Part shown: piece by piece, positions 1-64,000 of the stretch
How positions within the stretch are numbered: the first letter of the stretch is position 1
Layout: the number at the start of each line of letters is the position of its first letter
From: Candidatus Woesearchaeota archaeon
GTDB lineage: Archaea > Nanobdellota > Nanobdellia > Pacearchaeales > GW2011-AR1
NCBI GenBank assembly: GCA_964448605.1
Contig: CAYUZV010000005.1
Location: 1,465 to 65,464, forward strand
DNA: 64,000 nucleotides
Direction of reading: 5' to 3'
Translations under genes and position numbers: made by a program
The notes under the pieces: generated by a model
The model's input: the letters and a program-made list of their open reading frames with translations, nothing else
What the model was told of the DNA's origin: nothing
Database searches by the model: none

Positions 1-80
1 CCTATTGTTGTATAATCATAAGAATGTATTATGTATTCTTGTTTTGTTTGCAAATCAATTAAAACTCTTGCTTTTGTCAT
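1..80 (-). CDS. 5' end of an unidentified CDS running off the window
   Basis: ATG at complement 78-80, open to the window edge (MTKARVLIDLQTKQEYIIHSYDYTTI...). Too short to identify. Confidence 0.25.
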   Translation of the reverse strand, partial: MTKARVLIDLQTKQEYIIHSYDYTTI

Positions 81-138
81 TTTTTATTAAGTTTTTTGAA
101 ATTATAAAGTTTTATATAATTGATTCTATATTTATTAT

Positions 139-1338
139 ATGGATAAAAATATTATTAGGGCTTATGCTTTGAAAAATGCAATTGAGCATTCAGGAAGGGG
201 TGTTGCTGGTGCTGTTGTGAGTGGTTTATTTAATCATGGTTTAAGAAAAGGAGATATTCCTTCTGTTATGAAAGTTGTAAATAAAGTTTTAAATGATGTT
301 AATTCAATGAGTGTTGAAGAGCAGATTGAGGATTTTAAGAAAGTTGAAGATTTGATTGGACATAGGAAAGTTCGTGAGGGTTTGCCTGAAATTGAGGGGG
401 CTTCTAAGGGTGTTATTATGAGGTTTGCACCTTCGCCTTCTGGTCCCTTGCATGTTGGACATATTCTTTCTAATATGATTTCTTCACTTTATGTTAAGAA
501 ATACGGAGGTAAGTTTTATGTTCGTATTGAGGATACAAATCCTGATTCAATTTACAAGGGTGCTTATAAAGATATAAAGAGAGATTGTAATTGGATTTTT
601 GGGAATGTTGCTGATTATGTTATTCAATCTGAGAGAATGGAGATTTATTATAGGTATGTTGAAAAGTTGATAAAGAAAAATGCTGTTTATGTTTGCACTT
701 GCAAGCCTGAAAAATTTAAAAGGGATTTTGTTTTGAAGAAAAGGGCTTGTCCTTGCAGGAATTTGGGGATTAAGGAGGTTCGGGGGCGGTGGGAAAAGAT
801 GTTGGATAAAAAAGGGTTTAAACAAGGGAGGGCTGTTTTGAGATTTAAATCTGATATGAAAAATAAAAATGTTGCTCTTAGGGATTTTCCTCTTGCAAGA
901 ATTAATGAAAGCAAGCATCCTTTGCAGGGATTTAAGTATAGGGTTTGGCCTTTGATGAATTTGTCAGTTAGTGTTGATGATATTGAAATGAAAATGACTC
1001 ATATTATAAGAGGAAAGGACCATCGTGATAATGCAGAAAGGCAGAAAATGATTTATAGAGTTTTAGGAAAGAAATATCCTTTTAGTTATTTTATGGGAAG
1101 GGTGAAGTTTAGTGATTTGGAGTTGTCAAAAAGAAAGATAATGAAAAGGATTGAGGAGGGAGAGTATTCTGGTTTTGATGATGAGTCTTTGCCGACAATT
1201 GCTGGGTTGAGAAAACGAGGATATAAACCTGAAGCATTTGAGAAATTTGCTGTGCAGAGAGGTTTGTCTGAAGTTGATAAAGTAATAAGTCAAAAAGATT
1301 TTTTTGTTATTTTGGATGGGTTTAATCGGGGTGGGTAG
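139..1338 (+). CDS. gltX: Glutamyl-tRNA synthetase, archaeal type, C-terminally truncated (no anticodon-binding domain)
   Basis: Class I motifs RFAPSPSGPLHVGH, IEDTNP, HIIRGKDH and LSKRK (KMSKS-like). Archaeal-type N-terminal helix YALKNAIEHSGRG. The ORF stops about 70 aa after the KMSKS region, at 399 aa versus about 550 aa expected. Confidence 0.8.
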   Translation: MDKNIIRAYALKNAIEHSGRGVAGAVVSGLFNHGLRKGDIPSVMKVVNKVLNDVNSMSVEEQIEDFKKVEDLIGHRKVREGLPEIEGASKGVIMRFAPSPSGPLHVGHILSNMISSLYVKKYGGKFYVRIEDTNPDSIYKGAYKDIKRDCNWIFGNVADYVIQSERMEIYYRYVEKLIKKNAVYVCTCKPEKFKRDFVLKKRACPCRNLGIKEVRGRWEKMLDKKGFKQGRAVLRFKSDMKNKNVALRDFPLARINESKHPLQGFKYRVWPLMNLSVSVDDIEMKMTHIIRGKDHRDNAERQKMIYRVLGKKYPFSYFMGRVKFSDLELSKRKIMKRIEEGEYSGFDDESLPTIAGLRKRGYKPEAFEKFAVQRGLSEVDKVISQKDFFVILDGFNRGG

Positions 1339-1372
1339 AAAGATATTTAAAAATAAGAATCTTGATATTTTT

Positions 1373-1748
1373 ATGAGAAATAAGATTAATCAATTTATGA
1401 AAGAAATAAAAAATCTCCCAGAATTTAAGAGAATAAAATTTGTTTTTTATTTGGGAGTATTGAAACTAAAAAAATAACAATTTATCAGATATTGATTTTT
1501 GTATTTATTTTGATGGGAATAAGAGGGAAAGATATAATTTAAGATTAAAATTATTATCTAAATTTCCTGAGAGTTTTGATATTCAGGATTTGCCTTTATT
1601 TGTTAAAATAAATGTTTTAAAGGGTAAACTTATTTATTTTAAAAATTTGAGATTTGTTTATGAGACTGCATATAGGGTTATAAAAGAATTTGAGTATTTT
1701 AAAAGGATATGTTTTGATTATCTAAATACAAGAAAATTGAAAATATGA
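1373..1748 (+). pseudogene. MntA-like nucleotidyltransferase (antitoxin of MNT/HEPN pair), frameshifted
   Basis: Frame A reads MRNKINQFMKEIKNLPEFKRIKFVF and then stops. The shifted frame continues FLFGSIETKKNNNLSDIDFCIYFDGNKRERYNLRLKLLSKFPESFDIQDLPLFVKINVLKGKLIYF... The GS-x10-DxD NTase signature is split by a frameshift at the T6 run 1443-1448. Confidence 0.6.
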
Positions 1749-2134
1749 AAAAAATAAGAAAGGATATGATTAATCGAAATTAGCTGAAATTATTGATGGA
1801 GTGAATCTTTTTGATAATTTTAATGATTTCATTAGTTCTGGTTTGATAAAAGAATAGAATTTGCAATAGAATGTTTGATTGATATCTGCAATATTGTAAA
1901 TTCTGATTTAGATTTAGGAATTCCTGAAGATGAGGGGGGGAATTTAGAAAATAAAAAAACATTTTAAAGAAAGTTGATTGGTTTGATAAGGGAGATGGAA
2001 GGTTTTATAAATATACTTGTGCATAAAATGGGAAGTTAGATGATGAATTGGCATTTGAAAACATCTAAGAAGGGTTCAAGGATTTTGATTTTATTATTAA
2101 AGAAATTGAAAAATTTTTGAAAAAGGGGAAATAA
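1745..2134 (+). pseudogene. HepT/DUF86-like HEPN toxin, heavily decayed
   Basis: Fragments are readable in three frames: LAEIIDGVNLFDNFNDFISSGLIKE, RIEFAIECLIDICNIVNSDLDLGIPEDEGGNLEN, LIGLIREMEGFINILVHK and GKLDDELAFENI*EGFKDFDFIIKEIEKFLKKGK. The NILVH motif resembles the HEPN Rx4-6H motif. At least three frameshifts and one in-frame stop. The ATG overlaps the MntA-like stop. Confidence 0.5.
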
Positions 2135-2139
2135 ATAAA

Positions 2140-2147
2140 TTTATAAA
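2140..2147 (+). promoter_or_regulatory. TATA box (TTTATAAA) for first pilin-like gene
   Basis: TTTATAAA lies about 50-70 nt upstream of the start. The same motif is at equivalent positions 2707-2714 and 3267-3274 before the two paralogues. Confidence 0.45.
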
Positions 2148-2189
2148 CTAAAATATCTTCAATAAATTAATAAATACTTAAAAAGAGAA

Positions 2190-2669
2190 ATGAAAGGAGG
2201 TTTGAAAAATATGATAAACAAAAGAGCTCAAGCACAGATTATTACAACTGTTCTGATTATTCTGTTGGTTCTTGCTGCTATTGTTATTGTTTGGCAAGTA
2301 GTTAGTGGAACTATTGAAGGGGGTGGTGAACAGATTCAATCTCAATCAGGTTGTATTGGTGTTAGTATGGAAGTTACAGATATTGTAACAACAAGTGGTT
2401 CTGAATCTATTACAGTTAGAAGAGGGCAGGGGGAAACTGAAACAAAAGTTACTGATTGCAAGGTTTTTGTTGATGGACAATTAGCAGGGACATGTAATGG
2501 AGCAAGTGGATGTTCTTATTCTGAATCATCTCCTATGAATCCTTTGGATACCTGTGTAGTTGATTCGCTTAGTCCAGCTCCGACTGCATCAAGTACAGTT
2601 TCTGTAGCTGCTCAGGTGGGTAATACTGTATGTGCTGCATCTGCAGATGTTTTAGCATCTAATTTTTAA
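2190..2669 (+). CDS. Class III signal peptide (type IV pilin/archaellin-like) secreted protein, copy 1
   Basis: N-terminus ..MINKRAQAQIITTVLIILLVLAAIVIVW has a basic stretch, a KRAQ cleavage-like site and a hydrophobic helix. SD AAAGGAGGT lies 8 nt before internal ATG 2211, the likely true start. The C-domain is Cys-containing and Thr/Ser-rich. Confidence 0.7.
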   Translation: MKGGLKNMINKRAQAQIITTVLIILLVLAAIVIVWQVVSGTIEGGGEQIQSQSGCIGVSMEVTDIVTTSGSESITVRRGQGETETKVTDCKVFVDGQLAGTCNGASGCSYSESSPMNPLDTCVVDSLSPAPTASSTVSVAAQVGNTVCAASADVLASNF

Positions 2670-2748
2670 TTTTTTATTTTTTTATAATTTTTAATTTATA
2701 ATTAGATTTATAAAGTAGATTTTCTTTTGTATTTATTAATAAAGAGAA

Positions 2749-3228
2749 ATGAAAGGAGGTTTGAAAAATATGATAAACAAAAGAGCTCAAGCACAGATTA
2801 TTACAACTGTTCTGATTATTCTGTTGGTTCTTGCTGCTATTGTTATTGTTTGGCAAGTAGTTAGTGGAACTATTGAAGGGGGTGGTGAACAGATTCAATC
2901 TCAATCAGGTTGTATTGGTGTTAGTATGGAAGTTACAGATATTGTAACAACAAGTGGTTCTGAATCTATTACAGTTAGAAGAGGGCAGGGGGAAACTGAA
3001 ACAAAAGTTACTGATTGCAAGGTTTTTGTTGATGGACAATTAGCAGGGACATGTAATGGAGCAAGTGGATGTTCTTATTCTGAATCATCTCCTATGAATC
3101 CTTTGGATACCTGTGTAGTTGATTCGCTTAGTCCAGCTCCGACTGCATCAAGTACAGTTTCTGTAGCTGCTCAGGTGGGTAATACTGTATGTGCTGCATC
3201 TGCAGATGTTTTAGCATCTGATTTTTAA
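2749..3228 (+). CDS. Class III signal peptide pilin-like protein, copy 2 (1 aa different from copy 1)
   Basis: 158 of 159 aa are identical to 2190-2669. It has the same SD and internal ATG (2770). Confidence 0.7.
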   Translation: MKGGLKNMINKRAQAQIITTVLIILLVLAAIVIVWQVVSGTIEGGGEQIQSQSGCIGVSMEVTDIVTTSGSESITVRRGQGETETKVTDCKVFVDGQLAGTCNGASGCSYSESSPMNPLDTCVVDSLSPAPTASSTVSVAAQVGNTVCAASADVLASDF

Positions 3229-3308
3229 TTTTTTATTTTTTTATAATTTTTAATTTATTCTTAAAATTTATAAACTAAGTTTTCCTTTAATTTTATTAAT
3301 AAAGAGGA

Positions 3309-3749
3309 ATGAAAGGAGGTTTGAAAAATATGATACTTAATAATAAAAGGGCACAAGCTCAAATAATAACTATAGTTTTAATTATTCTATTGGTTCTTGC
3401 AGGCATTGTTATTTTGTGGAATGTTGTTAGTGGGACTATTGAGGAGGGTGGTGAACAAGTAGAAGTTCAATCAGGATGTATTGGAGTTAACATGGAGGTT
3501 ACTAATGCTATTTTAGGTTCTGATACAGTTACTATAAGAAGAGGTCAGGGTGAAGAAGATTTGAGAGTTACAGGATATAAACTATTTGTTAATGGGGCAC
3601 TTGTTGATGAAGGAGATATTAATTTTGATCCTTTGGACACTTATGATGCAACTGGACTTAGTGCATTACAAGAGGGAGACAAAGTTTCTGTTGCTCCAAA
3701 AATAGGAACTACTATCTGCGCACCTTCTACAGAATATATTGTTGAATAA
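3309..3749 (+). CDS. Class III signal peptide pilin-like protein, diverged paralogue
   Basis: It shares MKGGLKNMI..KRAQAQIIT.VLIILLVLA.IVI.W.VVSGTIE.GGEQ...SGCIGV.MEVT with copies 1 and 2. The C-terminal half diverges. Confidence 0.7.
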   Translation: MKGGLKNMILNNKRAQAQIITIVLIILLVLAGIVILWNVVSGTIEEGGEQVEVQSGCIGVNMEVTNAILGSDTVTIRRGQGEEDLRVTGYKLFVNGALVDEGDINFDPLDTYDATGLSALQEGDKVSVAPKIGTTICAPSTEYIVE

Positions 3750-3761
3750 TTTTTTTATTTT

Positions 3762-5153
3762 TTAGAATTTTTTTATCATGTAGATTTTATTTTTATCTAA
3801 TTGATAGTTGAGCTTTTTGTAGTATTTTCTTACTCCTATTCCTGAAATTACATTCAGAGTTTTTATTTTATTTTTTTTGCAAATGGATTCTGCTTTTTTC
3901 ATTAGTTTTTTTCCTAATCCTGAATGTTGTCCGAGATTTTTGGATTTTTCTCCGATTGAGAGTGCTTTTCCATAAACATGCAATTCCCTTACAAAAGCTT
4001 TTTTATTAAATATTCTTAATCTGCAGAGTCCAAATAAGATGTTTTGATTGTTTAGAAATTCAATGAAATATTCTTCCCCATCTGATGCCTGATATTGGGT
4101 GGTTTTTATTTTTAGTTTGTTGTTGATTTTTTGTTTTGGAGATAAATCTCTTAAGTTGAAACCTATTTCTCGAAATCTTATTTCATTGATTGGTGTTTTT
4201 AATTTTCTAAGTTCTTGTTCTATGTCTCTTCTTAAATCAATTCTTGTTGTTCCTGCAACCAAATAATCAGGAGGTATTTCTCTCATTACTCTCATAACTC
4301 TGCAATAGTTTGGAATTATTTTCATAATTTTTATAATTAATTCCTGAATTTGTTTTTTTGTGTAAGGTTTGTATTTGTTTTTTTTGTATAATTTTTCTAA
4401 TTCTGCACCTTTTAAAACCTGGCAGGGATAGATTTTTAGTTGGTCGGGTTTGTAATCTTGATTTTTGAAAAGTTCTTTGAACATTTTTAAATCTTTTTTT
4501 GGATTGCTGTCTGGAAGTCCGAGCATCATATGGTAACCGATTTTGAATCCTGAATCTTTAAGAAGCTTTGTTGCTTCTATAACCTGTTTTAGAGTGTGTC
4601 CTCTATTTACTTTTTTATAGATTTTATTGTCTAAACATTGGACACCTATTTCCACTCTTGTGCATCCGTAATTGAGAATTCTCTTTATAATTCTGGAAGT
4701 AATAGTGTCGGGTCTTGATTCTATGCAAAGTGCTATGCATCGGTGTTTTGTTTTTTCATTTGTTTTTTTTGCTTGTTCTAAGGTCTTTGAATTTTTATTG
4801 TTTAGTGCTTCATAGATTTGTTTTATAAAATTGTTTTGATATTGAATTGGATAATCTAAAAAGTTTCCTCCCATTATTATTATTTCAATTTTGTCTGTTG
4901 GATGGTTCATTAGTTTGAATGATTTTAATCTTGATTTGACTTGTTCAGATGCATTGTATTTCAATATGGAGGCTCTTAAAACTGGAGGGGATTTGGGGGT
5001 GTAGGATTGAGGAACATTTAATGAGGGACAGTAAAGACAAGTTCCGTGTTTGCAAGGACGAGGTTTGCACATCACTGCAATAGGAGTTACACCTGCTAAT
5101 GTTTTGCTTGGTTTTCTAATTTCATTTGGTGATGGGAGTTTCATATATTTCAA
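3762..5153 (-). CDS. elp3: Elp3-type radical SAM / GNAT acetyltransferase
   Basis: Radical-SAM cluster region CKHGTCLYCPS, then RVEIGVQ and GLPDS. The C-terminal GNAT-like region reads RELHVYG...QHSGLGKKLMKKAE. Confidence 0.8.
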   Translation of the reverse strand: MKYMKLPSPNEIRKPSKTLAGVTPIAVMCKPRPCKHGTCLYCPSLNVPQSYTPKSPPVLRASILKYNASEQVKSRLKSFKLMNHPTDKIEIIIMGGNFLDYPIQYQNNFIKQIYEALNNKNSKTLEQAKKTNEKTKHRCIALCIESRPDTITSRIIKRILNYGCTRVEIGVQCLDNKIYKKVNRGHTLKQVIEATKLLKDSGFKIGYHMMLGLPDSNPKKDLKMFKELFKNQDYKPDQLKIYPCQVLKGAELEKLYKKNKYKPYTKKQIQELIIKIMKIIPNYCRVMRVMREIPPDYLVAGTTRIDLRRDIEQELRKLKTPINEIRFREIGFNLRDLSPKQKINNKLKIKTTQYQASDGEEYFIEFLNNQNILFGLCRLRIFNKKAFVRELHVYGKALSIGEKSKNLGQHSGLGKKLMKKAESICKKNKIKTLNVISGIGVRKYYKKLNYQLDKNKIYMIKKF

Positions 5154-5185
5154 AGTATTTTTAAGCTTTAAAACATTACTTTTTT

Positions 5186-5875
5186 ATGGAATTTAAAATT
5201 ATATCTGCGAATGAGTATTTGAAAAGTAATGAAAAGCCTGAACAAGAGGAAGTTTGGGATTCTATTGCAAAACCATGGAAAATTTATGTTGTTAAGAAGA
5301 TTCCGATTGTTGTGAATTTTATTAAAGAGAAAAAAGGTCGGGTTTTGGATTTAGGTTGTGGAACAGGAAGAAACATGATTTTTAATAAGGATGTTGTTTA
5401 TTATGGTGTTGATTTTAGTGGAGGGCAGATAAAACAAGCTGAGAAGCATATTGAAAAAAATAAAATAAATGCAGAATTGTTTAAAATTAGTGTTTTGGAG
5501 TTAGTTGATAAATTTGGAAAAGAGTTTTTTGATTATGGGTTGTTTATTGCGACTTTGCATTGTATTGAAAGTGCTGGTGAGAGAAAGAAGGTTTTGAATA
5601 ATTTTTATAAGGTTTTGAAAAAAGGGGCAGAGGGTTTGATTAGTGTCTGGAATTCAGAGGACAAGAGGTTTGATTGTGTTGGAAATTCTGGAGATATTTA
5701 TATGTCTTGGTTGGAAAATGGTAAACCCTATATGAGATATTATTATCTTTTCAAAAAACAAGAATTCTTTAATCTAATTAAAAAATCAGGGTTTAAAATT
5801 TTAGAATTCTACAAACCTCAAGAACACGACAGATTTTCTAAAAAGAATTGGATTGTTAGGGTTAGGAAGGTTTAA
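5186..5875 (+). CDS. Class I SAM-dependent methyltransferase
   Basis: SAM-binding motif I VLDLGCGTGRN and a type-11-like layout. Confidence 0.7.
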   Translation: MEFKIISANEYLKSNEKPEQEEVWDSIAKPWKIYVVKKIPIVVNFIKEKKGRVLDLGCGTGRNMIFNKDVVYYGVDFSGGQIKQAEKHIEKNKINAELFKISVLELVDKFGKEFFDYGLFIATLHCIESAGERKKVLNNFYKVLKKGAEGLISVWNSEDKRFDCVGNSGDIYMSWLENGKPYMRYYYLFKKQEFFNLIKKSGFKILEFYKPQEHDRFSKKNWIVRVRKV

Positions 5876-5892
5876 AAATATTAAATTTATAT

Positions 5893-6315
5893 TTGGAGAT
5901 GGTAGTTGAGATTCAGGTAGAGGAATTTGTAACATCAGGGGAAAGTGTTTATCGGCATTATAGTGCTTTTATAGATGGAAGAATTATATTTCCAGGAGAT
6001 AAAGGTTATCCAGATTTAAGTATAGGAAACGAATGGGAAAGGATAGGTTCTGATGGGATTTTTTATCCTCGTTATGTTATTTATCTTTCTTGTGAAAATG
6101 GTGATAAACTTGTTCAAGAGTATCAAGGTTTGATTAGTCAGGGATTATATGAAAATAGTGATTTAGTTAGTTTGATTAGTAGATATAAATCAAAGAGATT
6201 TAATCATATTGGAGGGAATGTTTTCAGGACTATTTCTGGAGATGATGATAATTTGATTTTATTTAGGAGTTCTAAGGTAAGGAAGATAAATAGAGAAAGA
6301 GTAATGATTGATTAA
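5893..6315 (+). CDS. Hypothetical protein
   Basis: 140-aa ORF of normal composition with no motif recognised. The likely start is ATG 5899. Confidence 0.4.
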   Translation: MEMVVEIQVEEFVTSGESVYRHYSAFIDGRIIFPGDKGYPDLSIGNEWERIGSDGIFYPRYVIYLSCENGDKLVQEYQGLISQGLYENSDLVSLISRYKSKRFNHIGGNVFRTISGDDDNLILFRSSKVRKINRERVMID

Positions 6316-6755
6316 ATCCATTTTCTTGTTTTTGATTTGTATTTTAAAAATTTTTTTCCAAATGTTTTTTTATTTTTTTCTTCTTCAAAAGGTATAAATA
6401 TGAAATGAATTATTAGAAAAAATATTAAAGGAGATATGAAAGATATGATATTTGTGAATAAAATTGAAAATCCTATTAGGAAAAGAATTCCTCCGAGATA
6501 CATTGGGTTTCTGCTGTATTTGTAAATGTTTTCTGTTACAAGTGTTTTTGATTTTTCGAATTTTTCTGTTGTGTTGTTTTTTTTGAATAAAAACCAACTA
6601 TAATAAATTAAAAATAATCCTAATAAAATTAAAATTGTTCCTGTTAAATTGTAAGGGAATTTTATTAGATTGTATTGAGGTGTTAAAAAATAGAGTGCTA
6701 TTGTCAAAGATAAGCAAAAATAAAAATAAGTTGGAGGTATTGATATTGGTTTCAT
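6312..6755 (-). CDS. Isoprenylcysteine carboxyl / phospholipid methyltransferase family membrane protein
   Basis: Multi-TM protein with YSRNPMYLGGILFLIG, the RNPMYxG motif of the ICMT/PEMT family. There is a 4-nt overlap with the hisS stop. Confidence 0.6.
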   Translation of the reverse strand: MKPISIPPTYFYFCLSLTIALYFLTPQYNLIKFPYNLTGTILILLGLFLIYYSWFLFKKNNTTEKFEKSKTLVTENIYKYSRNPMYLGGILFLIGFSILFTNIISFISPLIFFLIIHFIFIPFEEEKNKKTFGKKFLKYKSKTRKWI

Positions 6756-7909
6756 TTTAAAGATTTAATTTTTTTGAGAAGTGTTGTTTCTGCTAAATAT
6801 TCTTCCTTTCCTGTGTTCATATTTTTTAGTTTTAGTTTTTTCTTTTTGATTTCTTCTTCACCTATGAAAATTGTTAAAGGGATGTTTTTAGAATTTGCAT
6901 AGTCAAGTGCTTTTCCTGGTTTATTGTAGTATACTTGTGCTGGAATATTTAGAGAACGGATTTTGTCTGCTAATTCAATTGCTTTTTTGTCCTGATTTAG
7001 TGAGATTATTAAAACTTTTTTGAAGAGTGGTTGAATTTTGGCTAGTTTTTCTAATCTATCTAATCCAAATGATATTCCTGTTGACTGGATGTTGTTTATC
7101 ATATAAGAACCTCCTGCGGATATTGTTTCTTTTAAATCTGATTTAACTTCAAAGATTGTTCCATTGTAATAAGATAGTCCTCTTGCTAAGAAAGGTTGAA
7201 AATTTAATTTTAGATTGTATAACTTGGAGAGACTTTTGAGTTCTTTTATTTCTTTATAAGATTGATATTTTTCAAAATAAGATTCGGGTTTTTTGAATAT
7301 ATTAAGAATTTTTTCTGCATTTAGTTTTTTCAGGTTTTCTTTTATTTGTTTTTCAGGTAGTTTGTCTATTTTATCTATTTCCTTTATTGCTTGTTCTTTA
7401 TTGCTTATTTTTAGTTCTTCTAAAATTTCATTTAAAAGTTTTCGGTTATTTATGTTTATTGTGAATTTTATTTTTAATTTTGTTAAGATTTCTTTGATTA
7501 AGTTTAGGATTTCAGCTTCGTCTTTTAAAGTTGCACTGATTATGTCTGCATCGCACTGGGTGAATTGTCGCCATCGATTTCCTGTGATTGGTTCATCTCT
7601 GAAAACTTCTCCTATTTGATATCTTTTGTAGGGGAGTTTTTTGTTTTTTGCTAATCTTTTTAATTGAAATGTGAATTCGTATCTTAGTGCTAAATTTCTT
7701 TTTCCTTTGTCTTTTAATTTGAAGATGTCTGAAACTGCTTCATCATTTGTATTTTCTCCTTTAACAAAATCCTGGTTTTCGATTATTGGGGTTTCAACTG
7801 GTATGAAATTGTAAAGTTGGAAAGTTTCTTCTATGATTTTTTTAATAAGATTTCTTTTAGAAGCATTTTCAATATCTCGAAATCCTTTGATTATGTCTGT
7901 TTTATCCAT
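6752..7909 (-). CDS. hisS: Histidyl-tRNA synthetase
   Basis: Class II motifs: GFRDI.., LRYEFTFQLKR, YQIGEVFRDEP, WRQFTQCDADI and GGSY...GISFGLDRL. SD GGAGGA lies upstream. Confidence 0.8.
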   Translation of the reverse strand: MDKTDIIKGFRDIENASKRNLIKKIIEETFQLYNFIPVETPIIENQDFVKGENTNDEAVSDIFKLKDKGKRNLALRYEFTFQLKRLAKNKKLPYKRYQIGEVFRDEPITGNRWRQFTQCDADIISATLKDEAEILNLIKEILTKLKIKFTININNRKLLNEILEELKISNKEQAIKEIDKIDKLPEKQIKENLKKLNAEKILNIFKKPESYFEKYQSYKEIKELKSLSKLYNLKLNFQPFLARGLSYYNGTIFEVKSDLKETISAGGSYMINNIQSTGISFGLDRLEKLAKIQPLFKKVLIISLNQDKKAIELADKIRSLNIPAQVYYNKPGKALDYANSKNIPLTIFIGEEEIKKKKLKLKNMNTGKEEYLAETTLLKKIKSLK

Positions 7910-7927
7910 TTTATCCTCCTTTTGAAA

Positions 7928-8000
7928 AGCGGAAGGTGAGAGTCGAACTCACTTTTCCCGGACCACAACCGGATGTAATAACCGTTATACGACATCCGCC
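7928..8000 (-). tRNA. tRNA-His (GUG) with encoded G-1
   Basis: Cloverleaf folded by hand. Acceptor GCGGATG/CTTCCGC has one U:U mismatch. Anticodon arm is TCCGG-TTGTGGT-CCGGG and T arm is GTGAG-TTCGACT-CTCAC. There is an extra 5' G and no encoded CCA. Confidence 0.8.
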
Positions 8001-8164
8001 ATATGTAGATTTAGTTAAAGCAGGTATTAAAAAGTTTTTGTTTGTAAAATTATCAGGAAAATAAGCTAAGCTATAATTAGTGATGGGGATAACTCCCTGC
8101 AATTTTATAGCTTGTTTTGTTTTTCATGTTTTAGATAAAATAATTGAGTTTATAAGGTTTGTGT

Positions 8165-8827
8165 TTAAAAATCATTTAAACCTTTTTGTCCTTTATTATC
8201 TGAATATTTCTTGTAAGTTGCCCAAGTTTTTCTGAATATTTCCGGATGTTTGTTCCAGTTGTTTTTTACAAATTCTTTTGTTTTGGGGTCTGATGGATAT
8301 CCTGCACCTGTTTTTCCGTATTTTAGTTTTATTTTATCCATTTCTTCTTCTCTTTTGACTTTTGCGATTATTGAAGCTGCTGAACATATTTGATATTTCA
8401 TATCTGCTTTGTGTTCTACTATTAATTCAATGTTTTTGTTTTTTAAGAGATTTTTTAAATATTCTGTGAATTTTTTTATGTTTGGTGAGGGGCAATCTAT
8501 TATTGCTTTTTCTGGTTTTAGGGTGTTGATAATTTCTGCTTGTTTATGTGCTTCAAGCCAGTTTAGATTCATTGAGTCAGAAAGAAGTGCTTCATCAATC
8601 TCTTTTGGGAGAACTTCTAAGATTTCAAATGAGGAGTTTTCTTTTATTTGTTTATCTAATTGCATTCTTTTTATATGGGATAAAAGTTTTGAGTCCTTTA
8701 ATCCTTGTGGTAGAGTTTGTTTAGAATCATCAATCATAACTCCTGCAATTATTAGGGGTCCTATTACCGGTCCTCTGCCTGCTTCGTCTGTTCCTAAAAT
8801 TTTTGTCATTTTAATTAAAAATAACAA
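8165..8827 (-). CDS. rnhB: Ribonuclease HII
   Basis: LGTDEAGRGPVIGPLIIAGV active-site motif, plus ASIIAK. The likely start is MTKILG at 8806. Confidence 0.85.
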   Translation of the reverse strand: MLFLIKMTKILGTDEAGRGPVIGPLIIAGVMIDDSKQTLPQGLKDSKLLSHIKRMQLDKQIKENSSFEILEVLPKEIDEALLSDSMNLNWLEAHKQAEIINTLKPEKAIIDCPSPNIKKFTEYLKNLLKNKNIELIVEHKADMKYQICSAASIIAKVKREEEMDKIKLKYGKTGAGYPSDPKTKEFVKNNWNKHPEIFRKTWATYKKYSDNKGQKGLNDF

Positions 8828-8885
8828 AGTTTATAAGATTTCCCTGTTTTTTAAACTTAGAATAAAATTGAAGAATATTTAAAAA

Positions 8886-9569
8886 ATGACGAAAAAAGAT
8901 AGAGATATATTGATAGCAGGTATACCTCGAAGTGGCTCTAATTTAGTCAGGAATATTATAAATGAAGTTTATGAAGAAGAAATTGTTAACCATACTCATT
9001 TTTATCATATACCTTATAATAAAATAATAATTACTTACAGAGATATTAGAGATTGTATTGTTTCATTAAGAAGACTTTACAACAGAGATAAAGAAATTAA
9101 AGGAAAACTATCTTTAGTTGAAATGCTAAGATATTCAATTTTATTTAAATACTATCTCTTTTATTTATACAAATGGATTAAATTAAAAGAGAAAAAAATA
9201 TTATGGTTGAGGTATGAAAGATTTTTTCAAAATTATGATTATTTATTTGACAAATTGGAAGATTACTTAGATATTGAAATAAATTATGAAAAAAGAAAAT
9301 TAATAAAGATAAAATTCAATTTAAAAAATCAAAAAAAAATTAGTGATAATATTCAAAATCCAGACGAATTTAAAAATAATTTAATGAAATCGCATATTCA
9401 CAAAGGTGAAATTGAAGGATGGAAAAAATTAATACCGACTAAATGCCATTGGTTAGTTTATTTTTTATTTAGAAGATATTTATTAGACTTTGGATATTCA
9501 AGATATGGTTCTTCAGATTCAAAAGCAATAAAAAAATCTTTATTAAATCCAATTAATATAATTAGATAA
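8886..9569 (+). CDS. Sulfotransferase-family protein (putative)
   Basis: IAGIPRSGSNLVRN resembles the PAPS 5'-phosphosulfate-binding loop. Size and Lys/Tyr-rich composition fit. The assignment is weak. Confidence 0.4.
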   Translation: MTKKDRDILIAGIPRSGSNLVRNIINEVYEEEIVNHTHFYHIPYNKIIITYRDIRDCIVSLRRLYNRDKEIKGKLSLVEMLRYSILFKYYLFYLYKWIKLKEKKILWLRYERFFQNYDYLFDKLEDYLDIEINYEKRKLIKIKFNLKNQKKISDNIQNPDEFKNNLMKSHIHKGEIEGWKKLIPTKCHWLVYFLFRRYLLDFGYSRYGSSDSKAIKKSLLNPINIIR

Positions 9570-9576
9570 AAGAAGA

Positions 9577-9658
9577 ATGTGGAAAGTTAACCCAAATTGC
9601 TATGTAAAAGCATTTATTAAGTGAACATTTAGAGATGCATATGGACTATTTTTTCTAG
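9577..9658 (+). pseudogene. Short remnant resembling the N-terminus of a pyrimidine-dimer DNA glycosylase-like family
   Basis: MWKVNPN.. reads on, after one frameshift, as ..LLCK.. and HLLSEHLEMHMDYFF*. The P..LC..HLLxEHxExH pattern is interrupted by stops, and the rest of the gene is missing. Confidence 0.25.
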
Positions 9659-9927
9659 TTTTAATTTTGCTGTTTTCTTATCCATAAAAAATATAAGAAA
9701 AATACCCTTAAAATCTTTTTGTAGGTGATGCTTACTTTACAGCTCATAAAATCGTGTGCAGGTTCATAACATTTTTCACCATTAATATAATATCTCAATT
9801 ATCCATGAAATTTGATGGATAAAATAACAATAAGAAAAGAATTTCTAAAATTAAAGATAAAAGACATTATGAATTTTAGATGGGGAAATATCTCTTGGAC
9901 TTACACACAGCTCATAAAATCGTTAAA

Positions 9928-9935
9928 TTTATAAG
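9928..9935 (+). promoter_or_regulatory. TATA box (TTTATAAG) for tRNA-Met
   Basis: It ends 22 nt upstream of tRNA position 1. Confidence 0.45.
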
Positions 9936-9956
9936 TGTTCTATTAATGATTTTATT

Positions 9957-10031
9957 AGCGCGGTAGAGAAGTCTGGAGTTCTCGCGAGGCCCATAACCTC
10001 GAGGTCAGTGGTTCAAATCCACTCCGCGCTA
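9957..10031 (+). tRNA. tRNA-Met (CAU), probably initiator
   Basis: Acceptor AGCGCGG/CCGCGCT with the A1:U72 pair typical of archaeal initiators. Anticodon arm is CGAGG-CCCATAA-CCTCG and T arm is AGTGG-TTCAAAT-CCACT. Position 33 is C. Confidence 0.8.
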
Positions 10032-10091
10032 TTCTTAATGTATATTTTAAATAATAAAAAAGAATTAAAAGGAATTTTAAGGTTTTAGATT

Positions 10092-10901
10092 ATGGAGATT
10101 GCACTTGTTTATATGGTTGGAGGTTTGTCTTCACGATTTAAAGGAGAAATAAAACAGTTTGCTCAAATTGGTGTTAATGGTGAAACTTTGATTGAGTGTT
10201 CAATGAATCAAGCTCTTTATGCAGGTTTTTCTAAAATTGTTTTTATTGTAAGTGAGAAAACTGAAAGTGCTTTTAGGGATTTTTTTGGAGAAAATTATAA
10301 GGGTGTTCCAGTTTATTATGCTTTTCAGGATTTTGATTCTAATCTTAGGGATAAACCTTGGGGAACTGCTGATGCTCTTTGTTCTGCTAAGAGTTTATTA
10401 GATTGTCCTTTTGTGGTTTGTAATGGTGATGATTTATATGGAAAAGAAAGTTTTGAAATTTTAGTGAATCATTTGAAAAGAGAGAAAAATGGTGCTGTTG
10501 TTGGTTTTAAATTAATGGATGCACTTCCTTCTAAGGGCAGAGGTAATCGGGCGATTTTTAAAATTAATGAAAAAGGTTTTGTTTTGGATTTTCAGGAAAT
10601 TTTTGATATTGGAAAAGATAATCTTTCTGATAAAGGTTATAACTCTGATGAATTATGCAGTATGAATATTTATGCTCTTAATCCTGAAATTTTGAGAGAG
10701 TTGAATGTTAGAGTTGAATCTTTTAAATTTTTGAATAGAAATGACAGGAGAGTTGAATGTTTGTTGCCTAATGAAATTTCAGGATTGATTAAATCTGGAA
10801 AAGTCAGGGTTAAAATTTATCCAACTTCTTCTAATTGGATTGGAGTTACATATCCTGAAGATGTTGAGATTGTTAGAAAAGTTTTAGGAAAATTTAAATA
10901 G
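10092..10901 (+). CDS. Sugar-phosphate nucleotidyltransferase (NTP-transferase fold)
   Basis: N-terminal MVGGLSSRFKG is a G-x-G-x-R-like loop. PWGTADAL and CNGDDLYG motifs are present. Confidence 0.65.
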   Translation: MEIALVYMVGGLSSRFKGEIKQFAQIGVNGETLIECSMNQALYAGFSKIVFIVSEKTESAFRDFFGENYKGVPVYYAFQDFDSNLRDKPWGTADALCSAKSLLDCPFVVCNGDDLYGKESFEILVNHLKREKNGAVVGFKLMDALPSKGRGNRAIFKINEKGFVLDFQEIFDIGKDNLSDKGYNSDELCSMNIYALNPEILRELNVRVESFKFLNRNDRRVECLLPNEISGLIKSGKVRVKIYPTSSNWIGVTYPEDVEIVRKVLGKFK

Positions 10902-10924
10902 ATTGTTTGTTTTGAGGTTTTTAG

Positions 10925-11821
10925 ATGGTAAAAAAATATGATTTGATAATAATTGGTGCAGGACCTGCTGGATTAAGTGCAGGAGTTTATGCTGGAAGAT
11001 ATTTAATTAAGACATTGATAATTGGTGTGCTTCCTGGAGGAACTATGACAAAGGCATATAAGGTTTGTAATTTTCCTTCTTATAAGGAAATTAGCGGTAT
11101 TGAGTTGTCTAAAAAAATGATTGAACAAGTGAGGGATTTGGGAATTGAGATTAAACAAGAAGAAGTTAAGAATATTGTTTCTGGGAAAGAATTTAAAGTT
11201 AAAACTTCTAAAAATACCTATGTGGGAAAGAAGATTTTTTTAGGGATTGGGAGGAAAAAGATAAGATTAAATGTTCCTGGTGAAGATAAATTTTTAGGCA
11301 AGGGGGTTAGTTATTGTGCGACTTGTGATGCGAGTTTTTTTAGAGATAAAACTGCTGCTGTTGTTGGAGGGAGTGATGCTTCATTGACTTCTGCTTTATT
11401 ATTGTCTGAATATGCAAAGAAAGTTTATATTATTTATAGGAGGAATAAATTTTTCAGAGCTGAAGGAGTTTTAATTAAAAATGTTGAGAGAAATAATAAA
11501 ATTGAAGTTTTGTTTAATTCAGAGGTTAAGGAAATTTATGGTGATTCTATGGTGGAAGGTGTTAAATTAAATGATGGGGAATTGAAATTAGACGGAATTT
11601 TTATTGAAATAGGTTCTATGCCTGATAGGACACTTATTGATAAGATTGGTTTGAAAACAGAAAAAGATAATATTGTTGTGAATAAAAAGCAGGAAACTTC
11701 TGTTAAAGGTGTTTATGCTGGAGGTGATATTACGAATAATCCTCTTAAGCAAATTGTGACTGCATCTGCAGAAGGGGCTATTGCTATTAATTCTGTTTTC
11801 AAAGATTTGAGAAAAGATTAG
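10925..11821 (+). CDS. trxB: Thioredoxin reductase
   Basis: IIGAGPAGLSAG FAD motif, redox CATCDASFF (CxxC), a second GGSDAS dinucleotide motif and GGDITN. Confidence 0.85.
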   Translation: MVKKYDLIIIGAGPAGLSAGVYAGRYLIKTLIIGVLPGGTMTKAYKVCNFPSYKEISGIELSKKMIEQVRDLGIEIKQEEVKNIVSGKEFKVKTSKNTYVGKKIFLGIGRKKIRLNVPGEDKFLGKGVSYCATCDASFFRDKTAAVVGGSDASLTSALLLSEYAKKVYIIYRRNKFFRAEGVLIKNVERNNKIEVLFNSEVKEIYGDSMVEGVKLNDGELKLDGIFIEIGSMPDRTLIDKIGLKTEKDNIVVNKKQETSVKGVYAGGDITNNPLKQIVTASAEGAIAINSVFKDLRKD

Positions 11822-11872
11822 TTACTACTTTTTAGAGATTACAAACAAAAGGTTTAAATAGTATGAATTTTA

Positions 11873-12646
11873 GTGTTTTTTATGATAATTAAAAAGATTA
11901 AGGGAAAAATTTTAGAAGGAATTTTAGCAGGTGCTGTGGTTCTTGGAATATGTGGAAATAAGGCAGATTCTCAAACATTTGCTCCAAAAAATGCGAATTC
12001 TGTTGAATTAGGAGTTTATAATGATTCTTTTGAATGGAATAATGGGGGAGTTGTTGATATGGGTGGTGGTTATGTTCAGCTGAATAGGGGTTTGAGTGAT
12101 AGAGTTACTGGCTATGTTGAAATGGGTGTTGCAAATCCTGTTTTTAATGATGTTGCTTTGCATAGAGGTTCAGATAAAAAAGCAGATATTAGTCCAAATA
12201 ATCACATTGCATATGGTGCTATTGGATTAAGGACTAAGTTTTATGAGAGAGATAAAAGTGCTGTTTGCGGGGATTTTAGATTGTCGCAGGTTTCAGAGTT
12301 TAATGATTTTCATATATGGTCTTTAACAGATTCTACTGAATATCATGTGGATGGAATTACTACTCTGGGAGCTGATATATGGTATCAAAAAAGAATAAAA
12401 GATTTTAATGTTAGAATGGGCATAGGATTTAAATCTAGTTATGCAGAAGGTGAAAATTTAACTTATCAACATAGGGGAGATAATCATGAAACCGAATATT
12501 CAGGATTTAATGAAAGAGATAAAGCAAGTTTACAGGGAATTCTTGGTGTTGATTATAAGAGTAATGATGGATGGAAGATAATGAGCACATTAAGAGGTTC
12601 TCATGAAGGTCTTGGATTTAGATTGGGTGTGGGTAAGGATTGGTAG
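11873..12646 (+). CDS. Outer-membrane beta-barrel-like protein with signal peptide (unexpected in an archaeon)
   Basis: Signal with lipobox-like region KKIKGKILEGILAGAVVLGIC. Repeated amphipathic strands include YVQLNRGL, GYVEMGV, AYGAIGLRTKFY, FNVRMGIGFKSSY and LQGILGVDYKS. The C-terminus LGFRLGVGKDW ends in an aromatic residue. The likely start is ATG 11882. Confidence 0.5.
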   Translation: MFFMIIKKIKGKILEGILAGAVVLGICGNKADSQTFAPKNANSVELGVYNDSFEWNNGGVVDMGGGYVQLNRGLSDRVTGYVEMGVANPVFNDVALHRGSDKKADISPNNHIAYGAIGLRTKFYERDKSAVCGDFRLSQVSEFNDFHIWSLTDSTEYHVDGITTLGADIWYQKRIKDFNVRMGIGFKSSYAEGENLTYQHRGDNHETEYSGFNERDKASLQGILGVDYKSNDGWKIMSTLRGSHEGLGFRLGVGKDW

Positions 12647-12679
12647 GCAGGTTTTTATAGTATTTATATTTTTTAAATT

Positions 12680-13423
12680 ATGGAATTTGATATATTATTT
12701 TGGATTTTGTTATTTACTTTCATAAATGGGCTTTTGGCTTTTGCAGGTGTTGGGCTTTATTTTTTGTTTAGGAAGAATTTGAATAAAGTGTTAATATTCC
12801 TGGTGTCTTTTACTACAGGTGCCTTGCTGGGAGGTGCTTTTTTTCATTTTTTGCCAGAAGCTATTGAAGAGTTGAATATTTTAAAAGTAAGTGTTTTGTT
12901 TATTTTTGGTTTTTTATTATTTATGTTTCTTGAAAAAGTTTTGCACTGGCATCATTGTCATGATGGGAAATGTGACAAACATCCTTTTACTTATTTACTT
13001 TTATGGGGAGATGGTATTCATAATTTTATTGATGGTTTGATTATTGCAGGTTCGTTTTTGATTTCAGTTCCTTTTGGAATTACTACTAGTTTATTAATTA
13101 TGGCTCATGAACTGCCTCAGGAAATTGGAGATTTTGGTGTTTTAGTTTATGGAGGGTTGAGTAAGGGGAAGGCATTGTTTTATAATTTTCTTTCTCAATT
13201 AACTGCAGTTTTAGGGGGTTTGATTGGATTTTTGTTTTTGCAAACTGAGGGCATTGCTGTTTATCTTCTTCCAATTGCAGGAGGAAGTTTTATTTATATT
13301 GCTTTTGCTGATTTAATTCCTGAAATTTACAAGGAGAAGAATTTTGGGAAAGTTATTTTAAATATTATTTTTATTCTTATTGGACTTTTTGTTTTAATCT
13401 CTGGTAAATGGTTGGTTGGGTGA
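12680..13423 (+). CDS. zupT: ZIP-family divalent metal transporter
   Basis: Multi-TM protein with a His-rich loop HWHHCHDGKCDKH and the signature HELPQEIGDFGVL. Confidence 0.85.
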   Translation: MEFDILFWILLFTFINGLLAFAGVGLYFLFRKNLNKVLIFLVSFTTGALLGGAFFHFLPEAIEELNILKVSVLFIFGFLLFMFLEKVLHWHHCHDGKCDKHPFTYLLLWGDGIHNFIDGLIIAGSFLISVPFGITTSLLIMAHELPQEIGDFGVLVYGGLSKGKALFYNFLSQLTAVLGGLIGFLFLQTEGIAVYLLPIAGGSFIYIAFADLIPEIYKEKNFGKVILNIIFILIGLFVLISGKWLVG

Positions 13424-13649
13424 GATGTAGTTGGTTTTAAATTTTAGGAAGGTAATCTATAGAAATTGAAAATTTCTATTCCAAAATTTATTATTTATTG
13501 GTATCTGTCAAATATTATGAGGGAAATTAAGTAGTCTAAGATTATTATAATAGCAAGGATTAAATAAAATTTATTATTACGACATGCCTGTGGATTCTAC
13601 AGTTGGTTGAATGATAGAAATCTTTTTATAATGATTTGACTTTTTATTT

Positions 13650-13958
13650 ATGAAAATGATATCATGGATTGTAATTGTTATACTGGTTGTGATTGGAATA
13701 ATTGCACTTAAATTAAACCATCTTAGACATAGAGTTTTTATTTTGATGTTGATTGTTTTTGCTTTGTTTCTTTACACAAGTATGAATCTTGTTGCTGATA
13801 GAAATAATCTTGATTTTAAATCTTCAGAAGGTATTTTTGATGCTATTAAGATTTATTGGGGTTGGCTTGCAAATGGTTTTGATAATTTGCAGATTTTAGT
13901 TGGTAATGCAATTCGGATGGATTGGTCATCTGTAAATGGAACGTTTTTTGAGAGGTGA
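13650..13958 (+). CDS. Small membrane protein, hypothetical
   Basis: Two predicted TM helices. Its stop overlaps the next ORF in an ATGA junction. Confidence 0.45.
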   Translation: MKMISWIVIVILVVIGIIALKLNHLRHRVFILMLIVFALFLYTSMNLVADRNNLDFKSSEGIFDAIKIYWGWLANGFDNLQILVGNAIRMDWSSVNGTFFER

Positions 13959-14170
13959 AAATGAAAACTGCTATGTTAATTGTGTTTTTTTTGTTGTTAG
14001 GAGGTTTTTTTATAATCTCTGAAGAAGGGATTCATATGAATAGTTTTGATAATGTTTCTTTGTTTATAAGTTCATATGGAAAATGGTTTGATAAGATTAT
14101 TGAAAATGGTCAGACAGTTTCTGGTTATGTTGTGAAGATGGAGTGGTTGCCTGGAGAAGAGGTTTTTTAA
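13955..14170 (+). CDS. Small membrane-anchored protein, hypothetical
   Basis: N-terminal TM helix MKTAMLIVFFLLLGGFFII. Translationally coupled to the upstream ORF. Confidence 0.45.
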   Translation: MKMKTAMLIVFFLLLGGFFIISEEGIHMNSFDNVSLFISSYGKWFDKIIENGQTVSGYVVKMEWLPGEEVF

Positions 14171-14194
14171 GGGTGGTATTTCTTTGGTTATTGT

Positions 14195-14269
14195 GCTCCA
14201 GTAGCTCAGTTCTGGCAGAGCACTACATTGGTAATGTAGAGGTCCTGAGTTCGAATCTCAGCTGGGGCT
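14195..14269 (+). tRNA. tRNA-Thr (GGU)
   Basis: Acceptor GCTCCAG/CTGGGGC, D arm GCTC..GAGC, anticodon arm CTACA-TTGGTAA-TGTAG and T arm CTGAG-TTCGAAT-CTCAG. Confidence 0.9.
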
Positions 14270-14335
14270 TGGATATTTATGATTGAATTTAATTCTTGCA
14301 ATTAACTTTATAAACACTCTATTTCTATTGAAAAA

Positions 14336-14827
14336 ATGGTTCCGAAGGAAGAAAGTTGTTTAGAAGAATTGAAAGTTGAGTATACTGAGTTTAGGGATAG
14401 ATTCGGGCTTCCTGAATTTGATAAACTGAATGAGAATTTTGATATTGAAGGTATTGATACAGATAGTGATTTTCTTTTGAGAAAGATTCGGAGAGTTATG
14501 TCTGAAAAAATTGCTGGGTTTTTGAGATTTAGTGAATTGGTTTTGAATCCAAGTAATGCTCCTATGTTTTTCTTTAAATTGGTTAAGAAGTTGGATAGTT
14601 CTGATAGAATTGATTTGACTGAAGTTTATGAGAAAATGGGAGAATTTGAGGTTCGGGCTGTTGGACTTGATGTTAATTATTCTGAAGAAAAAGAAGCTGG
14701 ATTTATTAAAGATATTTATGAAGATTTTGAAGGGGGAGTGAAAGAGAAACTTGGTAAAATAATTGAGAAGTTGAATAATGGTAAGGGAAATATTAAAAAG
14801 ATTGATAATGGAAGTTATTTTGGATGA
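14336..14827 (+). CDS. Hypothetical protein (acidic, cytoplasmic)
   Basis: 163-aa ORF of normal composition with no motif recognised. Confidence 0.5.
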   Translation: MVPKEESCLEELKVEYTEFRDRFGLPEFDKLNENFDIEGIDTDSDFLLRKIRRVMSEKIAGFLRFSELVLNPSNAPMFFFKLVKKLDSSDRIDLTEVYEKMGEFEVRAVGLDVNYSEEKEAGFIKDIYEDFEGGVKEKLGKIIEKLNNGKGNIKKIDNGSYFG

Positions 14828-14866
14828 ATATATAAATTTTTTTAAAGAAATTAATACTTTCTTTTT

Positions 14867-15187
14867 ATGGTGAGGTATTCACAGATCATTAATATTATGG
14901 GTTTGATAGTTGGGTTAATAGCTCTTAATCTCACAATTTATGGTCAATTTGATGATCCTCAAACAGGAATTGTATTTGTTTTTGGAATCCTGGGTTTTGT
15001 TGCTCTTTATTTTATAGTTTCCTACTTAATCACTAATTTAATGGAACGATTAAATCAAATTCAGAATAACAAGGAATCTATCTCAGATATTCAGAAAGGT
15101 TTAAATAAAATCAATGAGAATCTTAATAATATAAAGGGTGTTACTAAAATTGATACTATATCTTTTTTAGAAAAAAGAATAAAATGA
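14867..15187 (+). CDS. Membrane protein with C-terminal coiled coil, hypothetical
   Basis: Two TM helices followed by a heptad-like Asn/Lys-rich tail. Confidence 0.45.
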   Translation: MVRYSQIINIMGLIVGLIALNLTIYGQFDDPQTGIVFVFGILGFVALYFIVSYLITNLMERLNQIQNNKESISDIQKGLNKINENLNNIKGVTKIDTISFLEKRIK

Positions 15188-15279
15188 GAAAAAAAGCACA
15201 AATTGACCCTCGAATAATTATTCTAATAATTATTGTAATATTGCTGATATTATATGCAAGGTCTAAGGGATGGATTTAG
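15184..15279 (+). CDS. 31-aa single-TM peptide (putative)
   Basis: ATGA overlap with the upstream stop. Sequence is MRKKAQIDPRIIILIIIVILLILYARSKGWI. It is below the ORF-track size cut-off. Confidence 0.3.
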   Translation: MRKKAQIDPRIIILIIIVILLILYARSKGWI

Positions 15280-15300
15280 TATAAAAATATTTATAAGTAA

Positions 15301-15501
15301 TTGAGTATTGTTTTGATTATGTTCAGTCCAATAAGTGTTCATTCAAGAGGATTGAGTGATTATTTTAGTGGGAAGATTGGGGATGTTCATAGTGAGATTC
15401 GAGATAGTAAATGTTTTTATGTTAGAAGTGCGCCTGTTGAAGGTGTTAGATTTAGTCCTGCTGAGGAATATGCTCAAATAATGGAAGAATTAATTATATA
15501 A
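15301..15501 (+). CDS. Hypothetical small protein
   Basis: 66-aa ORF with a TTG start in the track; ATG 15319 is more likely. No motif recognised. Confidence 0.3.
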   Translation: MSIVLIMFSPISVHSRGLSDYFSGKIGDVHSEIRDSKCFYVRSAPVEGVRFSPAEEYAQIMEELII

Positions 15502-15546
15502 AAGAGGTTGTAAAAAAATCTAGACTTCAAGGGTTCTTTTTTAAAA

Positions 15547-17190
15547 TTAACTCTTTAGAAAAAGATTTATATTAAGCTCCAAAGATGCCACAGGCATTTT
15601 TATTCTGTTGTTTTTTAAAACAGTCGGTGAGATTTCTCCTAAAATTCCTGCTTCCTGATTGTTTATTATGATTTTTCCACATCTTCCCTCTATAAATGAA
15701 GGATGGGATGTTTCTATTATTTCATATTTTAAATCAAGCATTCGGATTAGGTAATCTAAAATTTGTTTTAATTCTGTGAAGTTTGCTTTTTCATGGCATA
15801 GAGATATGCATAGGTTTTCTTGTTCTTGTATTTGAGTTTCCTTGTCTTTTTCTGGTTTGAATATTTTTCCAAGTTCAAATATTTTTTGAGGATAAGATGC
15901 ATCTGAATTTTCTGCTAAAATCTGAATTGAATTTGCTAATAAAGAATTTCTTAAAAGATTATTTTCTGTTTTTGAATCTTCAACTTCAATTATTTGGTTT
16001 AGAAATTCTTTTATTGTTAATTTTTTGAATTGTTTTTCTTTTGTTGAAAGATGATATGTTGATATTTCTAAAAGATTTAATCCTATAAGAATCTCTGAAA
16101 TTTTCTTTTTTAGGATTGATGTTTTGTCTTCTTGTCCAATTGTTGAGATTTGAGGTATTTCTGGAATGAAATTTTCATAACCATATGCGATTGCAACTTC
16201 TTCTGCTAAGTCAATTTCATGGAGAATGTCTGTTCTGTAAGGTGGAATCAATGCAATGTTGTTTTTTATTTCTATTCCCATTTTTTCTAAGTATTTTTTA
16301 ATTTCTTTTTCTTTTAACTCAATTCCTAATGTTTTGTTTATTGTTTCTATATTAAAGGACATTTTTTCTGATTCTAAATCTGGAGAGAGGTATTTTTGAT
16401 TGTCTTTTATTTCCATTGAATATATTTTTCCTCCCATATCTGCTAAAATTGTTACAAGCATGTTTAGAGTTTTTTTTAGGTATTCAGGATGGAAACCTGA
16501 ACATTCAATGAAAATCTCTTTTGTTGATTCTGTTATTTTTCCTGTTTTTTCAGAGTTTATTATTGGAGGCATTGAAAGGATTTCACCTTTTGCATCTTGA
16601 AAAATTGGGAAAAGTTCTTTGTCTGCTAAAAGATGTCTATATTCTCTTCCTGTTGGATGCATTGAAAGAATTTGTCTTCCATTTATTTCTCTTGGATATT
16701 CCAAAGGTTGAAATTTTATTTCTTCAGGTTTTTTTGCTAAGTATGTTATTGGAAGTTTGATTTGCTCTAAGGGATAAATTCCTATTGCTAATTTTTTTCT
16801 ATTTCTTCCATAAGAGGCATGGAGTTTTTCCTGGATTTCTATTATTTCTTTAATTTTTTCTTCATTGAAGTTTAGATTTTTTACTATTGCACAAGCTGTA
16901 AAAGGTCTTATTTTTTTTACTGATTTATCAATAATTACTTTGTAATTTTTTTCTGGTTTTTGTGTTGAGTAGGTTTTAGGCGAAGGTTTTTTTAGAAAAT
17001 CTTTTAATGCTCTTATTAAACCTTGAAAAGATAGTAAATCAGGTCTATTTGGAAAAATCTCTAAAGAGATTTCTTCATCTGTTGAATCTTCAATTGGAGT
17101 TCCAAACATTGAGATTTTTTCTTCTGTTTCAGGTGTTATTTTTCCTATTTCTGATTCTATTTTTTTTCGTGGTATTGTTAGGATTGTCAT
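15547..17190 (-). CDS. pheT: Phenylalanyl-tRNA synthetase beta subunit (archaeal type)
   Basis: 547 aa, with N-terminal B3/4-like FPNRPDLLS and B5 and class II-like C-terminal domains. It sits in an operon with pheS. Confidence 0.8.
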   Translation of the reverse strand: MTILTIPRKKIESEIGKITPETEEKISMFGTPIEDSTDEEISLEIFPNRPDLLSFQGLIRALKDFLKKPSPKTYSTQKPEKNYKVIIDKSVKKIRPFTACAIVKNLNFNEEKIKEIIEIQEKLHASYGRNRKKLAIGIYPLEQIKLPITYLAKKPEEIKFQPLEYPREINGRQILSMHPTGREYRHLLADKELFPIFQDAKGEILSMPPIINSEKTGKITESTKEIFIECSGFHPEYLKKTLNMLVTILADMGGKIYSMEIKDNQKYLSPDLESEKMSFNIETINKTLGIELKEKEIKKYLEKMGIEIKNNIALIPPYRTDILHEIDLAEEVAIAYGYENFIPEIPQISTIGQEDKTSILKKKISEILIGLNLLEISTYHLSTKEKQFKKLTIKEFLNQIIEVEDSKTENNLLRNSLLANSIQILAENSDASYPQKIFELGKIFKPEKDKETQIQEQENLCISLCHEKANFTELKQILDYLIRMLDLKYEIIETSHPSFIEGRCGKIIINNQEAGILGEISPTVLKNNRIKMPVASLELNINLFLKS

Positions 17191-17191
17191 T

Positions 17192-17479
17192 TTATTTTTC
17201 TCTAATCAAATCTAATTTATTATCTATCTTATCAAATCTATTATTAATTTCTGTTTTTAAATCTTCTATATCAGGCTTTACCTTTAAAAAACCTATGCAA
17301 GTTTTTTTATCTAAGGAAAAAATATATCTCCATATCAGTAATTCTGAACCTGCAACTGCAAGACCTATACTTATGATTGCATTTTCTTCGGTAGGAGAGC
17401 CATGCAAAAGCCATAATGAAGTGCCGATTATTATTGAAATAAATATCCAAAATATTATATCTTGTATTTTTAATTTCAT
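17192..17479 (-). CDS. Small membrane protein, hypothetical
   Basis: Two TM helices and a charged tail. There is a 1-nt gap to the pheT start. Confidence 0.4.
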   Translation of the reverse strand: MKLKIQDIIFWIFISIIIGTSLWLLHGSPTEENAIISIGLAVAGSELLIWRYIFSLDKKTCIGFLKVKPDIEDLKTEINNRFDKIDNKLDLIREK

Positions 17480-17572
17480 TTATCTAAATAATGCATAAAG
17501 AGACAATCCTAATAGCAATGCTATTATTATCCAAAACACTATTTCTCCTATATTTAGTTTTGATGATTTCAT
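17480..17572 (-). CDS. 30-aa single-TM peptide (putative)
   Basis: MKSSKLNIGEIVFWIIIALLLGLSLYALFR. ATGA overlap with the upstream gene's stop, and its own stop abuts the next ATG. It is below the ORF-track cut-off. Confidence 0.3.
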   Translation of the reverse strand: MKSSKLNIGEIVFWIIIALLLGLSLYALFR

Positions 17573-17997
17573 TTTTCTAAAACTCCTTTGATTTCATTTA
17601 AATGTTCTAAATAATGGTTTTCTTCTCCTTTGTCAAAAACCCAGTTAAATAGTTCTGGTTCGGCTCTGAGATTTTTTTCTCCAATTTCATTTATTTTATT
17701 GTCTAACAATTTCTGGTATTTTTTCCATTCATTTATTAATTCTTTTGGAGAATAATTTTTGTAGTAATTTATTGATTCCTTATTGAATTCGTCAAAGTTA
17801 TCGGTTTTTAGAAACCAAGGTTTTTGTTTTGATTTCCAAACTTTATCCAATTGTTCAACTGCTTCTTTTTCCCATCCCACTAAATGGGCGATTATTTCTT
17901 TTATTGTTCTATTTTTTATTTTTAAGTTCCATTTATCAGGTTTTAAATTTTCTAATAATTCTGAAAATTCTTTTGTTATTTTTGTTGTGTTTGTCAT
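17569..17997 (-). CDS. DinB/ClbS-like four-helix-bundle protein (putative)
   Basis: IAHLVGWEKEAVEQL..., W/K-rich helices and a C-terminal HYLEHL. The family assignment is tentative. Confidence 0.4.
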   Translation of the reverse strand: MTNTTKITKEFSELLENLKPDKWNLKIKNRTIKEIIAHLVGWEKEAVEQLDKVWKSKQKPWFLKTDNFDEFNKESINYYKNYSPKELINEWKKYQKLLDNKINEIGEKNLRAEPELFNWVFDKGEENHYLEHLNEIKGVLEK

Positions 17998-17998
17998 T

Positions 17999-19510
17999 TT
18001 ATTTCCCCCATACTTTTATTTCTCTTAATTTATTTATATCATTTCTATACATGTCTCTTAAATCTTTTATTTGAAAGAATTCCATTATAATTCTGTCGAA
18101 TCCTTGCCCCCATGCCAGGACTGGAATGTGTTTTCTGAAAATTGGAATTGTTACTTCTGGACGAAACATTCCGGCTCCTCCGAATTCAACCCATTTTTTC
18201 AGTATTGGATGAAATATGTCAACTTCTAATGAAGGTTCTGTGTAAGGGAAATATCCAGGTCTTATTCTTATTTTTTCATAACCCATTTTTTTATAGAATT
18301 GAGTCAGATATCCTAAAAGTTGTCTGAAATTTGCATTTTCATCAATTACAATTCCTTCTGTCTGATAAAATTCAAAACCGTGTGTTGCATCTACTGTTTC
18401 GTTTCTAAAATTTCTTCCTAATGCAAAATATTTTGAAGGGAATTCTTTTTTTTCTGCTATTTGTTTTAAGGTTTGGGTAGAGAGACAAGTAGTATGAGTT
18501 CTTAAAACAACTTTTTTCGCATCTTCTTCATTCCAATCATATCCCCATCCTTTTGAACCCTTGATTTTTCCCTCATGTGCTTTTTTTACTTCTTCTACTA
18601 TTTTTTTATCTGGAAGTTTTGCTGTTTTATTTTTTATGAAAAAAGTATCCTGCATTTCTCTTACGGGGTGGTCTTGTGCTGTGAAAAGTGCATCAAAATT
18701 CCAGAATCCTGATTGAGTTAAATTTCCTGTCATTTCTTTAAATCCCATTTCAAGCCAAATTTTCTTTGCATATTCTGTGGCCTGATTTACAAAGTGCTTT
18801 TTTCCTCCTGAAATTTTTGGAACTGGAGAGGTTAAATCATATCTTCTAAATCTTTTTCCTTTCCAAGAGTTTGATTTTAATAATTCAGGGGTTACTGCTT
18901 CTATTAAACCTGTTGAAATTCCTTTTTTCAAAATCTCTTTTCCTAATTCAGTTATTTTAAAATTAATAGTTTTTTTATTGTTTAATTCAATTATATTTTT
19001 TCTTGATTTTAATTTTTCAAATGCATATTTTTCTTCTGCTTCTAAATTATCAAAATTTTTAGGAAGTGATTCTATTAATTTTTCTTCAAGTGTTTTGTTT
19101 AAAACTTCTTTTTTATCTAAAAGGATTATTTTTCCATTAACTAAATTAATCATTGCTTTTTTCTTTAATGCTCCGAGTGCTGCTTTTAGTTCATTATCAT
19201 TAAGTTTGGAGTGTTTTTTAGCTTCGTTTAATTCAATAGAGGTTTTTTCTGATAATAGGTTCAATAATCTTCTTTCAGGAAGTCCTATTTTTTTGTATAA
19301 AATTCCATTTATTCCTAAATCCAGAATTTTTTCCTGTGTTGATGCAAGAGTAACTATGCTTTTGTTTGAAAGATATTCTAATGCTCTTAAAACAGATGTT
19401 TTGTCTAGATTTGATTTTTGTGCAAGTTCTTCAAATGTTTCTGATTCTAAATGAGGGATTAATTCCCTCTCATTAGGGCTTAATGATTCAATTATTTTAT
19501 TAATATCCAT
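17999..19510 (-). CDS. pheS: Phenylalanyl-tRNA synthetase alpha subunit (archaeal type)
   Basis: N-terminal winged-helix repeats. The class II core has HPVREMQDTFF, LRTHTT, RNE..D.TH..EF.Q.EG and GAGMFRPEV. Confidence 0.85.
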   Translation of the reverse strand: MDINKIIESLSPNERELIPHLESETFEELAQKSNLDKTSVLRALEYLSNKSIVTLASTQEKILDLGINGILYKKIGLPERRLLNLLSEKTSIELNEAKKHSKLNDNELKAALGALKKKAMINLVNGKIILLDKKEVLNKTLEEKLIESLPKNFDNLEAEEKYAFEKLKSRKNIIELNNKKTINFKITELGKEILKKGISTGLIEAVTPELLKSNSWKGKRFRRYDLTSPVPKISGGKKHFVNQATEYAKKIWLEMGFKEMTGNLTQSGFWNFDALFTAQDHPVREMQDTFFIKNKTAKLPDKKIVEEVKKAHEGKIKGSKGWGYDWNEEDAKKVVLRTHTTCLSTQTLKQIAEKKEFPSKYFALGRNFRNETVDATHGFEFYQTEGIVIDENANFRQLLGYLTQFYKKMGYEKIRIRPGYFPYTEPSLEVDIFHPILKKWVEFGGAGMFRPEVTIPIFRKHIPVLAWGQGFDRIIMEFFQIKDLRDMYRNDINKLREIKVWGK

Positions 19511-19532
19511 TGAAAAGTATAGAATAAAGGGT

Positions 19533-22103
19533 TTATAAGAGTTTTTTATTCTCTAAATACTTCCAGCCCTCTATTAAAAAGAATCCTATTATGCTTATTG
19601 ATATTAAATATATCCAATCTATGAATCCTATTCCTGTGAAATAAAGAAGTTCATTTAAAGGTGTATAAATAGCAATAATCTGCATTCCAATTGAGAAAAG
19701 AACTGCATAGAGAATATATTTGTTAAAAGGTGATTTGAAAGAGTATTTTGTTGATTTGCAATTGAAAACTAAGAACATTTGGAATAGTATTGCAGATGTC
19801 ACTGCCATTGTTCTTGCTTTTGTTATATCTGAAAGATAAAAGTAGAAAAAAGCGAAATTTATTAGAGCAGTTAATAATCCTGCAATTATTATGAATTTTT
19901 TAGTTCCATTCAAGATTCCTTTTTTAGAAGGTTTTCTTTTCATGACATCTCTTTCTGTTTCTTCTGTGCTTAGTGAGAGTGCTGGCAAGCTGTCTGTTAC
20001 AAGATTTATCCAGAGTATTTGTATTGGAAGAAGAGGGAGGAAATGAGGGTCTTTCCAAATTAACATAACTGTCATGATTAAAAGGACTTCTGAAAAATTT
20101 GCGCTCAATAGGAATTTTACGAATTTTTTTATGTTATCGAAAATTGTTCTTCCTTCATCAACTCCCTCTACTATTGATGCGAAGTTATCATCTACTAAAA
20201 TTAAATCAGAGCTGTCTCTTGCAACATCTGTTCCTCTTGTTCCCATTGCAATTCCAATATCTGCTCTTTTTAGTGCGAGAGAGTCATTCACACCATCACC
20301 TGTCATTGCTACTATTTCTTTTTTTGATTTTAAAATATTTATTATTCTTAGTTTGTCCTTAGGTGATATTCTTGAGAATACAGAAGTTTTATTTATTTTT
20401 TCTAAAAGTTCTTTGTCACTCATTTTTTCAAGTTCTTTTGATTCTATTGAGCCTCCTTTAAGTCCTATTTCTTTTGCAACTGCTTCTGCAGTCAGTTTTG
20501 AATCTCCGGTTATCATTATTACCTTTATTCCTGCTTGATTTGCTTTTTCTATTGCACTTTTTACTTCTTTTCTTGGAGGGTCTATCATTCCCTGAAAACC
20601 TGCAAAAATCAGATTGTTTTCTGCAATTTCCTGATTGTATTCTTCAGATAATTCCCGATATGCAAAACCTAAAACTCTTAATCCTTCTGAAGCCATTTTT
20701 TCAAATTTTTCAGTTAATCGTATTTTATCTTTTTCATCTAATTCTATTTTTCTCCCATCAATCAATTCATAATCGCATTTTTGAATTATTTTTTCAGGAG
20801 CACCCTTTACATAACTTATTAATCTGTCTTGTTTTTTTCTTATTATTGACATCATTTTTCTTTCAGAATTAAAGGGGAATTCTTTTTGTTTGGGTTCTTG
20901 TTTTTCTAATTGTTTTTTGTTTAGGAAATTTTCTTTTGCTGATTTTAGAAGAGCTATTTCAGTGGGGTCTCCTAAAAAATATTCTTTTCCTTTTTCATCT
21001 TCTTCTAAGTTTGCTTTATTGCATAAAACTCCTATTTTGAAAAGTAGTTCTTTTTGTTTGATTGGATTGAATTTTCCATTTGTGTAAATGCTTGTTACTT
21101 TCATTTCTTCTTCTGTGAGAGTTCCTGTTTTATCAACACAGATGACAGTTGCTCTTCCAAGGGTTTCAGATGCAGGAAGTTTTCTTACTAAGACATTTTT
21201 TTTAATCATTCTTCTTGTTGCTAATGCTAAACTTAGTGAGATTACTGCTGGAAGTCCTTCTGGAATTGCTGCGACTGCAAGACTTATTGCAACAAGAAGG
21301 GATTTTAGAATTGTAAATCCTTTGAAAATCATAAGTAGAATTATTAATGCACAAATTCCTAAGATAATTATTCCAATATTTCTTGCGAAAACATCTAATT
21401 TGTGTTTAAAGGGATTTTTTTCAGGTTTTATTTCCTGGACAAGTTCGGATATTTTTCCTATTTCAGTTCTCATTCCTGTATCTACAACAATTGCTCTTCC
21501 ACTTCCTGCTACAACCTGAGTTCCCTGATAAATCATATTTAATCTGTCACCAAGAGGGGTGTTTGGGCTTAGATTTTTAATTTCTTTTTCTTCAGGAGAA
21601 CTTTCACCTGTTAATGCTGCTTCATTTATTTTTAAACCATTTGTTTCAATTAATCTTGCATCAGCCATTACCTTATCACCTTCATCTAAAATTATTATGT
21701 CTCCTGGAACAATATTTTCAGAATTAATTTCAACTACTCTTCCGTTTCTAAAAACTCTTGCTTTTGGAGTCATCATTTTATTTAGTTCAGTGATTGCTTT
21801 TTCTGCTTTATACTCTTGAAAAAAACCTAATCCTGCATTTAGAATTATTATTGCAAAAATTACAATAGCATCTATTTTTGATTCCATGAAAAAAGAAAGA
21901 ATTGCTGCAAAAATTAAAATTATAATTAGAAAAGATTTGAATTGTTCAAAAAAGATTTTTATTGCATCAAAATGTCTTGTTTTTTTGAGTTTGTTGGGAC
22001 CTAAGTCTGATAATCTTTCTGATGCTTTTTTTGAATCAAGCCCTTGCTTAGAAGATTTTAATTGTTCAAATACCTCTTTTAGGGATAGTGAATGCCAATC
22101 CAT
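19533..22103 (-). CDS. Cation (Ca2+-type, P2) P-type ATPase
   Basis: TGES, phosphorylation site CVDKTGTLT, MITGD, the TGDGVNDS hinge and about 10 TM helices. Confidence 0.85.
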   Translation of the reverse strand: MDWHSLSLKEVFEQLKSSKQGLDSKKASERLSDLGPNKLKKTRHFDAIKIFFEQFKSFLIIILIFAAILSFFMESKIDAIVIFAIIILNAGLGFFQEYKAEKAITELNKMMTPKARVFRNGRVVEINSENIVPGDIIILDEGDKVMADARLIETNGLKINEAALTGESSPEEKEIKNLSPNTPLGDRLNMIYQGTQVVAGSGRAIVVDTGMRTEIGKISELVQEIKPEKNPFKHKLDVFARNIGIIILGICALIILLMIFKGFTILKSLLVAISLAVAAIPEGLPAVISLSLALATRRMIKKNVLVRKLPASETLGRATVICVDKTGTLTEEEMKVTSIYTNGKFNPIKQKELLFKIGVLCNKANLEEDEKGKEYFLGDPTEIALLKSAKENFLNKKQLEKQEPKQKEFPFNSERKMMSIIRKKQDRLISYVKGAPEKIIQKCDYELIDGRKIELDEKDKIRLTEKFEKMASEGLRVLGFAYRELSEEYNQEIAENNLIFAGFQGMIDPPRKEVKSAIEKANQAGIKVIMITGDSKLTAEAVAKEIGLKGGSIESKELEKMSDKELLEKINKTSVFSRISPKDKLRIINILKSKKEIVAMTGDGVNDSLALKRADIGIAMGTRGTDVARDSSDLILVDDNFASIVEGVDEGRTIFDNIKKFVKFLLSANFSEVLLIMTVMLIWKDPHFLPLLPIQILWINLVTDSLPALSLSTEETERDVMKRKPSKKGILNGTKKFIIIAGLLTALINFAFFYFYLSDITKARTMAVTSAILFQMFLVFNCKSTKYSFKSPFNKYILYAVLFSIGMQIIAIYTPLNELLYFTGIGFIDWIYLISISIIGFFLIEGWKYLENKKLL

Positions 22104-22132
22104 ATAATAAAAAGAATAAAGGGTATAAAAAA

Positions 22133-22330
22133 TTATGCACCTAAAAACTTAAGTGCTTCGTAAGTTAGAAATGCAGGCCAGACAATTGCTTTTAAAAATC
22201 CTAATATGCCCATCCAAAAACCTGTTGCAGTTGAAATGTAATAAACTGCTGAACCTATGAATCCAAAGGTATAAAATACCCCTCCACAATTTTGATTGTA
22301 TATACTGCACTTTGTTGTTTTGTTTTTCAT
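22133..22330 (-). CDS. Small membrane protein, hypothetical
   Basis: SD AAAGGAGGA lies 6 nt upstream. Two TM helices. The overlapping frame 22149-22364 is rejected. Confidence 0.5.
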   Translation of the reverse strand: MKNKTTKCSIYNQNCGGVFYTFGFIGSAVYYISTATGFWMGILGFLKAIVWPAFLTYEALKFLGA

Positions 22331-22389
22331 ATTTTCCTCCTTTATATTTAAGAATATTAATCAATTAAAATAAAAAATAAAAAATAAAA

Positions 22390-22602
22390 TTATCTTACTT
22401 TGTCTATGATTGCTAATACTGCACTTACAAGTGTTAGTATAACAACAATCCAACCTGCGAATGGAACTATTGGTTGAACATAAGGGACAGTTAATGTCCC
22501 GCCAATCATACCAAATCCAACAGCAAGTGAAACCAAAATACCTGTTATCCAAGCTATTAAATTAACTACATTTGAAACAGGACCTTTTTCTTTTTTTGCC
22601 AT
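22390..22602 (-). CDS. Small membrane protein, hypothetical
   Basis: SD AAGGAGGTG lies upstream. Two TM helices (LIAWITGILVSLAVGFGMIGG and WIVVILTLVSAVLAII). Confidence 0.55.
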   Translation of the reverse strand: MAKKEKGPVSNVVNLIAWITGILVSLAVGFGMIGGTLTVPYVQPIVPFAGWIVVILTLVSAVLAIIDKVR

Positions 22603-22713
22603 TTTTCACCTCCTTTTATTTTTTCAGTTAAGTTTATTTATAATAAGTAATAAATCATAGTTTAAATATGTTTTGTTGGAGTTATTTTGAGAATAATTCC
22701 AAAATTTCCTTTC

Positions 22714-23204
22714 TTAAATTATTAATTCTTCTAAATTATCTCCATATTCTTTAGGCAAGGATTGCGAATTTAGAATTTTTATAAAATTTTCAAAAGGTTT
22801 CCCTCTTAAAAAACAATCTTCGATTGCTGTTCTCAAATCAGAGATATTTTTTAAATAGCTCTCCTGTTTATTTGTTTCTCTGTCTGGATTTTCTAAATCA
22901 ATAGATATTCTATATCCTTCTATAAATTTTCTGTTTCTAAAATGGGACTCTACCCTATGGAAATATCTACTTTCTGGTTTTAGTAATCTTATTGGGAGAA
23001 TTCCTGCATTGATTGAGCTAAACTAGTATTTCCTGAATTATAAATTTCAAGTTCAAAATCAAAAGATTTTCCTTCAAGAGTTTCCGTTGATTTGTTGTAT
23101 TTCCATAAGAAAATTCTAAACATGTTATTATCAAAATGATAAATTTTCCATGCTTCATTTTCTTCAAGATTCCATTCTATGGAGGTCCTGTATGTATTTT
23201 CCAT
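22714..23204 (-). pseudogene. Hypothetical gene apparently split by a frameshift
   Basis: ORF 23204-22989 ends ..SLAQSMQEFSQ*. An ATG-less open frame of about 92 codons follows directly (PIRLLKPESRYFHRVESHFRNRKFIEGYRISIDLENPDRE...EYGDNLEELII*). Confidence 0.35.
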
Positions 23205-23263
23205 TGTATCTTCTCAGAAACCTGAGGTTCATCGCCTCTTGATTTTTTATAATTTAGATATCC

Positions 23264-24694
23264 TTAAATCTTTTTAAATAATATTTCGCTCTTTTTTATT
23301 TGTTTTTGTTTGATTGAATTTTCTATTTCTTTGTATTCAAGAGGGAAGTCTAGGTGTTTTGAGATTTTTTCTGATGTTTCTGGAATGAATGGTGAAAGAA
23401 TAATCGTTATTGTTTTTATGCTCTCTATTAGTTCGTAAAGGATTTTTTTGTCTTTTGTTTCCCAAGGTTTTTCAGCTTGTATGTATTCATTGCAGATATC
23501 TATGAATGCGAATATTTCATTTAGTGCTTTATCTAATTCATAGTTATCCATTAGTGTGTTGATTTTTTTTAGATTTAGTTTTTTTAGTAAAGAGTTATTT
23601 GTTTTTTCTATTCCTATCTTTTCTGCTAATCCTGTTGTTCTTGATATTAAATTTCCGAGTTTGTTTGCAAGTTCTGTGTTGTGGCGATTGATTAGGACTT
23701 CTTCAGAGAAGTCTCCGTCATCACCAAAAACAATATTTCTTATTAGAAAGTATCTTATTGAATCTGTTGAATATTTTTCTGCAAGCTCTATTGGGTCGAT
23801 TCTTATTCCTCTTGCTTTGCTTAGTTTTTCTCCTTTTAAATTTATGAATCCATGAACAACTACTTTTGGGAGTTTTATTTTTAAGGAAGATAAGATTGAA
23901 AACCATATTGCAGTGTGGTGCCAGACAATGTCTGAACCAATTATATGAACTGCTGGCCAGAATTCCTGAAATTTCTTGTTAGGATAGTCAATTGTTGTAA
24001 GATAGTTTATAAGTGCTTCAACCCAGACAAAAATAGTCAATCCTTTTTCAAAAGGCAAGGGAATTCCCCAATCCACTTTATCTCTACTTATACTTAAATC
24101 TTTTAATTCCTGATTTAATCTTGCTAAAATTTCATTTTTCTTTTTCTCAGGCCAAATTAGGTTATTTTTTTCTATTTCTCTGATTAATTTATCTTTGTAT
24201 TTGCTTATTTTGAAAAAATAGCTTTTTTCTTTTATTTTTTCAAGAGGTTTTTTATGGATTGGGCAGTTTTTGTCTTCTGCTTCTCTTTCAGTGTAATAAG
24301 TTTCACAGTCAACACAATACATTCCTTCATATTCTCCTTTGTAAATGTCTCCATTTTTTTCTAATTGGTTTAGTATCTCAATTGCTGTTTTTTTGTGTCT
24401 TTCTTCAATAGTCATTATAAAGTCATTATAACTTATGTTTAAGGCATTGCATAATTTTTTGAAACCTTCTGAAATTTCTTTTACAAATTCTTCAGGAGTT
24501 TTTCCTTGTTTTTTTGCTGCTCTTTCTATTTTCAATCCATGACAATCAGTTCCTGTGCTAAAATGAACATCATAACCTTGCAGTCTTTTCCATCTTGCAA
24601 TTACATCTGTAACTATTTTTTCATAGGCATGGCCAAGATGATAGACTCCTGAAGGATAGTCAATTGCAGTGCTTATTTGAAATTTATTTTTCAT
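23264..24694 (-). CDS. metG: Methionyl-tRNA synthetase (short form, no C-terminal appended domain)
   Basis: YPSGVYHLGHAY (HIGH), a Zn knuckle CVDCETYY..CPIHK and KLSKARG (KMSKS). Confidence 0.85.
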   Translation of the reverse strand: MKNKFQISTAIDYPSGVYHLGHAYEKIVTDVIARWKRLQGYDVHFSTGTDCHGLKIERAAKKQGKTPEEFVKEISEGFKKLCNALNISYNDFIMTIEERHKKTAIEILNQLEKNGDIYKGEYEGMYCVDCETYYTEREAEDKNCPIHKKPLEKIKEKSYFFKISKYKDKLIREIEKNNLIWPEKKKNEILARLNQELKDLSISRDKVDWGIPLPFEKGLTIFVWVEALINYLTTIDYPNKKFQEFWPAVHIIGSDIVWHHTAIWFSILSSLKIKLPKVVVHGFINLKGEKLSKARGIRIDPIELAEKYSTDSIRYFLIRNIVFGDDGDFSEEVLINRHNTELANKLGNLISRTTGLAEKIGIEKTNNSLLKKLNLKKINTLMDNYELDKALNEIFAFIDICNEYIQAEKPWETKDKKILYELIESIKTITIILSPFIPETSEKISKHLDFPLEYKEIENSIKQKQIKKSEILFKKI

Positions 24695-24772
24695 AAAAAA
24701 ATCAGAGGAATTTGCTTAATAAGTTTTTGGGTTTGTTGTTTTTGGATACCTGCAATCTTATAAACCTCTTTT

Positions 24773-25063
24773 TTGTTGAATTATACGGGTATTGAAGATT
24801 TTGAAGAATTATATTCAGAAAAAACTGATTTTGGTCCTGAAGATTTTGAATCTCTTGAGATTAGACCTGAGGATGGAGATTATAATGAAAGATTGAAAAA
24901 AATCAGAAGTAAAAGATGGATGATACCTCTTGCAATTATTTTGCTTGGGGGACTTGTTATGACTGAATGTATTGATTATTATAGTTATAGAAAATCAGAC
25001 TATGATTTCCCTGAAAAAAGTGAGAATGCTTATGTTTTAAATGATGTTTGTTACACTTATTGA
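24773..25063 (+). CDS. Hypothetical single-TM protein
   Basis: Acidic N-terminus and TM helix WMIPLAIILLGGLVM. The track gives a TTG start. Confidence 0.4.
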   Translation: MLNYTGIEDFEELYSEKTDFGPEDFESLEIRPEDGDYNERLKKIRSKRWMIPLAIILLGGLVMTECIDYYSYRKSDYDFPEKSENAYVLNDVCYTY

Positions 25064-25085
25064 GAAAGCATAATCTTAAAAACCC

Positions 25086-25511
25086 TTGGATTCTTTTGAT
25101 TTTATGGAAGAATATAAAAAATTATTAGATGATGCATATAAGGAAGTTAAACCTATTGAATCTGAAAATAGATTTGAGGTTCCGAAGATTGAAGGTAGGT
25201 TTGAAGGGAGCAAGACAATTCTTACTAATCTTAATCAGATTGCAAGTTATTTAAGGAGAGATGTTAATCATATCTTAAAGTATCTTTTGAGAGAGTTGGC
25301 TACATCTGGTTCAATCAAAGGGAGCAGGACTATTTTGATGAGGAAGATTCCTTCTGGAAAGATTAATGAAAAGATTTCAGAATATTCTAAGGAGTTTGTG
25401 GTTTGTTCGCAATGTTCTAAGCCAGATACTGAATTATTAAAGGAAAAGGGTTTTTCTTTTGTTCATTGCCTTGCTTGTGGTGCAAAGCATAGTGTTAGGG
25501 GAAAGATTTAG
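25086..25511 (+). CDS. eif2b: Translation initiation factor aIF2 beta subunit
   Basis: YKKLLDDAY..RFEVPK.., NL..IA..L.R...H..KYL..ELAT.G and a C-terminal Zn ribbon CSQCSKPDT..CLACG. The likely start is ATG 25104. Confidence 0.85.
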   Translation: MDSFDFMEEYKKLLDDAYKEVKPIESENRFEVPKIEGRFEGSKTILTNLNQIASYLRRDVNHILKYLLRELATSGSIKGSRTILMRKIPSGKINEKISEYSKEFVVCSQCSKPDTELLKEKGFSFVHCLACGAKHSVRGKI

Positions 25512-25580
25512 AGAAAAATTAATTATATTAACATTTATAAAGCATAAAATCCTTAGAAAATTAATGATAAGGAGGTTAAA

Positions 25581-25775
25581 ATGGTAGAGGCTTATTGTGT
25601 GAGGTGTAAGAAAAAAGGACAAAAGATGCAGAATCCTGTAATTAGCAAGACACCTAAAGGTGGTTATATGGCTAAAGGAAAATGTCCTGATTGTCCTACT
25701 ACAATGTGTGCTATGATGTCAAAAGAGAATGCAGAAAAAGCAATGGCATCTGGCGAAGCAAAGAAAGGATTTTAA
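25581..25775 (+). CDS. DUF5679-like small zinc-ribbon protein
   Basis: AYCVRCKKK...KGKCPDCPTTM is a four-Cys ribbon. SD AAGGAGGT lies upstream and TATA 25534-25541 is present. Confidence 0.6.
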   Translation: MVEAYCVRCKKKGQKMQNPVISKTPKGGYMAKGKCPDCPTTMCAMMSKENAEKAMASGEAKKGF

Positions 25776-25828
25776 TTATTTTTGTTTTTTATTAATATAG
25801 TAATGTTTATATAGAAAAATTTCTAATT

Positions 25829-26128
25829 TTGTTTATGTTAGTTAAAATTCATGAATCTTATAGGTATATTGTAGCAGTATGTGATACTGAGTTGTTTGGA
25901 AAAAGGTTTGAAGAAGGAATAAAGCAGATAGAGGTTAATGATTTTTTTAAGGGGGATGAGAAAGGGAAGATTGAGGTTATTAAGATTTTTAGGAATATGG
26001 ATAAAGAGGATGCTACTTTTAATATTGTTGGAGAGGAAGCTGTGGGTTGTGGGGTGGAGGCGGGAGTTGTTAGTAAGGAAGGGATTATGAAAATTGATGG
26101 AGTTCCTATTGCTCTGGGGTTGATGTAG
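25829..26128 (+). CDS. DUF424-family protein
   Basis: VKIHESYRYIVAVCDTELFGKRFEEG...NIVGEEAV...IDGVPIAL matches the layout of archaeal DUF424 proteins. Confidence 0.6.
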   Translation: MFMLVKIHESYRYIVAVCDTELFGKRFEEGIKQIEVNDFFKGDEKGKIEVIKIFRNMDKEDATFNIVGEEAVGCGVEAGVVSKEGIMKIDGVPIALGLM

Positions 26129-26435
26129 AGGATGTCCGTGTCTATCCAAATATTCTGTTATTGCTGAGCTAATATCTCCAGAATTTGCACCTTTATCCAT
26201 AAGTCTCATTACAGAATATAGTGTTTGCCTGTAAGTTTTATATATTAATTTTTGTTCATCTGGAGTTCTATTTCTACAAAGATGTTCTGAAATTCCTTCA
26301 AGAGTTTATTCGCATTTTTTAGGATTTATTGTATTGTCATCCATTATCTAAATTTGTAAATTAGATTTTTAAAATTATTGTAATTAAGAAATATTCATTC
26401 AAAAGCCTTAAAAACCCTAATTATTTCTTGAATTT

Positions 26436-26762
26436 ATGAAACCTAATAAGAATAATGAAAATAAACCTGGACAGCCGATTAGAGTTAGGACTCCGCGGAA
26501 TGGAGAGGTTATTGGTGTTGTTGAGCAGAGAGTTGGTGCAAATAGAATGGTTGTTAAGGGATTTGATGATAAAGAGAGAAACTGCAGGATTCCTGGTGCT
26601 TTGAGAAGGCGACTTTGGATTCGTCCTGGAGATACTGTTATTGTAAAACCATGGGAGTTTGATGGAGATACAAGAGGGGATATTTTATTTAAGTATACTC
26701 CTGCTGCAATTGAATGGCTTAAAAGAAAAGGATTTTTGAAAGAGATAAAGTCAGAATTTTAA
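26436..26762 (+). CDS. eif1a: Translation initiation factor aIF1A
   Basis: S1-like OB fold: IRVRTPRNGEVIGVVEQRVGANRMVVKGFDDKERNCRIPG.LRRRLWIRPGD.VIV.PWEF. Confidence 0.85.
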   Translation: MKPNKNNENKPGQPIRVRTPRNGEVIGVVEQRVGANRMVVKGFDDKERNCRIPGALRRRLWIRPGDTVIVKPWEFDGDTRGDILFKYTPAAIEWLKRKGFLKEIKSEF

Positions 26763-26763
26763 A

Positions 26764-26985
26764 ATGTCAGTAGATGAACCTCCAGATAATGGGCAATCCA
26801 AGAATGGATATAGAGTTGTAATAAATCAAGGAAGAGAATCTGATTATGTAGATTTTGGAGGTTTTCGTTTAAGTGCTGGTGAGTTGTTTGAGAGGATTTA
26901 TCCTAATCCTTATGTAAAGGAGCCAGTTGATTCGATTTATTCCAGGGCTTTTAATGATTTGATGGATGCTCGGGTTAGGGGTTAG
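26764..26985 (+). CDS. Hypothetical protein
   Basis: 73-aa ORF placed tightly between aIF1A and the KH protein. No motif recognised. Confidence 0.4.
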   Translation: MSVDEPPDNGQSKNGYRVVINQGRESDYVDFGGFRLSAGELFERIYPNPYVKEPVDSIYSRAFNDLMDARVRG

Positions 26986-26996
26986 GTTTAAAATAA

Positions 26997-27521
26997 ATGG
27001 ATTCCTTGAATAATATGCAAGAAATTTATGTTGAGAATGTTAATGAAGTTTTGAGGAATAAGGTGAAGATAGAGAAAGCTTTGAAGGTTAATTTGAAAAA
27101 TAAAGGTAAGAATTTTTTTATTGAGGGAGAGGGGGATGATGAGTTTGTTGGTTTGAAGGTTTTGGAGGCAATTGATTGCGGGTTTTCTGCTAATTGTGCT
27201 TTGCAGTTGAAGGATGAGAATGTTTTATTTCAAACAATTAATATTAAGGATTTGACTAAAAGGAATGATTTGGAAAGAGTTAGGGCTCGTATTATTGGGA
27301 CTCATGGAAAAGCTCTTGGAACTCTTAAGCATTTGACTAAGTGTGATGTTAGTCTACATGATAACACTATTGGAATAATTGGAGATGCAGAAGAAATTGA
27401 AGATGCTATGCAGGCTGTTTCTTCTCTGGTTCATGGTTCTAAACATGGAAATGTTTATAGTAGATTGGAAAAGGTTCGGAGTCGGAAAAAAAGGGAGAGG
27501 GTTAGGGGGATGGTTGAATAG
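26997..27521 (+). CDS. KH-domain RNA-binding protein (Dim2/Pno1-like)
   Basis: Two KH-like units, including the GxxG-like IIGTHGKALGTLK. It lies next to aIF1A, as is usual. Confidence 0.65.
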   Translation: MDSLNNMQEIYVENVNEVLRNKVKIEKALKVNLKNKGKNFFIEGEGDDEFVGLKVLEAIDCGFSANCALQLKDENVLFQTINIKDLTKRNDLERVRARIIGTHGKALGTLKHLTKCDVSLHDNTIGIIGDAEEIEDAMQAVSSLVHGSKHGNVYSRLEKVRSRKKRERVRGMVE

Positions 27522-27524
27522 GTT

Positions 27525-27781
27525 TTAACCATATATTCTCGGTCTTTTATCAATATCTGAAATAAACAATAGACTATCTTTCTTATAAGCAGAATAAAGT
27601 ATTCTGTAATCTCCAACTCTTACTCTAAATGTTTTATCTTTTTTATTAAGAATTCTTTTACAATCAGAAGGAAAGGGATTTTCTCTTAGTTTGTTTATTT
27701 TATTTTTTAACCTATCGTTAGGTCTTTATCACATTTAGATAAGAATTTTGTTGATTTGCTACTTAATTTATAATCGAGCAT
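27525..27781 (-). pseudogene. RelE/ParE-family toxin, frameshifted
   Basis: MLDYKLSSKSTKFLSKCDKDLTIG* continues in a shifted frame as RLKNKINKLRENPFPSDCKRILNKKDKTFRVRVGDYRILYSAYKKDSLLFISDIDKRPRIYG*. It is a paralogue of 29198-29458. Confidence 0.6.
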
Positions 27782-27975
27782 TTTTCAATCTCTCTTTTTC
27801 TACATCTTCAAAAGTAAATGTTTCTCCTCTTTCTAGTTCTACTAAACTTTCTTCATGTCTTGCTTCTTCTTCAAGAGTTAGAATTGTATCTGGATCAATT
27901 ATATTTTTTTTATAATATTTATATCTACTCTTAATTGTTTTAATTCATTTAAGATTTGTTGATTTGTTGTTCCAT
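27768..27975 (-). pseudogene. Antitoxin of the decayed RelE pair (7-nt deletion after codon 4)
   Basis: atggaacaacaa is followed by atcaacaaatctta, whereas copies B and C have atggaacaacaaACAATAAatcaacaaatctta. This gives M-E-Q-Q-I-N-K-S-stop. The downstream frame ILNELKQLRVDINIIKKNIIDPD...ERLKNARL is still open. Confidence 0.55.
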
Positions 27976-28016
27976 TGTTAATTTATTAAGAAGTTGAAGG
28001 TTTTTGGTGTTTTTGG
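27905..28016 (-). repeat. TA promoter + leader-peptide cassette, copy A (degenerate)
   Basis: It matches copies B and C except for the 7-nt deletion and the loss of the CCTTAAAA TATA-like core (caccaaaaacaccaaaaacc). Confidence 0.8.
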
Positions 28017-28065
28017 TGTTTTTGATATCTATATAATTTTAAATAATCTTGAATCTTATTAAATT

Positions 28066-28380
28066 ATGAGATATTTAGTTAAAACATTGCCAGTAGTTGA
28101 AAAACAAATGCAAAAAATGTCTATCAATAACCAGAATCGGTTTGGAAATCTTATTAATCAAATTGAAAATAATCCTTATATTGGAGATTCCTTGCAAATT
28201 AGAATTATTAGGGAAAAAAGATTTAATGGGAAGAGAATCTATTTTGTTATATTTGAAGATTTAAGGGTAGTTTTAATAGTTGCGATTAGTGATAAAAAGA
28301 CTCAACAGAAAACTATTGATTTTATTAGAGATAATTTAAATGAATATAGAGAATTATTAAAGGAATTGCTAAATAATTAA
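28066..28380 (+). CDS. RelE/ParE-superfamily toxin-like protein (putative)
   Basis: ..NQIENNPYIGDSLQIRIIREKRFNGKRIYFVIFEDLRVVLIVAISDKK resembles the RelE/ParE core (NP..G..L......R.G.YR..Y.I......V.I..I..R). Confidence 0.45.
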   Translation: MRYLVKTLPVVEKQMQKMSINNQNRFGNLINQIENNPYIGDSLQIRIIREKRFNGKRIYFVIFEDLRVVLIVAISDKKTQQKTIDFIRDNLNEYRELLKELLNN

Positions 28381-28550
28381 TTTAGAGCTACGATTTTTCT
28401 CTGTCTTAGTTCTTCTATACCTTTTTGGAGTTGTTCTTCTATATCCGTTAAAGGTTCTTCTTCTCTTATATTTTTTTTTATAATATTTATATCTACTCTT
28501 AATTGTTTTAATTCATTTAAGATTTGTTGATTTATTGTTTGTTGTTCCAT
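28377..28550 (-). CDS. 57-aa antitoxin-like protein carrying the shared N-terminal cassette
   Basis: MEQQTINQQILNELKQLRVDINIIKKNIREEEPLTDIEEQLQKGIEELRQRKIVALN. The first 25 codons are identical to 29455-29655. Its stop overlaps the convergent 28066-28380 stop. It is below the ORF-track cut-off. Confidence 0.5.
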   Translation of the reverse strand: MEQQTINQQILNELKQLRVDINIIKKNIREEEPLTDIEEQLQKGIEELRQRKIVALN

Positions 28551-28594
28551 TGTTAATTTATTAAGAAGTTGAAGGTTTTAAGGTTTTTGGTGTT
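28476..28594 (-). repeat. TA promoter + leader-peptide cassette, copy B
   Basis: About 117 nt match copy C (29581-29698) by eye. On the minus strand it reads CACCAAAAACCTTAAAACC, then 26 nt, then ATG and 25 codons. Confidence 0.85.
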
Positions 28595-28817
28595 AAACAT
28601 ATTCTGCAAAATCTTCGGGGTTGATTTTTGAATCTTTAATAATTCTTGATAAAGTTCCTTTTTTTAATTGAGGGTGCATTGGGACTGTTAATTTGATAAT
28701 TTCACCTTCTTTCTTTTTTTCTAATCTGACATGACTTCCCCTTTGTCTAACAATTTGAAAATCGAGTTTATTAAGAATTTTTACTAATTCCCTGCCAGAT
28801 ATCTGTGGAAGCTTCAT
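28593..28817 (-). CDS. hicA: HicA toxin
   Basis: ISGRELVKILNKLDFQIVRQRGSHVRL...TVPMHP.LKKGTL..I is the YcfA/HicA signature. Confidence 0.85.
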   Translation of the reverse strand: MKLPQISGRELVKILNKLDFQIVRQRGSHVRLEKKKEGEIIKLTVPMHPQLKKGTLSRIIKDSKINPEDFAEYV

Positions 28818-28818
28818 T

Positions 28819-29016
28819 TTAAATTGTTATATCGATTATCTTCCCTTTATCATTAAATTCTTCAGGTTCTTCTTCTAAGTATAATTGAATTGCTTCTTTT
28901 ATATTTTCTACACATTCTTCGATACTCTCTCCTTGTGAAATGCATCCAGGCAGGGCAGGAACAAAAACAGTATATCCGCCTTCTTCTTGTTCTTCAAGAT
29001 ATATTTTTAGGTCCAT
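28819..29016 (-). CDS. hicB: HicB antitoxin (UPF0150 fold, no DNA-binding domain)
   Basis: EEGGYTVFVPALPGCISQGESIEECVENIKEAIQLYLE is the typical HicB N-domain. Confidence 0.8.
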   Translation of the reverse strand: MDLKIYLEEQEEGGYTVFVPALPGCISQGESIEECVENIKEAIQLYLEEEPEEFNDKGKIIDITI

Positions 29017-29019
29017 TTT

Positions 29020-29121
29020 CTAATATTTTTCCTTTGATATTCTTTCCTTAATTATCAAAATATCTTTATGAATTTCATCTAATTTCTTCATTATCTCTTG
29101 ATTTGATACTTCTTGTTCCAT
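29020..29121 (-). CDS. 33-aa peptide related to the shared antitoxin N-terminal module, upstream of hicBA
   Basis: MEQEVSNQEIMKKLDEIHKDILIIKERISKEKY. It is preceded by cassette copy D and ends 3 nt before the hicB ATG. Confidence 0.4.
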   Translation of the reverse strand: MEQEVSNQEIMKKLDEIHKDILIIKERISKEKY

Positions 29122-29162
29122 TGTTAATTATTAAGAAGTTGAGGGTTTTAAGGTTTTTGGTA
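29113..29162 (-). repeat. TA promoter cassette, copy D (partial, diverged)
   Basis: ttgttccattgttaattattaagaagttgagggttttaaggtttttggt matches the promoter-proximal part of copies B and C with a few changes. Confidence 0.7.
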
Positions 29163-29197
29163 ATGAGTATCCAGACAAAAAAGAATAATACTATTTA

Positions 29198-29458
29198 CTA
29201 ATAAACTCTCGGACGCTTTTCTATCTTAATGATGATTATTTTTTTAGTCTGATAATTAATTCTATATAGGGTTCTATGAATTCCGGTTCTTATTCTGAAT
29301 ACTAAATCTTTTAAACCTTTAATCCGTTTTGCATCTTGAGGGACGGGATTTTCAGAAAGAGTTTCTTCAATTTTATTGATTATTCTTTTTGAAATATGTT
29401 TGTCTTGTTGTTTTAGAAATTTAGTGGGTTGTTTGTCATATTCTATTTTAAATTTCAT
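29198..29458 (-). CDS. relE: RelE/ParE-family toxin
   Basis: ..KRIINKIEETLSENPVPQDAKRIKGLKDLVFRIRTGIHRTLYRINYQTKKIIIIKIEKRPRVY. There is a 4-nt overlap with the upstream antitoxin. Confidence 0.75.
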   Translation of the reverse strand: MKFKIEYDKQPTKFLKQQDKHISKRIINKIEETLSENPVPQDAKRIKGLKDLVFRIRTGIHRTLYRINYQTKKIIIIKIEKRPRVY

Positions 29459-29655
29459 ATTTCTAATTCTTCTTTTAGGTCTTCAGAAGATATCAATGCA
29501 CCATTCTTTTCATTTTCATAACTTTCATCAAGTAATTGTTCTTCTTCTTCTGTCAATTGAGAATCCCCATTTAAGTCTTCTTTTATAATATTTATATCTA
29601 CTCTTAATTGTTTTAATTCATTTAAGATTTGTTGATTTATTGTTTGTTGTTCCAT
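29455..29655 (-). CDS. Antitoxin partner of RelE (family not recognised)
   Basis: 66 aa, acidic, with the N-terminal shared module MEQQTINQQILNELKQLRVDINIIK. It is leaderless relative to the cassette TATA. Confidence 0.65.
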   Translation of the reverse strand: MEQQTINQQILNELKQLRVDINIIKEDLNGDSQLTEEEEQLLDESYENEKNGALISSEDLKEELEI

Positions 29656-29698
29656 TGTTAATTTATTAAGAAGTTGAAGGTTTTAAGGTTTTTGGTGT
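29581..29698 (-). repeat. TA promoter + leader-peptide cassette, copy C
   Basis: See copy B. Confidence 0.85.
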
Positions 29699-29705
29699 TT
29701 GAGAC

Positions 29706-29876
29706 ATCCTGGGCAATGCTCGGCACTCCACTCGCAGTTATTTTTATAAAATATACTCTGCTTGTGAAATCCCTCGGTCGAACAGATAAATCTGATTGAA
29801 TTTTTTGAGACCTATTGCAAGAGGATGATAATAATATAATATCGCTGTAAGCGATATTATTATATCCCTCGGGCAA
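29706..29876. repeat. 171-bp repeat R1 bounded by tRNA-Tyr 3'-end copies
   Basis: It matches R2 apart from one substitution (ctgcTtgtg versus ctgcTcgtg) and a degenerate left end (atcctgggcaa). It contains the hairpin aatatcgct-gta-agcgatatt and a TTTATAAA motif. Confidence 0.9.
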
Positions 29877-30005
29877 TCTCAGCCCTCACTTTTAGTAATG
29901 ATTTATGAATAAAGATAGTCTAAAAGTGAGAACTTCGGTCGAACTTAAGTTCGATTCTTTGCCTAAAGGGTAATAATACATAATCATCGAAAATGATTAT
30001 GTTCA

Positions 30006-30178
30006 ATCCCTCGGGCAATGCTCGGCACTCCACTCGCAGTTATTTTTATAAAATATACTCTGCTCGTGAAATCCCTCGGTCGAACAGATAAATCTGATTG
30101 AATTTTTTGAGACCTATTGCAAGAGGATGATAATAATATAATATCGCTGTAAGCGATATTATTATATCCCTCGGGCAA
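30006..30178. repeat. 173-bp repeat R2, directly abutting and sharing the 3' end of tRNA-Tyr
   Basis: It starts and ends with atccctcgggcaa (reverse complement TTGCCCGAGGGAT), which is the tRNA-Tyr T-stem/acceptor 3' end. The period to R1 is 302 bp. Confidence 0.9.
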
Positions 30179-30239
30179 GAGTCGAACTTGCATTAAGCGG
30201 TCTACAGCCGCCTGTAATAAACCGTTATACGACCGAGGG
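30167..30239 (-). tRNA. tRNA-Tyr (GUA)
   Basis: Acceptor CCCTCGG/CCGAGGG with the archaeal C1:G72 pair. Anticodon arm is GGCGG-CTGTAGA-CCGCT and T arm is GCAAG-TTCGACT-CTTGC. A TATA-like CTTTAAATA lies upstream. Confidence 0.85.
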
Positions 30240-30435
30240 CTGAAATTAAGAAAAATAAGAGGTATTTAAAGTTTATTAGGGTTCTTGATTTTAATAATTG
30301 CTCGTCTTTGGCTCGATAATCAGCTTCATTGCCTCGGGGCTCGGCAATTCCTCATATTTCTATTACTAGTAAGGGAATTATCAAGAGATTTTTAGTTCAG
30401 GTTAGTTATCCATTTTTAGGATATGGAAGAAGATT

Positions 30436-31806
30436 CTAAGAATCCCTGGGCTCGTTTATATAAAAACTTCGATTTGATGTTGCTTGTTTTATTTTGCCTT
30501 CTTTTTCATAAGTTGCTTTTGCTTCAGGTAATTCAAATCTTCCGACAACTCCGATTTTTGAATAAATTATATATGTGAAAACTCTTTCTTCATCTTTGTT
30601 TAATGATTCCATGTTCCATTCTAATCTTCTGTTTTCTAAATCTATTTTGTCAGGTGTGATTGCTCCGAATTTTTCATATAATTTTACTAATACGGGTATT
30701 TTGTCAATTATGTTTATTTTTTCTAAATATCTTTTTGATTTTGCTCTTAGAGTTACTTTTAGTGCAAATTCTCCTCCTTTTGTTTTAACAAAAGATACAT
30801 TCTTTGTTAAGATTAAGTCTGTTTCAACTGATTTTTTTATGAAATAAATTATTAAAATAATTAAAATAATTATTATTAGTGGATAAAACCAGTTTGTTTT
30901 TGCGATTATTTTTAATTCTTCGTTGGGGATTAGTTCTTTTTTCCAGAGGTATGTTATTTTTAATCCGTTAAGGTATATCTCATCAGGTTCTGTGTTTAAA
31001 GTTGTGAATAGGAAAGATATTATGTTTTTTTCTATTTTTATCTCTGTGGATTTTTTTATGTTTCCGACATTTTTTTTGATTAGTTCTTTTCTTTGTATTA
31101 AAAATCCTTCAGAGGTTTTTTGGAAATCTATTCCTTCTTGTTCGAGGAATCTTATCATTGTTTCTTTTTTTATTTCAATGTTGTCTATTTTTATTTGGAA
31201 ATTTATTAAGTAATTTCCTGCGGTTAATTTGTTTTTATCTTCATTGTTTAGGGGGATTTTTAGTTCAATTGTTTCATAAGGTTCTAAAAATAAATCTGTT
31301 TCATATTCTGAAAATGCAGATATTGAGCTTAATTTTGCTGAAACATTAAATGATGCTGTGTTTTTTATTATTGTGTTTAAGTATTCTGATGAAGGATTTA
31401 TGTTTTCAGGAGTTATTTGGATTAAATCTTTTTTTTCAATTATTTTTAGGGGGAATTCTTCTTCTTGTATTTCTCCTTGAAAATTTCTTAGTTTATATTC
31501 AAAAGAATGAGAGCCTGTTGATGTTTTGAGGATTTCTGGAATTTTTACTTCTACTTTGATGTTTGCTGTTGCATTTTTTCCAATTGTATATTTTTTTTCA
31601 GGAGTTATTTCTAATCCTATTACTGAATAGATTTCAATTGTTTCAGAGTTTTCTTCTAAATTTTTTATTTTTAAATTGAAAATTGCAGGTTTGTCTAAAT
31701 CTTTTACTATTGTGTTTGAGATTGGTTCTGGTGTTACTTCTAAGTTTAGAGCATTAACTAATGTTAAGGTTAATAGTAATACTATTAGTAAAGATAGTTT
31801 TTTCAT
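30436..31806 (-). CDS. Secreted/membrane-anchored surface protein, hypothetical
   Basis: Signal peptide MKKLSLLIVLLLTLTLVNA, beta-rich repeats, TM helix WFYPLIIIILIILIIYFI at about residue 305 and a C-terminal domain. Confidence 0.6.
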   Translation of the reverse strand: MKKLSLLIVLLLTLTLVNALNLEVTPEPISNTIVKDLDKPAIFNLKIKNLEENSETIEIYSVIGLEITPEKKYTIGKNATANIKVEVKIPEILKTSTGSHSFEYKLRNFQGEIQEEEFPLKIIEKKDLIQITPENINPSSEYLNTIIKNTASFNVSAKLSSISAFSEYETDLFLEPYETIELKIPLNNEDKNKLTAGNYLINFQIKIDNIEIKKETMIRFLEQEGIDFQKTSEGFLIQRKELIKKNVGNIKKSTEIKIEKNIISFLFTTLNTEPDEIYLNGLKITYLWKKELIPNEELKIIAKTNWFYPLIIIILIILIIYFIKKSVETDLILTKNVSFVKTKGGEFALKVTLRAKSKRYLEKINIIDKIPVLVKLYEKFGAITPDKIDLENRRLEWNMESLNKDEERVFTYIIYSKIGVVGRFELPEAKATYEKEGKIKQATSNRSFYINEPRDS

Positions 31807-31935
31807 TTTTAAGGTAGTAATTTTTAATATATAAAAATATATTTGATGGAAGATAGAGGTTTAGAGAGGTATGAGAAATGAGAACATTTTAACACTAGTG
31901 AAAATTTAGGATAAAAGAGGGCTTCCAGCCATCAA

Positions 31936-32010
31936 TGAGCCATCCAGGATTTGAACCTGGGACCCCCACCTTATAAGAGTGGTGCTCTAACCTGGCTGAG
32001 CTAATGGCTC
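31936..32010 (-). tRNA. tRNA-Ile (UAU)
   Basis: Acceptor GAGCCAT/ATGGCTC, D arm GCTC..GAGC, anticodon arm CCACT-CTTATAA-GGTGG (anticodon TAT) and T arm CCAGG-TTCAAAT-CCTGG. Confidence 0.85.
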
Positions 32011-32217
32011 ATACACTAAAATCAATATATTTCTTAGTTTTAAAGTTATTGGTTTGAGAAATTCCGAGCCGGACTTCAAACTCCCAAGCTTGTTCGTTAT
32101 ATGTTGTTATTTAATCTCGCAAACTTGCTCGTAAGGCTCTCCACAAAATATTGGTAAGTGAAAAATTTTATTGGTATAAAATATATCTTACTTAAAATTA
32201 AACCTAAAAAATAGTTA

Positions 32218-32634
32218 TCAAATCTCTTCTTTTGATTCTTCAAGATTTTCTTCAGCTTCATCTTCAGGTTGAGCCATTTGCATTATTTCACCTTCTTCCT
32301 GAATTTCTTTTTCTTCTTTTTCTTCTATTTTTTCTTTTTGTTTTTCAGTTTCTTCTGCTGTTTTTTCTTTTTCTATTTTTTCTTTTATCTCTTCTTCTGT
32401 TAATTTTTTTACTTCTTTTTCAGATTTTTTGGGAAGAGGTCTTTTAACAGTTATAGGAAGAACATCTGCATTAAGTTCTCTTTCGGAAATCTTGAGATTA
32501 TCAAAATTCAGGTCATCCTCTTCTTCAGGAGTTAGTTTTAATAAAATTGGAGCCCCCATTGCTAATTGCAAACTTCTTGCTCCTAAAATCCTTGCAATTT
32601 CATATTTTGTAAATTTTTCTTCCAGGTTTTGCAT
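32218..32634 (-). CDS. rpoK: RNA polymerase subunit Rpo6 (RpoK) with long Lys/Glu-rich C-terminal tail
   Basis: The N-terminal 60 aa (FTKYEIARILGARSLQLAMGAPILLKL) form the Rpo6 core. About 75 aa of EK-rich low-complexity sequence follows. Confidence 0.75.
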   Translation of the reverse strand: MQNLEEKFTKYEIARILGARSLQLAMGAPILLKLTPEEEDDLNFDNLKISERELNADVLPITVKRPLPKKSEKEVKKLTEEEIKEKIEKEKTAEETEKQKEKIEEKEEKEIQEEGEIMQMAQPEDEAEENLEESKEEI

Positions 32635-32662
32635 TTTATATAAAAAATAATGTATTTATAAA

Positions 32663-33472
32663 TTATTTCATTTGTTTAAATAATTCCGGGAATAATCTAT
32701 CGTAGGCTTTTTCTGTTTCAGAGATTATATTGTTTAATTCGTCTATTGTTATTTCTTTTATTTCACCTTTTTGCATTGAGTTTATTATTTTTTCTTTTTT
32801 TGGTTGTGAAACTGCTATTGTTAATCTTGCTTCTGCTGAATCTTCTTCTTCACGAGTAGGATCAAGTATGAATGAATCTTCAATTTTGTAAAAAGTCAAT
32901 TGCAATGAGACATTATCTGTTAAGGGTATTGGATTTTTTGTGAATTCTCCGAATTTTACTGCTTCTTCTTTTTCATCATAAACTGGAAGTTTTGCTATTT
33001 TTAGGGCTGTTAGTGCTCCGATTGCTGCTGCATCTAAAACATTTCCATCATCATTTATTGCATAAATGTCTACCATTACTGACCATACTTTTTCTCCTTT
33101 TTTAATGCATAGTTTTTTAAAATCAATAAATCCACTTTCTCTTAATCCTCTGTCCACAACTCTTGCGACTTCAATTGCATCCATTTTTGGAGGTCCTGAA
33201 TCATATCTTTCCCCACAAATTGGTGAAAATTCCATTGAAGTCATCATTGTTCCTTCATCATCATGGTCTGGGTAAGGTTCCTGAACTCCCATTTTAACTC
33301 CTACAATAACTTCTGTTTTTCCTATTTTAATTCTTGCAGAACCTTCTGCCTTGTTTGAAATATCTTTTTCAATAGTAATTTCTCTAAAATCAAAAGGTTT
33401 TCTTCTGTCTAATCTTTTTCCTTCTTTTAATAATGTTTCAATTTTCTTTTTGTTTATATTTGGTATTTGCAT
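32663..33472 (-). CDS. rrp42: Exosome complex subunit Rrp42 (RNase PH-like, inactive)
   Basis: RNase PH fold pattern: R.DGR...FR...IE..V...A.GSA.IK.G.T.V..GVK. It follows rrp41. Confidence 0.8.
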   Translation of the reverse strand: MQIPNINKKKIETLLKEGKRLDRRKPFDFREITIEKDISNKAEGSARIKIGKTEVIVGVKMGVQEPYPDHDDEGTMMTSMEFSPICGERYDSGPPKMDAIEVARVVDRGLRESGFIDFKKLCIKKGEKVWSVMVDIYAINDDGNVLDAAAIGALTALKIAKLPVYDEKEEAVKFGEFTKNPIPLTDNVSLQLTFYKIEDSFILDPTREEEDSAEARLTIAVSQPKKEKIINSMQKGEIKEITIDELNNIISETEKAYDRLFPELFKQMK

Positions 33473-33473
33473 T

Positions 33474-34190
33474 TTATCTTTTGTCTCCTTCGTCTATTTT
33501 TTCTCCTTTAAGTGCTCTTTCCTGGTATTTTAATATTTTGTCACAGGCATTTTTTGCTGCTTCAATTGCTTCCCTGAATCTTGTTGTCTGGATTTTTCCA
33601 TCTAATTGTAAGTGAACTACATCTTTTTTTCTTGAAGTCATTGTGAATGGTATGTCTGTTGCACCTTCTCCTTCTTCATAATCTTCTTCTTCTTTTGTTA
33701 TGTCTGTAACTATTTTATCATCTATTTTTCCTATTGAAACACTTGAAACCATTTCTTTCATTACAACACCTGCCTGAGCAAGAGCCATTGCAGCTGCATT
33801 TATTGCTGCACATCTTGTTGATGCATTAGCTTGCAAAATCATTATTTGAACATCAATAACTGTTCCTGGAAATCTTTCTAAGTCAACTACATTTGAAAGT
33901 GCATTTGAAATTATCATGCTTATTTCTTTGCTTCTTCTGGAAGGTCCTGGTCTTGCTCTTTCTGCAACTGAAAATGGAAGCATATTATATTCACATCTTA
34001 TTATTCCTCTGTCTGGTTCCTGCATATGTTGAGGATGGAGTTGTCTTGGACCTCTAACTGCTGCAATAGCAGTTGTTTCTCCAAAAGCAAATAATGCAGA
34101 ACCTTCTGCACTTGGAATTATTCCAATTTCTGTTTTTATTGGTCTTAATTCATCCATTTTTCTTCCATCTGAACGTTTTGTGTATGGCAT
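33474..34190 (-). CDS. rrp41: Exosome complex exonuclease Rrp41 (RNase PH)
   Basis: R.DGRK.DELRPIK.E.G....A.GSA.F..G.T...AAV.GP and ..PFS..ER..PGPSRR..E. Confidence 0.85.
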   Translation of the reverse strand: MPYTKRSDGRKMDELRPIKTEIGIIPSAEGSALFAFGETTAIAAVRGPRQLHPQHMQEPDRGIIRCEYNMLPFSVAERARPGPSRRSKEISMIISNALSNVVDLERFPGTVIDVQIMILQANASTRCAAINAAAMALAQAGVVMKEMVSSVSIGKIDDKIVTDITKEEEDYEEGEGATDIPFTMTSRKKDVVHLQLDGKIQTTRFREAIEAAKNACDKILKYQERALKGEKIDEGDKR

Positions 34191-34191
34191 T

Positions 34192-34863
34192 TTATTCTTT
34201 TCCTCCTAAAAACTTTTCTATCTTTTCTGTTAATCCGTCTGAAATTGATTCTTGGACAATTAAATGAATTGCATTTTCTGCTTTTTTTTCACCTTGGTCA
34301 TCACCTTTCATCCAGATGAATCCGTTTTGTCCAACTGTTATATCTGTTTTTGTTTTGTTTTTTATTAAATTTATCATGCTTCCTTCTCTTCCAATTATTC
34401 TTGGAACTTTGTGAGGATTTATTTTTATTATTCTTCCTCCTTCTAATTTTCCTAATCCTCTTGATTTTAGTGTTAAATCAACTCCTCCTTTTTTAACACC
34501 CATTATTTTCATGCTTAAAACATCTCCGATGTCTGCGAATTGTGCTATATCATTTTTGTTTATGTATTTTGAACATTCTGATAAGGGTAGAAATGATGAA
34601 AAAGGTCCTCCGATATCAATCATCCAACCACTGAAATTTATATCTTCAACTCTTCCAATTACAGTGTTTCCTCTTCTTGGTTCAAAGATACCTGATACTG
34701 GGATTATTTTTACAACTCTTCCGTTTATTTCAGCAAGTCCGAATCTATGTGCAATTATTTCTTCACCTTCTTTTTTAGTAAAATCTCCTGGAAGATAATC
34801 GTCTCCAGATACAATTGTCTCTCCTGGAATTACTAATTTTCTTTCTGATTTTTCTTTTGTCAT
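34192..34863 (-). CDS. rrp4: Exosome RNA-binding subunit Rrp4 (S1 + KH)
   Basis: N-terminal domain VIPGE.I, an S1 region GNTVIGRVEDINFSGWMIDIG and a KH region KVPRIIGREGSMINLIK. Confidence 0.85.
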   Translation of the reverse strand: MTKEKSERKLVIPGETIVSGDDYLPGDFTKKEGEEIIAHRFGLAEINGRVVKIIPVSGIFEPRRGNTVIGRVEDINFSGWMIDIGGPFSSFLPLSECSKYINKNDIAQFADIGDVLSMKIMGVKKGGVDLTLKSRGLGKLEGGRIIKINPHKVPRIIGREGSMINLIKNKTKTDITVGQNGFIWMKGDDQGEKKAENAIHLIVQESISDGLTEKIEKFLGGKE

Positions 34864-35207
34864 TTTATTTCTCCTTTTAATCCTCTTTCCATGTAATCTA
34901 TTTCTGATTTTGTTCCTATTGAGTAAATAGCTCTTGAAGAATCTGCTCTTGGGGCTTCTGATTCGTAGAATATTTCATATGCCTTTCTAAATTGTTTACC
35001 TTCTAAACATTCTCTAAATTGGGTATAGGGATTGGTTCTTCTATTTTCTCCTTTTATTGCCTCATAAACTTCTCTTCTATGGACAGGAATTTCAGAAGGG
35101 GCGTCTATTGCTAATCTTATTTTATCTCCTCTTATATCTACAACAGTTACAATTATATCGTCTCCTATGATTATACTTTCGTCTTTTTTTCTTGATAGTA
35201 CTAGCAT
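34860..35207 (-). CDS. csrA: CsrA/RsmA-family RNA-binding protein with ~55-aa C-terminal extension
   Basis: MLVLSRKKDESIIIGDDIIVTVVDIRGDKIRLAIDAPSEIPVHRREVYEAIKGENRR aligns by eye along its full length with E. coli and B. subtilis CsrA. There is an ATGA overlap with rrp4 and a 1-nt gap after SBDS. Confidence 0.8.
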   Translation of the reverse strand: MLVLSRKKDESIIIGDDIIVTVVDIRGDKIRLAIDAPSEIPVHRREVYEAIKGENRRTNPYTQFRECLEGKQFRKAYEIFYESEAPRADSSRAIYSIGTKSEIDYMERGLKGEIK

Positions 35208-35208
35208 T

Positions 35209-35886
35209 TTATTCTTTCATCTCCTCAGTTATTGCTGAACCATGTGTTATTGAGTTTAATTTATCGTAAAATTCCATTTGAATGCCAATAGGTATATTTA
35301 AGGTTACCTCTAAGTCGCCGTTTGGAAGCCAGTCTTCTTTTTCTTTGTGTTCCTGGACTAATCCATAAACTCTTCCAGTATGCATTGCAGGTATTTTTAT
35401 TTTTATTTTTTTAGTTTCAATTTTTATAGGAATTATTCTTTTTAATGATTCTAAGATTTCATTTATTTGTTTTTCTATTGGGATGTTTTTTATACTTGCT
35501 CCTGCCTGCTTTATTGTGTTCTCTAAAATGTCTGGTGTGTAGGGTCTGCTTGTTCTTGGATCAACTGCATTTCTAGTCAGGAAATCTATTACTTGTTTTC
35601 TTTTTTGTTCTGTTTCTTCGTCTCTGAATTCTTGTGTGACTTCCAAATCTCCTTTTTGAATTATTTTTTTAACTATCTCCTGAAAATCAGTTGTGTTAAA
35701 TGCATTTTCAAGTTCTGCATTTCCTGCATGCATTCCTTTTTTTTGGTCTGTGTAAATTGCAGTATCTCTTATTATTTCACTCATATCCATATCTTCTCCT
35801 TTTTTGAGTTTCATTGCATTTTCTAAATCTACCATTGTTTCAAAAATTGATTTTCCTGCTCTTAGTCTTGCGATTGTGTCTGTCAT
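35209..35886 (-). CDS. sdo1: SBDS (Sdo1) ribosome maturation protein
   Basis: ARLRAGKSIFETMVDLENAMKLKKGED..EI......IYTD.KKG..A is the FYSH domain. Three-domain length. Confidence 0.8.
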   Translation of the reverse strand: MTDTIARLRAGKSIFETMVDLENAMKLKKGEDMDMSEIIRDTAIYTDQKKGMHAGNAELENAFNTTDFQEIVKKIIQKGDLEVTQEFRDEETEQKRKQVIDFLTRNAVDPRTSRPYTPDILENTIKQAGASIKNIPIEKQINEILESLKRIIPIKIETKKIKIKIPAMHTGRVYGLVQEHKEKEDWLPNGDLEVTLNIPIGIQMEFYDKLNSITHGSAITEEMKE

Positions 35887-36605
35887 TATCCAAACTCCTT
35901 TACTTCTTCAAGTGTTAGTTTTTTTAATTTTCCTTCTGTTTTTTTAATGTATGATATATTAAATCGGTTTATGTCGAAGTTTTCTTTTTGAAGTTCTTTG
36001 AAAATTTTTAGTGAGAGTTTTATTGCTTCATTGATTGTCATTTCTTTTTTGTATTCTTTTCTTAATTCTTCTTTGATTTTGTCGTCGTTTTCTCCGATTG
36101 CAACTGCATTGTATTCAAAGTAATTTCCAGTTATGTCACTTGTGAATAATTTGCTTTTTCCATTGTTTGTTCCTGCTATTATTAATGCTGCTCCAAAAGG
36201 TCTTACTCCTGGATGTTGAGTGTATTGTTGTTTTATATCTGAAATTTCTTTTATAATTGATTCTATGTCTATTGGAGTGTCGTAAGTTACTCTGTGTTGT
36301 TGGGCTGTTACTCTGATATGATTTACTAAGATTCTTGCATCACTTAGAATTCCTGCTGCTGTTGTGATTATGTGTTCATCTATTTCGTAGATTTTTTCTG
36401 CTGAATCTGAAACAATTAAAGAATCTTTTTTTCCTTTGTCTGAAATTATTACAACACCTTCTGAACAGTTTATACCTATGCTTGCTGTTCCTAAACGAAC
36501 TGTTTTTTCTGCATATTCAACTTGTAAAAGATGTCCATCTGGTGAGAACATTGTTGCACTTCTGTCATAGCCCATAACCTGATGCTGCATTTCTGGAATT
36601 TCCAT
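35886..36605 (-). CDS. psmA: Proteasome alpha subunit
   Basis: YDRSATMFSPDGHLLQVEYA...V..G....GI is the alpha-subunit N-terminal signature. SD GGAGGA lies upstream. Confidence 0.9.
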   Translation of the reverse strand: MEIPEMQHQVMGYDRSATMFSPDGHLLQVEYAEKTVRLGTASIGINCSEGVVIISDKGKKDSLIVSDSAEKIYEIDEHIITTAAGILSDARILVNHIRVTAQQHRVTYDTPIDIESIIKEISDIKQQYTQHPGVRPFGAALIIAGTNNGKSKLFTSDITGNYFEYNAVAIGENDDKIKEELRKEYKKEMTINEAIKLSLKIFKELQKENFDINRFNISYIKKTEGKLKKLTLEEVKEFG

Positions 36606-36761
36606 TTAGAGAATTCCTCCTGGTTTTTGTTTGTTTTTTGTGAAAGTTTGGTTTTTATCCATTTCTAATTTTCATTGTCTGTTTCCAAAGAAATAATCAA
36701 AGAATTCTCTTTGGATTAAGACTTGTTTTTCTCCTTTCAAAAAAATTAAGGTGTTGGGGGT

Positions 36762-36778
36762 TTTTAAGGTTTTTGGTG
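36762..36778 (-). promoter_or_regulatory. BRE/TATA-like motif CACCAAAAACCTTAAAA upstream of the psmA-exosome operon
   Basis: The same 17-mer occurs in TA cassettes B (28576-28592) and C (29681-29697); copy D matches 16 of 17. Here it lies about 157 nt upstream of the psmA ATG. Confidence 0.45.
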
Positions 36779-36820
36779 TGGAATGTTTTAACTAAATAGT
36801 AACAAAAGATTTAAATAGTC

Positions 36821-37090
36821 TTGATTATCCTGGGAAATATGGTAGAAAATAATCGAAAAGATATTAATGTTCTTGCATTAGTCAAGGGAGAAGAAAGATA
36901 TGTCTTTCTTTATGATGATGAAAATCGTGTTGAAACAATGAGAGTTTTAGGAAGATATGCTTCTAATCCTGAACTTAGTTTTACTTGGTATGATGCTGCT
37001 GTTTTAAGCCAAAAGATTAGACAGGAAGGTGTAGAAAAGAGAAAGGGAAGAGAATTGGATTTAAGTAATAGATTTGGGATTTATCCTTAG
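36821..37090 (+). CDS. Hypothetical protein
   Basis: The likely start is ATG 36839, about 27 nt after TATA-like ATTTAAATA (36809-36817), so the mRNA would be leaderless. No motif recognised. Confidence 0.45.
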   Translation: MIILGNMVENNRKDINVLALVKGEERYVFLYDDENRVETMRVLGRYASNPELSFTWYDAAVLSQKIRQEGVEKRKGRELDLSNRFGIYP

Positions 37091-37131
37091 ACAAGAAAGA
37101 TTTAAAAATACAAGAATATGAGTTTTATCAT

Positions 37132-37203
37132 GCCTCGGTAGTTTAGTGGTTAGAATATGGCCCTGTCACGGCCAAGGCCCGAGTTCGATTCTCGGTCGGG
37201 GCG
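37132..37203 (+). tRNA. tRNA-Asp (GUC)
   Basis: Acceptor GCCTCGG/TCGGGGC, anticodon arm TGGCC-CTGTCAC-GGCCA and T arm CCGAG-TTCGATT-CTCGG. Confidence 0.9.
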
Positions 37204-37311
37204 TAGTACCATTTTGGCACATTGGTGGGACTCATTTTTGTATGGATATTGAGAAGAGTGAGAATTGAGGTGGCTGAGATGAGGATTAAACAAAAAATTT
37301 AAGTTTAATTG

Positions 37312-37351
37312 CTTACCCTTTACATTCAAATAATATTTTGTAAAGGGTAAG
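37312..37351. promoter_or_regulatory. Perfect 12-bp inverted repeat abutting the fic promoter
   Basis: CTTACCCTTTAC, a 16-nt spacer, then GTAAAGGGTAAG. The TATA-like ATTTAAATA (37352-37360) follows directly. Confidence 0.4.
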
Positions 37352-37363
37352 ATTTAAATAGTC

Positions 37364-38380
37364 TTGTTTTTTGCAATTTCTATGGTATATATTTACAAAA
37401 AGAAAATCGGAAATAGGAATTATTATTACCTTAGGGCGTCTGAAAGAAAAAATGGAAAAGTGATGGTAAAAGATTTGTCATATTTAGGTAGCACTCTCGA
37501 AGAAGTAAGAAAAGCAATTGAAAATCTTCCAAAATATAAGAATGAGATAAGAAAAACTTACAAAACAATTCATAATTTTCTTGAGTCAAATAGATATTTA
37601 GAAAAAATAAGTAAGATGAAATTAAAACAAGATGATTTTCTAAAAGAAAAATTATTGAAAATTGAAGCTTGTAAAATGCATTATGAAAATGAATTTAATA
37701 AACAAGATTTTTTGACGAAAAAAGAAATATGGAAAAATTTCATAATTGAATATGCTTTTAATACTACATCTATAGAGGGAAATACCATAAATCTTGCTGA
37801 AGCAAAAGAATTGTTGGAAAATGAAAAAACTCCTAAAAATAAAACCTTGAGAGAGATTTATGATTTGCAAAATACAGAGAAGGTATTTAATGAATTAATA
37901 GAGGAGAGAGGGAAAATGACAAACGATTTTATTATAAGTATTCATAAAAAATTAATGGATAATATTGATAAGAGGGTTGGTTACAGAACCCAAGAGGTTA
38001 GAGTAATTAGGGCAAACTTTAAAGCAACTCCTGCACCTTATGTTAAAACAGATATGGATTTATTATTAAAATGGTATGAAGATAATAAAAAAAATCTTCA
38101 TCCTTTAGTTTTAGGAATTGTATTTCATCATAAATTTGAAAAAATACATCCATTTATGGATGGAAATGGTAGAACTGGAAGAATTTTGTTAAATCACATT
38201 TTGATAAAAAATAACTATCCGCCCTTGATTATAAAAAATAAAAATAGGAATAAATATCTGAGTAATATGAGAAAAGCAGACAAATCTGAAATTAGTAAAT
38301 TTAATATTGAAGATTATCAGGATTTAATTGATTTTGTTTCTAATGAAATGTTGGAGGGTTATTGGAATATATTTCTTTGA
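37364..38380 (+). CDS. fic: Fic-domain protein (AMPylase family)
   Basis: Canonical Fic motif HPFMDGNGRTGR within IVFHHKFEKIHPFMDGNGRTGRILLNHIL. The likely start is ATG 37382. Confidence 0.85.
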   Translation: MFFAISMVYIYKKKIGNRNYYYLRASERKNGKVMVKDLSYLGSTLEEVRKAIENLPKYKNEIRKTYKTIHNFLESNRYLEKISKMKLKQDDFLKEKLLKIEACKMHYENEFNKQDFLTKKEIWKNFIIEYAFNTTSIEGNTINLAEAKELLENEKTPKNKTLREIYDLQNTEKVFNELIEERGKMTNDFIISIHKKLMDNIDKRVGYRTQEVRVIRANFKATPAPYVKTDMDLLLKWYEDNKKNLHPLVLGIVFHHKFEKIHPFMDGNGRTGRILLNHILIKNNYPPLIIKNKNRNKYLSNMRKADKSEISKFNIEDYQDLIDFVSNEMLEGYWNIFL

Positions 38381-38683
38381 TTTATTAATTTAATTTCGAC
38401 AAGATTTATAAATTAAACTGCTCTAATCAATTTAATATAAATATAAACGGATAATTATTTCACCCACTTATATTGGCAAAATGCAGAGGTGTTCGGTCAG
38501 GTATGTTATCTTTTATGATTTTAATGAGTGGAATAATTTAAAATTGGGATTATTTATTCAAAAATACCTAAGATAAATTAAATTTGATTTATGTTTTGGA
38601 TTTATATCATAAGAAGAAACAATAAAGTTTTATGAAGGAATTTTTGTATGTGTTAAATGAATAATATTTGCCTTATTTCAAAA

Positions 38684-38754
38684 TGGGGACAGGGGGAATT
38701 CAACCCCCATTCCCGGCTCTGGAGGCCGGTGTATTAGCATTATACGATATCCCC
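38684..38754 (-). tRNA. tRNA-Trp (CCA)
   Basis: Acceptor GGGGATA/TGTCCCC, anticodon arm CCGGC-CTCCAGA-GCCGG and T arm GGGGG-TTGAATT-CCCCC. Confidence 0.85.
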
Positions 38755-38833
38755 AGTGTTATATTGGGAATTTTAACCTTTTAAAAGGTTTTGATTTTCG
38801 TTAGATATATAAATCTCTGTTTATTTTTAATTT

Positions 38834-39253
38834 ATGGAAATAATTTTAGATACAAATTTTATTGTATATTGTGCAAAAGAGAAACTTGATTATGTTGAAG
38901 AGATTGAGAAATTGTTTAATGAAAATTATGAAATAGTTGTTCCTAAACAGGTTATTGAGGAGCTTGAAAAAATTAAAGAGAAAAAGAAAGAGAGAATTCC
39001 TTTGTTTAAGAGAACTTCTCGTTATAGAAAAACGACTGGTCGTGATAAGAGGGCTGCTGATTTGGGTTTGCAGATTTTGGAGAAAAGTAGGATAAAAAAG
39101 ATTAATATTAAAGGTGAGAGTGTTGATGATGCGATTGTTAATTTAGGTAAAAAGGGAAATAATATTGTTGCTACACTTGATAAAGAGATGAGAGGTAGAT
39201 TAGATAGAGTGATTTTATTAAATAAAAATAAGAAGTTGATTTTGAGTAATTAA
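38834..39253 (+). CDS. PIN-domain ribonuclease, Fcf1/Utp24-like
   Basis: ILDTNFIVY (Asp 1), VVPKQVIEELE and IVATLDKEMR fit the Fcf1-type PIN pattern. Confidence 0.65.
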   Translation: MEIILDTNFIVYCAKEKLDYVEEIEKLFNENYEIVVPKQVIEELEKIKEKKKERIPLFKRTSRYRKTTGRDKRAADLGLQILEKSRIKKINIKGESVDDAIVNLGKKGNNIVATLDKEMRGRLDRVILLNKNKKLILSN

Positions 39254-40146
39254 TCGGGGAAAGATTGTTTGTAGTCAGGATAGGTTTGACATATTTTTCT
39301 GGTTAATTTTTCTATTGCTCTCTTATGTATCTGCATTATTCTTGGAGGAGATAAATTATATTCAACTCCGATTTCTCTGAAATTTAATTGAGGTGTGCCT
39401 TCTAAACCATATCTTTTTTTGATTATCTCTTTTTCCCTTGGGTTTAAAACTCCATTATTTACTAAATCCATTATTTCTATGCTTTTTTGAACCAGTTTTT
39501 CTAAGGGATTTTTTTCTTTTGAAGTTAATTGAAATGGAAAATTTTCATCATCAGGGTGAATCTTTACTTTTTTCTGCTGTATCAATCTCAACCATTTTAA
39601 ATGTTCTAATTTCACTCTTGGTCTTTTATTACTTTTTATGCCTTTTTTTTGCAAATAATCAAGCACTTCTTCAGGAGTGGGATTTCTTTGAGATTCTGAT
39701 TTTAAAATATCTTCTGCTTCTCTGATTTCAGGGATTTTACTTGCTATACCTCCTGGAATTTTTCCGAATTTTCGAGTTTTAAATGTCAGATATTTTACAA
39801 ATTCTGTTTCTAAAATTTTATGATAATAAGTTGCAAATTCACTTGTTGCATCATAATCTTTTGCAGTTATGCATCCTGCAAGATTGCATAATGACCTCAT
39901 TTCTTCAAGGTTGTCTTCAAAATCTTCTTTAGAAAGAAAGTTAGATTTTCTTGCTAATCTTCTTGCACTGCTTTCAAAAAGAGGAATATTGATTTCTATC
40001 AGCTCTTGTCTTGCATCATCATATAGTTGTTTGTATCTTCTTTCTAATTTAGGATTGTGTTTATTTAAAACATAAAAATTGATTATTCTTCCGAGATATT
40101 TGTTTCTATTTTTTATTTTTATTACTTCTTCGGATTTTAGTGACAT
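39250..40146 (-). CDS. Sigma-70-family-like protein (regions 2, 3 and 4 recognisable, divergent)
   Basis: LIEINIPLFESSARRL (r2.1-like), FATYYHKILETEFVKYL (r2.3/2.4-like), KIPGGIASKIPEIREAEDILKSESQRNPTPEEVLDYL (r3.0-like) and LNPREKEIIKKRYGLEGTPQLNFREIGVEYNLSPPRIMQIHKRAIEKLTR (r4.2 HTH). Confidence 0.7.
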   Translation of the reverse strand: MSLKSEEVIKIKNRNKYLGRIINFYVLNKHNPKLERRYKQLYDDARQELIEINIPLFESSARRLARKSNFLSKEDFEDNLEEMRSLCNLAGCITAKDYDATSEFATYYHKILETEFVKYLTFKTRKFGKIPGGIASKIPEIREAEDILKSESQRNPTPEEVLDYLQKKGIKSNKRPRVKLEHLKWLRLIQQKKVKIHPDDENFPFQLTSKEKNPLEKLVQKSIEIMDLVNNGVLNPREKEIIKKRYGLEGTPQLNFREIGVEYNLSPPRIMQIHKRAIEKLTRKICQTYPDYKQSFPD

Positions 40147-40166
40147 TTAATACAGAAATCATAAGC

Positions 40167-40174
40167 TTTATAAA
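40167..40174. promoter_or_regulatory. Single palindromic TATA box (TTTATAAA) shared by divergent sigma-like gene and rpoE
   Basis: The intergenic region is 52 bp. The TATA lies 20 nt from the sigma-like ATG (40146) and 24 nt from the rpoE ATG (40199), so both mRNAs would be leaderless or nearly so. Confidence 0.5.
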
Positions 40175-40198
40175 TGCTTCTTTTTATGTAACTTTAAT

Positions 40199-40774
40199 AT
40201 GTTCTATATTGTAGAGGTTCAGGATTATGTAAGGGTAGAACCCCGATTATTCGGGCTTAAAACTAGCGATGCTGTTGCTCGGCAGTTGCAGGAGATTTAT
40301 GCAAGTTATCATGATAAGGAGATTGGAGAGGTTATTGGAATAATTTCTATTTTAGAAGTGGGTGATGGAATTATTATTCCTGGAGATGGTTCTGTTTATT
40401 ATAATTCAAAGTTTAAATTACTTGCATGGAAACCTGAATTGCAGGAATTAGTTCATTGTATTGTTGATGAGATAACTGACTTTGGTGCATTTATGAATTT
40501 AGGAGTTATGAAAGGTATGATTCACATTTCGCAGACAATGGATGATTATGTTAGTTTTTCAAGTTCAAATGCTCTTTTGGGAAAAGATTCAAAAAAAGTT
40601 TTGAAAAAGAAAGATGCTTGTTTAGCAAGAATTGTTGCTTTATCATATAAAGGAGATAATCCTAAGATTGGTTTGACAATGAGACAACCTGGTTTGGGTA
40701 AATTGGAATGGATTGAAGAAGAAAAGAAAAAAGCAAAATCAATGGTTAAAAAAGTTGAGAAGGGGGAGAAATAA
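40199..40774 (+). CDS. rpoE: RNA polymerase subunit Rpo7 (RpoE)
   Basis: MFYIVEVQDYVRVEPRLFG.., an S1 domain ..VDEITDFGAFMNLG...GMIHISQ. Confidence 0.85.
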   Translation: MFYIVEVQDYVRVEPRLFGLKTSDAVARQLQEIYASYHDKEIGEVIGIISILEVGDGIIIPGDGSVYYNSKFKLLAWKPELQELVHCIVDEITDFGAFMNLGVMKGMIHISQTMDDYVSFSSSNALLGKDSKKVLKKKDACLARIVALSYKGDNPKIGLTMRQPGLGKLEWIEEEKKKAKSMVKKVEKGEK

Positions 40775-40960
40775 ATGGCAAAAGAAAAAGCTTGTAAAAA
40801 TTGCAGATTAATTTATGAAGGTAGTGAATGTCCTCATTGTCAGAATAAAAATATTTCTGATAGTTTTAAGGGGAAAATTGAGATTATTGATTCTGAAAAG
40901 TCAGAGATTGGAAAAGAATTGAAAGTAAATAAAAACGGGCTTTATGCGATAAAGTTATGA
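40775..40960 (+). CDS. spt4: Transcription elongation factor Spt4 (RpoE'')
   Basis: Zn ribbon KACKNCRLIYEGSECPHC. The ATG directly follows the rpoE stop. Confidence 0.85.
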   Translation: MAKEKACKNCRLIYEGSECPHCQNKNISDSFKGKIEIIDSEKSEIGKELKVNKNGLYAIKL

Positions 40961-40967
40961 TTCTAAG

Positions 40968-41366
40968 ATGGAAGTTAAAAAAGAATCTATAAATGAACTT
41001 TTTAAGAGAAAGGAGATGCTTGTTGATTTAGAGAATGAGAAGAATCCGAGTTTTGATGAGGTTAGGAAAATGGTTGCTGAAAAGGAAAAGATTGGTGAAG
41101 AGTGTGTTGATGTGAAGAATGTTATGGGCGGTTTTGGTAAGAGTAATTTTATTTCAGAAGTTTATGTTTATGATTCAGGGAAAGATTTAGAAAATATGAA
41201 AAAATTAGAAATGACAAAGAAGCAGAGGAAAGAGGGGGCTAAGGTTGAAGAGGGGGCAGGAGGTTCTGGGAGTGAGGGTAGTGAAGAGACTAAAACTGAA
41301 GAATCATCTAAGGAAGAAGAGAAATCTGCTGAGGAAAATAAAGAAGAAGTTAAAGAAGGAGAATAA
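40968..41366 (+). CDS. rps24e: Ribosomal protein S24e with acidic C-terminal tail
   Basis: NELFKRKEM.V.LE....PS..EVRK.VAEK.......V.V.....GFGK......V.VYDS. Confidence 0.75.
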   Translation: MEVKKESINELFKRKEMLVDLENEKNPSFDEVRKMVAEKEKIGEECVDVKNVMGGFGKSNFISEVYVYDSGKDLENMKKLEMTKKQRKEGAKVEEGAGGSGSEGSEETKTEESSKEEEKSAEENKEEVKEGE

Positions 41367-41367
41367 A

Positions 41368-41619
41368 ATGACTTGGAGTGAAAAGGAAGTATTAGCATAT
41401 GAACCAGTGAATAATCATTTGTTAGATGGTGTTTATTCTGATTCTGGAATTCCGCCTACTAATCCTGAAGAGAGGACTAGGTATTTAGCTGAAGAAGTTT
41501 TGGAGTTGGGTAGGACTGATTATGATTTAATTATGAGGACTGCAAAAGAAGAAGGCAGACATGTTGCCTTAAATTTGTTAGAAGAAATGGCTATTACTCG
41601 TTTTCATTCAATTTGTTAA
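41368..41619 (+). CDS. Hypothetical protein (83 aa)
   Basis: ATG 41368 lies 2 nt after the S24e stop. The upstream part of track ORF 41245-41619 overlaps S24e in another frame and is low complexity, so it is rejected. Confidence 0.45.
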   Translation: MTWSEKEVLAYEPVNNHLLDGVYSDSGIPPTNPEERTRYLAEEVLELGRTDYDLIMRTAKEEGRHVALNLLEEMAITRFHSIC

Positions 41620-42790
41620 TAATTTTGTTACGATTTTCAAAAACTTTTTTTCCTTGTTCTATGATTGATTCTTCGCATTTTAAACTATCGATTTCCCAAG
41701 TGTCGTTCATAAAAGTATAGACTCGTGCAAAATAAAGGCATTTCATTGCTTCTACAATTTCTTCCTGATTATTAGTTTTTGAAAATTTTTCAATTATTTG
41801 ATAGAGAATCTCCACCCAATCTTCTGTTGTTATTTTTGGATTGTTATTATTGAAATCTTGTTCTATTTTTTGATAAGTTTCCTGGTTTAAAGTGTTTTGC
41901 AGAATTGTTTTTGATTCTTGAAAACTTTTTTTTGAATTTTCTAAAATTTTTTCTTTGTCTACTTCTAATTCTTGGGAATGTTCTAAATTTTTTATTCCTA
42001 ATATTTCTGATTGCTGAATTGAATTTATATTTTTCCATTTATGAAAATTTTCTGTAACTGTTGTCAGTGCTGTGTTTACAACTTGTGTAAACATTGGACC
42101 TAGTTTTGGTGCACTTGGTTTGTGAATTTTTGCACCTAAACCAACTTGTCCAATTTTAAAGTTACCTAAAATTGCCTGCATTGTCATGAAAATATCTATG
42201 CCATATTGATAAGTTGTTTTATTCCAGGGTTTTGTCAGAATGTAATTTAATAATTTTGAAGAGAGTGCAAAATCTCCTCCAATAGGTTGTCTTATATTTT
42301 TTCCAAATATTCCATAAATAAGGGGATAACAGATATTGTTCGTTATTGTTCCGTCGTATTTATGTCTTGAATAAAGAGGGGTCAGGTAGTCGTAGTTTTC
42401 GTAGAGTATTGGAGAGAGCATATATTTTATCCATTCAGGAGTTATAGAAATTAAATCTGCATCAATGCAGACAATTGCTTTAACTCCTAATTGATTGCAT
42501 TTTTTAAATGCATTAAGAAAATTCCATCCTTTTCCAGGAGTGTTTTCAGGAGTTGTTATATAAATTTTTGGAATCTCTGTTTCAGTGTTTAAAAAAACTT
42601 TTTCAGTGTTATCTGGTGAATGATTATCTGCATTTATTATTACACTTTTTTTATTTGGAAAATATTTTTTTAAACCTTGTGAAGCCATTTTTGTTGGATG
42701 TGAAATTGAATCTGCTTCATTATAAGAAGGTATGACAACTGCTATTTCAGCTTCTCTGATATTTTCAGGATTTATCTCTTTTTCAAACAT
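41594..42790 (-). CDS. GT-A fold glycosyltransferase (family 2 / glucosyl-3-phosphoglycerate-synthase-like)
   Basis: IAVVIPSYNEADSI, a DxD-like CIDADL and a long helical C-terminal domain. Confidence 0.6.
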   Translation of the reverse strand: MFEKEINPENIREAEIAVVIPSYNEADSISHPTKMASQGLKKYFPNKKSVIINADNHSPDNTEKVFLNTETEIPKIYITTPENTPGKGWNFLNAFKKCNQLGVKAIVCIDADLISITPEWIKYMLSPILYENYDYLTPLYSRHKYDGTITNNICYPLIYGIFGKNIRQPIGGDFALSSKLLNYILTKPWNKTTYQYGIDIFMTMQAILGNFKIGQVGLGAKIHKPSAPKLGPMFTQVVNTALTTVTENFHKWKNINSIQQSEILGIKNLEHSQELEVDKEKILENSKKSFQESKTILQNTLNQETYQKIEQDFNNNNPKITTEDWVEILYQIIEKFSKTNNQEEIVEAMKCLYFARVYTFMNDTWEIDSLKCEESIIEQGKKVFENRNKIINKLNENE

Positions 42791-42872
42791 TTATGAAAGA
42801 TAATTTTTGAGTTTATAATTATTTATGTTTTATTTTAAATAAATTTATAAAGTTTGAATTCTATGATATATT

Positions 42873-43103
42873 ATGCCTAAAAAAACCTTGTCAAAATCTC
42901 CTAAGAAAAATTCTCGGAAAAAATCTCAAAAAATTACAGGAACTTCTATTGAAAAACAAATTGAGGAATTTGGAGAAGATATTGCAAGAGAGGCTGATGA
43001 TGTTGAAAGATGGGTTGTTGAGAGGAAAAAATTTTTAATAAAGTTGGGATGGGTTATTGCTTTTGTTACAATTCTTTTAATTATTGCTTATTTTTTGGGT
43101 TGA
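42873..43103 (+). CDS. Small C-terminally anchored membrane protein, hypothetical
   Basis: Basic N-terminus and TM helix LGWVIAFVTILLIIAYFLG. TATA 42844-42851 lies 22 nt upstream, so the mRNA would be leaderless. Confidence 0.5.
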   Translation: MPKKTLSKSPKKNSRKKSQKITGTSIEKQIEEFGEDIAREADDVERWVVERKKFLIKLGWVIAFVTILLIIAYFLG

Positions 43104-43192
43104 TTGAACCATAAATTCTGATTCAATAATTAGAAATGTAACATCTACATATTAGTAGCCTTTGATTTTGATTAATTTATAAATAAAATTTT

Positions 43193-45007
43193 GTGTGTCC
43201 TAGGTTTAGCATTTTCGAAAGTCTTATAGACTCTTCTATAATAAGAATATTAATAAGGTTGTTTGATTTATATAATAAAATGAATGAGCAAGGAAATATT
43301 CCTGAAACTGTAATGATTACATATAATTACTATAAGGAAGGCAAATCAATAAAAGAAATTGCGAAAATAAGATCACTAGCTAAAACGACAATTCAAGGAC
43401 ATTTTGAAAAATTAATATTAAATGAATTAGTTAAATTAAATGAAATTGTTGATGAAGACAAAAAAGAAAAGATTTTATTAGTTTTAAGAAAAGAATTTCT
43501 TGGAAGTTTAGAAGAAATAAAAAATAAATTAGATAATAACGTCAGCTATGGAGAAATTAAATATGTTTTAGCTTTTCTAAAATTACAAAAAAGAGAAAAG
43601 AATAAAAAAAAGAGTTTTCAGGAAGAACCTCAAATAATTCCTGAGAGAGAATTAAGGAACCCTCCACAATTTAACAAAGGGATATTAACAGTTAAAGAAC
43701 TTACAAAATATATTAAAAATATTTTAGAATCAGATAGTAAATTAGATCATATTTTTGTAAAGGGCGAAATATCTAATTTTAGAAAAGTATCTTCAGGACA
43801 TATTTATTTTATTTTGAAAGATGAAGAAAGTCAAATTAGATGTGTGTTTTTTAGTAGATCTAATAAAAAATTGGATTTTGAAATTGAAGATGGAATGAAG
43901 GTTATTGTAAGAGGGAGTGTTGAAGTTTATATGCCTCGAGGAGAATATGATATAATTGTGGAAGAAATGCATCCAGATGGTTTAGGAGTCTTGCATTTAG
44001 CATTTACTCAATTAAAAAAGAAGTTAGAAAAAGAGGGTCTATTTTTAAATCAATATAAAAAAATTATTCCTAAATTTCCAAAAAAAATAGGGGTTATCAC
44101 TTCTGAATCAGGGGCTGCATTGCAAGATATCTTAAAAGTTTTAAGAAAAAGATATCCTATTGTTAGAGTACTACTTTTCCCGACACTTGTTCAAGGCGTA
44201 GAAGCTACTGGTTCAATAGCAAGGTCTATTGAATTAGCAAATCAATTTTCAGATATTGATGTTATTATTCTTGGCAGAGGTGGGGGATCTTTGGAAGATT
44301 TATGGTCATTTAATAAGGAAATAGTTGCAAGAGCAATATTTAGATCTGAAATTCCTATTATTTCAGCAGTAGGGCATGAAACTGATTTTACAATTGCAGA
44401 TTTTGTTTCAGATAAAAGAGCACCCACTCCCTCAACTGCTGCAGAGATAGCTGTTCCAGATATCAGTGATCTTTATGTTCAGATAAAGCACTTACAAAAA
44501 AGATCTTTTTCTTCTGTTCAGAGCATTCTTAACTTGTATAGATCCCAGATAGATCAGATTAGCAGTAGAGTAATTTTTAAGAAACCTTTAGAAATCGCCC
44601 ATAAAAATTATAGGAAATTAGATCAAATTTCTTCTAATTTAAAAAATATAATTATTGAATATATCCAGGGTAAGAAAGAGGAATTGCGAGTAATTGAGTC
44701 TAATTTTATTACCTTAAATCCAAAAGCTAAATTGCAATCTTATAGAATGGAATTGAATCAAAAATCATATAAGTTAATAAGTAATTTACGAAAAATTATA
44801 GAATTAAAAAGAAAGAATCTAGAGTTACTTCAATCAAAAATTGAAGCCTTAAATCCAAAAGCAATCCTAAAAAGAGGGTATGGTATTATAACTAGTAAAA
44901 ACAAAATCTTAATAAACTCCTCAGACATAGAGAAAGGAGAGGATATTAATGTTATCTTACATAGGGGGAAGATAGATGCCAAAGTTAAAAAAACCTACCT
45001 TGAATAA
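43193..45007 (+). CDS. xseA: Exodeoxyribonuclease VII large subunit with N-terminal HTH extension
   Basis: OB-fold region VKGEISNFRKVSSGHIYFILKDEESQIRCVFF, catalytic region IGVITSESGAALQDIL, ILGRGGGSLEDLWSFN, SAVGHETDFTIADFV.D.RAPTPS and a coiled-coil tail. The likely start is ATG 43280. Residues about 30-150 carry an HTH (KSIKEIAKIRSLAKTTIQGHFEKL). Confidence 0.85.
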   Translation: MCPRFSIFESLIDSSIIRILIRLFDLYNKMNEQGNIPETVMITYNYYKEGKSIKEIAKIRSLAKTTIQGHFEKLILNELVKLNEIVDEDKKEKILLVLRKEFLGSLEEIKNKLDNNVSYGEIKYVLAFLKLQKREKNKKKSFQEEPQIIPERELRNPPQFNKGILTVKELTKYIKNILESDSKLDHIFVKGEISNFRKVSSGHIYFILKDEESQIRCVFFSRSNKKLDFEIEDGMKVIVRGSVEVYMPRGEYDIIVEEMHPDGLGVLHLAFTQLKKKLEKEGLFLNQYKKIIPKFPKKIGVITSESGAALQDILKVLRKRYPIVRVLLFPTLVQGVEATGSIARSIELANQFSDIDVIILGRGGGSLEDLWSFNKEIVARAIFRSEIPIISAVGHETDFTIADFVSDKRAPTPSTAAEIAVPDISDLYVQIKHLQKRSFSSVQSILNLYRSQIDQISSRVIFKKPLEIAHKNYRKLDQISSNLKNIIIEYIQGKKEELRVIESNFITLNPKAKLQSYRMELNQKSYKLISNLRKIIELKRKNLELLQSKIEALNPKAILKRGYGIITSKNKILINSSDIEKGEDINVILHRGKIDAKVKKTYLE

Positions 45008-45224
45008 TTCAAAAAATATTCCTTTTGAAGAGAAATTAGAAAAACTTAAAGAAATTGTTGAAGACTTAGAAGATGGAGAAACTCCCTTGAGGGAATCAAT
45101 GGATAGTTATCAAAAAAGTTTAAATCTTATAAAAGAATGTTATGCTGAACTTGAAGATGCAGAACTGAAGATTGAGAAGATTATGAAAAAAGAAGGAAAG
45201 ATTATTTCTGAATCATTGGAATAA
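44976..45224 (+). CDS. xseB: Exodeoxyribonuclease VII small subunit
   Basis: FEEKLEKLKEIVEDLEDGETPLRESMDSYQKSLNLIKECYAELEDAELKIEKI is the typical XseB helical hairpin. It overlaps the xseA 3' end. Confidence 0.8.
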   Translation: MPKLKKPTLNNSKNIPFEEKLEKLKEIVEDLEDGETPLRESMDSYQKSLNLIKECYAELEDAELKIEKIMKKEGKIISESLE

Positions 45225-45322
45225 TATTTCTTTGTGAAATCAAGCATCAATAAAAATTGCAACTCTCTCTTTTTGCATAGAATTATATTGAAAAGAAAGT
45301 TATAAAGATTTATGTGAAAGTT

Positions 45323-45610
45323 TTAGTGGATTTTCTCAAATCCAAATTCATTATGTCCGAATTGAATTGTTAAGTCTATGTTTTTTATTTGTGGAATGTC
45401 GCAGGCACCAAAGCAAGAGCCAAGCCAGATGAAGAAATTGGATTTTGTGTTTTCTTGTAAATAGTTGGTGATTTCTAATACATAAAGTTTTAATCCATCT
45501 GGAAATTGAAGAAGAATTTTTTTATAATTGTGTTTTTTTATAGTATTTAAAATTTTATTTAATTCTAAATCATAGATTTCATTTATTTCCTGTATTGATT
45601 TTTTTTGCAT
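45323..45610 (-). pseudogene. dph2: Diphthamide synthesis Dph2, N-terminal fragment only (95 of ~330 aa)
   Basis: YDLELNKILNTIKKHNYKKILLQFPDGLK...GSCFGACDI...DLTIQFGH matches the Dph2 N-terminus. The ORF stops 10 aa later, and no continuation is seen in any frame before the xseB stop. Confidence 0.6.
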
Positions 45611-45691
45611 TTCTTAGATGGGGATGAGGGTATAAAATTGTTTTGGTGAAAGCAACATAAACTTTAAAACCCTGATTATCCTGAAAAATTC

Positions 45692-48016
45692 ATGAGTGAT
45701 AAGTATGATTTTAAGGAAGTAGAAGAGAGACTGAAAAATTTTTGGGAAAAGGAAAAGGTTTATAGATTTGATAGTTCGAAGAAGGGAAAAGTTTTTAGTG
45801 TGGATACTCCTCCTCCAACTGTTTCTGGGAAAATGCATATTGGACATGCTTTTTCTTATTCACAACAGGATTTCATAGCTCGTTTTAGGAGAATGAAAGA
45901 AAATGTTTTTTATCCATTTGGAACAGATGATAATGGGCTTCCTACTGAAAGATTGATTGAGAAAACTAAAAAGATTAAGAGCAAAGATATGAGTCGAAAT
46001 GAATTTATTAAATTATGTTTGAAATCATTAAAAGAGATAACTCCTGATTTTATTGAGGATTGGAAAAAACTTGGTATAAGTTGTGATTATGATGTTTATT
46101 ATTCAACTATTGATGGAGATTCAAGGAAGATTTCTCAAAAAAGTTTTATTGAATTGTTTAAAAAAGAAGAAATTTATAAAAAGGAGTTTCCGACAATTTG
46201 GTGTCCAGAGTGTCAGACACCTATTGCACAGGCAGAGTTAGAAGATAAAGAAGAGAGTAGTTTATTTTCAACTTTGAAATTTAAGTGTGAGGATAAAGAG
46301 ATTTTAATTGCAACTACTCGTCCTGAATTGCTGGGTGCTTGTGTTTGTGTTTTTGTTAATCCTGAAGATAAAAGATATAAAGAATTGATTGGGAAAAAAG
46401 CTAAAGTTCCTTTGTTTGATTTTGAGGTTCCTATAATTGCTGATAAATCTGCTGAAATGGATAAGGGGACAGGAGTTTTAATGGTTTGTTCTTATGGTGA
46501 TAAATATGATGTTGATGCAATAAATCGTCAGAGTTTGGAGCCGAAATTGATTTTGGAAAAAGATGGTAAAATTAAAAATGGAAAGTATGAAGGATTAAAA
46601 GTTAAAGAAGCTCGGAAAAGGATTTTAGAAGATTTAAAAGATGCTGATTTGATTAAAGAACAGAAAGATATTTCGCATGTTGTTAATGTTCATGATAAGT
46701 GTGGGACTGATATTGAGTTTTTGACAACAGAGCAGTGGTTTATTAAAATTCTTGATAAAAAGAAAAAGTTGATTGAGGAGGGCAGGAAGATTAATTGGTA
46801 TCCAGAATATATGTTTAAGAGATATGAAAATTGGGTTGAAGGTTTAGAATGGGACTGGAGTATTTCTCGTGAGAGGCATTTTGGAATTCCGATTCCTGTT
46901 TGGAATTGCGAATGTGGTGAGATTATTGTTGCAAGAGAGGATGAATTACCTATCGACCCTTTGCAGATTAAGAAAAAATGTCCTAAGTGTGGAAAGAATG
47001 CTAAAGGAGAAGAAAAAGTTTTAGATACCTGGGCAACTTCATCTTTAACTCCTCAGATTGCTTCTGCATTGGTTGATGGGGGGGTTAAGATTCCTTTTTC
47101 ACTTCGTCCACAAGCACATGATATAATTAGGACTTGGGCATTTTATACAATTGTTAAATCATTTATGCATGAAAATAAAATTCCCTGGGAAAATGTAATG
47201 GTTTCTGGTTTTGTTACATTAAAGGGCCAGAAAATGAGCAAGTCAAAAGGAAATGTTATTGCACCTCAGGAAGTTCTTGAAAAATACGGAGCAGATGCTT
47301 TAAGATTTTGGGCTGGAGGTTCTAAGTTAGGAGAAGATTTAGATTATCAGGAAAAAGATTTGGTTACTGGTAAAAAGTTAATTACAAAATTATGGAATGC
47401 TTCTAAATTTGTTTTTATGAATTTAGAGGATTATTCAGGTAGGAAGCCTAAAAAATTGGAAAAGGTTGATGAATTGTTTTTGAATGAGTTGAATAAGTTA
47501 ATTAAAGACTGCACTAAATATTTTGAAGAGTATGAGTATTCAAAAGTTAGACAGGAAGTTGAGAGATTTTTTTGGAGTATGTTTTGTGATAATTATTTGG
47601 AGATTGTTAAGAAAAGAATTTATAATGAGGAAGGTGATAAAAAGAAATCTGCACAGTATGTTTTGTATGAAAGTTTGTTGAATATTTTGAAATTGCTTGC
47701 ACCAATTATGCCTTTTGTTACAGAAGAGATTTATCAGAAATATTTTAAGAAAGATGTTGGTGAGAAGAGTATTCATGTTTCAGATTGGCCTTGTTTTAAG
47801 GATGGTTTGAAGGCAGGTGGTTTAGATTTGCTAATTGATATTTTGAGTCGTGTTAGACAGGCAAAAACCTCTGAGAAAAAGTCTATGAAGTCGGAAATTG
47901 TTTTGAGTCTTGAGAAGAAGGAAATTAAATCTCTTGGTGAAATGATTGAAGATTTGAAAGATGTTACAAATGCTTGTGAGGTTAAAGAGGAGGGGTTTGG
48001 GGTGGAGTTTATTTAA
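45692..48016 (+). CDS. valS: Valyl-tRNA synthetase
   Basis: PPPTVSGKMHIGHAF (HIGH), an editing CP1 insertion, KMSKSKGN and a C-terminal helical domain. 774 aa. Confidence 0.85.
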   Translation: MSDKYDFKEVEERLKNFWEKEKVYRFDSSKKGKVFSVDTPPPTVSGKMHIGHAFSYSQQDFIARFRRMKENVFYPFGTDDNGLPTERLIEKTKKIKSKDMSRNEFIKLCLKSLKEITPDFIEDWKKLGISCDYDVYYSTIDGDSRKISQKSFIELFKKEEIYKKEFPTIWCPECQTPIAQAELEDKEESSLFSTLKFKCEDKEILIATTRPELLGACVCVFVNPEDKRYKELIGKKAKVPLFDFEVPIIADKSAEMDKGTGVLMVCSYGDKYDVDAINRQSLEPKLILEKDGKIKNGKYEGLKVKEARKRILEDLKDADLIKEQKDISHVVNVHDKCGTDIEFLTTEQWFIKILDKKKKLIEEGRKINWYPEYMFKRYENWVEGLEWDWSISRERHFGIPIPVWNCECGEIIVAREDELPIDPLQIKKKCPKCGKNAKGEEKVLDTWATSSLTPQIASALVDGGVKIPFSLRPQAHDIIRTWAFYTIVKSFMHENKIPWENVMVSGFVTLKGQKMSKSKGNVIAPQEVLEKYGADALRFWAGGSKLGEDLDYQEKDLVTGKKLITKLWNASKFVFMNLEDYSGRKPKKLEKVDELFLNELNKLIKDCTKYFEEYEYSKVRQEVERFFWSMFCDNYLEIVKKRIYNEEGDKKKSAQYVLYESLLNILKLLAPIMPFVTEEIYQKYFKKDVGEKSIHVSDWPCFKDGLKAGGLDLLIDILSRVRQAKTSEKKSMKSEIVLSLEKKEIKSLGEMIEDLKDVTNACEVKEEGFGVEFI

Positions 48017-48489
48017 TTATATTTTCTGAATATTGAATAGATATATAATATTATTGAAAATGTGAAAGTTAGTAAAGAAAAATAAATGGTTGAAGGATTG
48101 AAACATTCTACTGATGTTGTATACAAAGTGTAGAAAAAAGAGGATGTTGCGAGAAGATAGGAAAAATTGTTTATGATGTCATTTAATTTATTCATTTTAT
48201 ATAAAATTTTTTATGAATGCAAATACTATCATTATAAAAACTAATATTGCTAATATTAACAAGGTTAAACCAATTACATCTTTGTTTTTTTGTTTTTTCA
48301 TTTTAAAGATAGGAGTTTATATTTTATAAATTTTTCATTATCAGGTGTAAGTTAAATGGAGTTGTTGTAGGTATCTATTATTAATAAGAAGAGATTGGAT
48401 TAATTTGTACTATTACAACATATGTCATTGGATTGCACAAGACAATTATAATCAGAAACCCTTAAAAACTAATTTCTTATTATTAAATT

Positions 48490-48663
48490 ATGGTAAAAAA
48501 ATGTTCAGTTTGTGATGAGAGGATTGAAGAAGAATTTGGAAAAATGAAAGGGACAATGCTTCGGATTAAAAACGAAAAAGGGAAAAATGATTTTATTTAT
48601 GTTTGTTTGAATTGTCAGAAAGAAGAGGGATGGATTGAGAAAGCGAAGGTTAGGGGAGTTTAG
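48490..48663 (+). CDS. 57-aa zinc-ribbon protein (putative)
   Basis: MVKKCSVCDERIEEEFGKMKGTMLRIKNEKGKNDFIYVCLNCQKEEGWIEKAKVRGV has CxxC...CxxC. It is below the ORF-track cut-off. Confidence 0.4.
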   Translation: MVKKCSVCDERIEEEFGKMKGTMLRIKNEKGKNDFIYVCLNCQKEEGWIEKAKVRGV

Positions 48664-49064
48664 TTGATTATTGTGAGTTCTATTTTTCTTTCTCGTGATT
48701 GAGTGTCAAAATCAACAAGACAGATTTTTTGCCAGGTTCCTAATTCTAAGGAATTATTTTTAAAAGGAATTGTTAGTTCTTGTTTGTTAATTGTTGAGAG
48801 AATATGTGAGTGTGCATTGTCGTCGTGATTGAGCTCATTATGAAGGTAAGGATTATTTTTTGGAACTAATTTCTTAAAGAAATTTTTTAAATCTTTTATT
48901 ATTCCTGGTTCATATTCTGAAATTGTTAAGGAAGCTGTTGTGTGTTTTAGAAAGATATGAACAAGTCCTGATTCTTTTTTTGATTCATAAATAAACAAAT
49001 GAATTTTTTCAGTTATGTCAATTATGTCTATTTCTTCTGATGTTGATATTTTTATCTCTGTCAT
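48660..49064 (-). CDS. YjbQ/UPF0047 family protein (secondary thiamine-phosphate synthase-like)
   Basis: GLVHIFLKHTTASLTISE.EPG...DL..F...VP.......H......NAHSH......G..L.IP...G.L.LGTWQ.I.L. Confidence 0.75.
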   Translation of the reverse strand: MTEIKISTSEEIDIIDITEKIHLFIYESKKESGLVHIFLKHTTASLTISEYEPGIIKDLKNFFKKLVPKNNPYLHNELNHDDNAHSHILSTINKQELTIPFKNNSLELGTWQKICLVDFDTQSRERKIELTIIN

Positions 49065-49098
49065 TAATATTTAAAAAGTTCAATTACTTAAAAGATTT

Positions 49099-49440
49099 AT
49101 GGAATTGTTGTTTGAAGAGGTGTTTAAGAAAATTTTTAGAATGAAAAAAAATTCTATGGCTTTGACTATGATTATTAATTTTTTGATGTATTTGATTATT
49201 ATTGTAATTGTTGTTTTGATTATTTTTGCAATTATTACTGGAAAGTTTTATCTTATTGCTTTTATTTTTGGATTGATTTTTCTTGCTGAAGTTGCTCATT
49301 TTATCAGAAAGCATAGAGAGAGAAAATTTGTTCAGAGAAATGAATATAAATATGGAGTAAGAGATGCGATTAGAGGAGGAAATAGAAATAAAAATCTTCT
49401 TAAGGTTGATAAAACTAGAAATAAGGGGTTGATAAAATGA
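49099..49440 (+). CDS. Membrane protein, first gene of pilin-like operon
   Basis: Two TM helices and a basic tail. ATGA overlap with the next ORF. Confidence 0.45.
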   Translation: MELLFEEVFKKIFRMKKNSMALTMIINFLMYLIIIVIVVLIIFAIITGKFYLIAFIFGLIFLAEVAHFIRKHRERKFVQRNEYKYGVRDAIRGGNRNKNLLKVDKTRNKGLIK

Positions 49441-49919
49441 AAAAAGGGCAAAGTATTTTTGGAATGTCGTTTGGAGTTATATTTTCTCTGATTTTGATTG
49501 TTTGCATTATTGTTGTAGGAGTTATTGTTGTGATTAAATTTTTGGATGTTCGGGATTGTGGACAGATAAAATTATTTATTGATGATTTTCAGGATTCTGT
49601 GAATAGTGCTTGGAGGTCTGAAGAATTAAGTAAGAGTTTTGAGGGAAGATTAAATAATATTGAATATGTTTGTTTTATTGATTTAGAAAAAGATTTGAAT
49701 GGAAGGTTTGTTGAAATGGGCAGAGAAATGAGTGATTATTCTGATGAAAATATGTTTCTTTATCCTATGAAAAATGCTTGTGTTCCTAATCATAGAATTG
49801 AGCATTTAGATATTAGTGAAATTACTTTTCAGGATAATCCTTATTGTGTGAATGTTGATGGCGAGATAGTTATTAATATTGAAAAAGAAATGGGTGAAAG
49901 TTTGGTAAAGATTTATTAA
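49437..49919 (+). CDS. Class III signal peptide (pilin-like) protein, Cys-rich
   Basis: MKKGQSIFGMSFGVIFSLILIV has a KKG|Q prepilin-type site followed by a hydrophobic helix. The mature part has 4 Cys. Confidence 0.6.
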   Translation: MKKGQSIFGMSFGVIFSLILIVCIIVVGVIVVIKFLDVRDCGQIKLFIDDFQDSVNSAWRSEELSKSFEGRLNNIEYVCFIDLEKDLNGRFVEMGREMSDYSDENMFLYPMKNACVPNHRIEHLDISEITFQDNPYCVNVDGEIVINIEKEMGESLVKIY

Positions 49920-50822
49920 ATGTTTTTTCTTAGTTTTTTTATGAAAAAAAGAGGATTTGCAATGACTTTTAACTGGATGTTTGCAATTATAGTTGGTGTT
50001 GTGTTTTTGTTTCTGGCTATTTATGGAGTTGTTAAATTTATCAATGTTGGTGAGAGTGTTGTTTCAACTGAAAGTTCTGCTGAATTAGTTAATATTTTAA
50101 ATAATTATGGAAGTATTGGTTCTGGGATTTTTAATTCAATAAATTTTGATAAAGATGTTGAAATTTATTTTGATTGTGATTTCTTAAGCAATCGTCCTTT
50201 TGGAATGCAAGAAGTCAGATTTTCAGAAAGAGGAGAGGGTATTGAATTTTATGATAAGTATGTTTTTGCTGAAAAATTGGAAGGAAAGAAAATTTATTTA
50301 TTTTCAAAACCTTTTGAATTAGGTTACAAAGTTGGTGATTTGGTTATGATTAGTTCTGAAGAATATTGTTTTAAGGGATTTCCTGATTATATAAAAGATG
50401 AAATTGATGATGCTGAAAATATTGGATTTGGTGATTGTTCTGGTGTTGAAGTTTGTTTTGGTTCTTCAGGATGTGAAATTGATGTGATTGAAATTGAGAA
50501 TGGATTAGGCAAGGTTATGAAAGGGAGTGAGGAATTATATTATATTGATAATCTTGTTTTTGGTGCTATATTTTCTTCTTCTGAAAATTATGAGTGCAAT
50601 GTTCAAAGATTAAAAAATAGATTTAATGAATTGGTTTTAATTTATAAGAAAAAAATAGAATTATTAGAAGACAAGAAATGTAATTCTAAATTAGATGTTA
50701 AGATTGATTTAATGAGGAGCAAGTATGTTGGTTCTTCTGAAGATTTAGTTGATTTGAAAAATCTGATTGATGAAATTGAAGAAATAAATAATGTGCAATC
50801 TGAAGGTTGCGAGGTTTGGTAG
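49920..50822 (+). CDS. Class III signal peptide (pilin-like) protein, Cys-rich, 300 aa
   Basis: ..MKKRGFAMTFNWMFAIIVGVVFLFLAIYG. 8 Cys, including GDCSGVEVCFGSSGCEID. Confidence 0.55.
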   Translation: MFFLSFFMKKRGFAMTFNWMFAIIVGVVFLFLAIYGVVKFINVGESVVSTESSAELVNILNNYGSIGSGIFNSINFDKDVEIYFDCDFLSNRPFGMQEVRFSERGEGIEFYDKYVFAEKLEGKKIYLFSKPFELGYKVGDLVMISSEEYCFKGFPDYIKDEIDDAENIGFGDCSGVEVCFGSSGCEIDVIEIENGLGKVMKGSEELYYIDNLVFGAIFSSSENYECNVQRLKNRFNELVLIYKKKIELLEDKKCNSKLDVKIDLMRSKYVGSSEDLVDLKNLIDEIEEINNVQSEGCEVW

Positions 50823-50891
50823 ATAACAAAGTTCGCTTATGCAAACTTTGAATTTTCCAAATACATTGAAGATTCAAGGAGTATTTGAAAA

Positions 50892-51389
50892 ATGAAGAAA
50901 GGACAATTACGGATTCAGGAGATGTCATTTATGCTTGTGGCTGTAATTATATTTTTTGCAATGGTTGGATTATTTGGAATTATGATTTTAAGGTCTAATC
51001 TTCAGGGAAGTGTTGATATAATTCAGGAAAAGAAAGTTTTGTCTACTTTAAATTTTCTTGCAAATTCTCCTGAGTTAAAATGCAATGATAAAAATAATTG
51101 TGTTGATTTGTATAAACTGATTGGTTTGATGGATAATTCGAATTATGAAAATTTCTGGCCTTTTTCAAGTTTAAGTGTTGTTAGGTATTCTGGATTTAAT
51201 AAAAGTGTTTTAAGGAATTGTGTTGGAGATATGAGTGATGATTGTGATAGAATTGTTGTTTATGATAAAGATATTGTTAATGAAAAGAAGATTTCTAATT
51301 TTGTTATTTTGTGCTGGACTGAATATGAAGATTATTATACTTATGAAAAATGTGAGATTGCAAAGATTGTTGCAGGGAGAGAGATATGA
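50892..51389 (+). CDS. Class III signal peptide (pilin-like) protein, Cys-rich
   Basis: MKKGQLRIQEMSFMLVAVIIFFAMVGLFGIMIL. Cys pairs LKCNDKNNC and RNCVGDMSDDC. Confidence 0.6.
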   Translation: MKKGQLRIQEMSFMLVAVIIFFAMVGLFGIMILRSNLQGSVDIIQEKKVLSTLNFLANSPELKCNDKNNCVDLYKLIGLMDNSNYENFWPFSSLSVVRYSGFNKSVLRNCVGDMSDDCDRIVVYDKDIVNEKKISNFVILCWTEYEDYYTYEKCEIAKIVAGREI

Positions 51390-51907
51390 ATCGTAAATGC
51401 CAACAGGAAATAGCAGGATTTGTTGTTATAGTTGTAGTTGTTATTATGATTGGTTTAATATTTTTTTCATTTAGTATTGGTTCTGGAGAAAGTGTTGAGA
51501 CAAATAGTGTAGAGATTGAAAATTTGTTAAGTGCAAGTATGGGGCATATCAGTTCTTGTGCAATAAATTTTTATCCTCAATATTTAGATATGGAAGAATT
51601 AATAAAAGAATGTTATGATAATGGAAGGTGTTTAGATGATAGAGATGCTTGCGAAGTTTTGAATGAAGAGTATTTGGATTTAATTGAAAATTCATTAGAT
51701 ATTGGGAATGAAAGAGTTAATAAAGGATTTGAATTGAAAATTTTATACAAGGATTTGGAATTAGATGATGAAGGTTATGAGATTGTTCCTGTTTTTCAGA
51801 AAGGAGAAATGGAAGGTTGTTCTTCGAGAGTTGGTGCAAGCAAGTCAATTGATGTTGGTTTTGGTTCTGGTGTTATTGGTGTTGAATTGAGAGTTTGCAG
51901 GGGATGA
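51386..51907 (+). CDS. Pilin-like/N-terminally anchored Cys-rich protein
   Basis: MNRKCQQEIAGFVVIVVVVIMIGLIFFSF. ATGA overlap with the upstream ORF. KECYDNGRCLDDRDAC is present. Confidence 0.5.
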   Translation: MNRKCQQEIAGFVVIVVVVIMIGLIFFSFSIGSGESVETNSVEIENLLSASMGHISSCAINFYPQYLDMEELIKECYDNGRCLDDRDACEVLNEEYLDLIENSLDIGNERVNKGFELKILYKDLELDDEGYEIVPVFQKGEMEGCSSRVGASKSIDVGFGSGVIGVELRVCRG

Positions 51908-51957
51908 TAAGGTTTAAAATATATTTTCAAGAATAGTTTTATTTTTAAAGAGTTTTA

Positions 51958-53232
51958 ATGTTTAAATATATGGTAAAAAAATATGTGATAACTTCAGAAA
52001 GTGTGACTGAAGGACATCCTGATAAGGTTTGTGATAAAATAAGTGATGCTATTCTTGATAATTTGCTTGCTCAAGATCCTGATTCCAGAGTTGCTGTTGA
52101 GTGCTTGGTTACAACTGGAAGTGTTCATGTTGCTGGAGAGGTTACTACAAAAGGTTTTTTAGATGCTCAAAGAGTTGTAAGAGATGTTTTAAAAGAAATA
52201 GGGTATACTGATCCTCGTTTTGGAATAGATTATGAAGATGCTGGTGTCTGGGTTAGTATTCATGGGCAGAGTGTGGATATTTCTCAGGGTGTTACTTCTG
52301 GAATTGGAGAAGATAAGGAACAGGGTGCAGGTGACCAGGGAATGATGTATGGTTATGCTTGTGCTGAATGTGAAGAACTTATGCCTCTTCCAATTGTTTT
52401 AGCTCATAAATTAACTCAAAGATTATCTATTGTTAGAAAGACAGGAATTATAAGGGGATTAGGTCCTGATGGAAAAAGTCAGGTTTCTGTTGAATATGAA
52501 GATGGTAAACCTAAGAGAATTTCTGCAGTTGTAATTGCTCAACAACATGTTGATGATATTTCAGAAGAAGTTGTTAAGAGAGAAATAATTGAAAAGGTTA
52601 TTAATCCTATTTGCAAAAATCTTATGGATGAAGAAACTAAGGTTCATGTTAATGCAACAGGCAGATTTGTTATCGGAGGTCCTGAAGGAGATACTGGTGT
52701 TACAGGTCGTAAGATAATAGTTGATACTTATGGAGGAGTTGGTCGTCATGGAGGGGGTGCTTTTTCTGGAAAAGACCCTTCTAAAGTAGACAGAAGCGGT
52801 GCTTATATGGCTCGTTATGTTGCTAAAAATATTGTTGCTTCAGGTTTAGCTGAAAAATGTGAAGTTCAGTTGAGTTATGCTATTGGAGTTTCAAAACCTA
52901 CTTCTGTTAATGTAGATTGTTTTGGGACAAATAAAATTTCTGAAGAAAAAATTTCAGAATTAGTTTATGAAAATTTTGATTTAACTCCTAAAGGAATTAT
53001 TGAAGAATTAAATTTGAAAAGACCTATTTATAAAAAGACTGCATCTGATGGACATTTTGGAAGAGTTGATGCTGATTTTACTTGGGAAAGAACTGATAAG
53101 GCAGAGATATTAAAAAAAGGATTAAATATTGTCGAAGAGAAACCAGTTGTTGAAGAACAGGTTATGTATGAGGAACCTAAAATTGAAAATCGATTTGAGA
53201 GAAAAGAAGGTTTTGAGAATATGCATTATTGA
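51958..53232 (+). CDS. metK: S-adenosylmethionine synthetase, bacterial/eukaryotic (MetK) type
   Basis: [62 protein letters not shown] and [16 protein letters not shown]. There is an extra tail of about 35 aa. The likely start is ATG 51970. Confidence 0.9.
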
Positions 53233-53240
53233 TAAAAAGG

Positions 53241-53248
53241 TTTATAAA
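53241..53248 (+). promoter_or_regulatory. TATA box (AAAAGG-TTTATAAA)
   Basis: A BRE-like AAAAGG precedes TTTATAAA. The same AAAAGGTTTATAAATA string occurs at 54198-54213, and AAGGTTTATAAATA occurs at 57400-57413 before the S-layer gene. Confidence 0.5.
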
Positions 53249-53270
53249 TAATAAAAATTAAAATATAATT

Positions 53271-54101
53271 ATGAAAGATATAGAGGGGTGTAAAATGATG
53301 AAAAAGGCATTTGTTGTTTTGTGGGTTTTTTTAATGGTTTCTGTGGTATCTGCTTCTGTTACAATTAATGTTAATACTCTTCCTGAACATAAACTTAATA
53401 TTTTTTTTAGAGAACCTGATTCTCAGAGTAATTTTGAGAGTTTTTATCCTGAAACTGGAGATGGAGATGTTACAATTGCCTCAGATACAACTAAATCTAA
53501 AATAGATTTAAAGGTTATTTTGAAAAAAGGAAATAGTGTAATTATTAATCATGTGTTTGAAGATTTATTGACAAGTGAACCAATTAATATAAATTTTATA
53601 CCTGGTGATGTTAGATTGATTAAAGAAGAAGTTGTTGAGGAGCTGGTTGATGAGGTTGAAGAAGAGACTGAAGAGATTGTTGAGGAATTAGCAGATGAAG
53701 TTCCTGGAGGAAATGTTGTAGAAGAAAACACTGAAACTCAAGAGGTTGAAGAAGTTCAGGATGAATCAAAAATAACTGGAATGGCTATTGGTAATATAAG
53801 TTCAAAAATATTTTATTGGGCAGGAGGTATTTTTGGATTGGTTTTGTTTATTGGGATAATATTATTTTTTGTTTTAAAGAAGAGTGGAAAAAGTAAAAAA
53901 GATGAAGATTTTAAAGTAAAAAAACCTGTTGATGTTGATGATTATAATGAAAAGTTAGATAGTGCTGAAAAAAAGATTGAGGAGGCGAAAAGAGAATTGG
54001 ATGAATTGAGGGAGAGAAAGAAAAAATTGCAAGATGCAAGAGAGAAATTTAAGAGAGATCAGGAAGAGTTGAAAAGATTAGAAGAGGAAGAGAGATATTA
54101 G
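53271..54101 (+). CDS. Type I membrane surface protein, hypothetical
   Basis: Signal MMKKAFVVLWVFLMVSVVSA, an acidic EV-rich linker, TM helix IFYWAGGIFGLVLFIGIILFFVL and a charged coiled-coil cytoplasmic tail. Confidence 0.6.
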   Translation: MKDIEGCKMMKKAFVVLWVFLMVSVVSASVTINVNTLPEHKLNIFFREPDSQSNFESFYPETGDGDVTIASDTTKSKIDLKVILKKGNSVIINHVFEDLLTSEPININFIPGDVRLIKEEVVEELVDEVEEETEEIVEELADEVPGGNVVEENTETQEVEEVQDESKITGMAIGNISSKIFYWAGGIFGLVLFIGIILFFVLKKSGKSKKDEDFKVKKPVDVDDYNEKLDSAEKKIEEAKRELDELRERKKKLQDAREKFKRDQEELKRLEEEERY

Positions 54102-54203
54102 ATTTTTAATAAAGGTGGTGAGAGTTATTTAGGGAGTGAGGAATTTAATGGAATGAAAAATGGTTGAAGAAATGAATTTGTCGTCGGGGGGAGAATAAAA
54201 AGG

Positions 54204-54211
54204 TTTATAAA
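54204..54211 (+). promoter_or_regulatory. TATA box (TTTATAAA) for the 810-aa glycoprotein gene
   Basis: It lies in the AAAAGGTTTATAAATA context, about 40 nt upstream of the start. Confidence 0.5.
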
Positions 54212-54244
54212 TAAGGTTATCCTTTGAATTAATTAAAAAAAGAT

Positions 54245-56677
54245 GTGAAAATGGTTGAAGAGGTTGAGATTAAAAATAGGAAAGTATATTTTTTTGTTTT
54301 GATGTTAATTGTTGTTGTCTTGTTTGGTTTGAATTTTGTTTTTGCTTGGGATTTTTATGGATATACTTATGATGTTGATGGAAATATCTTATACAATACT
54401 ACTATAAATATCTCAATTTGGGATATGTCTGGAGGTTCTTCAAACTTGGTTGGATCTAATTTTTCTTATTCTAATGAATCAGGATGGTTTAATTTTAGTA
54501 TTAGTGGAAATTCGAGTTGGATGTATAAACCTATTATTAGGCATTTTCAGGAGAATAAAACTGATGGAAGCACTCCTATAGATTACATAGGACAATCTCT
54601 TCCAATGTTTCCTTATTCTCATTTTTTTAATACAACAGATATCAAATTTTATCTGAGAGATGCAGGAACTATAAATATAACTGCAATTAATTCTACTGGA
54701 GATAGAATTAATTTTACATATACAGTTAAGGACACAAAGTTGGGTTTTCCTGTTGAGGAAAATAATAATGAAGTTTCAGAAGGAATTGTTTATGTTCCAA
54801 GAGATAGGAATTATTCAATTACAATTTTTCCTCGTACAGATATGAGAGCTATTTATAATTGGAATAATTTTTCATCAGGTTCTTCATATACTTCTTCTGA
54901 TTTATTGAGTTATAATGCAACTACACATACTATTCAAAAAACATTTAATGTTACGACAAATTTACTAAGAATAACAGGGCATATTCAAAACACAAGTGGA
55001 GATGATTTTGCAGATTGGAATGAGTTTAATGTTGTTGCATTTTTCTTAGCCTCTGGAGATCATGTTTTTTTAGGTGATAGAGTTTCAATGCCTTATAATA
55101 TGAGTGCGTGGAATAATGGGCAAACTGATGAATATAATTTAACTTCAGGTTTTTACAATATAACTCTTCCAGGTCCTGAAGAATCAGCAACATATATTTT
55201 ATTTGCAACAGCAAGAAACGGAACAAATTATTATGGAGGGTATAAAAATATAACTCTAGATTATTCTTCTAGTAGTGATGAATTAAATTTTACAATGTAT
55301 CCTTTAATGTCAGGTGATTGGGGTTCTGCAAATAGCAATATGTCTTTAGATGATGCAAATACTTGGGAAGAAGTGAATATCTCTACTGCAAAACAGCAAT
55401 TTAGCTTAATTAATTCTACAGATGATTTAGTAACACAATCTAATGCATTTATAGAAGCAAAAGTAGATTATTCTGATTATGGAGCTAAGGAGTTTATCTT
55501 TGGGACACAAGTTTCTTCAGGAGGGTCTAGTTTTTATTTGCCTTTGTTGAATATTACTGGAATTAAAGAGATGAATATTTATTCTCAGACATATGCTCCT
55601 CGAAAGATTGGAACAAGAACTGCATCACAAATTTTATCAAATCCTAATATTACATTGTCAACTTTTAATCCTGGAGATATTGGTTCAACATTGGCAAAAT
55701 CCCAGATTAGTGTTGCTTTATATAAATCTAATTTAAGTTGTGATATGCCTGTCCCAGGAAGTGGGTGTAGTGTTCAGAATTCTGCAGACATGGATAATTT
55801 TAATCCTTTAAATTCAGTTATAGGGGGTGGTGCTTTAAGTTTTAGAATGGGTATGTTGAGTGCAGGAATAATTGTTCATTATGTTAATGTTGATATGCTT
55901 GCATCAGGACCTCCTGATGCATCTTTTGATAATGCTGCAACAGAAACCACTTCAAGTGGTTTTGATTCTGCAATGAGATTTGGAAGTAATGGACCTACGA
56001 TTTATGATTATGTTTTAATTTCAATGCCTTATACTGAAGGAAGTACTTCTACAACTGGTTTAAATGAAAATGCAGATATTAATCTTAGTATTCCAAATTT
56101 GTATGATGATGATTGGAATGTTATATGGAACACTGCTAATAATGGAACAAATGCAAGTGCATTAGCAGGTAATCAATCTCATTATTCAGATGAACAAAAT
56201 GAATGGCAGACATTGTTAGAGAGTGTTAATTGCACTCGTAATGCAAGTGGATTGAATAAAACAACTCCTTGTTATATTGATACGAGTAATAATAAGATTT
56301 GGGTAAGATTACCTCATTTCTCAGGAACCGGACCTTCTGTTTCCGGAAGTGTGATAACTGCTACAAGCAGTTCGAGCAGTAGTTCTTCAGGAGGTGGTGG
56401 AGGAATTGTTACATCATCAACAGATTCAAATGAAACAACTAATGAGAGTGTTTCTTCAAGCAGTAGTTTATCTGGAGGAGGTTCTGCTGAAAGTGGAGAT
56501 ATTGTTCAGAAATCTCCTGATGAGATTTTAAGTAGCGAGGTGGGGCGAGGATGGATTATTGGAATAGGATTAATGCTTTTAGCATTTATTGTTGTTATTA
56601 TTGTTTGGATTAAAAAAAGGGGAAATGCTGGGATTGAAAATATTCATAAGAGTAGAGGGAAAGGAAAGAAGAAGTGA
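54245..56677 (+). CDS. Large surface glycoprotein candidate with C-terminal TM anchor
   Basis: N-terminal TM/signal VYFFVLMLIVVVLFGLNFVFA and more than 30 N-x-S/T sequons. A Ser/Gly linker SSSSSSSGGGGG is followed by TM helix WIIGIGLMLLAFIVVIIVWI and KKRG..KGKKK. Confidence 0.65.
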   Translation: MKMVEEVEIKNRKVYFFVLMLIVVVLFGLNFVFAWDFYGYTYDVDGNILYNTTINISIWDMSGGSSNLVGSNFSYSNESGWFNFSISGNSSWMYKPIIRHFQENKTDGSTPIDYIGQSLPMFPYSHFFNTTDIKFYLRDAGTINITAINSTGDRINFTYTVKDTKLGFPVEENNNEVSEGIVYVPRDRNYSITIFPRTDMRAIYNWNNFSSGSSYTSSDLLSYNATTHTIQKTFNVTTNLLRITGHIQNTSGDDFADWNEFNVVAFFLASGDHVFLGDRVSMPYNMSAWNNGQTDEYNLTSGFYNITLPGPEESATYILFATARNGTNYYGGYKNITLDYSSSSDELNFTMYPLMSGDWGSANSNMSLDDANTWEEVNISTAKQQFSLINSTDDLVTQSNAFIEAKVDYSDYGAKEFIFGTQVSSGGSSFYLPLLNITGIKEMNIYSQTYAPRKIGTRTASQILSNPNITLSTFNPGDIGSTLAKSQISVALYKSNLSCDMPVPGSGCSVQNSADMDNFNPLNSVIGGGALSFRMGMLSAGIIVHYVNVDMLASGPPDASFDNAATETTSSGFDSAMRFGSNGPTIYDYVLISMPYTEGSTSTTGLNENADINLSIPNLYDDDWNVIWNTANNGTNASALAGNQSHYSDEQNEWQTLLESVNCTRNASGLNKTTPCYIDTSNNKIWVRLPHFSGTGPSVSGSVITATSSSSSSSSGGGGGIVTSSTDSNETTNESVSSSSSLSGGGSAESGDIVQKSPDEILSSEVGRGWIIGIGLMLLAFIVVIIVWIKKRGNAGIENIHKSRGKGKKK

Positions 56678-56871
56678 ATTTTTAATGTGAGGTGAGAGTA
56701 TCTCTGATGAGTTTTTACTACCTTGTAATTTATGACTCGCCATCTTGCTTGTTATTTTTCGCAAAATGGTTTGTTTTCCACTGAATATTGGAGATACTGT
56801 TGAGGTGATAACATTTATGGTATCTTTTTATTGTAAGAGATTGCTAAAATAAGGTTCTTATAGAAATCCTG

Positions 56872-57225
56872 TTATAAGTTTATTGTAATAACTACCTTAT
56901 CTGCATCTAAAACAGGTCTTAATCGTTCTCTGCCGTGTTTGTGAGATGCGATGAGTTCTATAAAACCAAATCTTTCTAAAAGCTTAATATCATGCCTGAC
57001 TGCTTTGAAATCTCTTCCTAAGAGTTTTGCTAATTCATATATGGATTCTGGTTGTTTTGTTTTGCAGACATGCAATAAACGAGCTTTTTCATTGCTTAAA
57101 ATCTGTCTTAATTTAGAGATTTCTGATTCCTGATTTTTATTAGATTTAAATCTGCTAAATATTGTTGAGAATGTTCCTTCTTTTTCAGTTATTGAAATTG
57201 TTCGTGTTTTTGTTTGGTTAGCCAT
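56872..57225 (-). CDS. Winged-helix (ArsR/MarR-like) transcriptional regulator
   Basis: ESIYELAKLLGRDFKAVRHDIKLLERFGFIEL is an HTH plus wing. Confidence 0.6.
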   Translation of the reverse strand: MANQTKTRTISITEKEGTFSTIFSRFKSNKNQESEISKLRQILSNEKARLLHVCKTKQPESIYELAKLLGRDFKAVRHDIKLLERFGFIELIASHKHGRERLRPVLDADKVVITINL

Positions 57226-57403
57226 TTTATCTAAAATACCTAAGAATCAATGGTATATAAATTTTTCCATATATCTAATAAATATATGTTATAGATACTG
57301 GTTATTTTTTATAATATATGTTATTAAATATGGTGTATTTAAAAATAAAGAAAATTTGTTATTCTTAGGAACTTATTATTAATTATATAATAGTTACATA
57401 AGG

Positions 57404-57411
57404 TTTATAAA
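57404..57411 (+). promoter_or_regulatory. TATA box for the S-layer candidate gene; implies ~160-nt 5' leader
   Basis: AAGGTTTATAAATA. The ATG with strong SD (AAAGGAGGT) is at 57595. Confidence 0.4.
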
Positions 57412-57552
57412 TAGAAGTTAAAAATAAAGGTTTTTATGGAAAAGAATGGGGAAAGATTTTTAAATGAAGAAATATATTTAGTATTGTTTAAATAAAACTG
57501 GCCAGAATGACAGAGGACTTATAGGGATGACAGAAAGAGGTGTCCAATATAA

Positions 57553-60249
57553 TTGGAGGTTATGATAAAAAATATTGAAAGGAGGTTAAAAAATATGTTA
57601 TTTAATTTTAAAAAAATAGCTTCGGTATTGACAAGTGCAGTTATGCTTTCTAGTACTATTGGATTTGCAGCTGCTGCAACCTATCCAGCTCCTTTTGTAG
57701 TTGATGGACTTGCAGATGGTGCTGTTGTTTATGGTGCTAATGCTGCTATTAGTGATGTTACTGCTGCTATTGATTTGCAACAAAAACTTGGAGCTCTTGC
57801 TACAAGTGGAACTGCTACAACTAGTGCTTCTGTAAGTGGTGAAGCTGCTGCTCTTTTTTCAGGAGGAACAAAACTATATGTTAATGATAGTTTAAATTCT
57901 GTTAAAAGTGTTTTAACAAAAAGTGAGTTGCCTATTGTTTTAGCTGATCAGAGTTTTTCTGGAAATGTGGATGCTACTGTAACACATTCAATTAATATTG
58001 GTTCAAATCCAAGAATTACTTTTGATAAACAGCCAACAACTTCAGATGACCCTAATTATGCTTTAACAACTAGTACAACTCAGGCAAATTACATTTACAA
58101 TGCAACTGCCACATTTAATAAAGCAGTTAATTTAAGTAATTCTGATTCAGAAGGAGAAACTATAACCCTTTTTGGACAAGATTTTACAATTGCTGCTTCA
58201 AGTGATTCAGATACGTTAGTATTGTTAAAAAGTGCTGAAAAAATAAGTTTATCAAGTGATAATCCTACTGCTGATGTTACTGTTGGAGGTGAAACCTACA
58301 CTGTTGAATTAGTTTCAGCATCAGATGATGCTGCTACAATTAAAGTTACAGATAGTGCTGGAACTTCTGCAAGCAGAGAAATTAGTGAAGCTGCATCTAA
58401 AAAGGTTAATGATGTTACTATTGCAGTTACAACTGCTGATGAAACTAATATAAAGTTATCAGCAAGTATTGTTGTAGGTGCTGACAAGTTAACTCTTGAA
58501 GATGGTTCTTCTGTTACTGAAGGTGATGATGCAACTACTGTAGATGGAACTGTTGTAGATTTTGGAACTACAGGAGAGAGTACTGAAAATATGACTTCAT
58601 TAACAATTAGTGTATATGCTTCAGAATCTGATGAAGATGCTATAAAGGCAGGAGAGGTTTTTACAGACCCTGTTTTTGGTAATTTTAAACTGGATTTTTC
58701 TGGTTTTAATATTGAGTCAGATCCAATTACTGCAGGAGATGTTTCTTCAAGAGAAACAATAACTGTTGCTCCGAGTAGTGATGATAAGTTAGATTTAACT
58801 TTTACAGACCATAGAGGTCATGAAAAAACAATTACATGGGTAGTTAATAGCACAGGTTCTAAAACTCCTCAACTTATGGCTGATGATGATTATAGAAATA
58901 TCAGTGTTTTTGAATCTGAAGCAATTCATGATGAGGAAATAGTTGTTGTAGGTAATGAGGATGAAGGATATTTATTGAAGTTGTCAAATGTTAAGAATCA
59001 ATCTTCGGGATATAGCAGTGATATTGCTCAATTCAAGGATGTTTTTACAGATGATACTTACGATACTGTGTGGACTGCTGATGGTTCTGGAACAATCACT
59101 ATTGGAGGTAAATCTTATTCAGTTACACTGGCAGGTGCGCATACTGTGGCAACAGAAGCTTATACTGTTAGATTAGATTATCCTGATAGTAGTGGAAATG
59201 GAGTTGCTGTAATTTACCCAACAATTCAAACTTCAAAAGGTGCTAAGATTGGATTGTATGAACCAATAACTATAAGTTTGAATAATTGGGATGGTGCGAG
59301 CAATGCTTTAACAGAGCTTAAATTTCCTAAGGGAGATGGTTATACTAGTGTTGAAAGTATTAGTTATTTCAATGATACTAATTCTCGTTGGAACTTTACT
59401 ACTTCAGCAGGGGTTCAAACGCTTGATATGAATGATACCAGTGGTGCAGATTCGTTTACTGCAACAATTGGACAGTTAAAATATAATTTTACTACTACAA
59501 GTGGAAATAGTACTAAAATTATGCTTTTGAATGTTGCAGAGAATGCTAATATTGATGAACCTGCTATGGTTATCTTTGAAGAAAAAGATGATAATTCAGA
59601 TTATCAAGCATTAATTGTTGAAGTTGAAGAAGGTGGTTCTGGTGATGATGGAGTTGGTGTTGATAGTGTTGAAGATACTTGGAGTAATGCAGGGACTAGT
59701 TGGTCTAAAACAAGAGCAAGTGATAGCAAGATGGAAGACAGAGCTGACTTGTGGGGGACTATAGTCACTATTGATGGTTCTGATTCAGATCAGAAATCAG
59801 CTACAATTAGTTATCCTGATGAGCAAATTTATGCACAGATTTACATGGCTGAAGAATCTGCTTCAATTACTCCTGGTTCAACAGGAAGTAGTTCAAGTGG
59901 AGGACAGGTAATGATTGTTACTGATAGTGAAGTAAGTACTGTTGCAAGCAAGAATTTGCTTGTAGTGGGTGGTAGTTGTATTAATACTGTTGCTGCTAAG
60001 ATTTTAGGATTTACTAGCCCTACATGTGGTGCTGATTTTACAGCTGCTACTGAAGTGGGTGAAGGTGAATATCTAATAAAAGTAGTTACTTCTCCATATA
60101 GTGATGATGCTACTGCTATGTTAGTTGCTGGTTATGAAAAAGCTGATACTCTTAATGCTATTGCTAAAGCTAAAGAAGGAGTTAGTACTGACATAGGATA
60201 CAGTCAAGTATATCCTATTACTAGCACTGGAACTGAAACAGAAGAGTAA
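57553..60249 (+). CDS. S-layer protein candidate
   Basis: The likely start is ATG 57595, with SD GAAAGGAGGTT 8 nt upstream. Sec signal MLFNFKKIASVLTSAVMLSSTIGFAAA. It is Thr/Ser/Ala/Asp-rich and nearly Cys-free except for one C-terminal pair. It has about a dozen sequons and a long oligo-T terminator. Confidence 0.6.
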   Translation: MEVMIKNIERRLKNMLFNFKKIASVLTSAVMLSSTIGFAAAATYPAPFVVDGLADGAVVYGANAAISDVTAAIDLQQKLGALATSGTATTSASVSGEAAALFSGGTKLYVNDSLNSVKSVLTKSELPIVLADQSFSGNVDATVTHSINIGSNPRITFDKQPTTSDDPNYALTTSTTQANYIYNATATFNKAVNLSNSDSEGETITLFGQDFTIAASSDSDTLVLLKSAEKISLSSDNPTADVTVGGETYTVELVSASDDAATIKVTDSAGTSASREISEAASKKVNDVTIAVTTADETNIKLSASIVVGADKLTLEDGSSVTEGDDATTVDGTVVDFGTTGESTENMTSLTISVYASESDEDAIKAGEVFTDPVFGNFKLDFSGFNIESDPITAGDVSSRETITVAPSSDDKLDLTFTDHRGHEKTITWVVNSTGSKTPQLMADDDYRNISVFESEAIHDEEIVVVGNEDEGYLLKLSNVKNQSSGYSSDIAQFKDVFTDDTYDTVWTADGSGTITIGGKSYSVTLAGAHTVATEAYTVRLDYPDSSGNGVAVIYPTIQTSKGAKIGLYEPITISLNNWDGASNALTELKFPKGDGYTSVESISYFNDTNSRWNFTTSAGVQTLDMNDTSGADSFTATIGQLKYNFTTTSGNSTKIMLLNVAENANIDEPAMVIFEEKDDNSDYQALIVEVEEGGSGDDGVGVDSVEDTWSNAGTSWSKTRASDSKMEDRADLWGTIVTIDGSDSDQKSATISYPDEQIYAQIYMAEESASITPGSTGSSSSGGQVMIVTDSEVSTVASKNLLVVGGSCINTVAAKILGFTSPTCGADFTAATEVGEGEYLIKVVTSPYSDDATAMLVAGYEKADTLNAIAKAKEGVSTDIGYSQVYPITSTGTETEE

Positions 60250-60250
60250 A

Positions 60251-60290
60251 TTTATTTTTCTTTTTTTCTTTTTTCTTTGTTTTTTATTTG
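60251..60290 (+). terminator. Oligo-T archaeal terminator region
   Basis: tttatttttctttttttcttttttctttgttttttattt lies immediately after the stop codon. Confidence 0.5.
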
Positions 60291-60480
60291 AGGGTTGTGA
60301 CGGAGGTTTCGGGAGTGGGGAAGATTTGAGGTATTATGGGAGATAATGTTTTTTGGGTGAGGGAGATTATTTGGGTTTTTTAAATGGTGAGTTTGAGAAG
60401 TATTTTTTGACAATAGTTTCGGGAGTGTGAAATTTGTAATTGTGCAGAAATATTTTTAAATGTTGGTTGATTGAGATTTT

Positions 60481-61059
60481 ATGCAGAAAATAATTACTCA
60501 AAAAGAAAAGGATAAAAAGAATAGAAGGAATCAGTTGATTATTGGGATTATTTTGATTGGATTGATGATATTTAGTAGTGTTGGTTATGCTTTGAGAGGA
60601 GATTCTGGAAGTGGTGAGGAGGTTTTGGAAATTAAGAGTGTTGAGTTTGTTAATAGTGATGGATATTGGAGATTTAATATTCAGGGAATGGAATTTATGA
60701 CAAGATATAATCCTGAAAATGTTGAAGGCATAAGATTAGTTAATGAACTTGATTTAGAGGATTATTCTGGAAAGACACTTTATTTTTCAGGAGATTATCA
60801 AGAGCCATTGAATGAGATAGGCAGGAATATGGATTATTTTGTTGAAAGGTTTAATGGTGCTTGTTTAAGTGAAAATTGCAGTTATGATTATCCTGTTAAA
60901 AATTGTTCTGAAGATAATGTGATTGTTATTGAAGAGGTTGATTATGAAGGAGAGAGGGAAAAGATTTATCAAAAAGATAATTGTATTTTTATAAAAGCGA
61001 GTTTGGGTAATCAGACGAAATATGCTGATGCATTTTTATTTGATTTATTGGAAGTATAG
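60481..61059 (+). CDS. N-terminally anchored extracellular protein, hypothetical
   Basis: Basic N-terminus, TM helix LIIGIILIGLMIFSSVGYAL and a Cys-containing ectodomain. Confidence 0.5.
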   Translation: MQKIITQKEKDKKNRRNQLIIGIILIGLMIFSSVGYALRGDSGSGEEVLEIKSVEFVNSDGYWRFNIQGMEFMTRYNPENVEGIRLVNELDLEDYSGKTLYFSGDYQEPLNEIGRNMDYFVERFNGACLSENCSYDYPVKNCSEDNVIVIEEVDYEGEREKIYQKDNCIFIKASLGNQTKYADAFLFDLLEV

Positions 61060-61104
61060 GTTGAATTTTAAGAATATTTAAAAATAAAGAGAGTATGTAA
61101 TAAT

Positions 61105-61974
61105 ATGGAAGAAAAAGATAAAAGGTTTGAGGATAATGAAGTGGAGAATTTTGAAAGGGAGGCGGGCTTGGAGGAAGGTGATAATTCAGAGAGTTTAGAT
61201 AATATGAATAAATTGGATAATGAAGAGAATAAATCTAATGTTGAAAATAGTGTGGAGAAAGAATTGAATAATGAAAATGCTGGAGATTTGGCGAAAGATG
61301 TTGGGAATGGAAATAAGGTTGATAAAAAGCAAGAAAGTCAGATTAAATGGGTTGTTTTTTTAATGATTGGAATGTTGGTTATTGTTTTAGTTGTTCCTTT
61401 TTTTGTTGAGAATTTTATTAATACTTTTGATTATAACGGGCTTGAGGTTAGGAAAACTAAGGTGGGTGATTTGATTATTTATAATATTGGTTTTCCAGTT
61501 GTTTCTGGAACTGGGCAGGTTATTGGTGATTATTCTGTGAAATTAAGAAATGATCCTCGGGAATTGGATGATGTTGAAATAATTAATGTTAGTGATGGTA
61601 AGATTGAATTTGCAAGGCATACAGGAGGTTTTAGTGATGTTTATCTTTCACTTGATACTGGAATGAAAAAATGCGAGGAGAACATTGTTGCATTAACTGC
61701 TTTGACTGCTTTTTTAGGTGATTCTGGTTTGCCTGTTAAATCTGCTGTTTATAATAGAAGTTATGCTGAAGAAAACAATATTACTTTTAAAAATTGCTGG
61801 GATTCTGATTTAGATACGATTATCAAAGTTAGAAGTGCTGATAGAAATTATATTAAAGAGGCAAAAAGGAATTGTTATGAAATTGGGTTTAAAGATTGTG
61901 ATATTTTGAAATCAACTGAAAGATTTGAGTTGCTGATTTTAGAGGAGTATGCAGAGAGGTTTATGGAGAGTTAG
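61105..61974 (+). CDS. N-terminally anchored extracellular protein, hypothetical
   Basis: Acidic Asn/Glu-rich N-terminus, TM helix WVVFLMIGMLVIVLVVPFFV and a Cys-containing ectodomain. Confidence 0.5.
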   Translation: MEEKDKRFEDNEVENFEREAGLEEGDNSESLDNMNKLDNEENKSNVENSVEKELNNENAGDLAKDVGNGNKVDKKQESQIKWVVFLMIGMLVIVLVVPFFVENFINTFDYNGLEVRKTKVGDLIIYNIGFPVVSGTGQVIGDYSVKLRNDPRELDDVEIINVSDGKIEFARHTGGFSDVYLSLDTGMKKCEENIVALTALTAFLGDSGLPVKSAVYNRSYAEENNITFKNCWDSDLDTIIKVRSADRNYIKEAKRNCYEIGFKDCDILKSTERFELLILEEYAERFMES

Positions 61975-63306
61975 GTTTTTTAGTTCTTTTTTGATTTTTT
62001 CAAAAACTGGTTTCCAGTTGTTTTGAGATTCTTGTCGAAATAATCTCATTGAAGGATACCAGGGTGTTGTTTTTTTATTTAAACCCCACCTCCAGTCAGG
62101 GATGTAAGGAATTAAAGTCCAAGTTGGTTTGTTTAGTGTTCCTGATAAATGAGCAATTGAGGTGTCAACAGTTATAATTAAATCAAAGTGATTTATTATG
62201 TTTGCTGTATCTAAAAAATTATTGAGATAATTATTTAAATTTATAATTTCAGAATCATTTATTTGTTCAGAAGTTTCACCTTTTTGCAATGAGAATAATT
62301 TTATTCCTGGATTTTTTAAAAGTTTGAAATTTTCCAGATTTGTTGACCTTTTTCTGTTATTTTCATTATTTGGATTGCCTTTCCATGCTATTCCTATTTT
62401 TAAATTAGAAGTATTAAATTCTTTTTTAATTTCAGCAGAGAGTGAATCTTTTAAATTAAATTTGAGGGTTTTAGGTATGTTTGATAAATTTGTATTGAAA
62501 ATTCCTGGAAGGGACATGATATGGATATAAAAATCAAAATCAGGGAAGTGTTCTTTATTTTTTATGATTAATTTGTCTGCTTCTTTTAGATTTTCAAATA
62601 AAGGTTTTAATTCCTCTTTGCATTCTAAAATTATATATGCTCCTTGTTTTTTTAGTAATGGAAGGTATCTAATGAATTGAATATTGTCTCCGAAACCTTG
62701 TTCAGATAGAATGAGTATTTTTTTGTTTTTTAAAGGAGTGTTTTTGTATTTTTGTTTGTTGAAAGTTCTTGTGTCTATTGGATTCTTTTTTTTAAATCTG
62801 AATTCATAATCTTTCCATCCTTGTTTGAATTTTCCTAAAAGTAATAAGAGAAGTGCTCTGTTCCAGTATGCATCATAAAAATCAGGTTTTAGTTCTATTG
62901 ATTTATTGTAATGAATTAATGCTTGGGAAAAATCTCCTTTGTTTTGGAATTCAATTCCTAAGTTATAATGGGCTAAGTGGGAATTTGGGTAAGAGGGGTT
63001 TATTTGAATTGCTTTTTGAAAGTTTTCTGTGGATTTTTCTGGATTATTTAATGAATCATAAATCATTGCAAGATTATGGTAATAAAGAGATTCTGGTTTT
63101 ATTTGGATTGCTTTTTTTATTTTTTTAATTGCTTTGTTTGGATTTTTTAATTGGTGGTTTATTAATCCTAAAAGGTGCAATGCATTGTGATTTTGGGTGT
63201 CTTTTTCTATAATTTTTTTATAAATTAATTCTGCTTCTTTTAAATTGCCTTGGTTGTGTTTTTTTAAAGCAATTTCAAAAGCTTGGTTAATTGAAATTTC
63301 ATTCAT
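61939..63306 (-). CDS. TPR-repeat protein with GT9 (heptosyltransferase)-like C-terminal domain
   Basis: About six N-terminal TPR units (A..YKKIIEKD..N..AL..LG..). The C-terminal part has GFGDNIQFIRYLPLLKK and VDTSIAHLSGTLNKPTWTL. Confidence 0.6.
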   Translation of the reverse strand: MNEISINQAFEIALKKHNQGNLKEAELIYKKIIEKDTQNHNALHLLGLINHQLKNPNKAIKKIKKAIQIKPESLYYHNLAMIYDSLNNPEKSTENFQKAIQINPSYPNSHLAHYNLGIEFQNKGDFSQALIHYNKSIELKPDFYDAYWNRALLLLLLGKFKQGWKDYEFRFKKKNPIDTRTFNKQKYKNTPLKNKKILILSEQGFGDNIQFIRYLPLLKKQGAYIILECKEELKPLFENLKEADKLIIKNKEHFPDFDFYIHIMSLPGIFNTNLSNIPKTLKFNLKDSLSAEIKKEFNTSNLKIGIAWKGNPNNENNRKRSTNLENFKLLKNPGIKLFSLQKGETSEQINDSEIINLNNYLNNFLDTANIINHFDLIITVDTSIAHLSGTLNKPTWTLIPYIPDWRWGLNKKTTPWYPSMRLFRQESQNNWKPVFEKIKKELKNLTLHKPLCILL

Positions 63307-63354
63307 TTATATGATATACACAAAGTTTATATAAAATTAATTGTATTGTGATTT

Positions 63355-64000
63355 ATGAAAGAAAAATTGAGTGTTTTTTTAAAAGGAATGTTGATGGGGA
63401 TTTGTGATTTGATTCCTGGAATTTCTGGAGGGACAATTGCATTTATTACTGGAATTTATGAAAGATTGATTAATGCTGTTAAAAGTTTTTCTTTTGAGAC
63501 ATTTAAGAATAAAGAATATAAAAAATTAGATTTGGGATTTTTATTGATTTTGTTTTTTGGTATTGGAAGTGCTTTGTTTTTTGGTTCAGGGATTGTGAGT
63601 TTTTTGTTAGAGAATTATTTTATTTATACTATGAGTTTTTTTATTGGTTTGATTTTGGCTTCGTGTTTTATAATTTTTGAGAATATTAAGAATCATGATT
63701 TTAATAGGATTGTGTTTGGTTTTTTTGGATTGTTTGTTGGGGTGTTGCTTGCTTTTTTAAGTCCTGTTGAGGTTGTTAGTCCAAGTTATTTGTATGTGTT
63801 TTTTGGAGGTTTTATTGGAATTAGTGCTATGTTTTTGCCTGGAATTTCAGGAGCTTTTATTCTTTTGATAATGGGATTATATGAATTTGTTATAGGTGCT
63901 TTGCATGACTTTTCTAAAATTAATTATTTGATTGTTTTCGGGTTTGGTGCTTTGTTAGGGGTTTTTATTATTTCCCGAGTTATTAGTTATTTGTTTAAAA
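63355..64000 (+). CDS. DUF368-family membrane protein (partial, runs off window)
   Basis: MKEKLSVFLKGMLMGICDLIPGISGGTIAFITGIYERL... and a second PGISGAFILLIMGLYE repeat. The frame is open to the window end. Confidence 0.7.
   Translation, partial: MKEKLSVFLKGMLMGICDLIPGISGGTIAFITGIYERLINAVKSFSFETFKNKEYKKLDLGFLLILFFGIGSALFFGSGIVSFLLENYFIYTMSFFIGLILASCFIIFENIKNHDFNRIVFGFFGLFVGVLLAFLSPVEVVSPSYLYVFFGGFIGISAMFLPGISGAFILLIMGLYEFVIGALHDFSKINYLIVFGFGALLGVFIISRVISYLFK

Follow-up and report, generated by a model that had tools for sequence, protein, structure and literature searches.

In a Pacearchaeota-like DPANN archaeon, the variable stretch on the 3' side of tRNA-Tyr includes a 2.2-kb tandem run of four small toxin-antitoxin (TA) units of type II, and most of the evidence favours reading them as an array with modular antitoxins in which the gene starts were homogenised by gene conversion, the promoter of one unit (D) was replaced and another unit (A) decayed. 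The array lies in the window, by which we mean the whole 64,000-nucleotide stretch of DNA analysed, and belongs to a genome of 1.0 Mb (1.01 Mb searched) with 30% GC. It comprises an aRelB-like antitoxin with RelE (unit C), a stub with hicB-hicA (unit D), a 57-aa antitoxin whose gene runs towards that of a RelE-fold toxin (unit B) and a frameshifted antitoxin/RelE pair (unit A). A first-pass annotation had proposed a TA island here, and open reading frames and domain searches agreed with all four of the contexts it had described.

On the minus strand, the segment consisting of a promoter and the N-terminal codons of an antitoxin recurs four times, with all copies (A to D, Table 1) at the places given to them before. 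Pairwise alignment showed the copies to be clearly similar, and the match between copies B and C, judged by eye to span about 117 nt, proved to be exact over 119 nt in the assembled sequence (blastn E = 1e-63, query against the whole 1.01-Mb genome). Copy A did not differ from B and C by a single substitution; alignment recovered the 7-nt deletion, located after codon 4, and the lost promoter core (CTTAAAACC changed to ACCAAAAACC) already ascribed to it. Copy D is indeed a diverged version, with 48 of 50 promoter nucleotides as in B and C and only 64% identity over the first 75 coding nucleotides. Elsewhere in the genome, blastn found no cassette DNA beyond the 18-nt promoter core, also present at 36762-36779 of the window, and one match to an unlinked paralogue on contig C2 (85% over 47 nt).

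Table 1. Features of the TA array and its tRNA-Tyr flank (positions in the window).
Feature	Position	Strand	Remarks
tRNA-Tyr context	29700..30239	-	tRNA-Tyr at 30167-30239, then three small elements
Cassette copy C	29581..29699	-	BRE/TATA promoter (CACCAAAAACCTTAAAACC), 26-nt spacer, antitoxin codons 1-25
C66, aRelB-like 66-aa antitoxin, intact	29455..29655	-	N-terminal heptad helix, C-terminal toxin-binding part (predicted)
RelE86, intact 86-aa RelE-family toxin	29198..29458	-	Overlaps C66 stop by 4 nt (ATGA)
Cassette copy D, promoter part only	29122..29165	-	96% to B/C over 50 nt
D33, 33-codon truncated diverged N-terminal module	29020..29121	-	ORF and profile match
hicB, 65-aa antitoxin, N-terminal HicB domain only	28819..29016	-	PF15919, E 2e-12
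hicA, 74-aa toxin	28593..28817	-	PF07927, E 1e-17
Cassette copy B	28476..28594	-	Exact match to copy C
B57, 57-aa, antitoxin-like	28377..28550	-	Cassette N-terminus and C-terminal motif EEQLxxGxExLxxxKIxxL
ParE104, 104-aa RelE/ParE-fold protein	28066..28380	+	Weak Pfam, AF2, Foldseek
Cassette copy A	27904..28022 (about)	-	7-nt coding deletion, TATA core lost (ACCAAAAAC duplicated)
A-type aRelB-like antitoxin pseudogene	27768..27975	-	Two frameshifts
A-type relE pseudogene	27525..27781	-	One frameshift near 27718

In the cassette the BRE/TATA element lies 26 nt before the ATG and a Shine-Dalgarno motif is absent, so the transcript would be leaderless or nearly so. Genome-wide, the position of TTAWAWA peaks at -28/-27 from the ATG (179 hits among 806 ORFs). 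The cassette TATA (CTTAAAA) starts at -35/-34 against a genome-wide peak at -29/-28, and this shift of 6 nt away from the ATG predicts that the 5' UTR measures about 6 nt. Judged by its sequence, the start thus appears to be of the leaderless type, in line with the promoter class assigned to it earlier. Unrelated genes are preceded by the same BRE/TATA core, which represents a generic consensus for promoters in the genus, and every unit would be driven by its own promoter of this kind.

The origin of the identical tract was approached through related genomes, in which orthologous units carry their own diverged cassette copies; those of the unit A and B orthologues are only 80-87% identical. 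Over the first 75 coding nucleotides B and C of this genome (G000) are 100% identical, while identity to the cassette is 87% for the B unit of G008, 84% for the A unit of G055 and 87% for L001. Over the next 96 nt, A of this genome shares 72% with the A unit of G055 and B shares 73% with the B unit of G008, and A, B and C of this genome share 54-59% with one another, which equals background. The 3' parts consequently group by unit type and the 5' parts by genome, which points to recombination or gene conversion. At an expected identity of 84-87%, the probability of 119 consecutive matches is 1e-9 to 6e-8. It is in the tract alone that paralogues resemble each other more closely than they do their orthologues, with sharp boundaries and discordant flanks, as is characteristic of gene conversion, and homogenisation is local, the unlinked paralogue on contig C2 having stayed at the 85% given above. 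The ends of the tract differ by pair: that between A and B runs about 13 nt past that between B and C, and codons 26-29 of B (AAA AAT ATA AGA) resemble the A type (GAA AAT ATG ATT in G055) and are unlike the B type (GAA AGA TTA CCA in G008 and L116).

We propose that homologous recombination between neighbouring paralogues overwrote the promoter of B and C together with their first 25-29 codons, that the process was non-reciprocal gene conversion, and that the donor, to judge by codons 26-29 of B, most likely came from the A-type lineage. The data do not discriminate between such conversion and either reciprocal crossovers or an insertion of the Campbell type within this module. Recombination or gene conversion, invoked in the first-pass annotation, is the best explanation for 5' parts that are 100% identical within the genome and 3' parts that are 72-73% identical to their orthologues against a background of about 55%.

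An alternative that we regard as unlikely is the serial insertion of circular TA cassettes, either by a single crossover in the module or by site-specific integration where tRNA-Tyr ends; with every entry the module would be duplicated, so that the identity would be a by-product of insertion and not of later conversion. The island does occupy a hot spot, which is in line with the favoured reading as well: in G008 and L116 a B unit immediately follows tRNA-Tyr, and in G009 hicBA takes this position. Furthermore, the 12-mer at the 3' end of the tRNA is recopied at the end of each of the three small elements downstream, its last, degenerate copy standing 9 nt before cassette C, and the TAA stop of hicA abuts the 5' boundary of cassette B exactly. 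Four tyrosine recombinase matches (PF00589) are encoded in the genome, but all of them on other contigs, and no recombinase or integrase gene was found in or beside the island. Except for the promoter itself there is no repeated site between the units, which sets the array apart from integron-like or integrase-borne cassettes, and the putative att copies between units are unconvincing, the one before cassette B being genuine hicA coding sequence conserved in hicA orthologues. Serial insertion would also need the incoming module to equal the resident one beforehand, yet orthologues differ by 13-20%, and the unequal ends of the A-B and B-C tracts likewise speak against it.

Much less probable still is an artefact of the metagenome assembler, through which similar paralogues or strains were collapsed or made uniform, or units were placed in the wrong order at repeats. 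The genome is a MAG of 26 contigs and 85% completeness, and merging of de Bruijn bubbles can erase a few true differences between near-identical repeats, but a shift from about 85% to 100% over 119 nt is beyond an assembler's reach. Each unit moreover has unique flanks, the order of tRNA-Tyr, B57, ParE and a membrane protein is repeated in the independent genome G008 and on contig L116, and copy A differs by indels, so that the copies must have been resolved separately. The lowest probability falls to purifying selection alone, already disfavoured, under which one regulator or dimer interface for all units would keep promoter and helix identical without recent recombination. Conservation within the antitoxin family is highest in the N-terminal helix, and the BRE/TATA core, as noted, follows the consensus of the genus; however, all synonymous sites and the 26-nt spacer are identical too while equally constrained orthologues differ at 13-17%, pseudogene A retains the identical sequence, and the unlinked C2 paralogue has diverged.

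Under gene conversion between neighbouring paralogues, unit A would have decayed after its homogenisation. That it is decayed, with a degenerate antitoxin and a frameshifted RelE, had been recognised before: the two antitoxin frameshifts correspond to the 7-nt deletion and to an A8 run in place of the A9 that the frame requires, and tblastn placed only residues 25-86 of the relE product in one frame. Intact A-type orthologues of both the antitoxin (67 aa) and RelE (86 aa) are present in G055:C87. In unit C, by comparison, the antitoxin lies directly upstream of relE in one operon, a pairing also found in relatives. RelE86 exceeds the cut-off of PF05016 (25.4 bits vs 23 bits; E 2.2e-5), and its best PDB match is aRelE (1wmi_A, E 3.3e-6) over the full length (residues 1-86).

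Units A, B and C encode antitoxins of one modular family. It was not recognised at first, and profile and structure searches now place it as a large uncurated family of 528 homologous clusters at 50% identity, with lengths of mostly 57-75 aa among the 150 clusters listed. Members were detected in 25 of 41 relatives, and neither Pfam nor NCBIfam returned a model for C66 or for the family. The closest solved relative may be aRelB of Pyrococcus horikoshii, which a small profile of seven sequences retrieved as the best PDB match (1wmi_B, E 0.008, residues 8-60); this match was absent with a broader profile of 102 sequences, hhalign gave a probability of 42%, and Foldseek with a model of the antitoxin monomer was uninformative on the link. 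Across genomes, the cassette-type N-terminus is joined to at least four C-terminal types, and B-type C-termini occur with two different N-termini. The variable C-terminal part would bind a given toxin, either a RelE (two types) or the 104-aa protein with the RelE fold.

The shared N-terminal module carries I10, L14, L17, I21, I24 and L28 at a spacing of 4-3-4-3-4, a hydrophobic heptad a/d pattern. The AF2 model of C66 (pLDDT 91) predicts helices at residues 2-31, 36-50 and 57-63, and the broad profile matches designed coiled-coil peptides. From the model and the heptad pattern, a coiled-coil dimer is the most likely state of this N-terminal helix, which comprises about 30 residues and would resemble the zipper proposed for aRelB. 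Dimerisation is accordingly the probable half of the earlier suggestion of a shared DNA-binding or dimerisation helix. As the zippers of C66 and B57 are identical, mixed dimers of the two are one conceivable consequence. The DNA-binding half found no support: residues 1-9 (MEQQTINQQ), which precede the zipper, contain no K or R, the family consensus N-terminus is likewise devoid of both, and the module has no known DNA-binding fold. Since it lacks basic DNA-reading residues and the promoter core is generic, the cross-regulation that had been envisaged is unsupported.

In unit D, D33 ends with a TAG that shares the reading frame of hicB and is separated from the hicB ATG by a single codon (AAA), and the match of the antitoxin N-terminus profile to D33 continues through this stop. 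The ORF for the 33-aa peptide reported to precede hicB-hicA is present, but in no relative does hicBA include it: a counterpart upstream of hicBA was found in none of nine relatives, and a close homologue was absent from 49 genomes. Like known HicAB systems, the unit contains HicA and the HicB N-domain, in the hicB-hicA order also seen in nine relatives. Its HicB, however, aligns to positions 3-50 of the 123 of PF15919 and at 65 aa (57-67 aa in orthologues of the genus) is devoid of the usual C-terminal DNA-binding domain (RHH or HTH), and only this genome heads the operon with a borrowed promoter and an in-frame 33-codon antitoxin stub. The leaderless promoter native to hicBA has probably given way to the cassette promoter and a truncated, older N-terminal stub.

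Unit B consists of two convergent genes, B57 and ParE104, which overlap by 4 nt and have separate promoters, that of ParE104 being of the leaderless type (TTTAAAT at 28038-28044, -28 from the ATG). Sequence models matched ParE104 below their cut-offs (PF15781, 14.4 bits vs 28; TIGR02683, 18 bits vs 62.85), and nine of its 29 homologues gave weak matches in a Pfam search (best E 4e-4). The AF2 model (pLDDT 90.7) has a beta-alpha-alpha-beta-beta-beta topology plus two helices. Foldseek returned 12 PDB matches with E <= 1e-3, all of them RelE, HigB2 or PfiAT toxin-antitoxin entries, at a probability of 1.0 and a target-normalised TM of 0.51-0.80 (0.70-0.80 over the top seven), and the top matches were RelE structures, 1wmi_A included. 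The predicted structure of ParE104 is therefore that of the RelE/ParE fold. The 57-aa ORF convergent with a RelE/ParE-like gene had been described before, and the pair is a conserved unit and not an accident: the same arrangement occurs with orthologues in G008, G013, L116, L117 and L118, on six contigs in all. Canonical type II genes are co-directional in one operon, whereas here the genes converge under their own promoters and ParE104 has no co-directional partner ORF, which makes this conserved pair unusual for type II TA systems.

Several of these properties recall aRelB-aRelE of Pyrococcus horikoshii OT3 (PDB 1WMI; Takagi et al. 2005 as cited in PMC4803016), whose antitoxin is described in that review as having "potentially leucine zipper dimerization". 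In both systems a RelE toxin of 86-90 aa follows an antitoxin of about 66 aa which has no classical DNA-binding fold and an N-terminal helix proposed as a leucine zipper. RelE86 matches 1wmi_A at full length (E 3e-6), while the homology of the antitoxin is marginal (E 0.008). DNA recognition has been proposed for aRelB via basic N-terminal residues, of which there are none here, and in the present array the 5' module is common to antitoxins with different toxins and homogenised at the DNA level.

Type II antitoxins reportedly evolve by shuffling of N- and C-terminal domains between TA families, and the array conforms to this in combining one N-terminal module with several toxin-specific C-terminal parts. 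It differs in that the module moved is a probable coiled-coil helix with its promoter instead of a DNA-binding domain, and in that the exchange is seen within a single 2.2-kb array in the form of tracts that are 100% identical. In tandem paralogues of bacteria and archaea, gene conversion is familiar as a cause of concerted evolution, for example in rRNA operons, in tuf genes and in families of antigen genes, with which the array shares a sharp-ended tract, paralogues closer than orthologues and a restriction to linked copies. Here, however, the tract covers the promoter and 25-29 codons only, includes a pseudogene and joins genes with unalignable 3' halves.

Swapping of antitoxin modules was already known, and what the array adds is a view of it at nucleotide resolution with the promoter included. 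The analysis also defines a large family of antitoxins, predicted to form coiled coils, which has no curated model, is common in DPANN archaea and is partnered with RelE-family toxins, and it describes toxin and antitoxin genes in a conserved convergent order, which standard TA finders, relying on operons, would overlook. A more far-reaching interpretation, which we offer tentatively and consider rather improbable, is that the homogenised module may wire the units into one co-regulated network and that the convergent pair may be a distinct TA architecture. If so, the sameness of the zippers would make C66 and B57, and perhaps the D33 stub, dimerise with one another, the same promoters would receive the same transcriptional input, recurrent conversion would keep the network uniform, and in the convergent pair antisense control through the overlapping 3' ends would supplement neutralisation by protein. 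The general picture of TA biology is unchanged by what is a neat, not a revolutionary, case of modular antitoxin evolution; the array nevertheless provides a concrete system in which to ask whether common N-terminal modules give rise to cross-talk between TA units.

The segment made up of CACCAAAAACCTTAAAACC, a 26-nt spacer and the beginning of a coding region (ATGGAACAACAA...) occurs four times on the minus strand between 27.9 and 29.7 kb, each copy heading one of the four toxin-antitoxin (TA) units A to D. The first-pass annotation had described such a fourfold promoter plus N-terminal segment, and this description was borne out, with a similarity far beyond chance. Between copies B and C, the longest uninterrupted identity extends over 119 nt (E = 1e-63 in a blastn search of the cassette against the whole 1.01-Mb genome). 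Copy A exhibits no substitutions relative to B and C; it lacks 7 nt following codon 4, and in its core CTTAAAACC is gone and a duplicated ACCAAAAACC stands in its place. Copy D is identical to B and C at 48 of 50 promoter nucleotides and at just 64% of the first 75 coding nucleotides. Beyond the array, matches in the genome were limited to 18 nt of promoter core (window 36762-36779) and one unlinked paralogue on contig C2, which shows no homogenisation (85% over 47 nt).

Features of the TA array and paralogous antitoxins elsewhere in the genome (positions without contig prefix refer to the window)
Feature	Position	Strand	Remarks
Unit A relE, decayed	27525-27781	-	frameshift near 27718
Unit A antitoxin, decayed	27768-27975	-	7-nt deletion; A8 run where A9 is required
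ParE104, 104 aa (RelE fold)	28066-28380	+	
B57, 57-aa ORF	28377-28550	-	convergent with ParE104, 4-nt overlap
Cassette copy B	28476-28594	-	exact match to copy C
hicA, 74 aa			PF07927
hicB, 65 aa			PF15919
D33, 33-codon ORF	29020-29121	-	before hicB
RelE86, 86 aa	29198-29458	-	PF05016 above cut-off
C66 antitoxin, 66 aa	29455-29655	-	ORF; 4-nt overlap with RelE86
Cassette copy C	29581-29699	-	exact match to copy B
tRNA-Tyr	30167-30239	-	
Paralogue antitoxin	C2:33116-33319		followed by RelE with in-frame stop
Paralogue antitoxin	C12:20759-20947		followed by frameshifted RelE
Paralogue antitoxin	C5:69375-69572		followed by intact RelE
Paralogue antitoxin	C2:45601-45792		solitary

Other genomes assigned to the same GTDB genus, as well as metagenomes, contained orthologous units, with A-type units at G055:C87 (intact 67-aa antitoxin and 86-aa RelE) and P0004/L001 and B-type units at G008:C72 and L116. 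Over the 96 nt following codon 25, unit A is 72% identical to its G055 orthologue and unit B 73% to that of G008, while units A, B and C of the same genome match each other at a background level of 54-59%. Over the first 75 coding nucleotides, units B and C are 100% identical, the cassette and its A- and B-type relatives (G008_B, G055_A and L001) 84-87%, and these relatives among themselves 79-83%. According to these pairwise identities, the 5' parts cluster by genome and the 3' parts by unit type, which supports the recombination or gene conversion proposed in the first-pass annotation. With an expected identity of 84-87%, the probability of 119 matches in a row is 1e-9 to 6e-8.

Selection at the protein level was ruled out as the cause, since the identity spans synonymous sites as well as a pseudogene. 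We concluded from these comparisons that the identity arose by homologous recombination among the tandem paralogues, with gene conversion as its simplest form; crossovers or a Campbell-type insertion at the module are possible instead. The tract ends are unequal: A and B have about 13 more nucleotides in common past the B/C boundary. Codons 26-29 of unit B are of the A type, unlike those of the B-type units in G008 and L116, which points to the A lineage as the probable donor.

In 806 ORFs of this genome that are 120 aa or longer, TATA-like motifs form a sharp peak at -28/-27 relative to the ATG (179 hits), with a BRE-plus-TATA maximum at -34/-33. Shine-Dalgarno-like motifs are most frequent at -8 to -12 (108 of 341 hits). 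Judging by the TATA-like peak, many genes are likely leaderless, and the genome appears to contain a mixture of leaderless and Shine-Dalgarno-led genes. The TATA and BRE motifs of the cassette, which lacks a Shine-Dalgarno motif, are located 6 nt farther upstream than the genome-wide peaks, and its transcript is thus predicted to have a 5' UTR of roughly 6 nt. For ParE104, a separate TTTAAAT is placed precisely at -28. The core CCAAAAACCTTA[AT]AAC also lies ahead of hicB in G009 and, in the relatives L020, L022 and L024, ahead of small genes including one RHH gene; a further occurrence is at window 36762-36779. This core is unspecific to these antitoxins; the 26-nt spacer, by contrast, is cassette-specific.

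Of the two roles previously suggested for the encoded module, a DNA-binding or a dimerisation helix, the second is favoured. AlphaFold2 with the family alignment predicted helices at residues 2-31, 36-50 and 57-63 (pLDDT 91), the hydrophobic residues of helix 1 (10, 14, 17, 21, 24 and 28) follow a regular 4-3 spacing, designed coiled-coil peptides are matched by the family profile, and residues 1-9 (MEQQTINQQ) include no basic residue. Taken together, the module is best read as a putative dimerisation helix. DNA binding is disfavoured by the lack of basic residues in MEQQTINQQ, and cross-regulation by this route seems unlikely.

Searches of Pfam, NCBIfam and, with single sequences, the PDB found no family for the antitoxins C66 and B57, nor did any of 102 family members have a meaningful Pfam match. 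A 7-sequence profile retrieved 528 clusters (E <= 1e-3) from a set of 1.8 billion representatives, mostly of 57-75 aa among the 150 matches listed, and had matches in 25 of 41 related genomes. Its best PDB match was 1WMI chain B, the aRelB of Pyrococcus horikoshii (E 0.008, residues 8-60). A 102-sequence profile lost this match and returned only designed coiled coils, hhalign gave the aRelB match a probability of 42%, and Foldseek with the antitoxin monomer model was uninformative. While the antitoxin match is thus marginal, the likeness to aRelBE is clear for the toxin partner, as RelE86 has aRelE (1wmi_A) as its best PDB match (E 3e-6). Based on this partner we call the antitoxin family aRelB-like, a label only, homology to aRelB being unproven. 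Three aRelB-like loci outside the array have a broken or missing RelE, namely C2:32878-33319 (in-frame stop), C12:20565-20947 (frameshift) and C2:45601-45792 (solitary). Retention of the antitoxin while the toxin decays appears to be recurrent in this genome.

Type II TA pairs are normally co-transcribed, and for this reason nothing else in the region is as unusual as the convergent pair of unit B. ParE104 scored below every threshold of the curated family models. Its structural model (pLDDT 90.7) has RelE toxins including 1wmi_A as best matches (prob 1.0; the seven best reach a target-normalised TM of 0.70-0.80). Homologues of ParE104 form 33 clusters and are followed by a convergent 52-57-aa ORF that overlaps by a few nucleotides or abuts; this arrangement was observed in G008, G013, L116, L117 and L118 in addition to the genome studied here, and no conserved co-directional partner of ParE104 was present at these loci. 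The small convergent proteins have the C-terminal motif EEQLxxGxExLxxGKIxxL in common, and their N-termini are of two kinds, either the cassette type or MEIVSIPKKQYEEM.... Compared with G008 (L044), the B unit (window 28066-28380) is more conserved than its neighbours (ParE 74% aa and 77% nt, membrane protein 53% aa and 67% nt, KH protein 61% aa), a hint that it may be under stronger constraint or may have been exchanged later.

In unit D, the stub D33 and hicB are in one frame, separated by TAG and the single codon AAA before the hicB ATG (window 29014-29022); such a shared frame has a chance probability of 1 in 3. In nine hicBA orthologues of the genus, a promoter of the leaderless type precedes the hicB ATG by about 20-25 nt and there is no stub ORF upstream of hicB; no close counterpart of D33 was found in 49 genomes. 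These comparisons indicate that the native hicBA promoter has probably been replaced by a cassette-type promoter with a truncated, older antitoxin N-terminus. A role of D33 as hicBA leader peptide was ruled out, as it is present in no relative. One option is that D33 is a remnant of a zipper-HicB fusion split by the TAG; none of the relatives with hicBA exhibited such a fusion. Stop read-through or reversion of the TAG, if it occurred, would generate one.

The genome (26 contigs, 1.01 Mb, 30% GC), with archaeal aIF1A and KH/Dim2 genes on the window, carries the TA array in the whole gap from tRNA-Tyr to position 27521, where the KH gene has its 3' end and adjoins the decayed relE (window 27521-27530). 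Among 29 relatives' loci scanned, tRNA-Asn follows the KH gene after about 0.1-0.5 kb in 23 and tRNA-Ala in one more, and none has a TA island at the KH gene/tRNA-Asn junction. An ancestral insertion beside the KH gene shared with relatives was ruled out, as these have tRNA-Asn there without the island. Since the tRNA-Asn of this genome lies on another contig (C2:88197-88269), the distal junction would be a genome-specific rearrangement, and the TA island appears to mark its breakpoint.

The flank of tRNA-Tyr appears to be a hot spot for such units: tRNA-Tyr is followed after 16-17 nt by the B unit in G008 and L116, and after 7 nt by the hicBA promoter in G009. Here, the tRNA 3' end recurs in degenerate form, as TTGCCCAGGA, 9 nt before cassette C, with three small elements between this copy and tRNA-Tyr. 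Serial site-specific integration with a decayed tRNA 3' end before every unit was considered and dropped: the apparent copy preceding cassette B belongs to the coding region of hicA and is retained in its orthologues. The one before D is too short for a verdict. No recombinase gene was found within the island. Elements following tRNA-Tyr (window 29700-30166) are not private to this genome, being present, at 88-156 nt, in at least nine genomes of the genus (L077, L078, L082, L087, L092, L097, L098, L099 and L103). In most of these genomes the element has one hairpin, followed by GCAAGATGTTG and GTTCGACCGAG, then another hairpin and finally a 12-mer that repeats the tRNA 3' end. The terminal 12-mer varies between genomes and equals the genome's own tRNA 3' end in six of nine, which would fit either repeated integration or a functional RNA obliged to match the tRNA; an Rfam search of window 29700-30166 gave no match. 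Downstream of tRNA-Tyr, arrays of small, putatively leaderless genes are present in other clade members as well. In L116 (JGI 3300033143 contig, 27.9 kb), the B57/ParE pair and a 117-aa gene are accompanied by hicBA and by one more HicA gene, which has a 69-aa ORF before it, and L022 (G012:C20) has two 44-47-aa paralogues with related promoters and less than 100% identity.

No description of this arrangement was encountered in the literature searched. The region is a TA island, in itself nothing exceptional, and stands out in three respects: a promoter and N-terminal module homogenised at the DNA level, a large uncurated aRelB-like family, and a conserved convergent TA-like pair.

Follow-up and report, generated by a model that had tools for sequence, protein, structure and literature searches.

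A 64-kb stretch of DNA, hereafter the window, was found to carry a gene of the family of CsrA, a textbook global regulator of bacteria, within the archaeal operon that encodes the proteasome alpha subunit, SBDS and the exosome. The reading that we favor, with a probability of roughly 60%, is that this gene encodes a functional CsrA-family RNA-binder which was acquired from a Planctomycetota-like donor, gained an additional C-terminal tail in the archaea, and settled in the operon as an accessory gene. According to a family-wide review of 2020, the chromosomes in which CsrA had been detected were all bacterial, and archaeal homologues were to be expected from metagenomes (PMC7366521); the bacterial domain is the scope of a survey that appeared in 2026 and took in more than 20,000 CsrA homologues (PMC13443453). 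We found no published description of an archaeal CsrA in the literature, in keeping with a preliminary description of this DNA, which was aware of no archaeal role for the protein.

The csrA-like gene (34860..35207, minus strand) has an ATG start and encodes 115 aa, made up of a CsrA core and a novel tail. The same preliminary description had proposed its homology to CsrA/RsmA, and both the translation quoted there and the family assignment held up in profile searches. Pfam CsrA (PF02599) matched the protein with E=1.8e-24 and 85.9 bits, against a gathering cut-off of 27 bits, residues 1-52 aligning with positions 1-52 of the 53 in the profile, and the NCBIfam equivalogs NF002469 (86.0 bits, cut-off 73) and TIGR00202 (81.5 bits, cut-off 70.1) were also exceeded. 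Since these curated HMM cut-offs are passed, the gene is, as judged from its sequence, a bona fide bacterial-type CsrA homologue. The part that matches CsrA comprises the N-terminal 52-58 residues; residues 1-60 align without gaps with the solved CsrA structures 5dmb_D, 1y00_A and 2bti_A (E about 1e-13), and we delimit the core as residues 1-56 (35040..35207, minus strand). It contains the beta1 segment L2/L4/R6/K7 and the V42-H43-R44 segment, and in the alignments to 1y00_A and 5dmb_D the residues L2, L4, R6, K7, I40, V42, R44 and V47 are retained, at positions that we take to be the RNA-contact sites identified by mutagenesis of E. coli CsrA. The residues at these positions are retained in most archaeal CsrA orthologues; the paralogue P0121 is altered at L4, V42 and H43, and on these substitutions its RNA binding may perhaps be non-canonical. 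Members of the family fold into five beta strands and a C-terminal helix and pair as an interdigitated homodimer. The AF2 monomer model of the core has strands at residues 11-14, 18-25 and 28-35 and a helix at 42-58, at a block-mean pLDDT of just 37-61 over residues 1-60, and a Foldseek search with the full-length model, in which the core is poorly modelled, was uninformative (best E=0.25).

The tail, residues 57-115 (34860..35039, minus strand), is specific to the clade and follows the motif F..L..G.F..A[YF]D[IM]FY.N...G[TS]R.EID.M..GL., with F64, L68, A76, F80, E102, I103, D104 and M106 kept among relatives. AF2 placed helices at residues 60-69, 73-83 and 100-110 with a block-mean pLDDT of 82-89, and 75-90 when the tail was modelled alone; the tail (~50-55 aa) is predicted to be a three-helix module. 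When 1.84 billion representative proteins were searched exhaustively with a tail-only profile, CsrA+tail proteins alone were recovered. By sequence, the tail gave only insignificant matches in Pfam and the PDB (E=0.06-0.3, EF-hand proteins among them), which we judged to be due to chance, and the fold search with the tail-only model gave a best E of 2.2 and merely faint TPR/PPR/ankyrin-like matches. This bears out the earlier remark that some 55 aa at the C-terminus have no recognized counterpart, and the comparison of relatives adds that this extension is conserved. A metagenome scan with the tail alignment found the tail in none of six loci; it mostly picked up the pattern EVYEAIQRE, which belongs to the helix of ordinary CsrA from bacteria. 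In the long-repeat proteins P0126, P0129 and P0130, the similarity to the tail is confined to the short stretch [ST]K[ST]E[IV]D and was likewise put down to chance.

The operon is read from the minus strand throughout, in the order psmA-SBDS-csrA-rrp4-rrp41-rrp42-rpo6. Its first gene, psmA, encodes the proteasome alpha subunit (35886..36605; Pfam Proteasome and Proteasome_A_N) and is followed by the SBDS/Sdo1 homologue (35209..35886; SBDS_N, SBDS_domain_II and SBDS_C). Downstream of csrA lie the genes for the exosome cap subunit Rrp4 (34192..34863; KH_6 and KH_1 above cut-off, RRP4_S1 and ECR1_N_2 below it) and for the ring subunits Rrp41 (33474..34190) and Rrp42 (32663..33472), both with RNase_PH and RNase_PH_C. 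The last co-directional gene (32218..32634) encodes an RNA polymerase subunit with an RNA_pol_Rpb6 domain, presumably Rpo6/RpoK. As read directly from the sequence, one base lies between the SBDS stop codon TAA and the csrA ATG, and the ATGA at 34860-34863 overlaps the csrA stop with the rrp4 start, while a Shine-Dalgarno-like GGAG for rrp4 (34871..34874, minus strand) stands 8-11 nt 5′ of its ATG, within the 3′ end of csrA. These junctions match the embedding described earlier, and they support the translational coupling of csrA with rrp4 in an archaeal operon. A scan of the operon for sigma-70-type promoters and intrinsic terminators gave results at shuffle level.

Bacterial csrA genes are often autoregulatory and often stand beside their main target, as in fliW-csrA-hag, and the archaeal protein could similarly bind the GGAG inter-cistronic junctions of its own transcript and set the translation of Rrp4, Rrp41 and Rrp42 relative to that of psmA and SBDS. 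GGAG or AGGAG indeed lies upstream of every internal cistron of the operon, and the final 25 nt of csrA contain two GGA motifs, which precede the rrp4 ATG by 10-22 nt. However, this GGA pair is not kept across the CsrA-positive loci, so that we rejected it as a conserved element, and the same kind of junctions occurs in CsrA-negative relatives. The densest minus-strand GGA windows are in rrp4 and rrp42, but in rrp4 this density is due to in-frame Gly codons (23 of its 25 GGAs), and the clustering was discarded as a sign of a CsrA target or decoy. We consider such autoregulation quite unlikely. More generally, the Shine-Dalgarno-like AAAGGAGG occurs 10 times against 3.0 expected, the leaders of the tandem ORFs at 2.2-3.7 kb being among its sites, and no intergenic GGA cluster stood out in the window.

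The arrangement recurs well beyond the window. A tail-bearing CsrA lies directly adjacent to SBDS in L001-L004 (four samples), L005, L007, L015, L017, L018, L019 and L020; in terms of sequence types, nine others have a tail-bearing homologue directly after SBDS and a tenth has one ORF between the two, these types coming from independent samples and from Woese-/Pacearchaeota metagenome-assembled genomes (MAGs). In L016 the gene is separated from SBDS by a single 141-aa ORF, and L012 has a CsrA copy that lacks the tail. Independent assemblies (ENA, Logan, JGI and NCBI) show the same csrA junctions, which dispels the concern, raised at the outset, that the locus might be an assembly chimera; the source samples include ERZ27247117, SRR26275509 and JGI 3300015370 and 3300025317.

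On the other hand, of ten loci from related GTDB species only three contain csrA, although the SBDS-rrp4-rrp41 cluster is intact in all of them, and the seven csrA-negative loci hold no csrA remnants; a weak CsrA-like match in one of them lies within a 407-aa ORF that reads as an enolase, in our assumption, and was dismissed as a remnant. Carriers and non-carriers are interleaved on the psmA+SBDS+Rrp4 tree, the sister pairs L006/L015 and L001/L009 each differing in the presence of csrA, and one lineage has its tail-bearing CsrA after prefoldin-beta and before SepF instead of beside SBDS and rrp4. The conserved co-occurrence with rrp4, rrp41 and rrp42 that marks an exosome subunit is not seen for csrA. 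The survey for csrA next to rrp4 confirms that the arrangement recurs in Woese-/Pacearchaeota, but the description of the gene as "hard-wired" into the operon was overstated. Because it appears to have been lost repeatedly and relocated once, csrA is an accessory gene and not a core component.

These observations also bear on the idea of the preliminary description that CsrA is an adaptor at the exosome, here widened to include SBDS; the tail would anchor its dimer either to SBDS or to the exosome, at the Rrp4 cap or the Rrp41/42 ring. CsrA would then add a subunit for substrate selection to the archaeal exosome and deliver or shield transcripts bearing GGA or Shine-Dalgarno elements. The SBDS-csrA-rrp4 position, seen in ten tail-bearing types besides that of the window, the overlap and 1-nt spacing of the window locus, and the confinement of the tail to these archaeal CsrAs are consistent with such a role; in the exceptional lineage, moreover, csrA adjoins L37ae and prefoldin-beta, which we take to lie distally in the classical exosome superoperon of archaea. 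The case is one of gene neighborhood, that is, guilt by association, and several findings speak against it: the absence of csrA from seven close species whose exosome operon is otherwise intact, its differing presence within sister pairs, the lack of any Rrp4 N-terminal feature that correlates with CsrA presence, and the lack of a structural or sequence link between the tail and a known exosome-binding motif. Furthermore, unrelated small ORFs also fill junctions of the psmA-SBDS-exosome operon in relatives, so the position of csrA may simply be permissive. An adaptor role is possible but doubtful, and it is unlikely that the tail-bearing protein, docked as a dimer on Rrp4, the exosome ring or SBDS by its tail, acts as a true cofactor of the machinery for RNA decay or ribosome maturation in archaea.

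Substrate preference of the exosome is set by small RNA-binding cap and accessory proteins, namely Rrp4, Csl4 and DnaG. The CsrA beta-sandwich dimer is unrelated in fold to these S1/KH/Zn-ribbon proteins, which are near-universal in exosome-bearing archaea, whereas archaeal csrA is patchy; the tie of csrA to the exosome cap in the window is that rrp4 follows immediately downstream, coupled through the ATGA overlap.

With regard to origin, the archaeal CsrA cores share 50-91% identity with Planctomycetota-type CsrA (82-91% in conserved members) and only 30-50% with E. coli CsrA and with RsmA. The window core is 86% identical to P0077 (HIQ23043.1, 'Planctomycetes bacterium'), other archaeal members reach 91% with Planctomycetota CsrA, and the assignment of a Planctomycetota donor is based on a 56-aa domain and a few named matches. 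P0077 and the Botrimarina proteins P0082 and P0114 have the signature MLVLSR...VVDIRGDKVRLGI...EIPVHRREVYEAIQREN in common with the window protein. The Planctomycetota proteins nevertheless differ in being 65-90 aa long, with short low-complexity C-termini and no helical tail, and in standing in another genomic context, in another domain of life. E. coli CsrA and Pseudomonas RsmA (PDB 1Y00, 2JPP) belong to the same Pfam and NCBIfam family, align over residues 1-60 and conserve beta1 and V-H-R, but E. coli CsrA is only 41% identical to the window core, and neither protein has an extra domain.

The csrA gene is known to move horizontally on phages and plasmids and, as with Legionella CsrT, can come to serve in a different regulatory setting (PMC7366521). 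In agreement with this, close homologues of the core occur on viral contigs, 51 IMG/VR contigs carrying Planctomycetota-like CsrA with identity of up to 78%. This mobility, together with the patchy phyletic distribution, might suggest a recent non-functional mobile passenger, or else a bacterial contaminant or chimera. However, besides the agreement of the assemblies, csrA is part of a housekeeping operon and matches its neighbors in composition (GC 32.2%, GC3 15.5%), no mobile-element genes flank it among the window ORFs searched with Pfam, and neither the tail nor archaeal operon genes were found at the 51 viral CsrA loci. In pairs of divergent archaeal orthologues, for which dS is saturated, dN/dS was about 0.05-0.3 in the core and about 0.3-0.7 in the tail, with one pair above 1, and the core is under strong purifying selection; these pairs were used because no population-level dN/dS can be drawn from L078-L082, whose nucleotide sequences are identical, or from L001-L004, among which the differences amount to no more than 4 nt. 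The conserved tail domain is, in addition, common to hosts at psmA+SBDS+Rrp4 distances of 0.3-0.4. An artefact or passenger is effectively refuted, and csrA is a long-resident gene in this DPANN group.

In the history that we favor, a functional RNA-binder of bacterial descent, the ancestor of a Woesearchaeales/Pacearchaeales clade (DPANN, Nanoarchaeota sensu GTDB) would have acquired csrA from a Planctomycetota-like bacterium and retained it long enough for it to take on the host base composition. In the archaea it would have gained its C-terminal domain, three helices in about 50 aa that occur nowhere else, and taken its place between sdo1 (SBDS) and rrp4, there to be co-transcribed and translationally coupled with the proteasome-alpha, SBDS and exosome genes, with repeated losses and one relocation later. 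By homology, a CsrA-type dimer would bind GGA-containing, Shine-Dalgarno-like (A)AGGAG elements in mRNAs and alter their translation and/or stability. Its operon position, through which it would be expressed together with the machinery for RNA decay and ribosome maturation, hints at a functional connection.

The tail may provide the surface to which a partner or antagonist protein binds, in place of the bacterial control by FliW or small RNAs; since it has no recognizable fold relative, this role is a guess. Gammaproteobacterial CsrA and RsmA are controlled by the decoy RNAs CsrB and RsmY/Z, whereas an Rfam gathering scan of the 64-kb window yielded seven tRNAs only and no RNA of this type. 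The best PDB sequence match of the protein is the FliW-controlled Bacillus/Geobacillus CsrA (PDB 5DMB, E=7e-14). In CsrA of that type, a C-terminal extension past the core helix serves protein-level control (PMC13443453), which sets a precedent for the archaeal tail as a protein interface. The archaeal tail differs from that extension, being longer, with three predicted helices and an unrelated sequence, and no FliW was found among the 27 ORFs scanned in the window, which is part of the genome. To our knowledge, bacterial flagellin and FliW are absent from archaea.

Taken as a lineage, these proteins represent a clear, selected and repeatedly observed archaeal CsrA with its own added domain, within the exosome superoperon, and a concrete case in which a bacterial RNA regulator would have been domesticated by DPANN archaea that use Shine-Dalgarno-led translation of operon-internal genes. 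They could reveal how specificity and control are rewired where FliW and decoy small RNAs do not operate, and their small size (about 110 aa), together with naturally occurring variants that lack the tail and sister lineages that differ in presence and absence, makes them a compact experimental system. They also allow sequence-specific adaptor guidance of exosomal mRNA decay to be tested: if CsrA did prove to be a cofactor, ribosome-free Shine-Dalgarno-like elements would be a signal for, or a shield against, 3′-5′ decay, and a bacterial post-transcriptional regulator would have been rewired into an RNA-processing complex of archaeal/eukaryotic type. Two of the archaeal sequences, one from a Pacearchaeota archaeon and one from an unclassified archaeon, already carry the label 'carbon storage regulator' at NCBI.

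The window gene belongs to the CsrA family, retains the expected residues at positions aligned with RNA contacts, and is a genuine CsrA in a domain of life new to the family. The 115-aa ORF at 34860-35207 translates as quoted in the preliminary description and lies on the minus strand, and the homology proposed there was borne out by the Pfam profile PF02599 (E=1.8e-24, 85.9 bits; gathering score 27), which the protein matches over profile positions 1-52 of 53. It also exceeds the curated cut-offs of both NCBIfam csrA equivalog models (NF002469, 86.0 vs 73; TIGR00202, 81.5 vs 70.1), and three solved CsrA structures (5dmb_D, 1y00_A and 2bti_A) align without gaps to residues 1-60 (E ~1e-13). In the alignment, L2, L4, R6, K7, I40, V42, R44 and V47 are all retained, at positions that we take to be the RNA contacts established by CsrA mutagenesis. 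We found no description of an archaeal CsrA in the literature searched: one paper states that the family had been detected exclusively in bacterial chromosomes and expects archaeal homologues to emerge from metagenomes (PMC7366521), and a survey of more than 20,000 homologues ranged "across the bacterial domain" (PMC13443453). In a groundwater metatranscriptome paper csrA appears, unassigned to archaea, among the highly expressed genes of ultra-small prokaryotes. What is new here is the domain of life, a newly appended protein domain and the genomic context.

The neighbours of csrA identified with Pfam, all on the same strand, encode proteasome alpha, SBDS, Rrp4, Rrp41, Rrp42 and an Rpb6-type RNA polymerase subunit. 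As had been described, a single base separates the SBDS stop from the csrA ATG and the csrA stop overlaps the rrp4 start as ATGA; a GGAG also lies within csrA, 8-11 nt upstream of the rrp4 ATG, and csrA is translationally coupled within the operon. The remainder of the window looks archaeal in content, with genes for an IF2B/IF5-domain protein, ribosomal protein S24e, both Phe-tRNA synthetase subunits, alpha and beta, and Met-tRNA synthetase. GC is 29.8% in the window and 32.2% in csrA, whose GC3 of 15.5% falls within the 14-22% of its neighbours.

Among 5.8 billion proteins searched, thousands of matches were bacterial CsrAs, and a few were longer proteins that share the C-terminal tail of the window protein. 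The contigs encoding the latter, which belong to assemblies of independent origin (ENA, Logan, JGI and NCBI), have the same gene arrangement as the window: psmA-(74 aa)-SBDS-CsrA(135 aa)-CsrA(98 aa)-Rrp4 in four different samples (L001-L004), psmA-SBDS-CsrA-Rrp4-Rrp41-Rrp42 on a 75-kb Pacearchaeota contig (L017), SBDS-CsrA on L005, L018, L019 and L020, and SBDS-(141 aa)-CsrA on L016. When GTDB species representatives were scanned using an alignment of SBDS, ten loci were obtained, eight titled Woesearchaeota, Pacearchaeota, Nanoarchaeota or plain "archaeon" and one "bacterium"; three carry CsrA between SBDS and rrp4, as one copy with the tail (L007), two copies (L015) or one tail-less copy (L012). 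The arrangement beside rrp4 therefore recurs in other archaeal genomes and is not unique to one assembly, and this recurrence, together with a base composition like that of the neighbours, excludes chimerism and contamination. Two of the archaeal CsrAs, from a Pacearchaeota archaeon and an "archaeon", already bear the automatic GenBank label "carbon storage regulator". The tandem csrA paralogues between SBDS and rrp4 (L001 3068-3765, L015 6668-7351) are probably independent duplications with subfunctionalisation; the first copy in L001 (P0121) is substituted at positions 4, 42 and 43, and the second in L015 has an unrelated tail.

The earlier description of csrA as hard-wired into the superoperon was overstated, since seven of the ten GTDB loci contain neither CsrA nor a remnant of it, SBDS there abutting rrp4 or lying within ~210 nt of it. 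On a neighbour-joining tree of psmA+SBDS+Rrp4 (200 bootstraps), carriers and non-carriers interleave: L006, lacking csrA, pairs with two-copy L015 (200/200), two-copy L001 with csrA-less L009 (163/200), and single-copy L017 falls within the csrA-less L011/L013/L014 clade (200/200). Because the tail is common to the carriers, our reading is that csrA was acquired once, long ago, and has since been lost at least three times. In another tail-bearing lineage (P0133, 15 contigs) the order is Spt5-L11-L37ae-(45 aa)-prefoldin-beta-CsrA-SepF, with FtsZ and SecE further upstream on one contig. L37ae and prefoldin-beta both belong to the classical exosome superoperon, in its distal part. The link of csrA to this gene neighbourhood persists, adjacency to SBDS and rrp4 is not obligatory, and the context is new, conserved but dispensable.

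Other, unrelated small ORFs occupy junctions of the same operon in relatives, perhaps only because this operon accommodates small insertions. Lineage-specific ORFs of 74-141 aa occur at the psmA/SBDS and SBDS/csrA junctions (L001 2163-2387; L016 856-1281, without a Pfam match; and from 3601 in L006, 5623 in L007, 5142 and 5428 in L010, and 5649 in L011). Between rrp4 and rrp41, several relatives have a ~110-aa ORF (L001 4458-4787; from 7398 in L009 and 7637 in L011) whose members are weakly related (pairwise E ~3e-4 to 7e-4 against a very small database), and which is absent from the window. In this respect the superoperon resembles an insertion hotspot for small genes.

The archaeal cores (the first ~56 residues) are 50-91% identical to a tight bacterial CsrA group, and 82-91% in seven well-conserved members, whereas identity is merely 30-50% to E. 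coli CsrA and RsmA and 43-54% to B. subtilis CsrA. All named members of the closest bacterial group are Planctomycetota (Pirellulales, Botrimarina), and several archaeal cores are nearer to these than to one another, consistent with their having diverged from a Planctomycetota-like ancestor. Transfer by phage is plausible, since 51 IMG/VR viral contigs (L027-L077) encode CsrA homologues whose identity to the window core reaches 78%; none of the 51 carries the archaeal tail or archaeal operon genes. Three of them (L068-L070) have two CsrA copies each. Between divergent archaeal orthologues (Nei-Gojobori), core dN was 0.10-0.38 and dS, which was saturated, at least 0.76, indicating strong purifying selection on the core, and the tail was looser (dN 0.41-0.69).

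The tail (residues 57-115) has the conserved pattern F..L..G.F..A[YF]D[IM]FY.N, a variable loop and G[TS]R.EID.M..GL, with F64, L68, A76, F80, E102, I103, D104 and M106 invariant or nearly so. AlphaFold2 predicts helices at 60-69, 73-83 and 100-110, with block-mean pLDDT of 82-89 in the full-length model and 75-90 for the tail modelled separately. No significant match to the tail was found in Pfam, PDB sequences or PDB folds, and an exhaustive profile search of 1.84 billion representative proteins gave 11 matches, eight being CsrA+tail proteins of 98-135 aa; the other three, long repeat proteins whose match is confined to the short motif [ST]K[ST]E[IV]D, were judged chance. The tail is accordingly an innovation specific to this clade. 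By analogy with Firmicute CsrA, whose C-terminal extensions bind FliW (PMC13443453), the most economical guess is that it serves as a protein-protein interface; no FliW was found among the 27 window ORFs scanned.

By homology, CsrA would act as a dimeric GGA binder on SD-like AGGAG elements, which lie upstream of every internal cistron in the operon. Tests for operon-specific targeting were negative, both for GGA distribution and for GGA upstream of rrp4 across loci, and no decoy sRNA was found in the 64-kb window. The earlier proposal that CsrA feeds or shields transcripts at the exosome is an attractive minority hypothesis that we consider unlikely. The octamer AAAGGAGG was counted 10 times where 3.0 were expected; three of these copies lie at tandem paralogous ORFs (2.2-3.7 kb), which could be strong-SD targets of a GGA-binding protein. 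These three paralogue-sized ORFs (2190-3749, plus strand; ~146-159 aa by ATG calls), previously called pilin-like, each have AAAGGAGG at the 5′ end, with the true start codons probably lying a few nt 3′ of it; the two scanned had no Pfam match. Most top-scoring database matches (P0002-P0020) are tandem CsrA-CsrA single-chain fusions of 125-196 aa, which would form a covalent pseudo-dimer, and P0080 shows portions of three domains.

A second bacterial-type regulator of gene expression on this archaeal contig is a 298-aa protein with the bacterial Sigma-70 region 4 domain (39250-40146, minus strand; PF04545, E=1.1e-10). Just upstream of the superoperon lie plus-strand genes for a Fic/DOC-family protein (37382-38380, E=2.9e-20) and a PIN-domain protein (38834-39253, PIN_9 E=1.8e-16), with tRNA-Trp (38683-38755) between them and tRNA-Asp (37131-37204) just upstream of the Fic gene. 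The tRNA-Ile at 31935-32011 (minus strand) has the anticodon TAT (UAU) rather than being the usual archaeal CAU-derived tRNA-Ile2, a trait reportedly found in Nanoarchaeum.

Follow-up and report, generated by a model that had tools for sequence, protein, structure and literature searches.

A diverged sigma-70 homologue at a conserved PIN/rpoE locus of Pacearchaeota-type archaea

Archaeal and eukaryotic RNA polymerases initiate transcription with TBP and TFB (TFIIB), and the bacterial polymerase with a sigma factor. What role, then, might a sigma-70-like gene have when it is encoded directly beside the operon for a subunit of an archaeal RNA polymerase? We addressed this question for a gene on a contig assigned to a Candidatus Woesearchaeota archaeon, of which a stretch of 64 000 nucleotides (hereafter the window) was analysed. 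A first-pass annotation, made from the sequence alone, had described an open reading frame with the ordered hallmarks of a bacterial sigma-70 factor, divergent from rpoE-spt4 across a single palindromic TATA box. The features of the locus, by window position, are as follows.

38834..39253 (+): PIN_9 (Fcf1-like) gene (Pfam PIN_9, E = 1.8e-16), convergent with the sigma gene
39250..40146 (-): sigma-70-family-like gene, 298 aa, ATG start; an open reading frame with regions 1.2 to 4 in bacterial order
40147..40198: divergent intergenic region from the sigma ATG to the rpoE ATG (at 40199), 52 bp
40167..40174: palindromic TATA box TTTATAAA, spaced 20 nt from the start codon of the sigma gene and 24 nt from that of rpoE
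40199..40774 (+): rpoE (Rpo7), RNA polymerase stalk subunit (Pfam SHS2_Rpb7-N and S1)
40775..40960 (+): spt4 (rpoE2; Pfam Spt4, E = 4.1e-12)
40968..41366 (+): ribosomal protein S24e (Pfam Ribosomal_S24e), the last gene of the conserved cluster within the window

The sigma gene lies in an archaeal gene cluster

The ORF coordinates bear out the reported 4 nt overlap between the 3′ end of the sigma gene and the PIN gene. An open frame of 298 codons has an estimated chance probability, from base composition, of approximately 1e-11 in DNA of 30% GC. The setting is archaeal, as first proposed: the same contig encodes Rpo7, Spt4, S24e, Rpo6, the exosome subunits Rrp4, Rrp41 and Rrp42, SBDS and proteasome alpha within the window. 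The window RpoE is 62-89% identical to RpoE from 80 genomes of Pacearchaeota, Woesearchaeota and Nanoarchaeota, with close relatives elsewhere limited to a few contigs binned under bacterial names. No bacterial-type core RNA polymerase is encoded within the 64 kb, where the polymerase subunits are the archaeal Rpo6 and Rpo7, and tblastn revealed no sigma paralogues in the window. Near the sigma gene lies a candidate defence gene for a SoFic-like Fic protein.

A mis-join between 39.2 and 40.2 kb, which would have undermined the annotation, is excluded by an independent assembly and by synteny across samples. A 1394-bp Logan contig from SRR7048228 matches window positions 38843-40236 with 100% identity and covers both junctions, and the PIN/sigma/rpoE gene order was found again in other samples. 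GC content is uniform at about 0.30 across the locus.

Profiles, solved structures and predicted fold identify a full-length sigma-70 homologue

The 298-residue protein is a real, heavily eroded sigma-70 homologue, present at full length in an archaeal genome. Profile matches, sequence alignment with solved structures and the predicted fold agree on this assignment for the ORF and give the same region order, and all significant matches in Pfam, NCBIfam and solved structures belong to the sigma-70 family. Of the Pfam profiles, Sigma70_r4 (PF04545) cleared its cutoff (41.3 bits versus 24.1, residues 233-281), Sigma70_r3 (PF04539) matched weakly and below cutoff (14.4 bits versus 25.3, E = 0.042) and Sigma70_r2 (PF04542) gave no match to the window protein. 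The similarity nevertheless extends beyond a generic region 4 helix-turn-helix. NCBIfam TIGR02937 (sigma-70 superfamily) scored 48.7 bits against a cutoff of 42.9, pairing residues 44-284 with model positions 1-164 of 165, while positions 1-227 of 238 in the RpoD_Cterm model aligned with residues 45-284. The best solved-structure match by HMMER was SigA from C. difficile (7l7b_F, E = 7.6e-9), in which chain residues 124-377 align with residues 17-282 of the window protein; the same residues also aligned with RpoS structures. The four motif alignments given in the first-pass annotation were reproduced by HMMER against solved sigma factors and again by MAFFT.

The AlphaFold2 model of the window protein has a mean pLDDT of 77.4. 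A Foldseek search of the PDB with this model yielded sigma factors for all of the best 50 matches (approx. 270-355 aligned columns, probability 1.0, E values 3.7e-7 to 7.6e-6). TM-scores to the PDB sigma factors were only about 0.25, as expected if the domain arrangement differs from that of holoenzyme-bound sigma.

Relatives of the window protein share a locus between PIN and rpoE

A clade of related proteins was assembled by exhaustive HMMER search, and their loci by searching with the conserved neighbour RpoE. Other routes returned little: a word-indexed homologue search with the window protein found only itself and two bacterial RpoD, the equivalent search with the clade alignment was dominated by bacterial RpoD and returned P0016 as the sole clade member, and a pattern-based locus search with sigma alignment A2 found none in species genomes and one locus in metagenomes. 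The nearest relatives of the window protein are P0004, P0005 and P0006 (46%, 41% and 33% identity, respectively). In a neighbour-joining tree, built without bootstrap support, the clade groups together and apart from the bacterial RpoD-like matches. Canonical clade members have primary RpoD proteins as their closest bacterial matches (35-42% identity), and the Pfam cutoffs for both Sigma70_r2 and Sigma70_r4 are passed by L085, L087, L088, L096, L119 and the first L083 copy. No bacterial donor could be named, as the best bacterial matches of L096 are primary RpoD proteins from many phyla with similar scores.

The pairing of the sigma gene with rpoE is conserved. Fourteen of the 15 loci read have the order PIN, antisense sigma gene, rpoE-spt4-S24e (the window, L001, L083, L085, L087, L088, L096, L119, L164, L165, L166, L171, L172 and L173, where L165 is a second contig with the sigma gene of L164). 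The cluster order through S24e is the same in L001, L083, L164, L166, L171 and L172, and L083 has two tandem sigma copies between PIN and rpoE. In the 15th locus, L167, the sigma gene abuts PIN and is parted from rpoE by a 6-kb ThiF/JAB/AAA cassette. A 135-residue orphan family was considered as an anti-sigma partner and rejected, since L088 is the only locus in which the two occur together and the family is also present where the sigma gene is not.

The slot itself is variable. In most relatives PIN lies immediately ahead of rpoE; this is so in 24 related genomes, with a gap of about 35-70 bp. A sigma gene occupies the slot in only five assessable species genomes, and a single further one (L105/L167) has it beside PIN. 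Three unrelated, fast-evolving orphan gene families are also housed there. Given this variability, adjacency to rpoE is weaker evidence of functional coupling than first appears; a hotspot for insertion, and not shared function, may account for it.

Sigma proteins from different loci are only 23-42% identical, compared with 75-89% for RpoE and 55-80% for PIN. No locus read has a broken sigma frame, despite AT-rich, stop-rich genomes, and an alignment of 22 clade members shows conservation of structural core residues in each of the three domains. Judged by alignment, all sigma domains are under constraint.

The window copy has lost the signature residues of sigma factors

Alignment and the structural model divide the window protein, encoded on the minus strand, into the following segments.

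40027..40146 (-): N-terminal part (residues 1-40), which carries the clade's own motif RNxxLGxxIQxY and aligns with region 1.2 of bacterial RpoD
39772..40026 (-): eroded sigma-2 domain, residues 41-125; in-order alignment with sigma-2, pLDDT 81-94
39631..39771 (-): sigma-3-like segment, residues 126-172, including KIPGG...NPTPEEV
39481..39630 (-): variable linker, the region 3.2 equivalent, residues 173-222; pLDDT <50 at 193-211
39292..39480 (-): sigma-4 helix-turn-helix (PF04545), residues 223-285, the best-conserved part

Within the clade, mean identity ranges from 17% in the linker to 38% in sigma-4. Residues N15, L18, G19 and Y25 of the N-terminal motif are kept in 17-19 of the 22 clade members; the sigma-3-like segment has P131, I141, L148, P156 and E160 as positions conserved throughout the clade, and the RIP...PTPEE segment of region 3 aligns with solved sigma factors. 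A second clade-specific motif, NNGVL, precedes region 4.1 and is also present in the window protein.

The functional signatures fare differently. Poor conservation of the core-binding region 2.2 and of the -10 residues, remarked on at first pass, was confirmed by residue alignment. The region 2.2 motif is absent, with EEMRSLC in the window copy where bacteria have DLIQEGN; in E. coli sigma-70, residues Q406, E407 and N409 of this motif bind the core polymerase. Recognition and melting of the -10 element was scored on Y430, W433, W434, Q437 and T440. Here FSTYATWWIRQ has become FATYYHKILET: in the -10 stretch, FATYYHKILETEF in the window versus FSTYATWWIRQAI, only T429 and Y430 are kept, with W433 replaced by K, W434 by I and Q437 by T. 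H455 and E458 are also lost. At the -35 end, R584, E585 and R588 are not retained (SPPRIMQ versus the bacterial TRERIRQ); of the 22 clade members, 17 still have R584. Because the recognition helix (SPPRIMQIH) departs from the clade consensus TRERIRQIE, the window copy may bind DNA poorly. With core-binding, -10 and -35 residues lost, it is most likely no longer a classical sigma factor.

Other copies are far less eroded. Canonical locus-mates keep FSTYATFWIRQ and TRERIRQIE, and L096 and L119, which are only 40% identical to each other, retain nearly canonical 2.3/2.4 residues (FSTYATFWIRQSISR) together with TRERIRQIE. Even in canonical members region 2.2 reads DLIGYGN or ELTGYGN, with Q406 and E407 changed.

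An ancestral rpoE TATA box probably serves both genes in the window

The proposal of one palindromic TATA box across the divergent pair held for the geometry, with a different history: the box is the ancestral rpoE promoter, beside which the sigma gene was inserted. At least 19 related genomes, the majority lacking a sigma gene, have the octamer TTTATAAA 24 nt before the ATG of rpoE; it is the ancestral leaderless TATA box of rpoE, whether or not a sigma gene adjoins it. In the window it is probably common to rpoE and the sigma gene, to judge from its spacing. The octamer occurs 23 times in the window (12.3 expected) and lies 20-24 nt before four other ATGs, so leaderless promoters seem usual here.

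Across the sigma loci the rpoE ATG is 21-24 nt from the octamer. The sigma ATG is 20-21 nt away in the window, L166 and L083, and would be so in L087, L096 and L119 as well if translation begins at Met5. In L172, L164 and L001 this distance is 25-38 nt, and in L085, L088 and L173 the sigma gene has a TATA-like element of its own. The common TATA box is therefore not universal among the loci, which counts against the explanation favoured below. Matches to sigma-70-type promoters are not enriched between 30 and 50 kb of the window (87 found versus 93.6 +/- 9.7 expected).

What the sigma homologue might do

The explanation that we favour, and to which we give about an even chance, is that a sigma gene was captured once, inherited at the PIN/rpoE position, and has eroded into a lineage-specific archaeal transcription regulator. 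Its ancestor would have been a bacterial primary-type sigma-70 factor with regions 1.2 to 4 and without region 1.1. A single capture by a Pacearchaeota-type DPANN sublineage would have placed it antisense beside the rpoE TATA box, with PIN on one side and the rpoE-spt4-S24e-S27ae operon on the other, followed by inheritance at that spot with very fast divergence. In the window the symmetrical TTTATAAA box, which drives rpoE, would most likely give rise to a leaderless sigma mRNA as well. The window copy would represent a derived branch that kept the three-domain sigma fold and lost the core-binding, -10 and -35 residues. As a regulator, it would bind DNA inside the archaeal cell through its sigma-4 and sigma-3 helix-turn-helix units and may also contact the archaeal polymerase. 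Retention of sigma-2 and sigma-3 would be unexpected if DNA binding alone mattered. Two proteins with many sigma-4 repeats, P0007 and P0010, were considered as lineage support for stand-alone DNA binding by sigma-4 and set aside, their source not being assignable.

The gene could instead be cargo of an insertion hotspot: a selfish, conflict-related or slowly decaying gene that lies beside rpoE by accident and regulates nothing in its host. The patchy distribution fits this (five species genomes with sigma in the slot, 24 with PIN and rpoE in direct contact), as do the three unrelated families in the same slot, the ThiF/JAB/AAA cassette of L167, the very fast divergence of the sigma proteins, the tandem copies in L083 and the nearby SoFic-like Fic gene, a defence candidate. 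However, a decaying or selfish gene would not readily account for frames that stay intact in every locus in AT-rich, stop-rich genomes, nor for conserved core residues in every domain. The loci read carry no integrase, repeat or other mobile-element hallmark beside the gene, the only PADLOC match is a generic one (to MzaA), and no clade member was present among the scanned IMG/VR viral contigs. We consider this explanation unlikely.

A more ambitious possibility is that the protein, expressed together with the stalk subunit and Spt4, still serves the archaeal RNA polymerase as an initiation factor or by binding the clamp, and so directs or modulates initiation at some promoters. The clamp coiled-coil is homologous between the polymerases and is used by bacterial sigma-2 and NusG and by archaeal TFE and Spt5; sigma-2 would dock on that of Rpo1, the site of TFE and Spt4/5. 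Consistent with this, the three-domain architecture, including a remnant of the region 3.2 loop, has been kept over deep divergence, the canonical residues of L096 and L119 at 40% identity suggest selection on classical sigma activities, and linkage to rpoE-spt4 is seen in 14 of 15 loci. Set against it, Q406 and E407 are changed even in canonical members and the motif is wholly lost from the window copy. The archaeal polymerase is not known to have an equivalent of the flap-tip helix by which the bacterial enzyme holds sigma-4. The gene is missing from most close relatives and is therefore dispensable, and the window gives no sigma-70-type promoter signal. We regard such a role as improbable. 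The same small chance attaches to its boldest form, in which the factors of this clade would bind both archaeal RNA polymerase and promoter DNA, providing alternative initiation or clamp modulation beside TBP and TFB. If true, it would provide the first example of a sigma-like protein at work on a eukaryote-type polymerase, and the rpoE-spt4 linkage and shared TATA box would couple sigma dosage to the stalk and Spt4.

Finally, known DPANN hosts are archaea and we know of no route for delivery of a cytoplasmic protein into a bacterium, which leaves a very slim chance that the protein is an effector delivered to a bacterial host or neighbour to redirect its core polymerase as phage sigma factors do, the more so as the N-terminus, read from the sequence, has no evident secretion motif or signal peptide, the window copy no longer carries the core-binding, -10 and -35 residues, and the gene lies under a predicted housekeeping archaeal promoter region. 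These losses, as they appear in the alignment, argue against action on bacterial core RNA polymerase. In favour of an effector are the -10 and -35 residues kept by canonical members, whose known use is with bacterial polymerase only, the resemblance to phage sigma factors (phrog_351) and the mostly symbiotic lifestyle of DPANN archaea (PMC8204110).

Whichever role applies, a fixed position beside an RNA polymerase subunit operon makes the function of DPANN sigma-70 homologues testable. The promoter geometry predicts co-expression of the sigma gene with the rpoE operon, and the copies form a natural series from the near-canonical L096 and L119 to the eroded window copy. Comparing them would show whether the sigma fold has been reused on a eukaryote-type machine or become an ordinary DNA-binding regulator. 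If the gene is hotspot cargo, the locus would exemplify the fast erosion of acquired bacterial genes in reduced symbiont genomes.

Comparison with known systems

The functional analogue of sigma in archaea is TFB acting with TBP, which recognizes promoters and helps to open DNA (PMC7289017); neither has a detectable sequence relationship to the window protein. RpoD, SigA and RpoS share with it the domain order (1.2, 2, 3, 3.2, 4) and the predicted fold. In contrast to these bacterial factors, the window protein lacks region 1.1 and the non-conserved insertion, has the clade-specific N-terminal motif and NNGVL, has lost DLIQEGN, W433/W434, Q437, H455/E458 and R584/E585/R588, and is encoded in an archaeon with no bacterial core RNA polymerase gene in the 64 kb.

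The phage sigma factors of PHROG 351 are, like the window protein, compact, without region 1.1 and often highly diverged. The phrog_351 profile matches the window protein with E = 2e-12 (residues 36-283) and L096 with E = 8e-35. Unlike phage sigma factors, the clade gene sits in a conserved chromosomal housekeeping cluster rather than on a viral contig. A viral origin was considered and rejected: the 97 IMG/VR contig matches were all generic phage sigma factors, most to region 4 only, and none belonged to the clade. MzaA, of the MZA anti-phage system, is matched through its sigma-2 and sigma-4 regions by the window protein (PADLOC E = 2e-6) and by L096 (3.6e-27). It is a protein of about 700 residues with extra domains, in a multi-gene system whose partner genes are absent here, and membership of a defence system was discarded since PADLOC gives only this generic sigma similarity.

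The closest precedent lies within the DPANN archaea themselves, in which sigma-70 homologues (fam00359) were published in 2021 by Castelle et al. (PMC8204110). One locus-mate is already entered at NCBI as ‘sigma-70 family RNA polymerase sigma factor [Candidatus Pacearchaeota archaeon]’, so the surprise first attached to an archaeal sigma-70 was overstated. Likened by description, the published homologues also lie on contigs with archaeal marker genes of Woesearchaeota or Pacearchaeota type, and in the part of that study consulted, as in our clade, no anti-sigma partner is seen (PMC8204110). As far as that part goes, the study covers the presence of sigma-70 homologues, while the PIN/rpoE position, the shared TATA box, the divergence and the residue loss belong to the clade described here. 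The fixed PIN/rpoE locus and the gradient of erosion along it appear to be new.

The sigma-70-like gene and its surroundings

The gene lies between a PIN gene and rpoE, which encodes the RNA polymerase stalk subunit Rpo7:

38834..39253, plus strand: PIN gene, overlapping the 3′ end of the sigma gene by 4 nt
39250..40146, minus strand: sigma-70-like ORF, 298 aa, ATG start
40167-40174: TATA box TTTATAAA, 20 nt from the start codon of the sigma gene and 24 nt from that of rpoE
40199: ATG of rpoE, 52 bp separating the sigma and rpoE start codons

The length of the frame, the PIN overlap, the divergent gap and the single box between the two ATGs are all as the first-pass annotation had placed them. 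Rpo7/RpoE, Spt4 and S24e are encoded on one flank, with proteasome alpha, SBDS, Rrp4, Rrp41, Rrp42 and Rpo6 farther upstream, so the window is archaeal DNA. There is no sign of a mis-join at 39.2-40.2 kb, a concern raised at first pass: GC content is even (approx. 0.30), a 1394 bp Logan contig from an independent assembly (SRR7048228) is 100% identical to window 38843-40236, covering both junctions, and the gene order recurs in many samples.

Between SBDS and Rrp4, in the archaeal exosome superoperon, lies a 115-aa homologue of CsrA, a bacterial global RNA-binding regulator (34860-35207, minus strand; Pfam E = 1.8e-24); this is a second bacterial-type regulator placed within a core archaeal operon. 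Just upstream of the PIN gene, a Fic-domain protein (37364-38380, plus strand) resembles the defence candidates SoFic and PDC-S04 (PADLOC E = 4.6e-37); its gene is flanked by tRNA-Asp (37131-37204) and tRNA-Trp (38683-38755), and related loci carry different genes there. This archaeal genome also encodes a bacterial-type exonuclease VII large subunit with an N-terminal HTH_40 domain (43193-45007, plus strand; Pfam E = 5e-100). Three large ORFs in the window have no Pfam match at E <= 1e-5 (54245-56677, plus strand, 810 aa; 57553-60249, plus strand, 898 aa; 30436-31806, minus strand, 456 aa). The tRNA-Ile predicted at 31935-32011 (minus strand) has the anticodon TAT, not the CAT-derived form usual in archaea.

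The window protein is a full-length sigma-70 relative

Pfam identified Sigma70_r4 in the window protein (41.3 bits; cutoff 24.1) and, weakly, Sigma70_r3 (14.4 bits), with no match to Sigma70_r2. The NCBIfam sigma-70 superfamily model TIGR02937 scored 48.7 bits against a curated cutoff of 42.9, aligning positions 1-164 of 165 with residues 44-284, and RpoD_Cterm aligned positions 1-227 of 238 with residues 45-284. A phmmer search of PDB sequences matched 58 sigma factors (best 7l7b_F, E = 7.6e-9, residues 17 to 282), and the 7l7b_F alignment reproduced the pairings of motifs with sigma-70 regions made at first pass. AlphaFold2, given a family alignment of 10 sequences, produced an entirely helical model with a mean pLDDT of 77.4 (81-94 over residues 1-120). 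All of its top 50 Foldseek matches in the PDB were sigma factors of holoenzyme or initiation complexes (approx. 270-355 columns, probability 1.0); the TM-score was low (about 0.25), which is unsurprising for a free model set against sigma in its extended, polymerase-bound form. With TIGR02937, RpoD_Cterm, phmmer and Foldseek matches of this extent, it is a full-length sigma-70 relative and not merely the generic region-4 helix-turn-helix that the first-pass annotation had allowed for.

Fast-evolving genes gather at the PIN/rpoE junction

Searched exhaustively with HMMER, 1.84 billion representative proteins yielded 2069 matches to the window protein at E <= 1e-3, only four of them at E <= 1e-30. 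The nearest relatives are the database proteins P0004 (46% identity), P0005 (41%) and P0006 (33%), with a further set at 24-33%. Also among the best matches, P0007 (contig L170, 309-2078) and P0010 (L168, 4001-6817) are built entirely of tandem sigma region-4-like helix-turn-helix units, 7 and 11 respectively; P0010 is on a 990-kb contig, beside a transposase and an MmeI-type restriction gene.

Gene context was read at 15 loci of the clade. In 14 of these (the window and the related loci L001, L083, L085, L087, L088, L096, L119, L164, L165, L166, L171, L172 and L173) the sigma gene lies between PIN and rpoE, antisense to both, with spt4, S24e and S27ae following on the rpoE side; the pairing with rpoE is thus conserved within the clade. 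This count includes L165, a second contig bearing the same gene as L164, and L171, where the gene beyond sigma is truncated by the contig end and hence unnamed. L167 is a partial exception: sigma adjoins PIN, and a cassette of approximately 6 kb parts it from rpoE. The cassette (L167 1-4582, uncultured archaeon LFW-165_1) encodes ThiF, Prok-JAB, 571- and 141-aa proteins and an AAA ATPase, and resembles a module for ubiquitin-like conjugation or for defence. An extra small ORF (69-79 aa), absent from the window, lies between rpoE and spt4 in L001 (3876-4115), L164 (1762-1971) and L165 (1657-1866).

A search with RpoE, limited to one genome per species, gave 80 loci; the labels are Pacearchaeota, Woesearchaeota or Nanoarchaeota for nearly all and bacterial for a few. 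L089, L112 and L117, deposited as Omnitrophota, ‘bacterium’ and Dojkabacteria, bear an archaeal rpoE with 83-84% identity to that of the window and are probably mis-binned contigs. In 24 of the 80 loci PIN immediately precedes rpoE in the same orientation, approximately 35-70 bp away, evidently the ancestral state. The sigma gene occupies this slot in only five species genomes, all with RpoE at least 81% identical to the window's, and adjoins PIN in one further genome (L105/L167). Other occupants are a sense-strand family of approximately 200 aa (L090, L093, L095, L103, L108, L109, L121, L164), an antisense family of approximately 135 aa (L088, L102, L104, L116, L118, L122) and a CmpB-like gene; two conserved genes thus enclose an insertion point of variable content. 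Both families are orphans with no match in Pfam, PADLOC or PHROG. Their members share just 18-38% identity across genomes in which each RpoE is approximately 75-89% identical to that of the window, which makes the junction a hotspot for genes that evolve fast. In L083 the slot holds two sigma-like genes in tandem, at 7210-7983 and 8001-9065. Extensions at the C-terminus are present in P0008, P0014 and P0016, the last being the second L083 copy, whose extension gives a second Sigma70_r4 match.

Sigma determinants are eroded to different degrees

Alignment of the clade with bacterial references revealed a gradient from near-canonical copies (L096, L119) to eroded ones such as the window's. The E. 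coli sigma-70 row agrees with database sequence P0003; residue numbers and roles are the established ones of E. coli sigma-70.

Determinant segments in E. coli sigma-70 and three clade members
Region 2.2: E. coli DLIQEGN; L096 DLIGYGN; L119 ELTGYGN; window EEMRSLC
Region 2.3/2.4: E. coli FSTYATWWIRQAITR; L096 FSTYATFWIRQSISR; L119 FTTYASGWIKQSITR; window FATYYHKILETEFVK
Region 4.2: E. coli TRERIRQIE; L096 TRERIRQIE; L119 TRERIRQLE; window SPPRIMQIH

Absent from the window copy are Q406, E407, N409, W433, W434, Q437, R584, E585 and R588, in keeping with the poor conservation first reported for the core-binding region 2.2 (EEMRSLC) and the -10 aromatics (W433, W434). What a classical sigma factor uses to bind core, melt the -10 element and read the -35 element is thus missing from the protein. 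Position 267 is P here and R in 17 of the 22 clade members, so the recognition helix was altered recently and only in this copy, the least sigma-like of the clade. Positions conserved across the 22 members are structural core residues and are found in every domain; mean pairwise identity is 38% in sigma-4, 26% in sigma-3, 25% in both sigma-2 and the N-terminus, and 17% in the linker. The clade has motifs of its own, namely an N-terminal RNxxLGxxIQxY and NNGVL before region 4.1.

A TATA box probably shared with rpoE

The window contains 23 copies of TTTATAAA where 12.3 ± 3.7 are expected (0 of 100 shuffles reached 23), and four other ORFs, Rpo6 among them, have a copy 20-24 nt ahead of their ATG. 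It is this organism's standard TATA box, at a spacing consistent with leaderless mRNAs. Among the 80 related loci, 19 have (R)TAA(G/C)C-TTTATAAA precisely 24 nt ahead of the rpoE ATG and three more have it at 21-22 nt; the majority of loci with this element have no sigma gene, so the box is first of all rpoE's own.

The box is 20 nt from the sigma start in the window and 21 nt in L166 and L083, as it is in L087, L096 and L119 when Met5 is taken as the start; their annotated Met1, only 9 nt away, is too close for the box to serve. The distance is 25 nt in L172, 29 nt in L164 and 38 nt in L001; another TATA-like element stands approximately 20 nt before the sigma ATG in L085, L088 and L173. Judged from this varying spacing, two-way use of one symmetrical box would be a recurrent though not universal arrangement, and is likely for the window. 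The original proposal of leaderless expression from a shared palindromic box thus stands in its geometry, which recurs, and needs amending where the box is primarily rpoE's or the sigma gene has its own element.

Evolution and possible function

Between sigma-carrying loci, pairwise identity is 75-89% for RpoE, 55-80% for PIN and 23-42% for the sigma-like protein, whose frames are nonetheless all intact. Neighbour joining placed the locus-defined sequences and eight further database matches in one clade apart from bacterial RpoD-like sequences, which is weak evidence for a single clade because the tree lacks bootstrap support; three of the eight were then confirmed in the same slot. The positional orthologues L085, L087, L088, L096, L119 and the first L083 copy all score above the Pfam thresholds for Sigma70_r2 and r4. 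L096, the most canonical, is 35-42% identical to primary RpoD of many bacterial phyla, with no clear donor among these matches. Most simply read, a primary-type sigma gene without region 1.1 would have been captured once, with vertical descent, repeated loss and fast divergence afterwards.

What is fixed at this conserved locus is a sigma-70-family protein constrained enough to stay open and folded. The 64-kb window shows no bacterial core polymerase genes and, over 30-50 kb, no enrichment of sigma-70-type promoter matches (87 versus 93.6 ± 9.7 expected). We put at about even the chance that the protein is a transcription regulator specific to the lineage and active in the archaeal cytoplasm; its working parts would be its helix-turn-helix domains, and its gene would be expressed from the rpoE promoter region in the divergent direction. 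A gene that is decaying, related to conflict or carried incidentally as hotspot cargo would suit the variable slot, patchy distribution and fast divergence, but sits poorly with intact reading frames and a conserved core in every domain, and we regard it as unlikely. Less likely again is a true polymerase-binding factor for archaeal RNAP: the complete sigma architecture and the near-canonical residues of L096 and L119 speak for it, whereas the core-binding residues are altered and the gene is dispensable. An effector against bacterial RNAP is highly improbable.

Relation to known archaeal sigma factors

Sigma-70 genes in DPANN genomes, particularly Woesearchaeota, are described by Castelle et al. 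2021 (PMC8204110), who rule out mis-binning, call the mechanism unclear and state that anti-sigma factors were not found; rpoS-like genes were annotated in DPANN viruses by a 2025 study (PMC12647753), and NCBI already names the L096 protein a sigma-70 family RNA polymerase sigma factor. A sigma factor in an archaeon is therefore not new in itself. In the literature searched we found no report of clade-wide fixation at the PIN/rpoE junction, the shared-TATA-box geometry, the large rate difference between sigma and its neighbours or the gradient from near-canonical to eroded copies. This conserved locus is useful new context that makes the question of sigma factors in archaea testable. The sigma-70-family feature first recognized in the window is real and was correctly identified, and it is a divergent form of the already known DPANN sigma-70 homologues.
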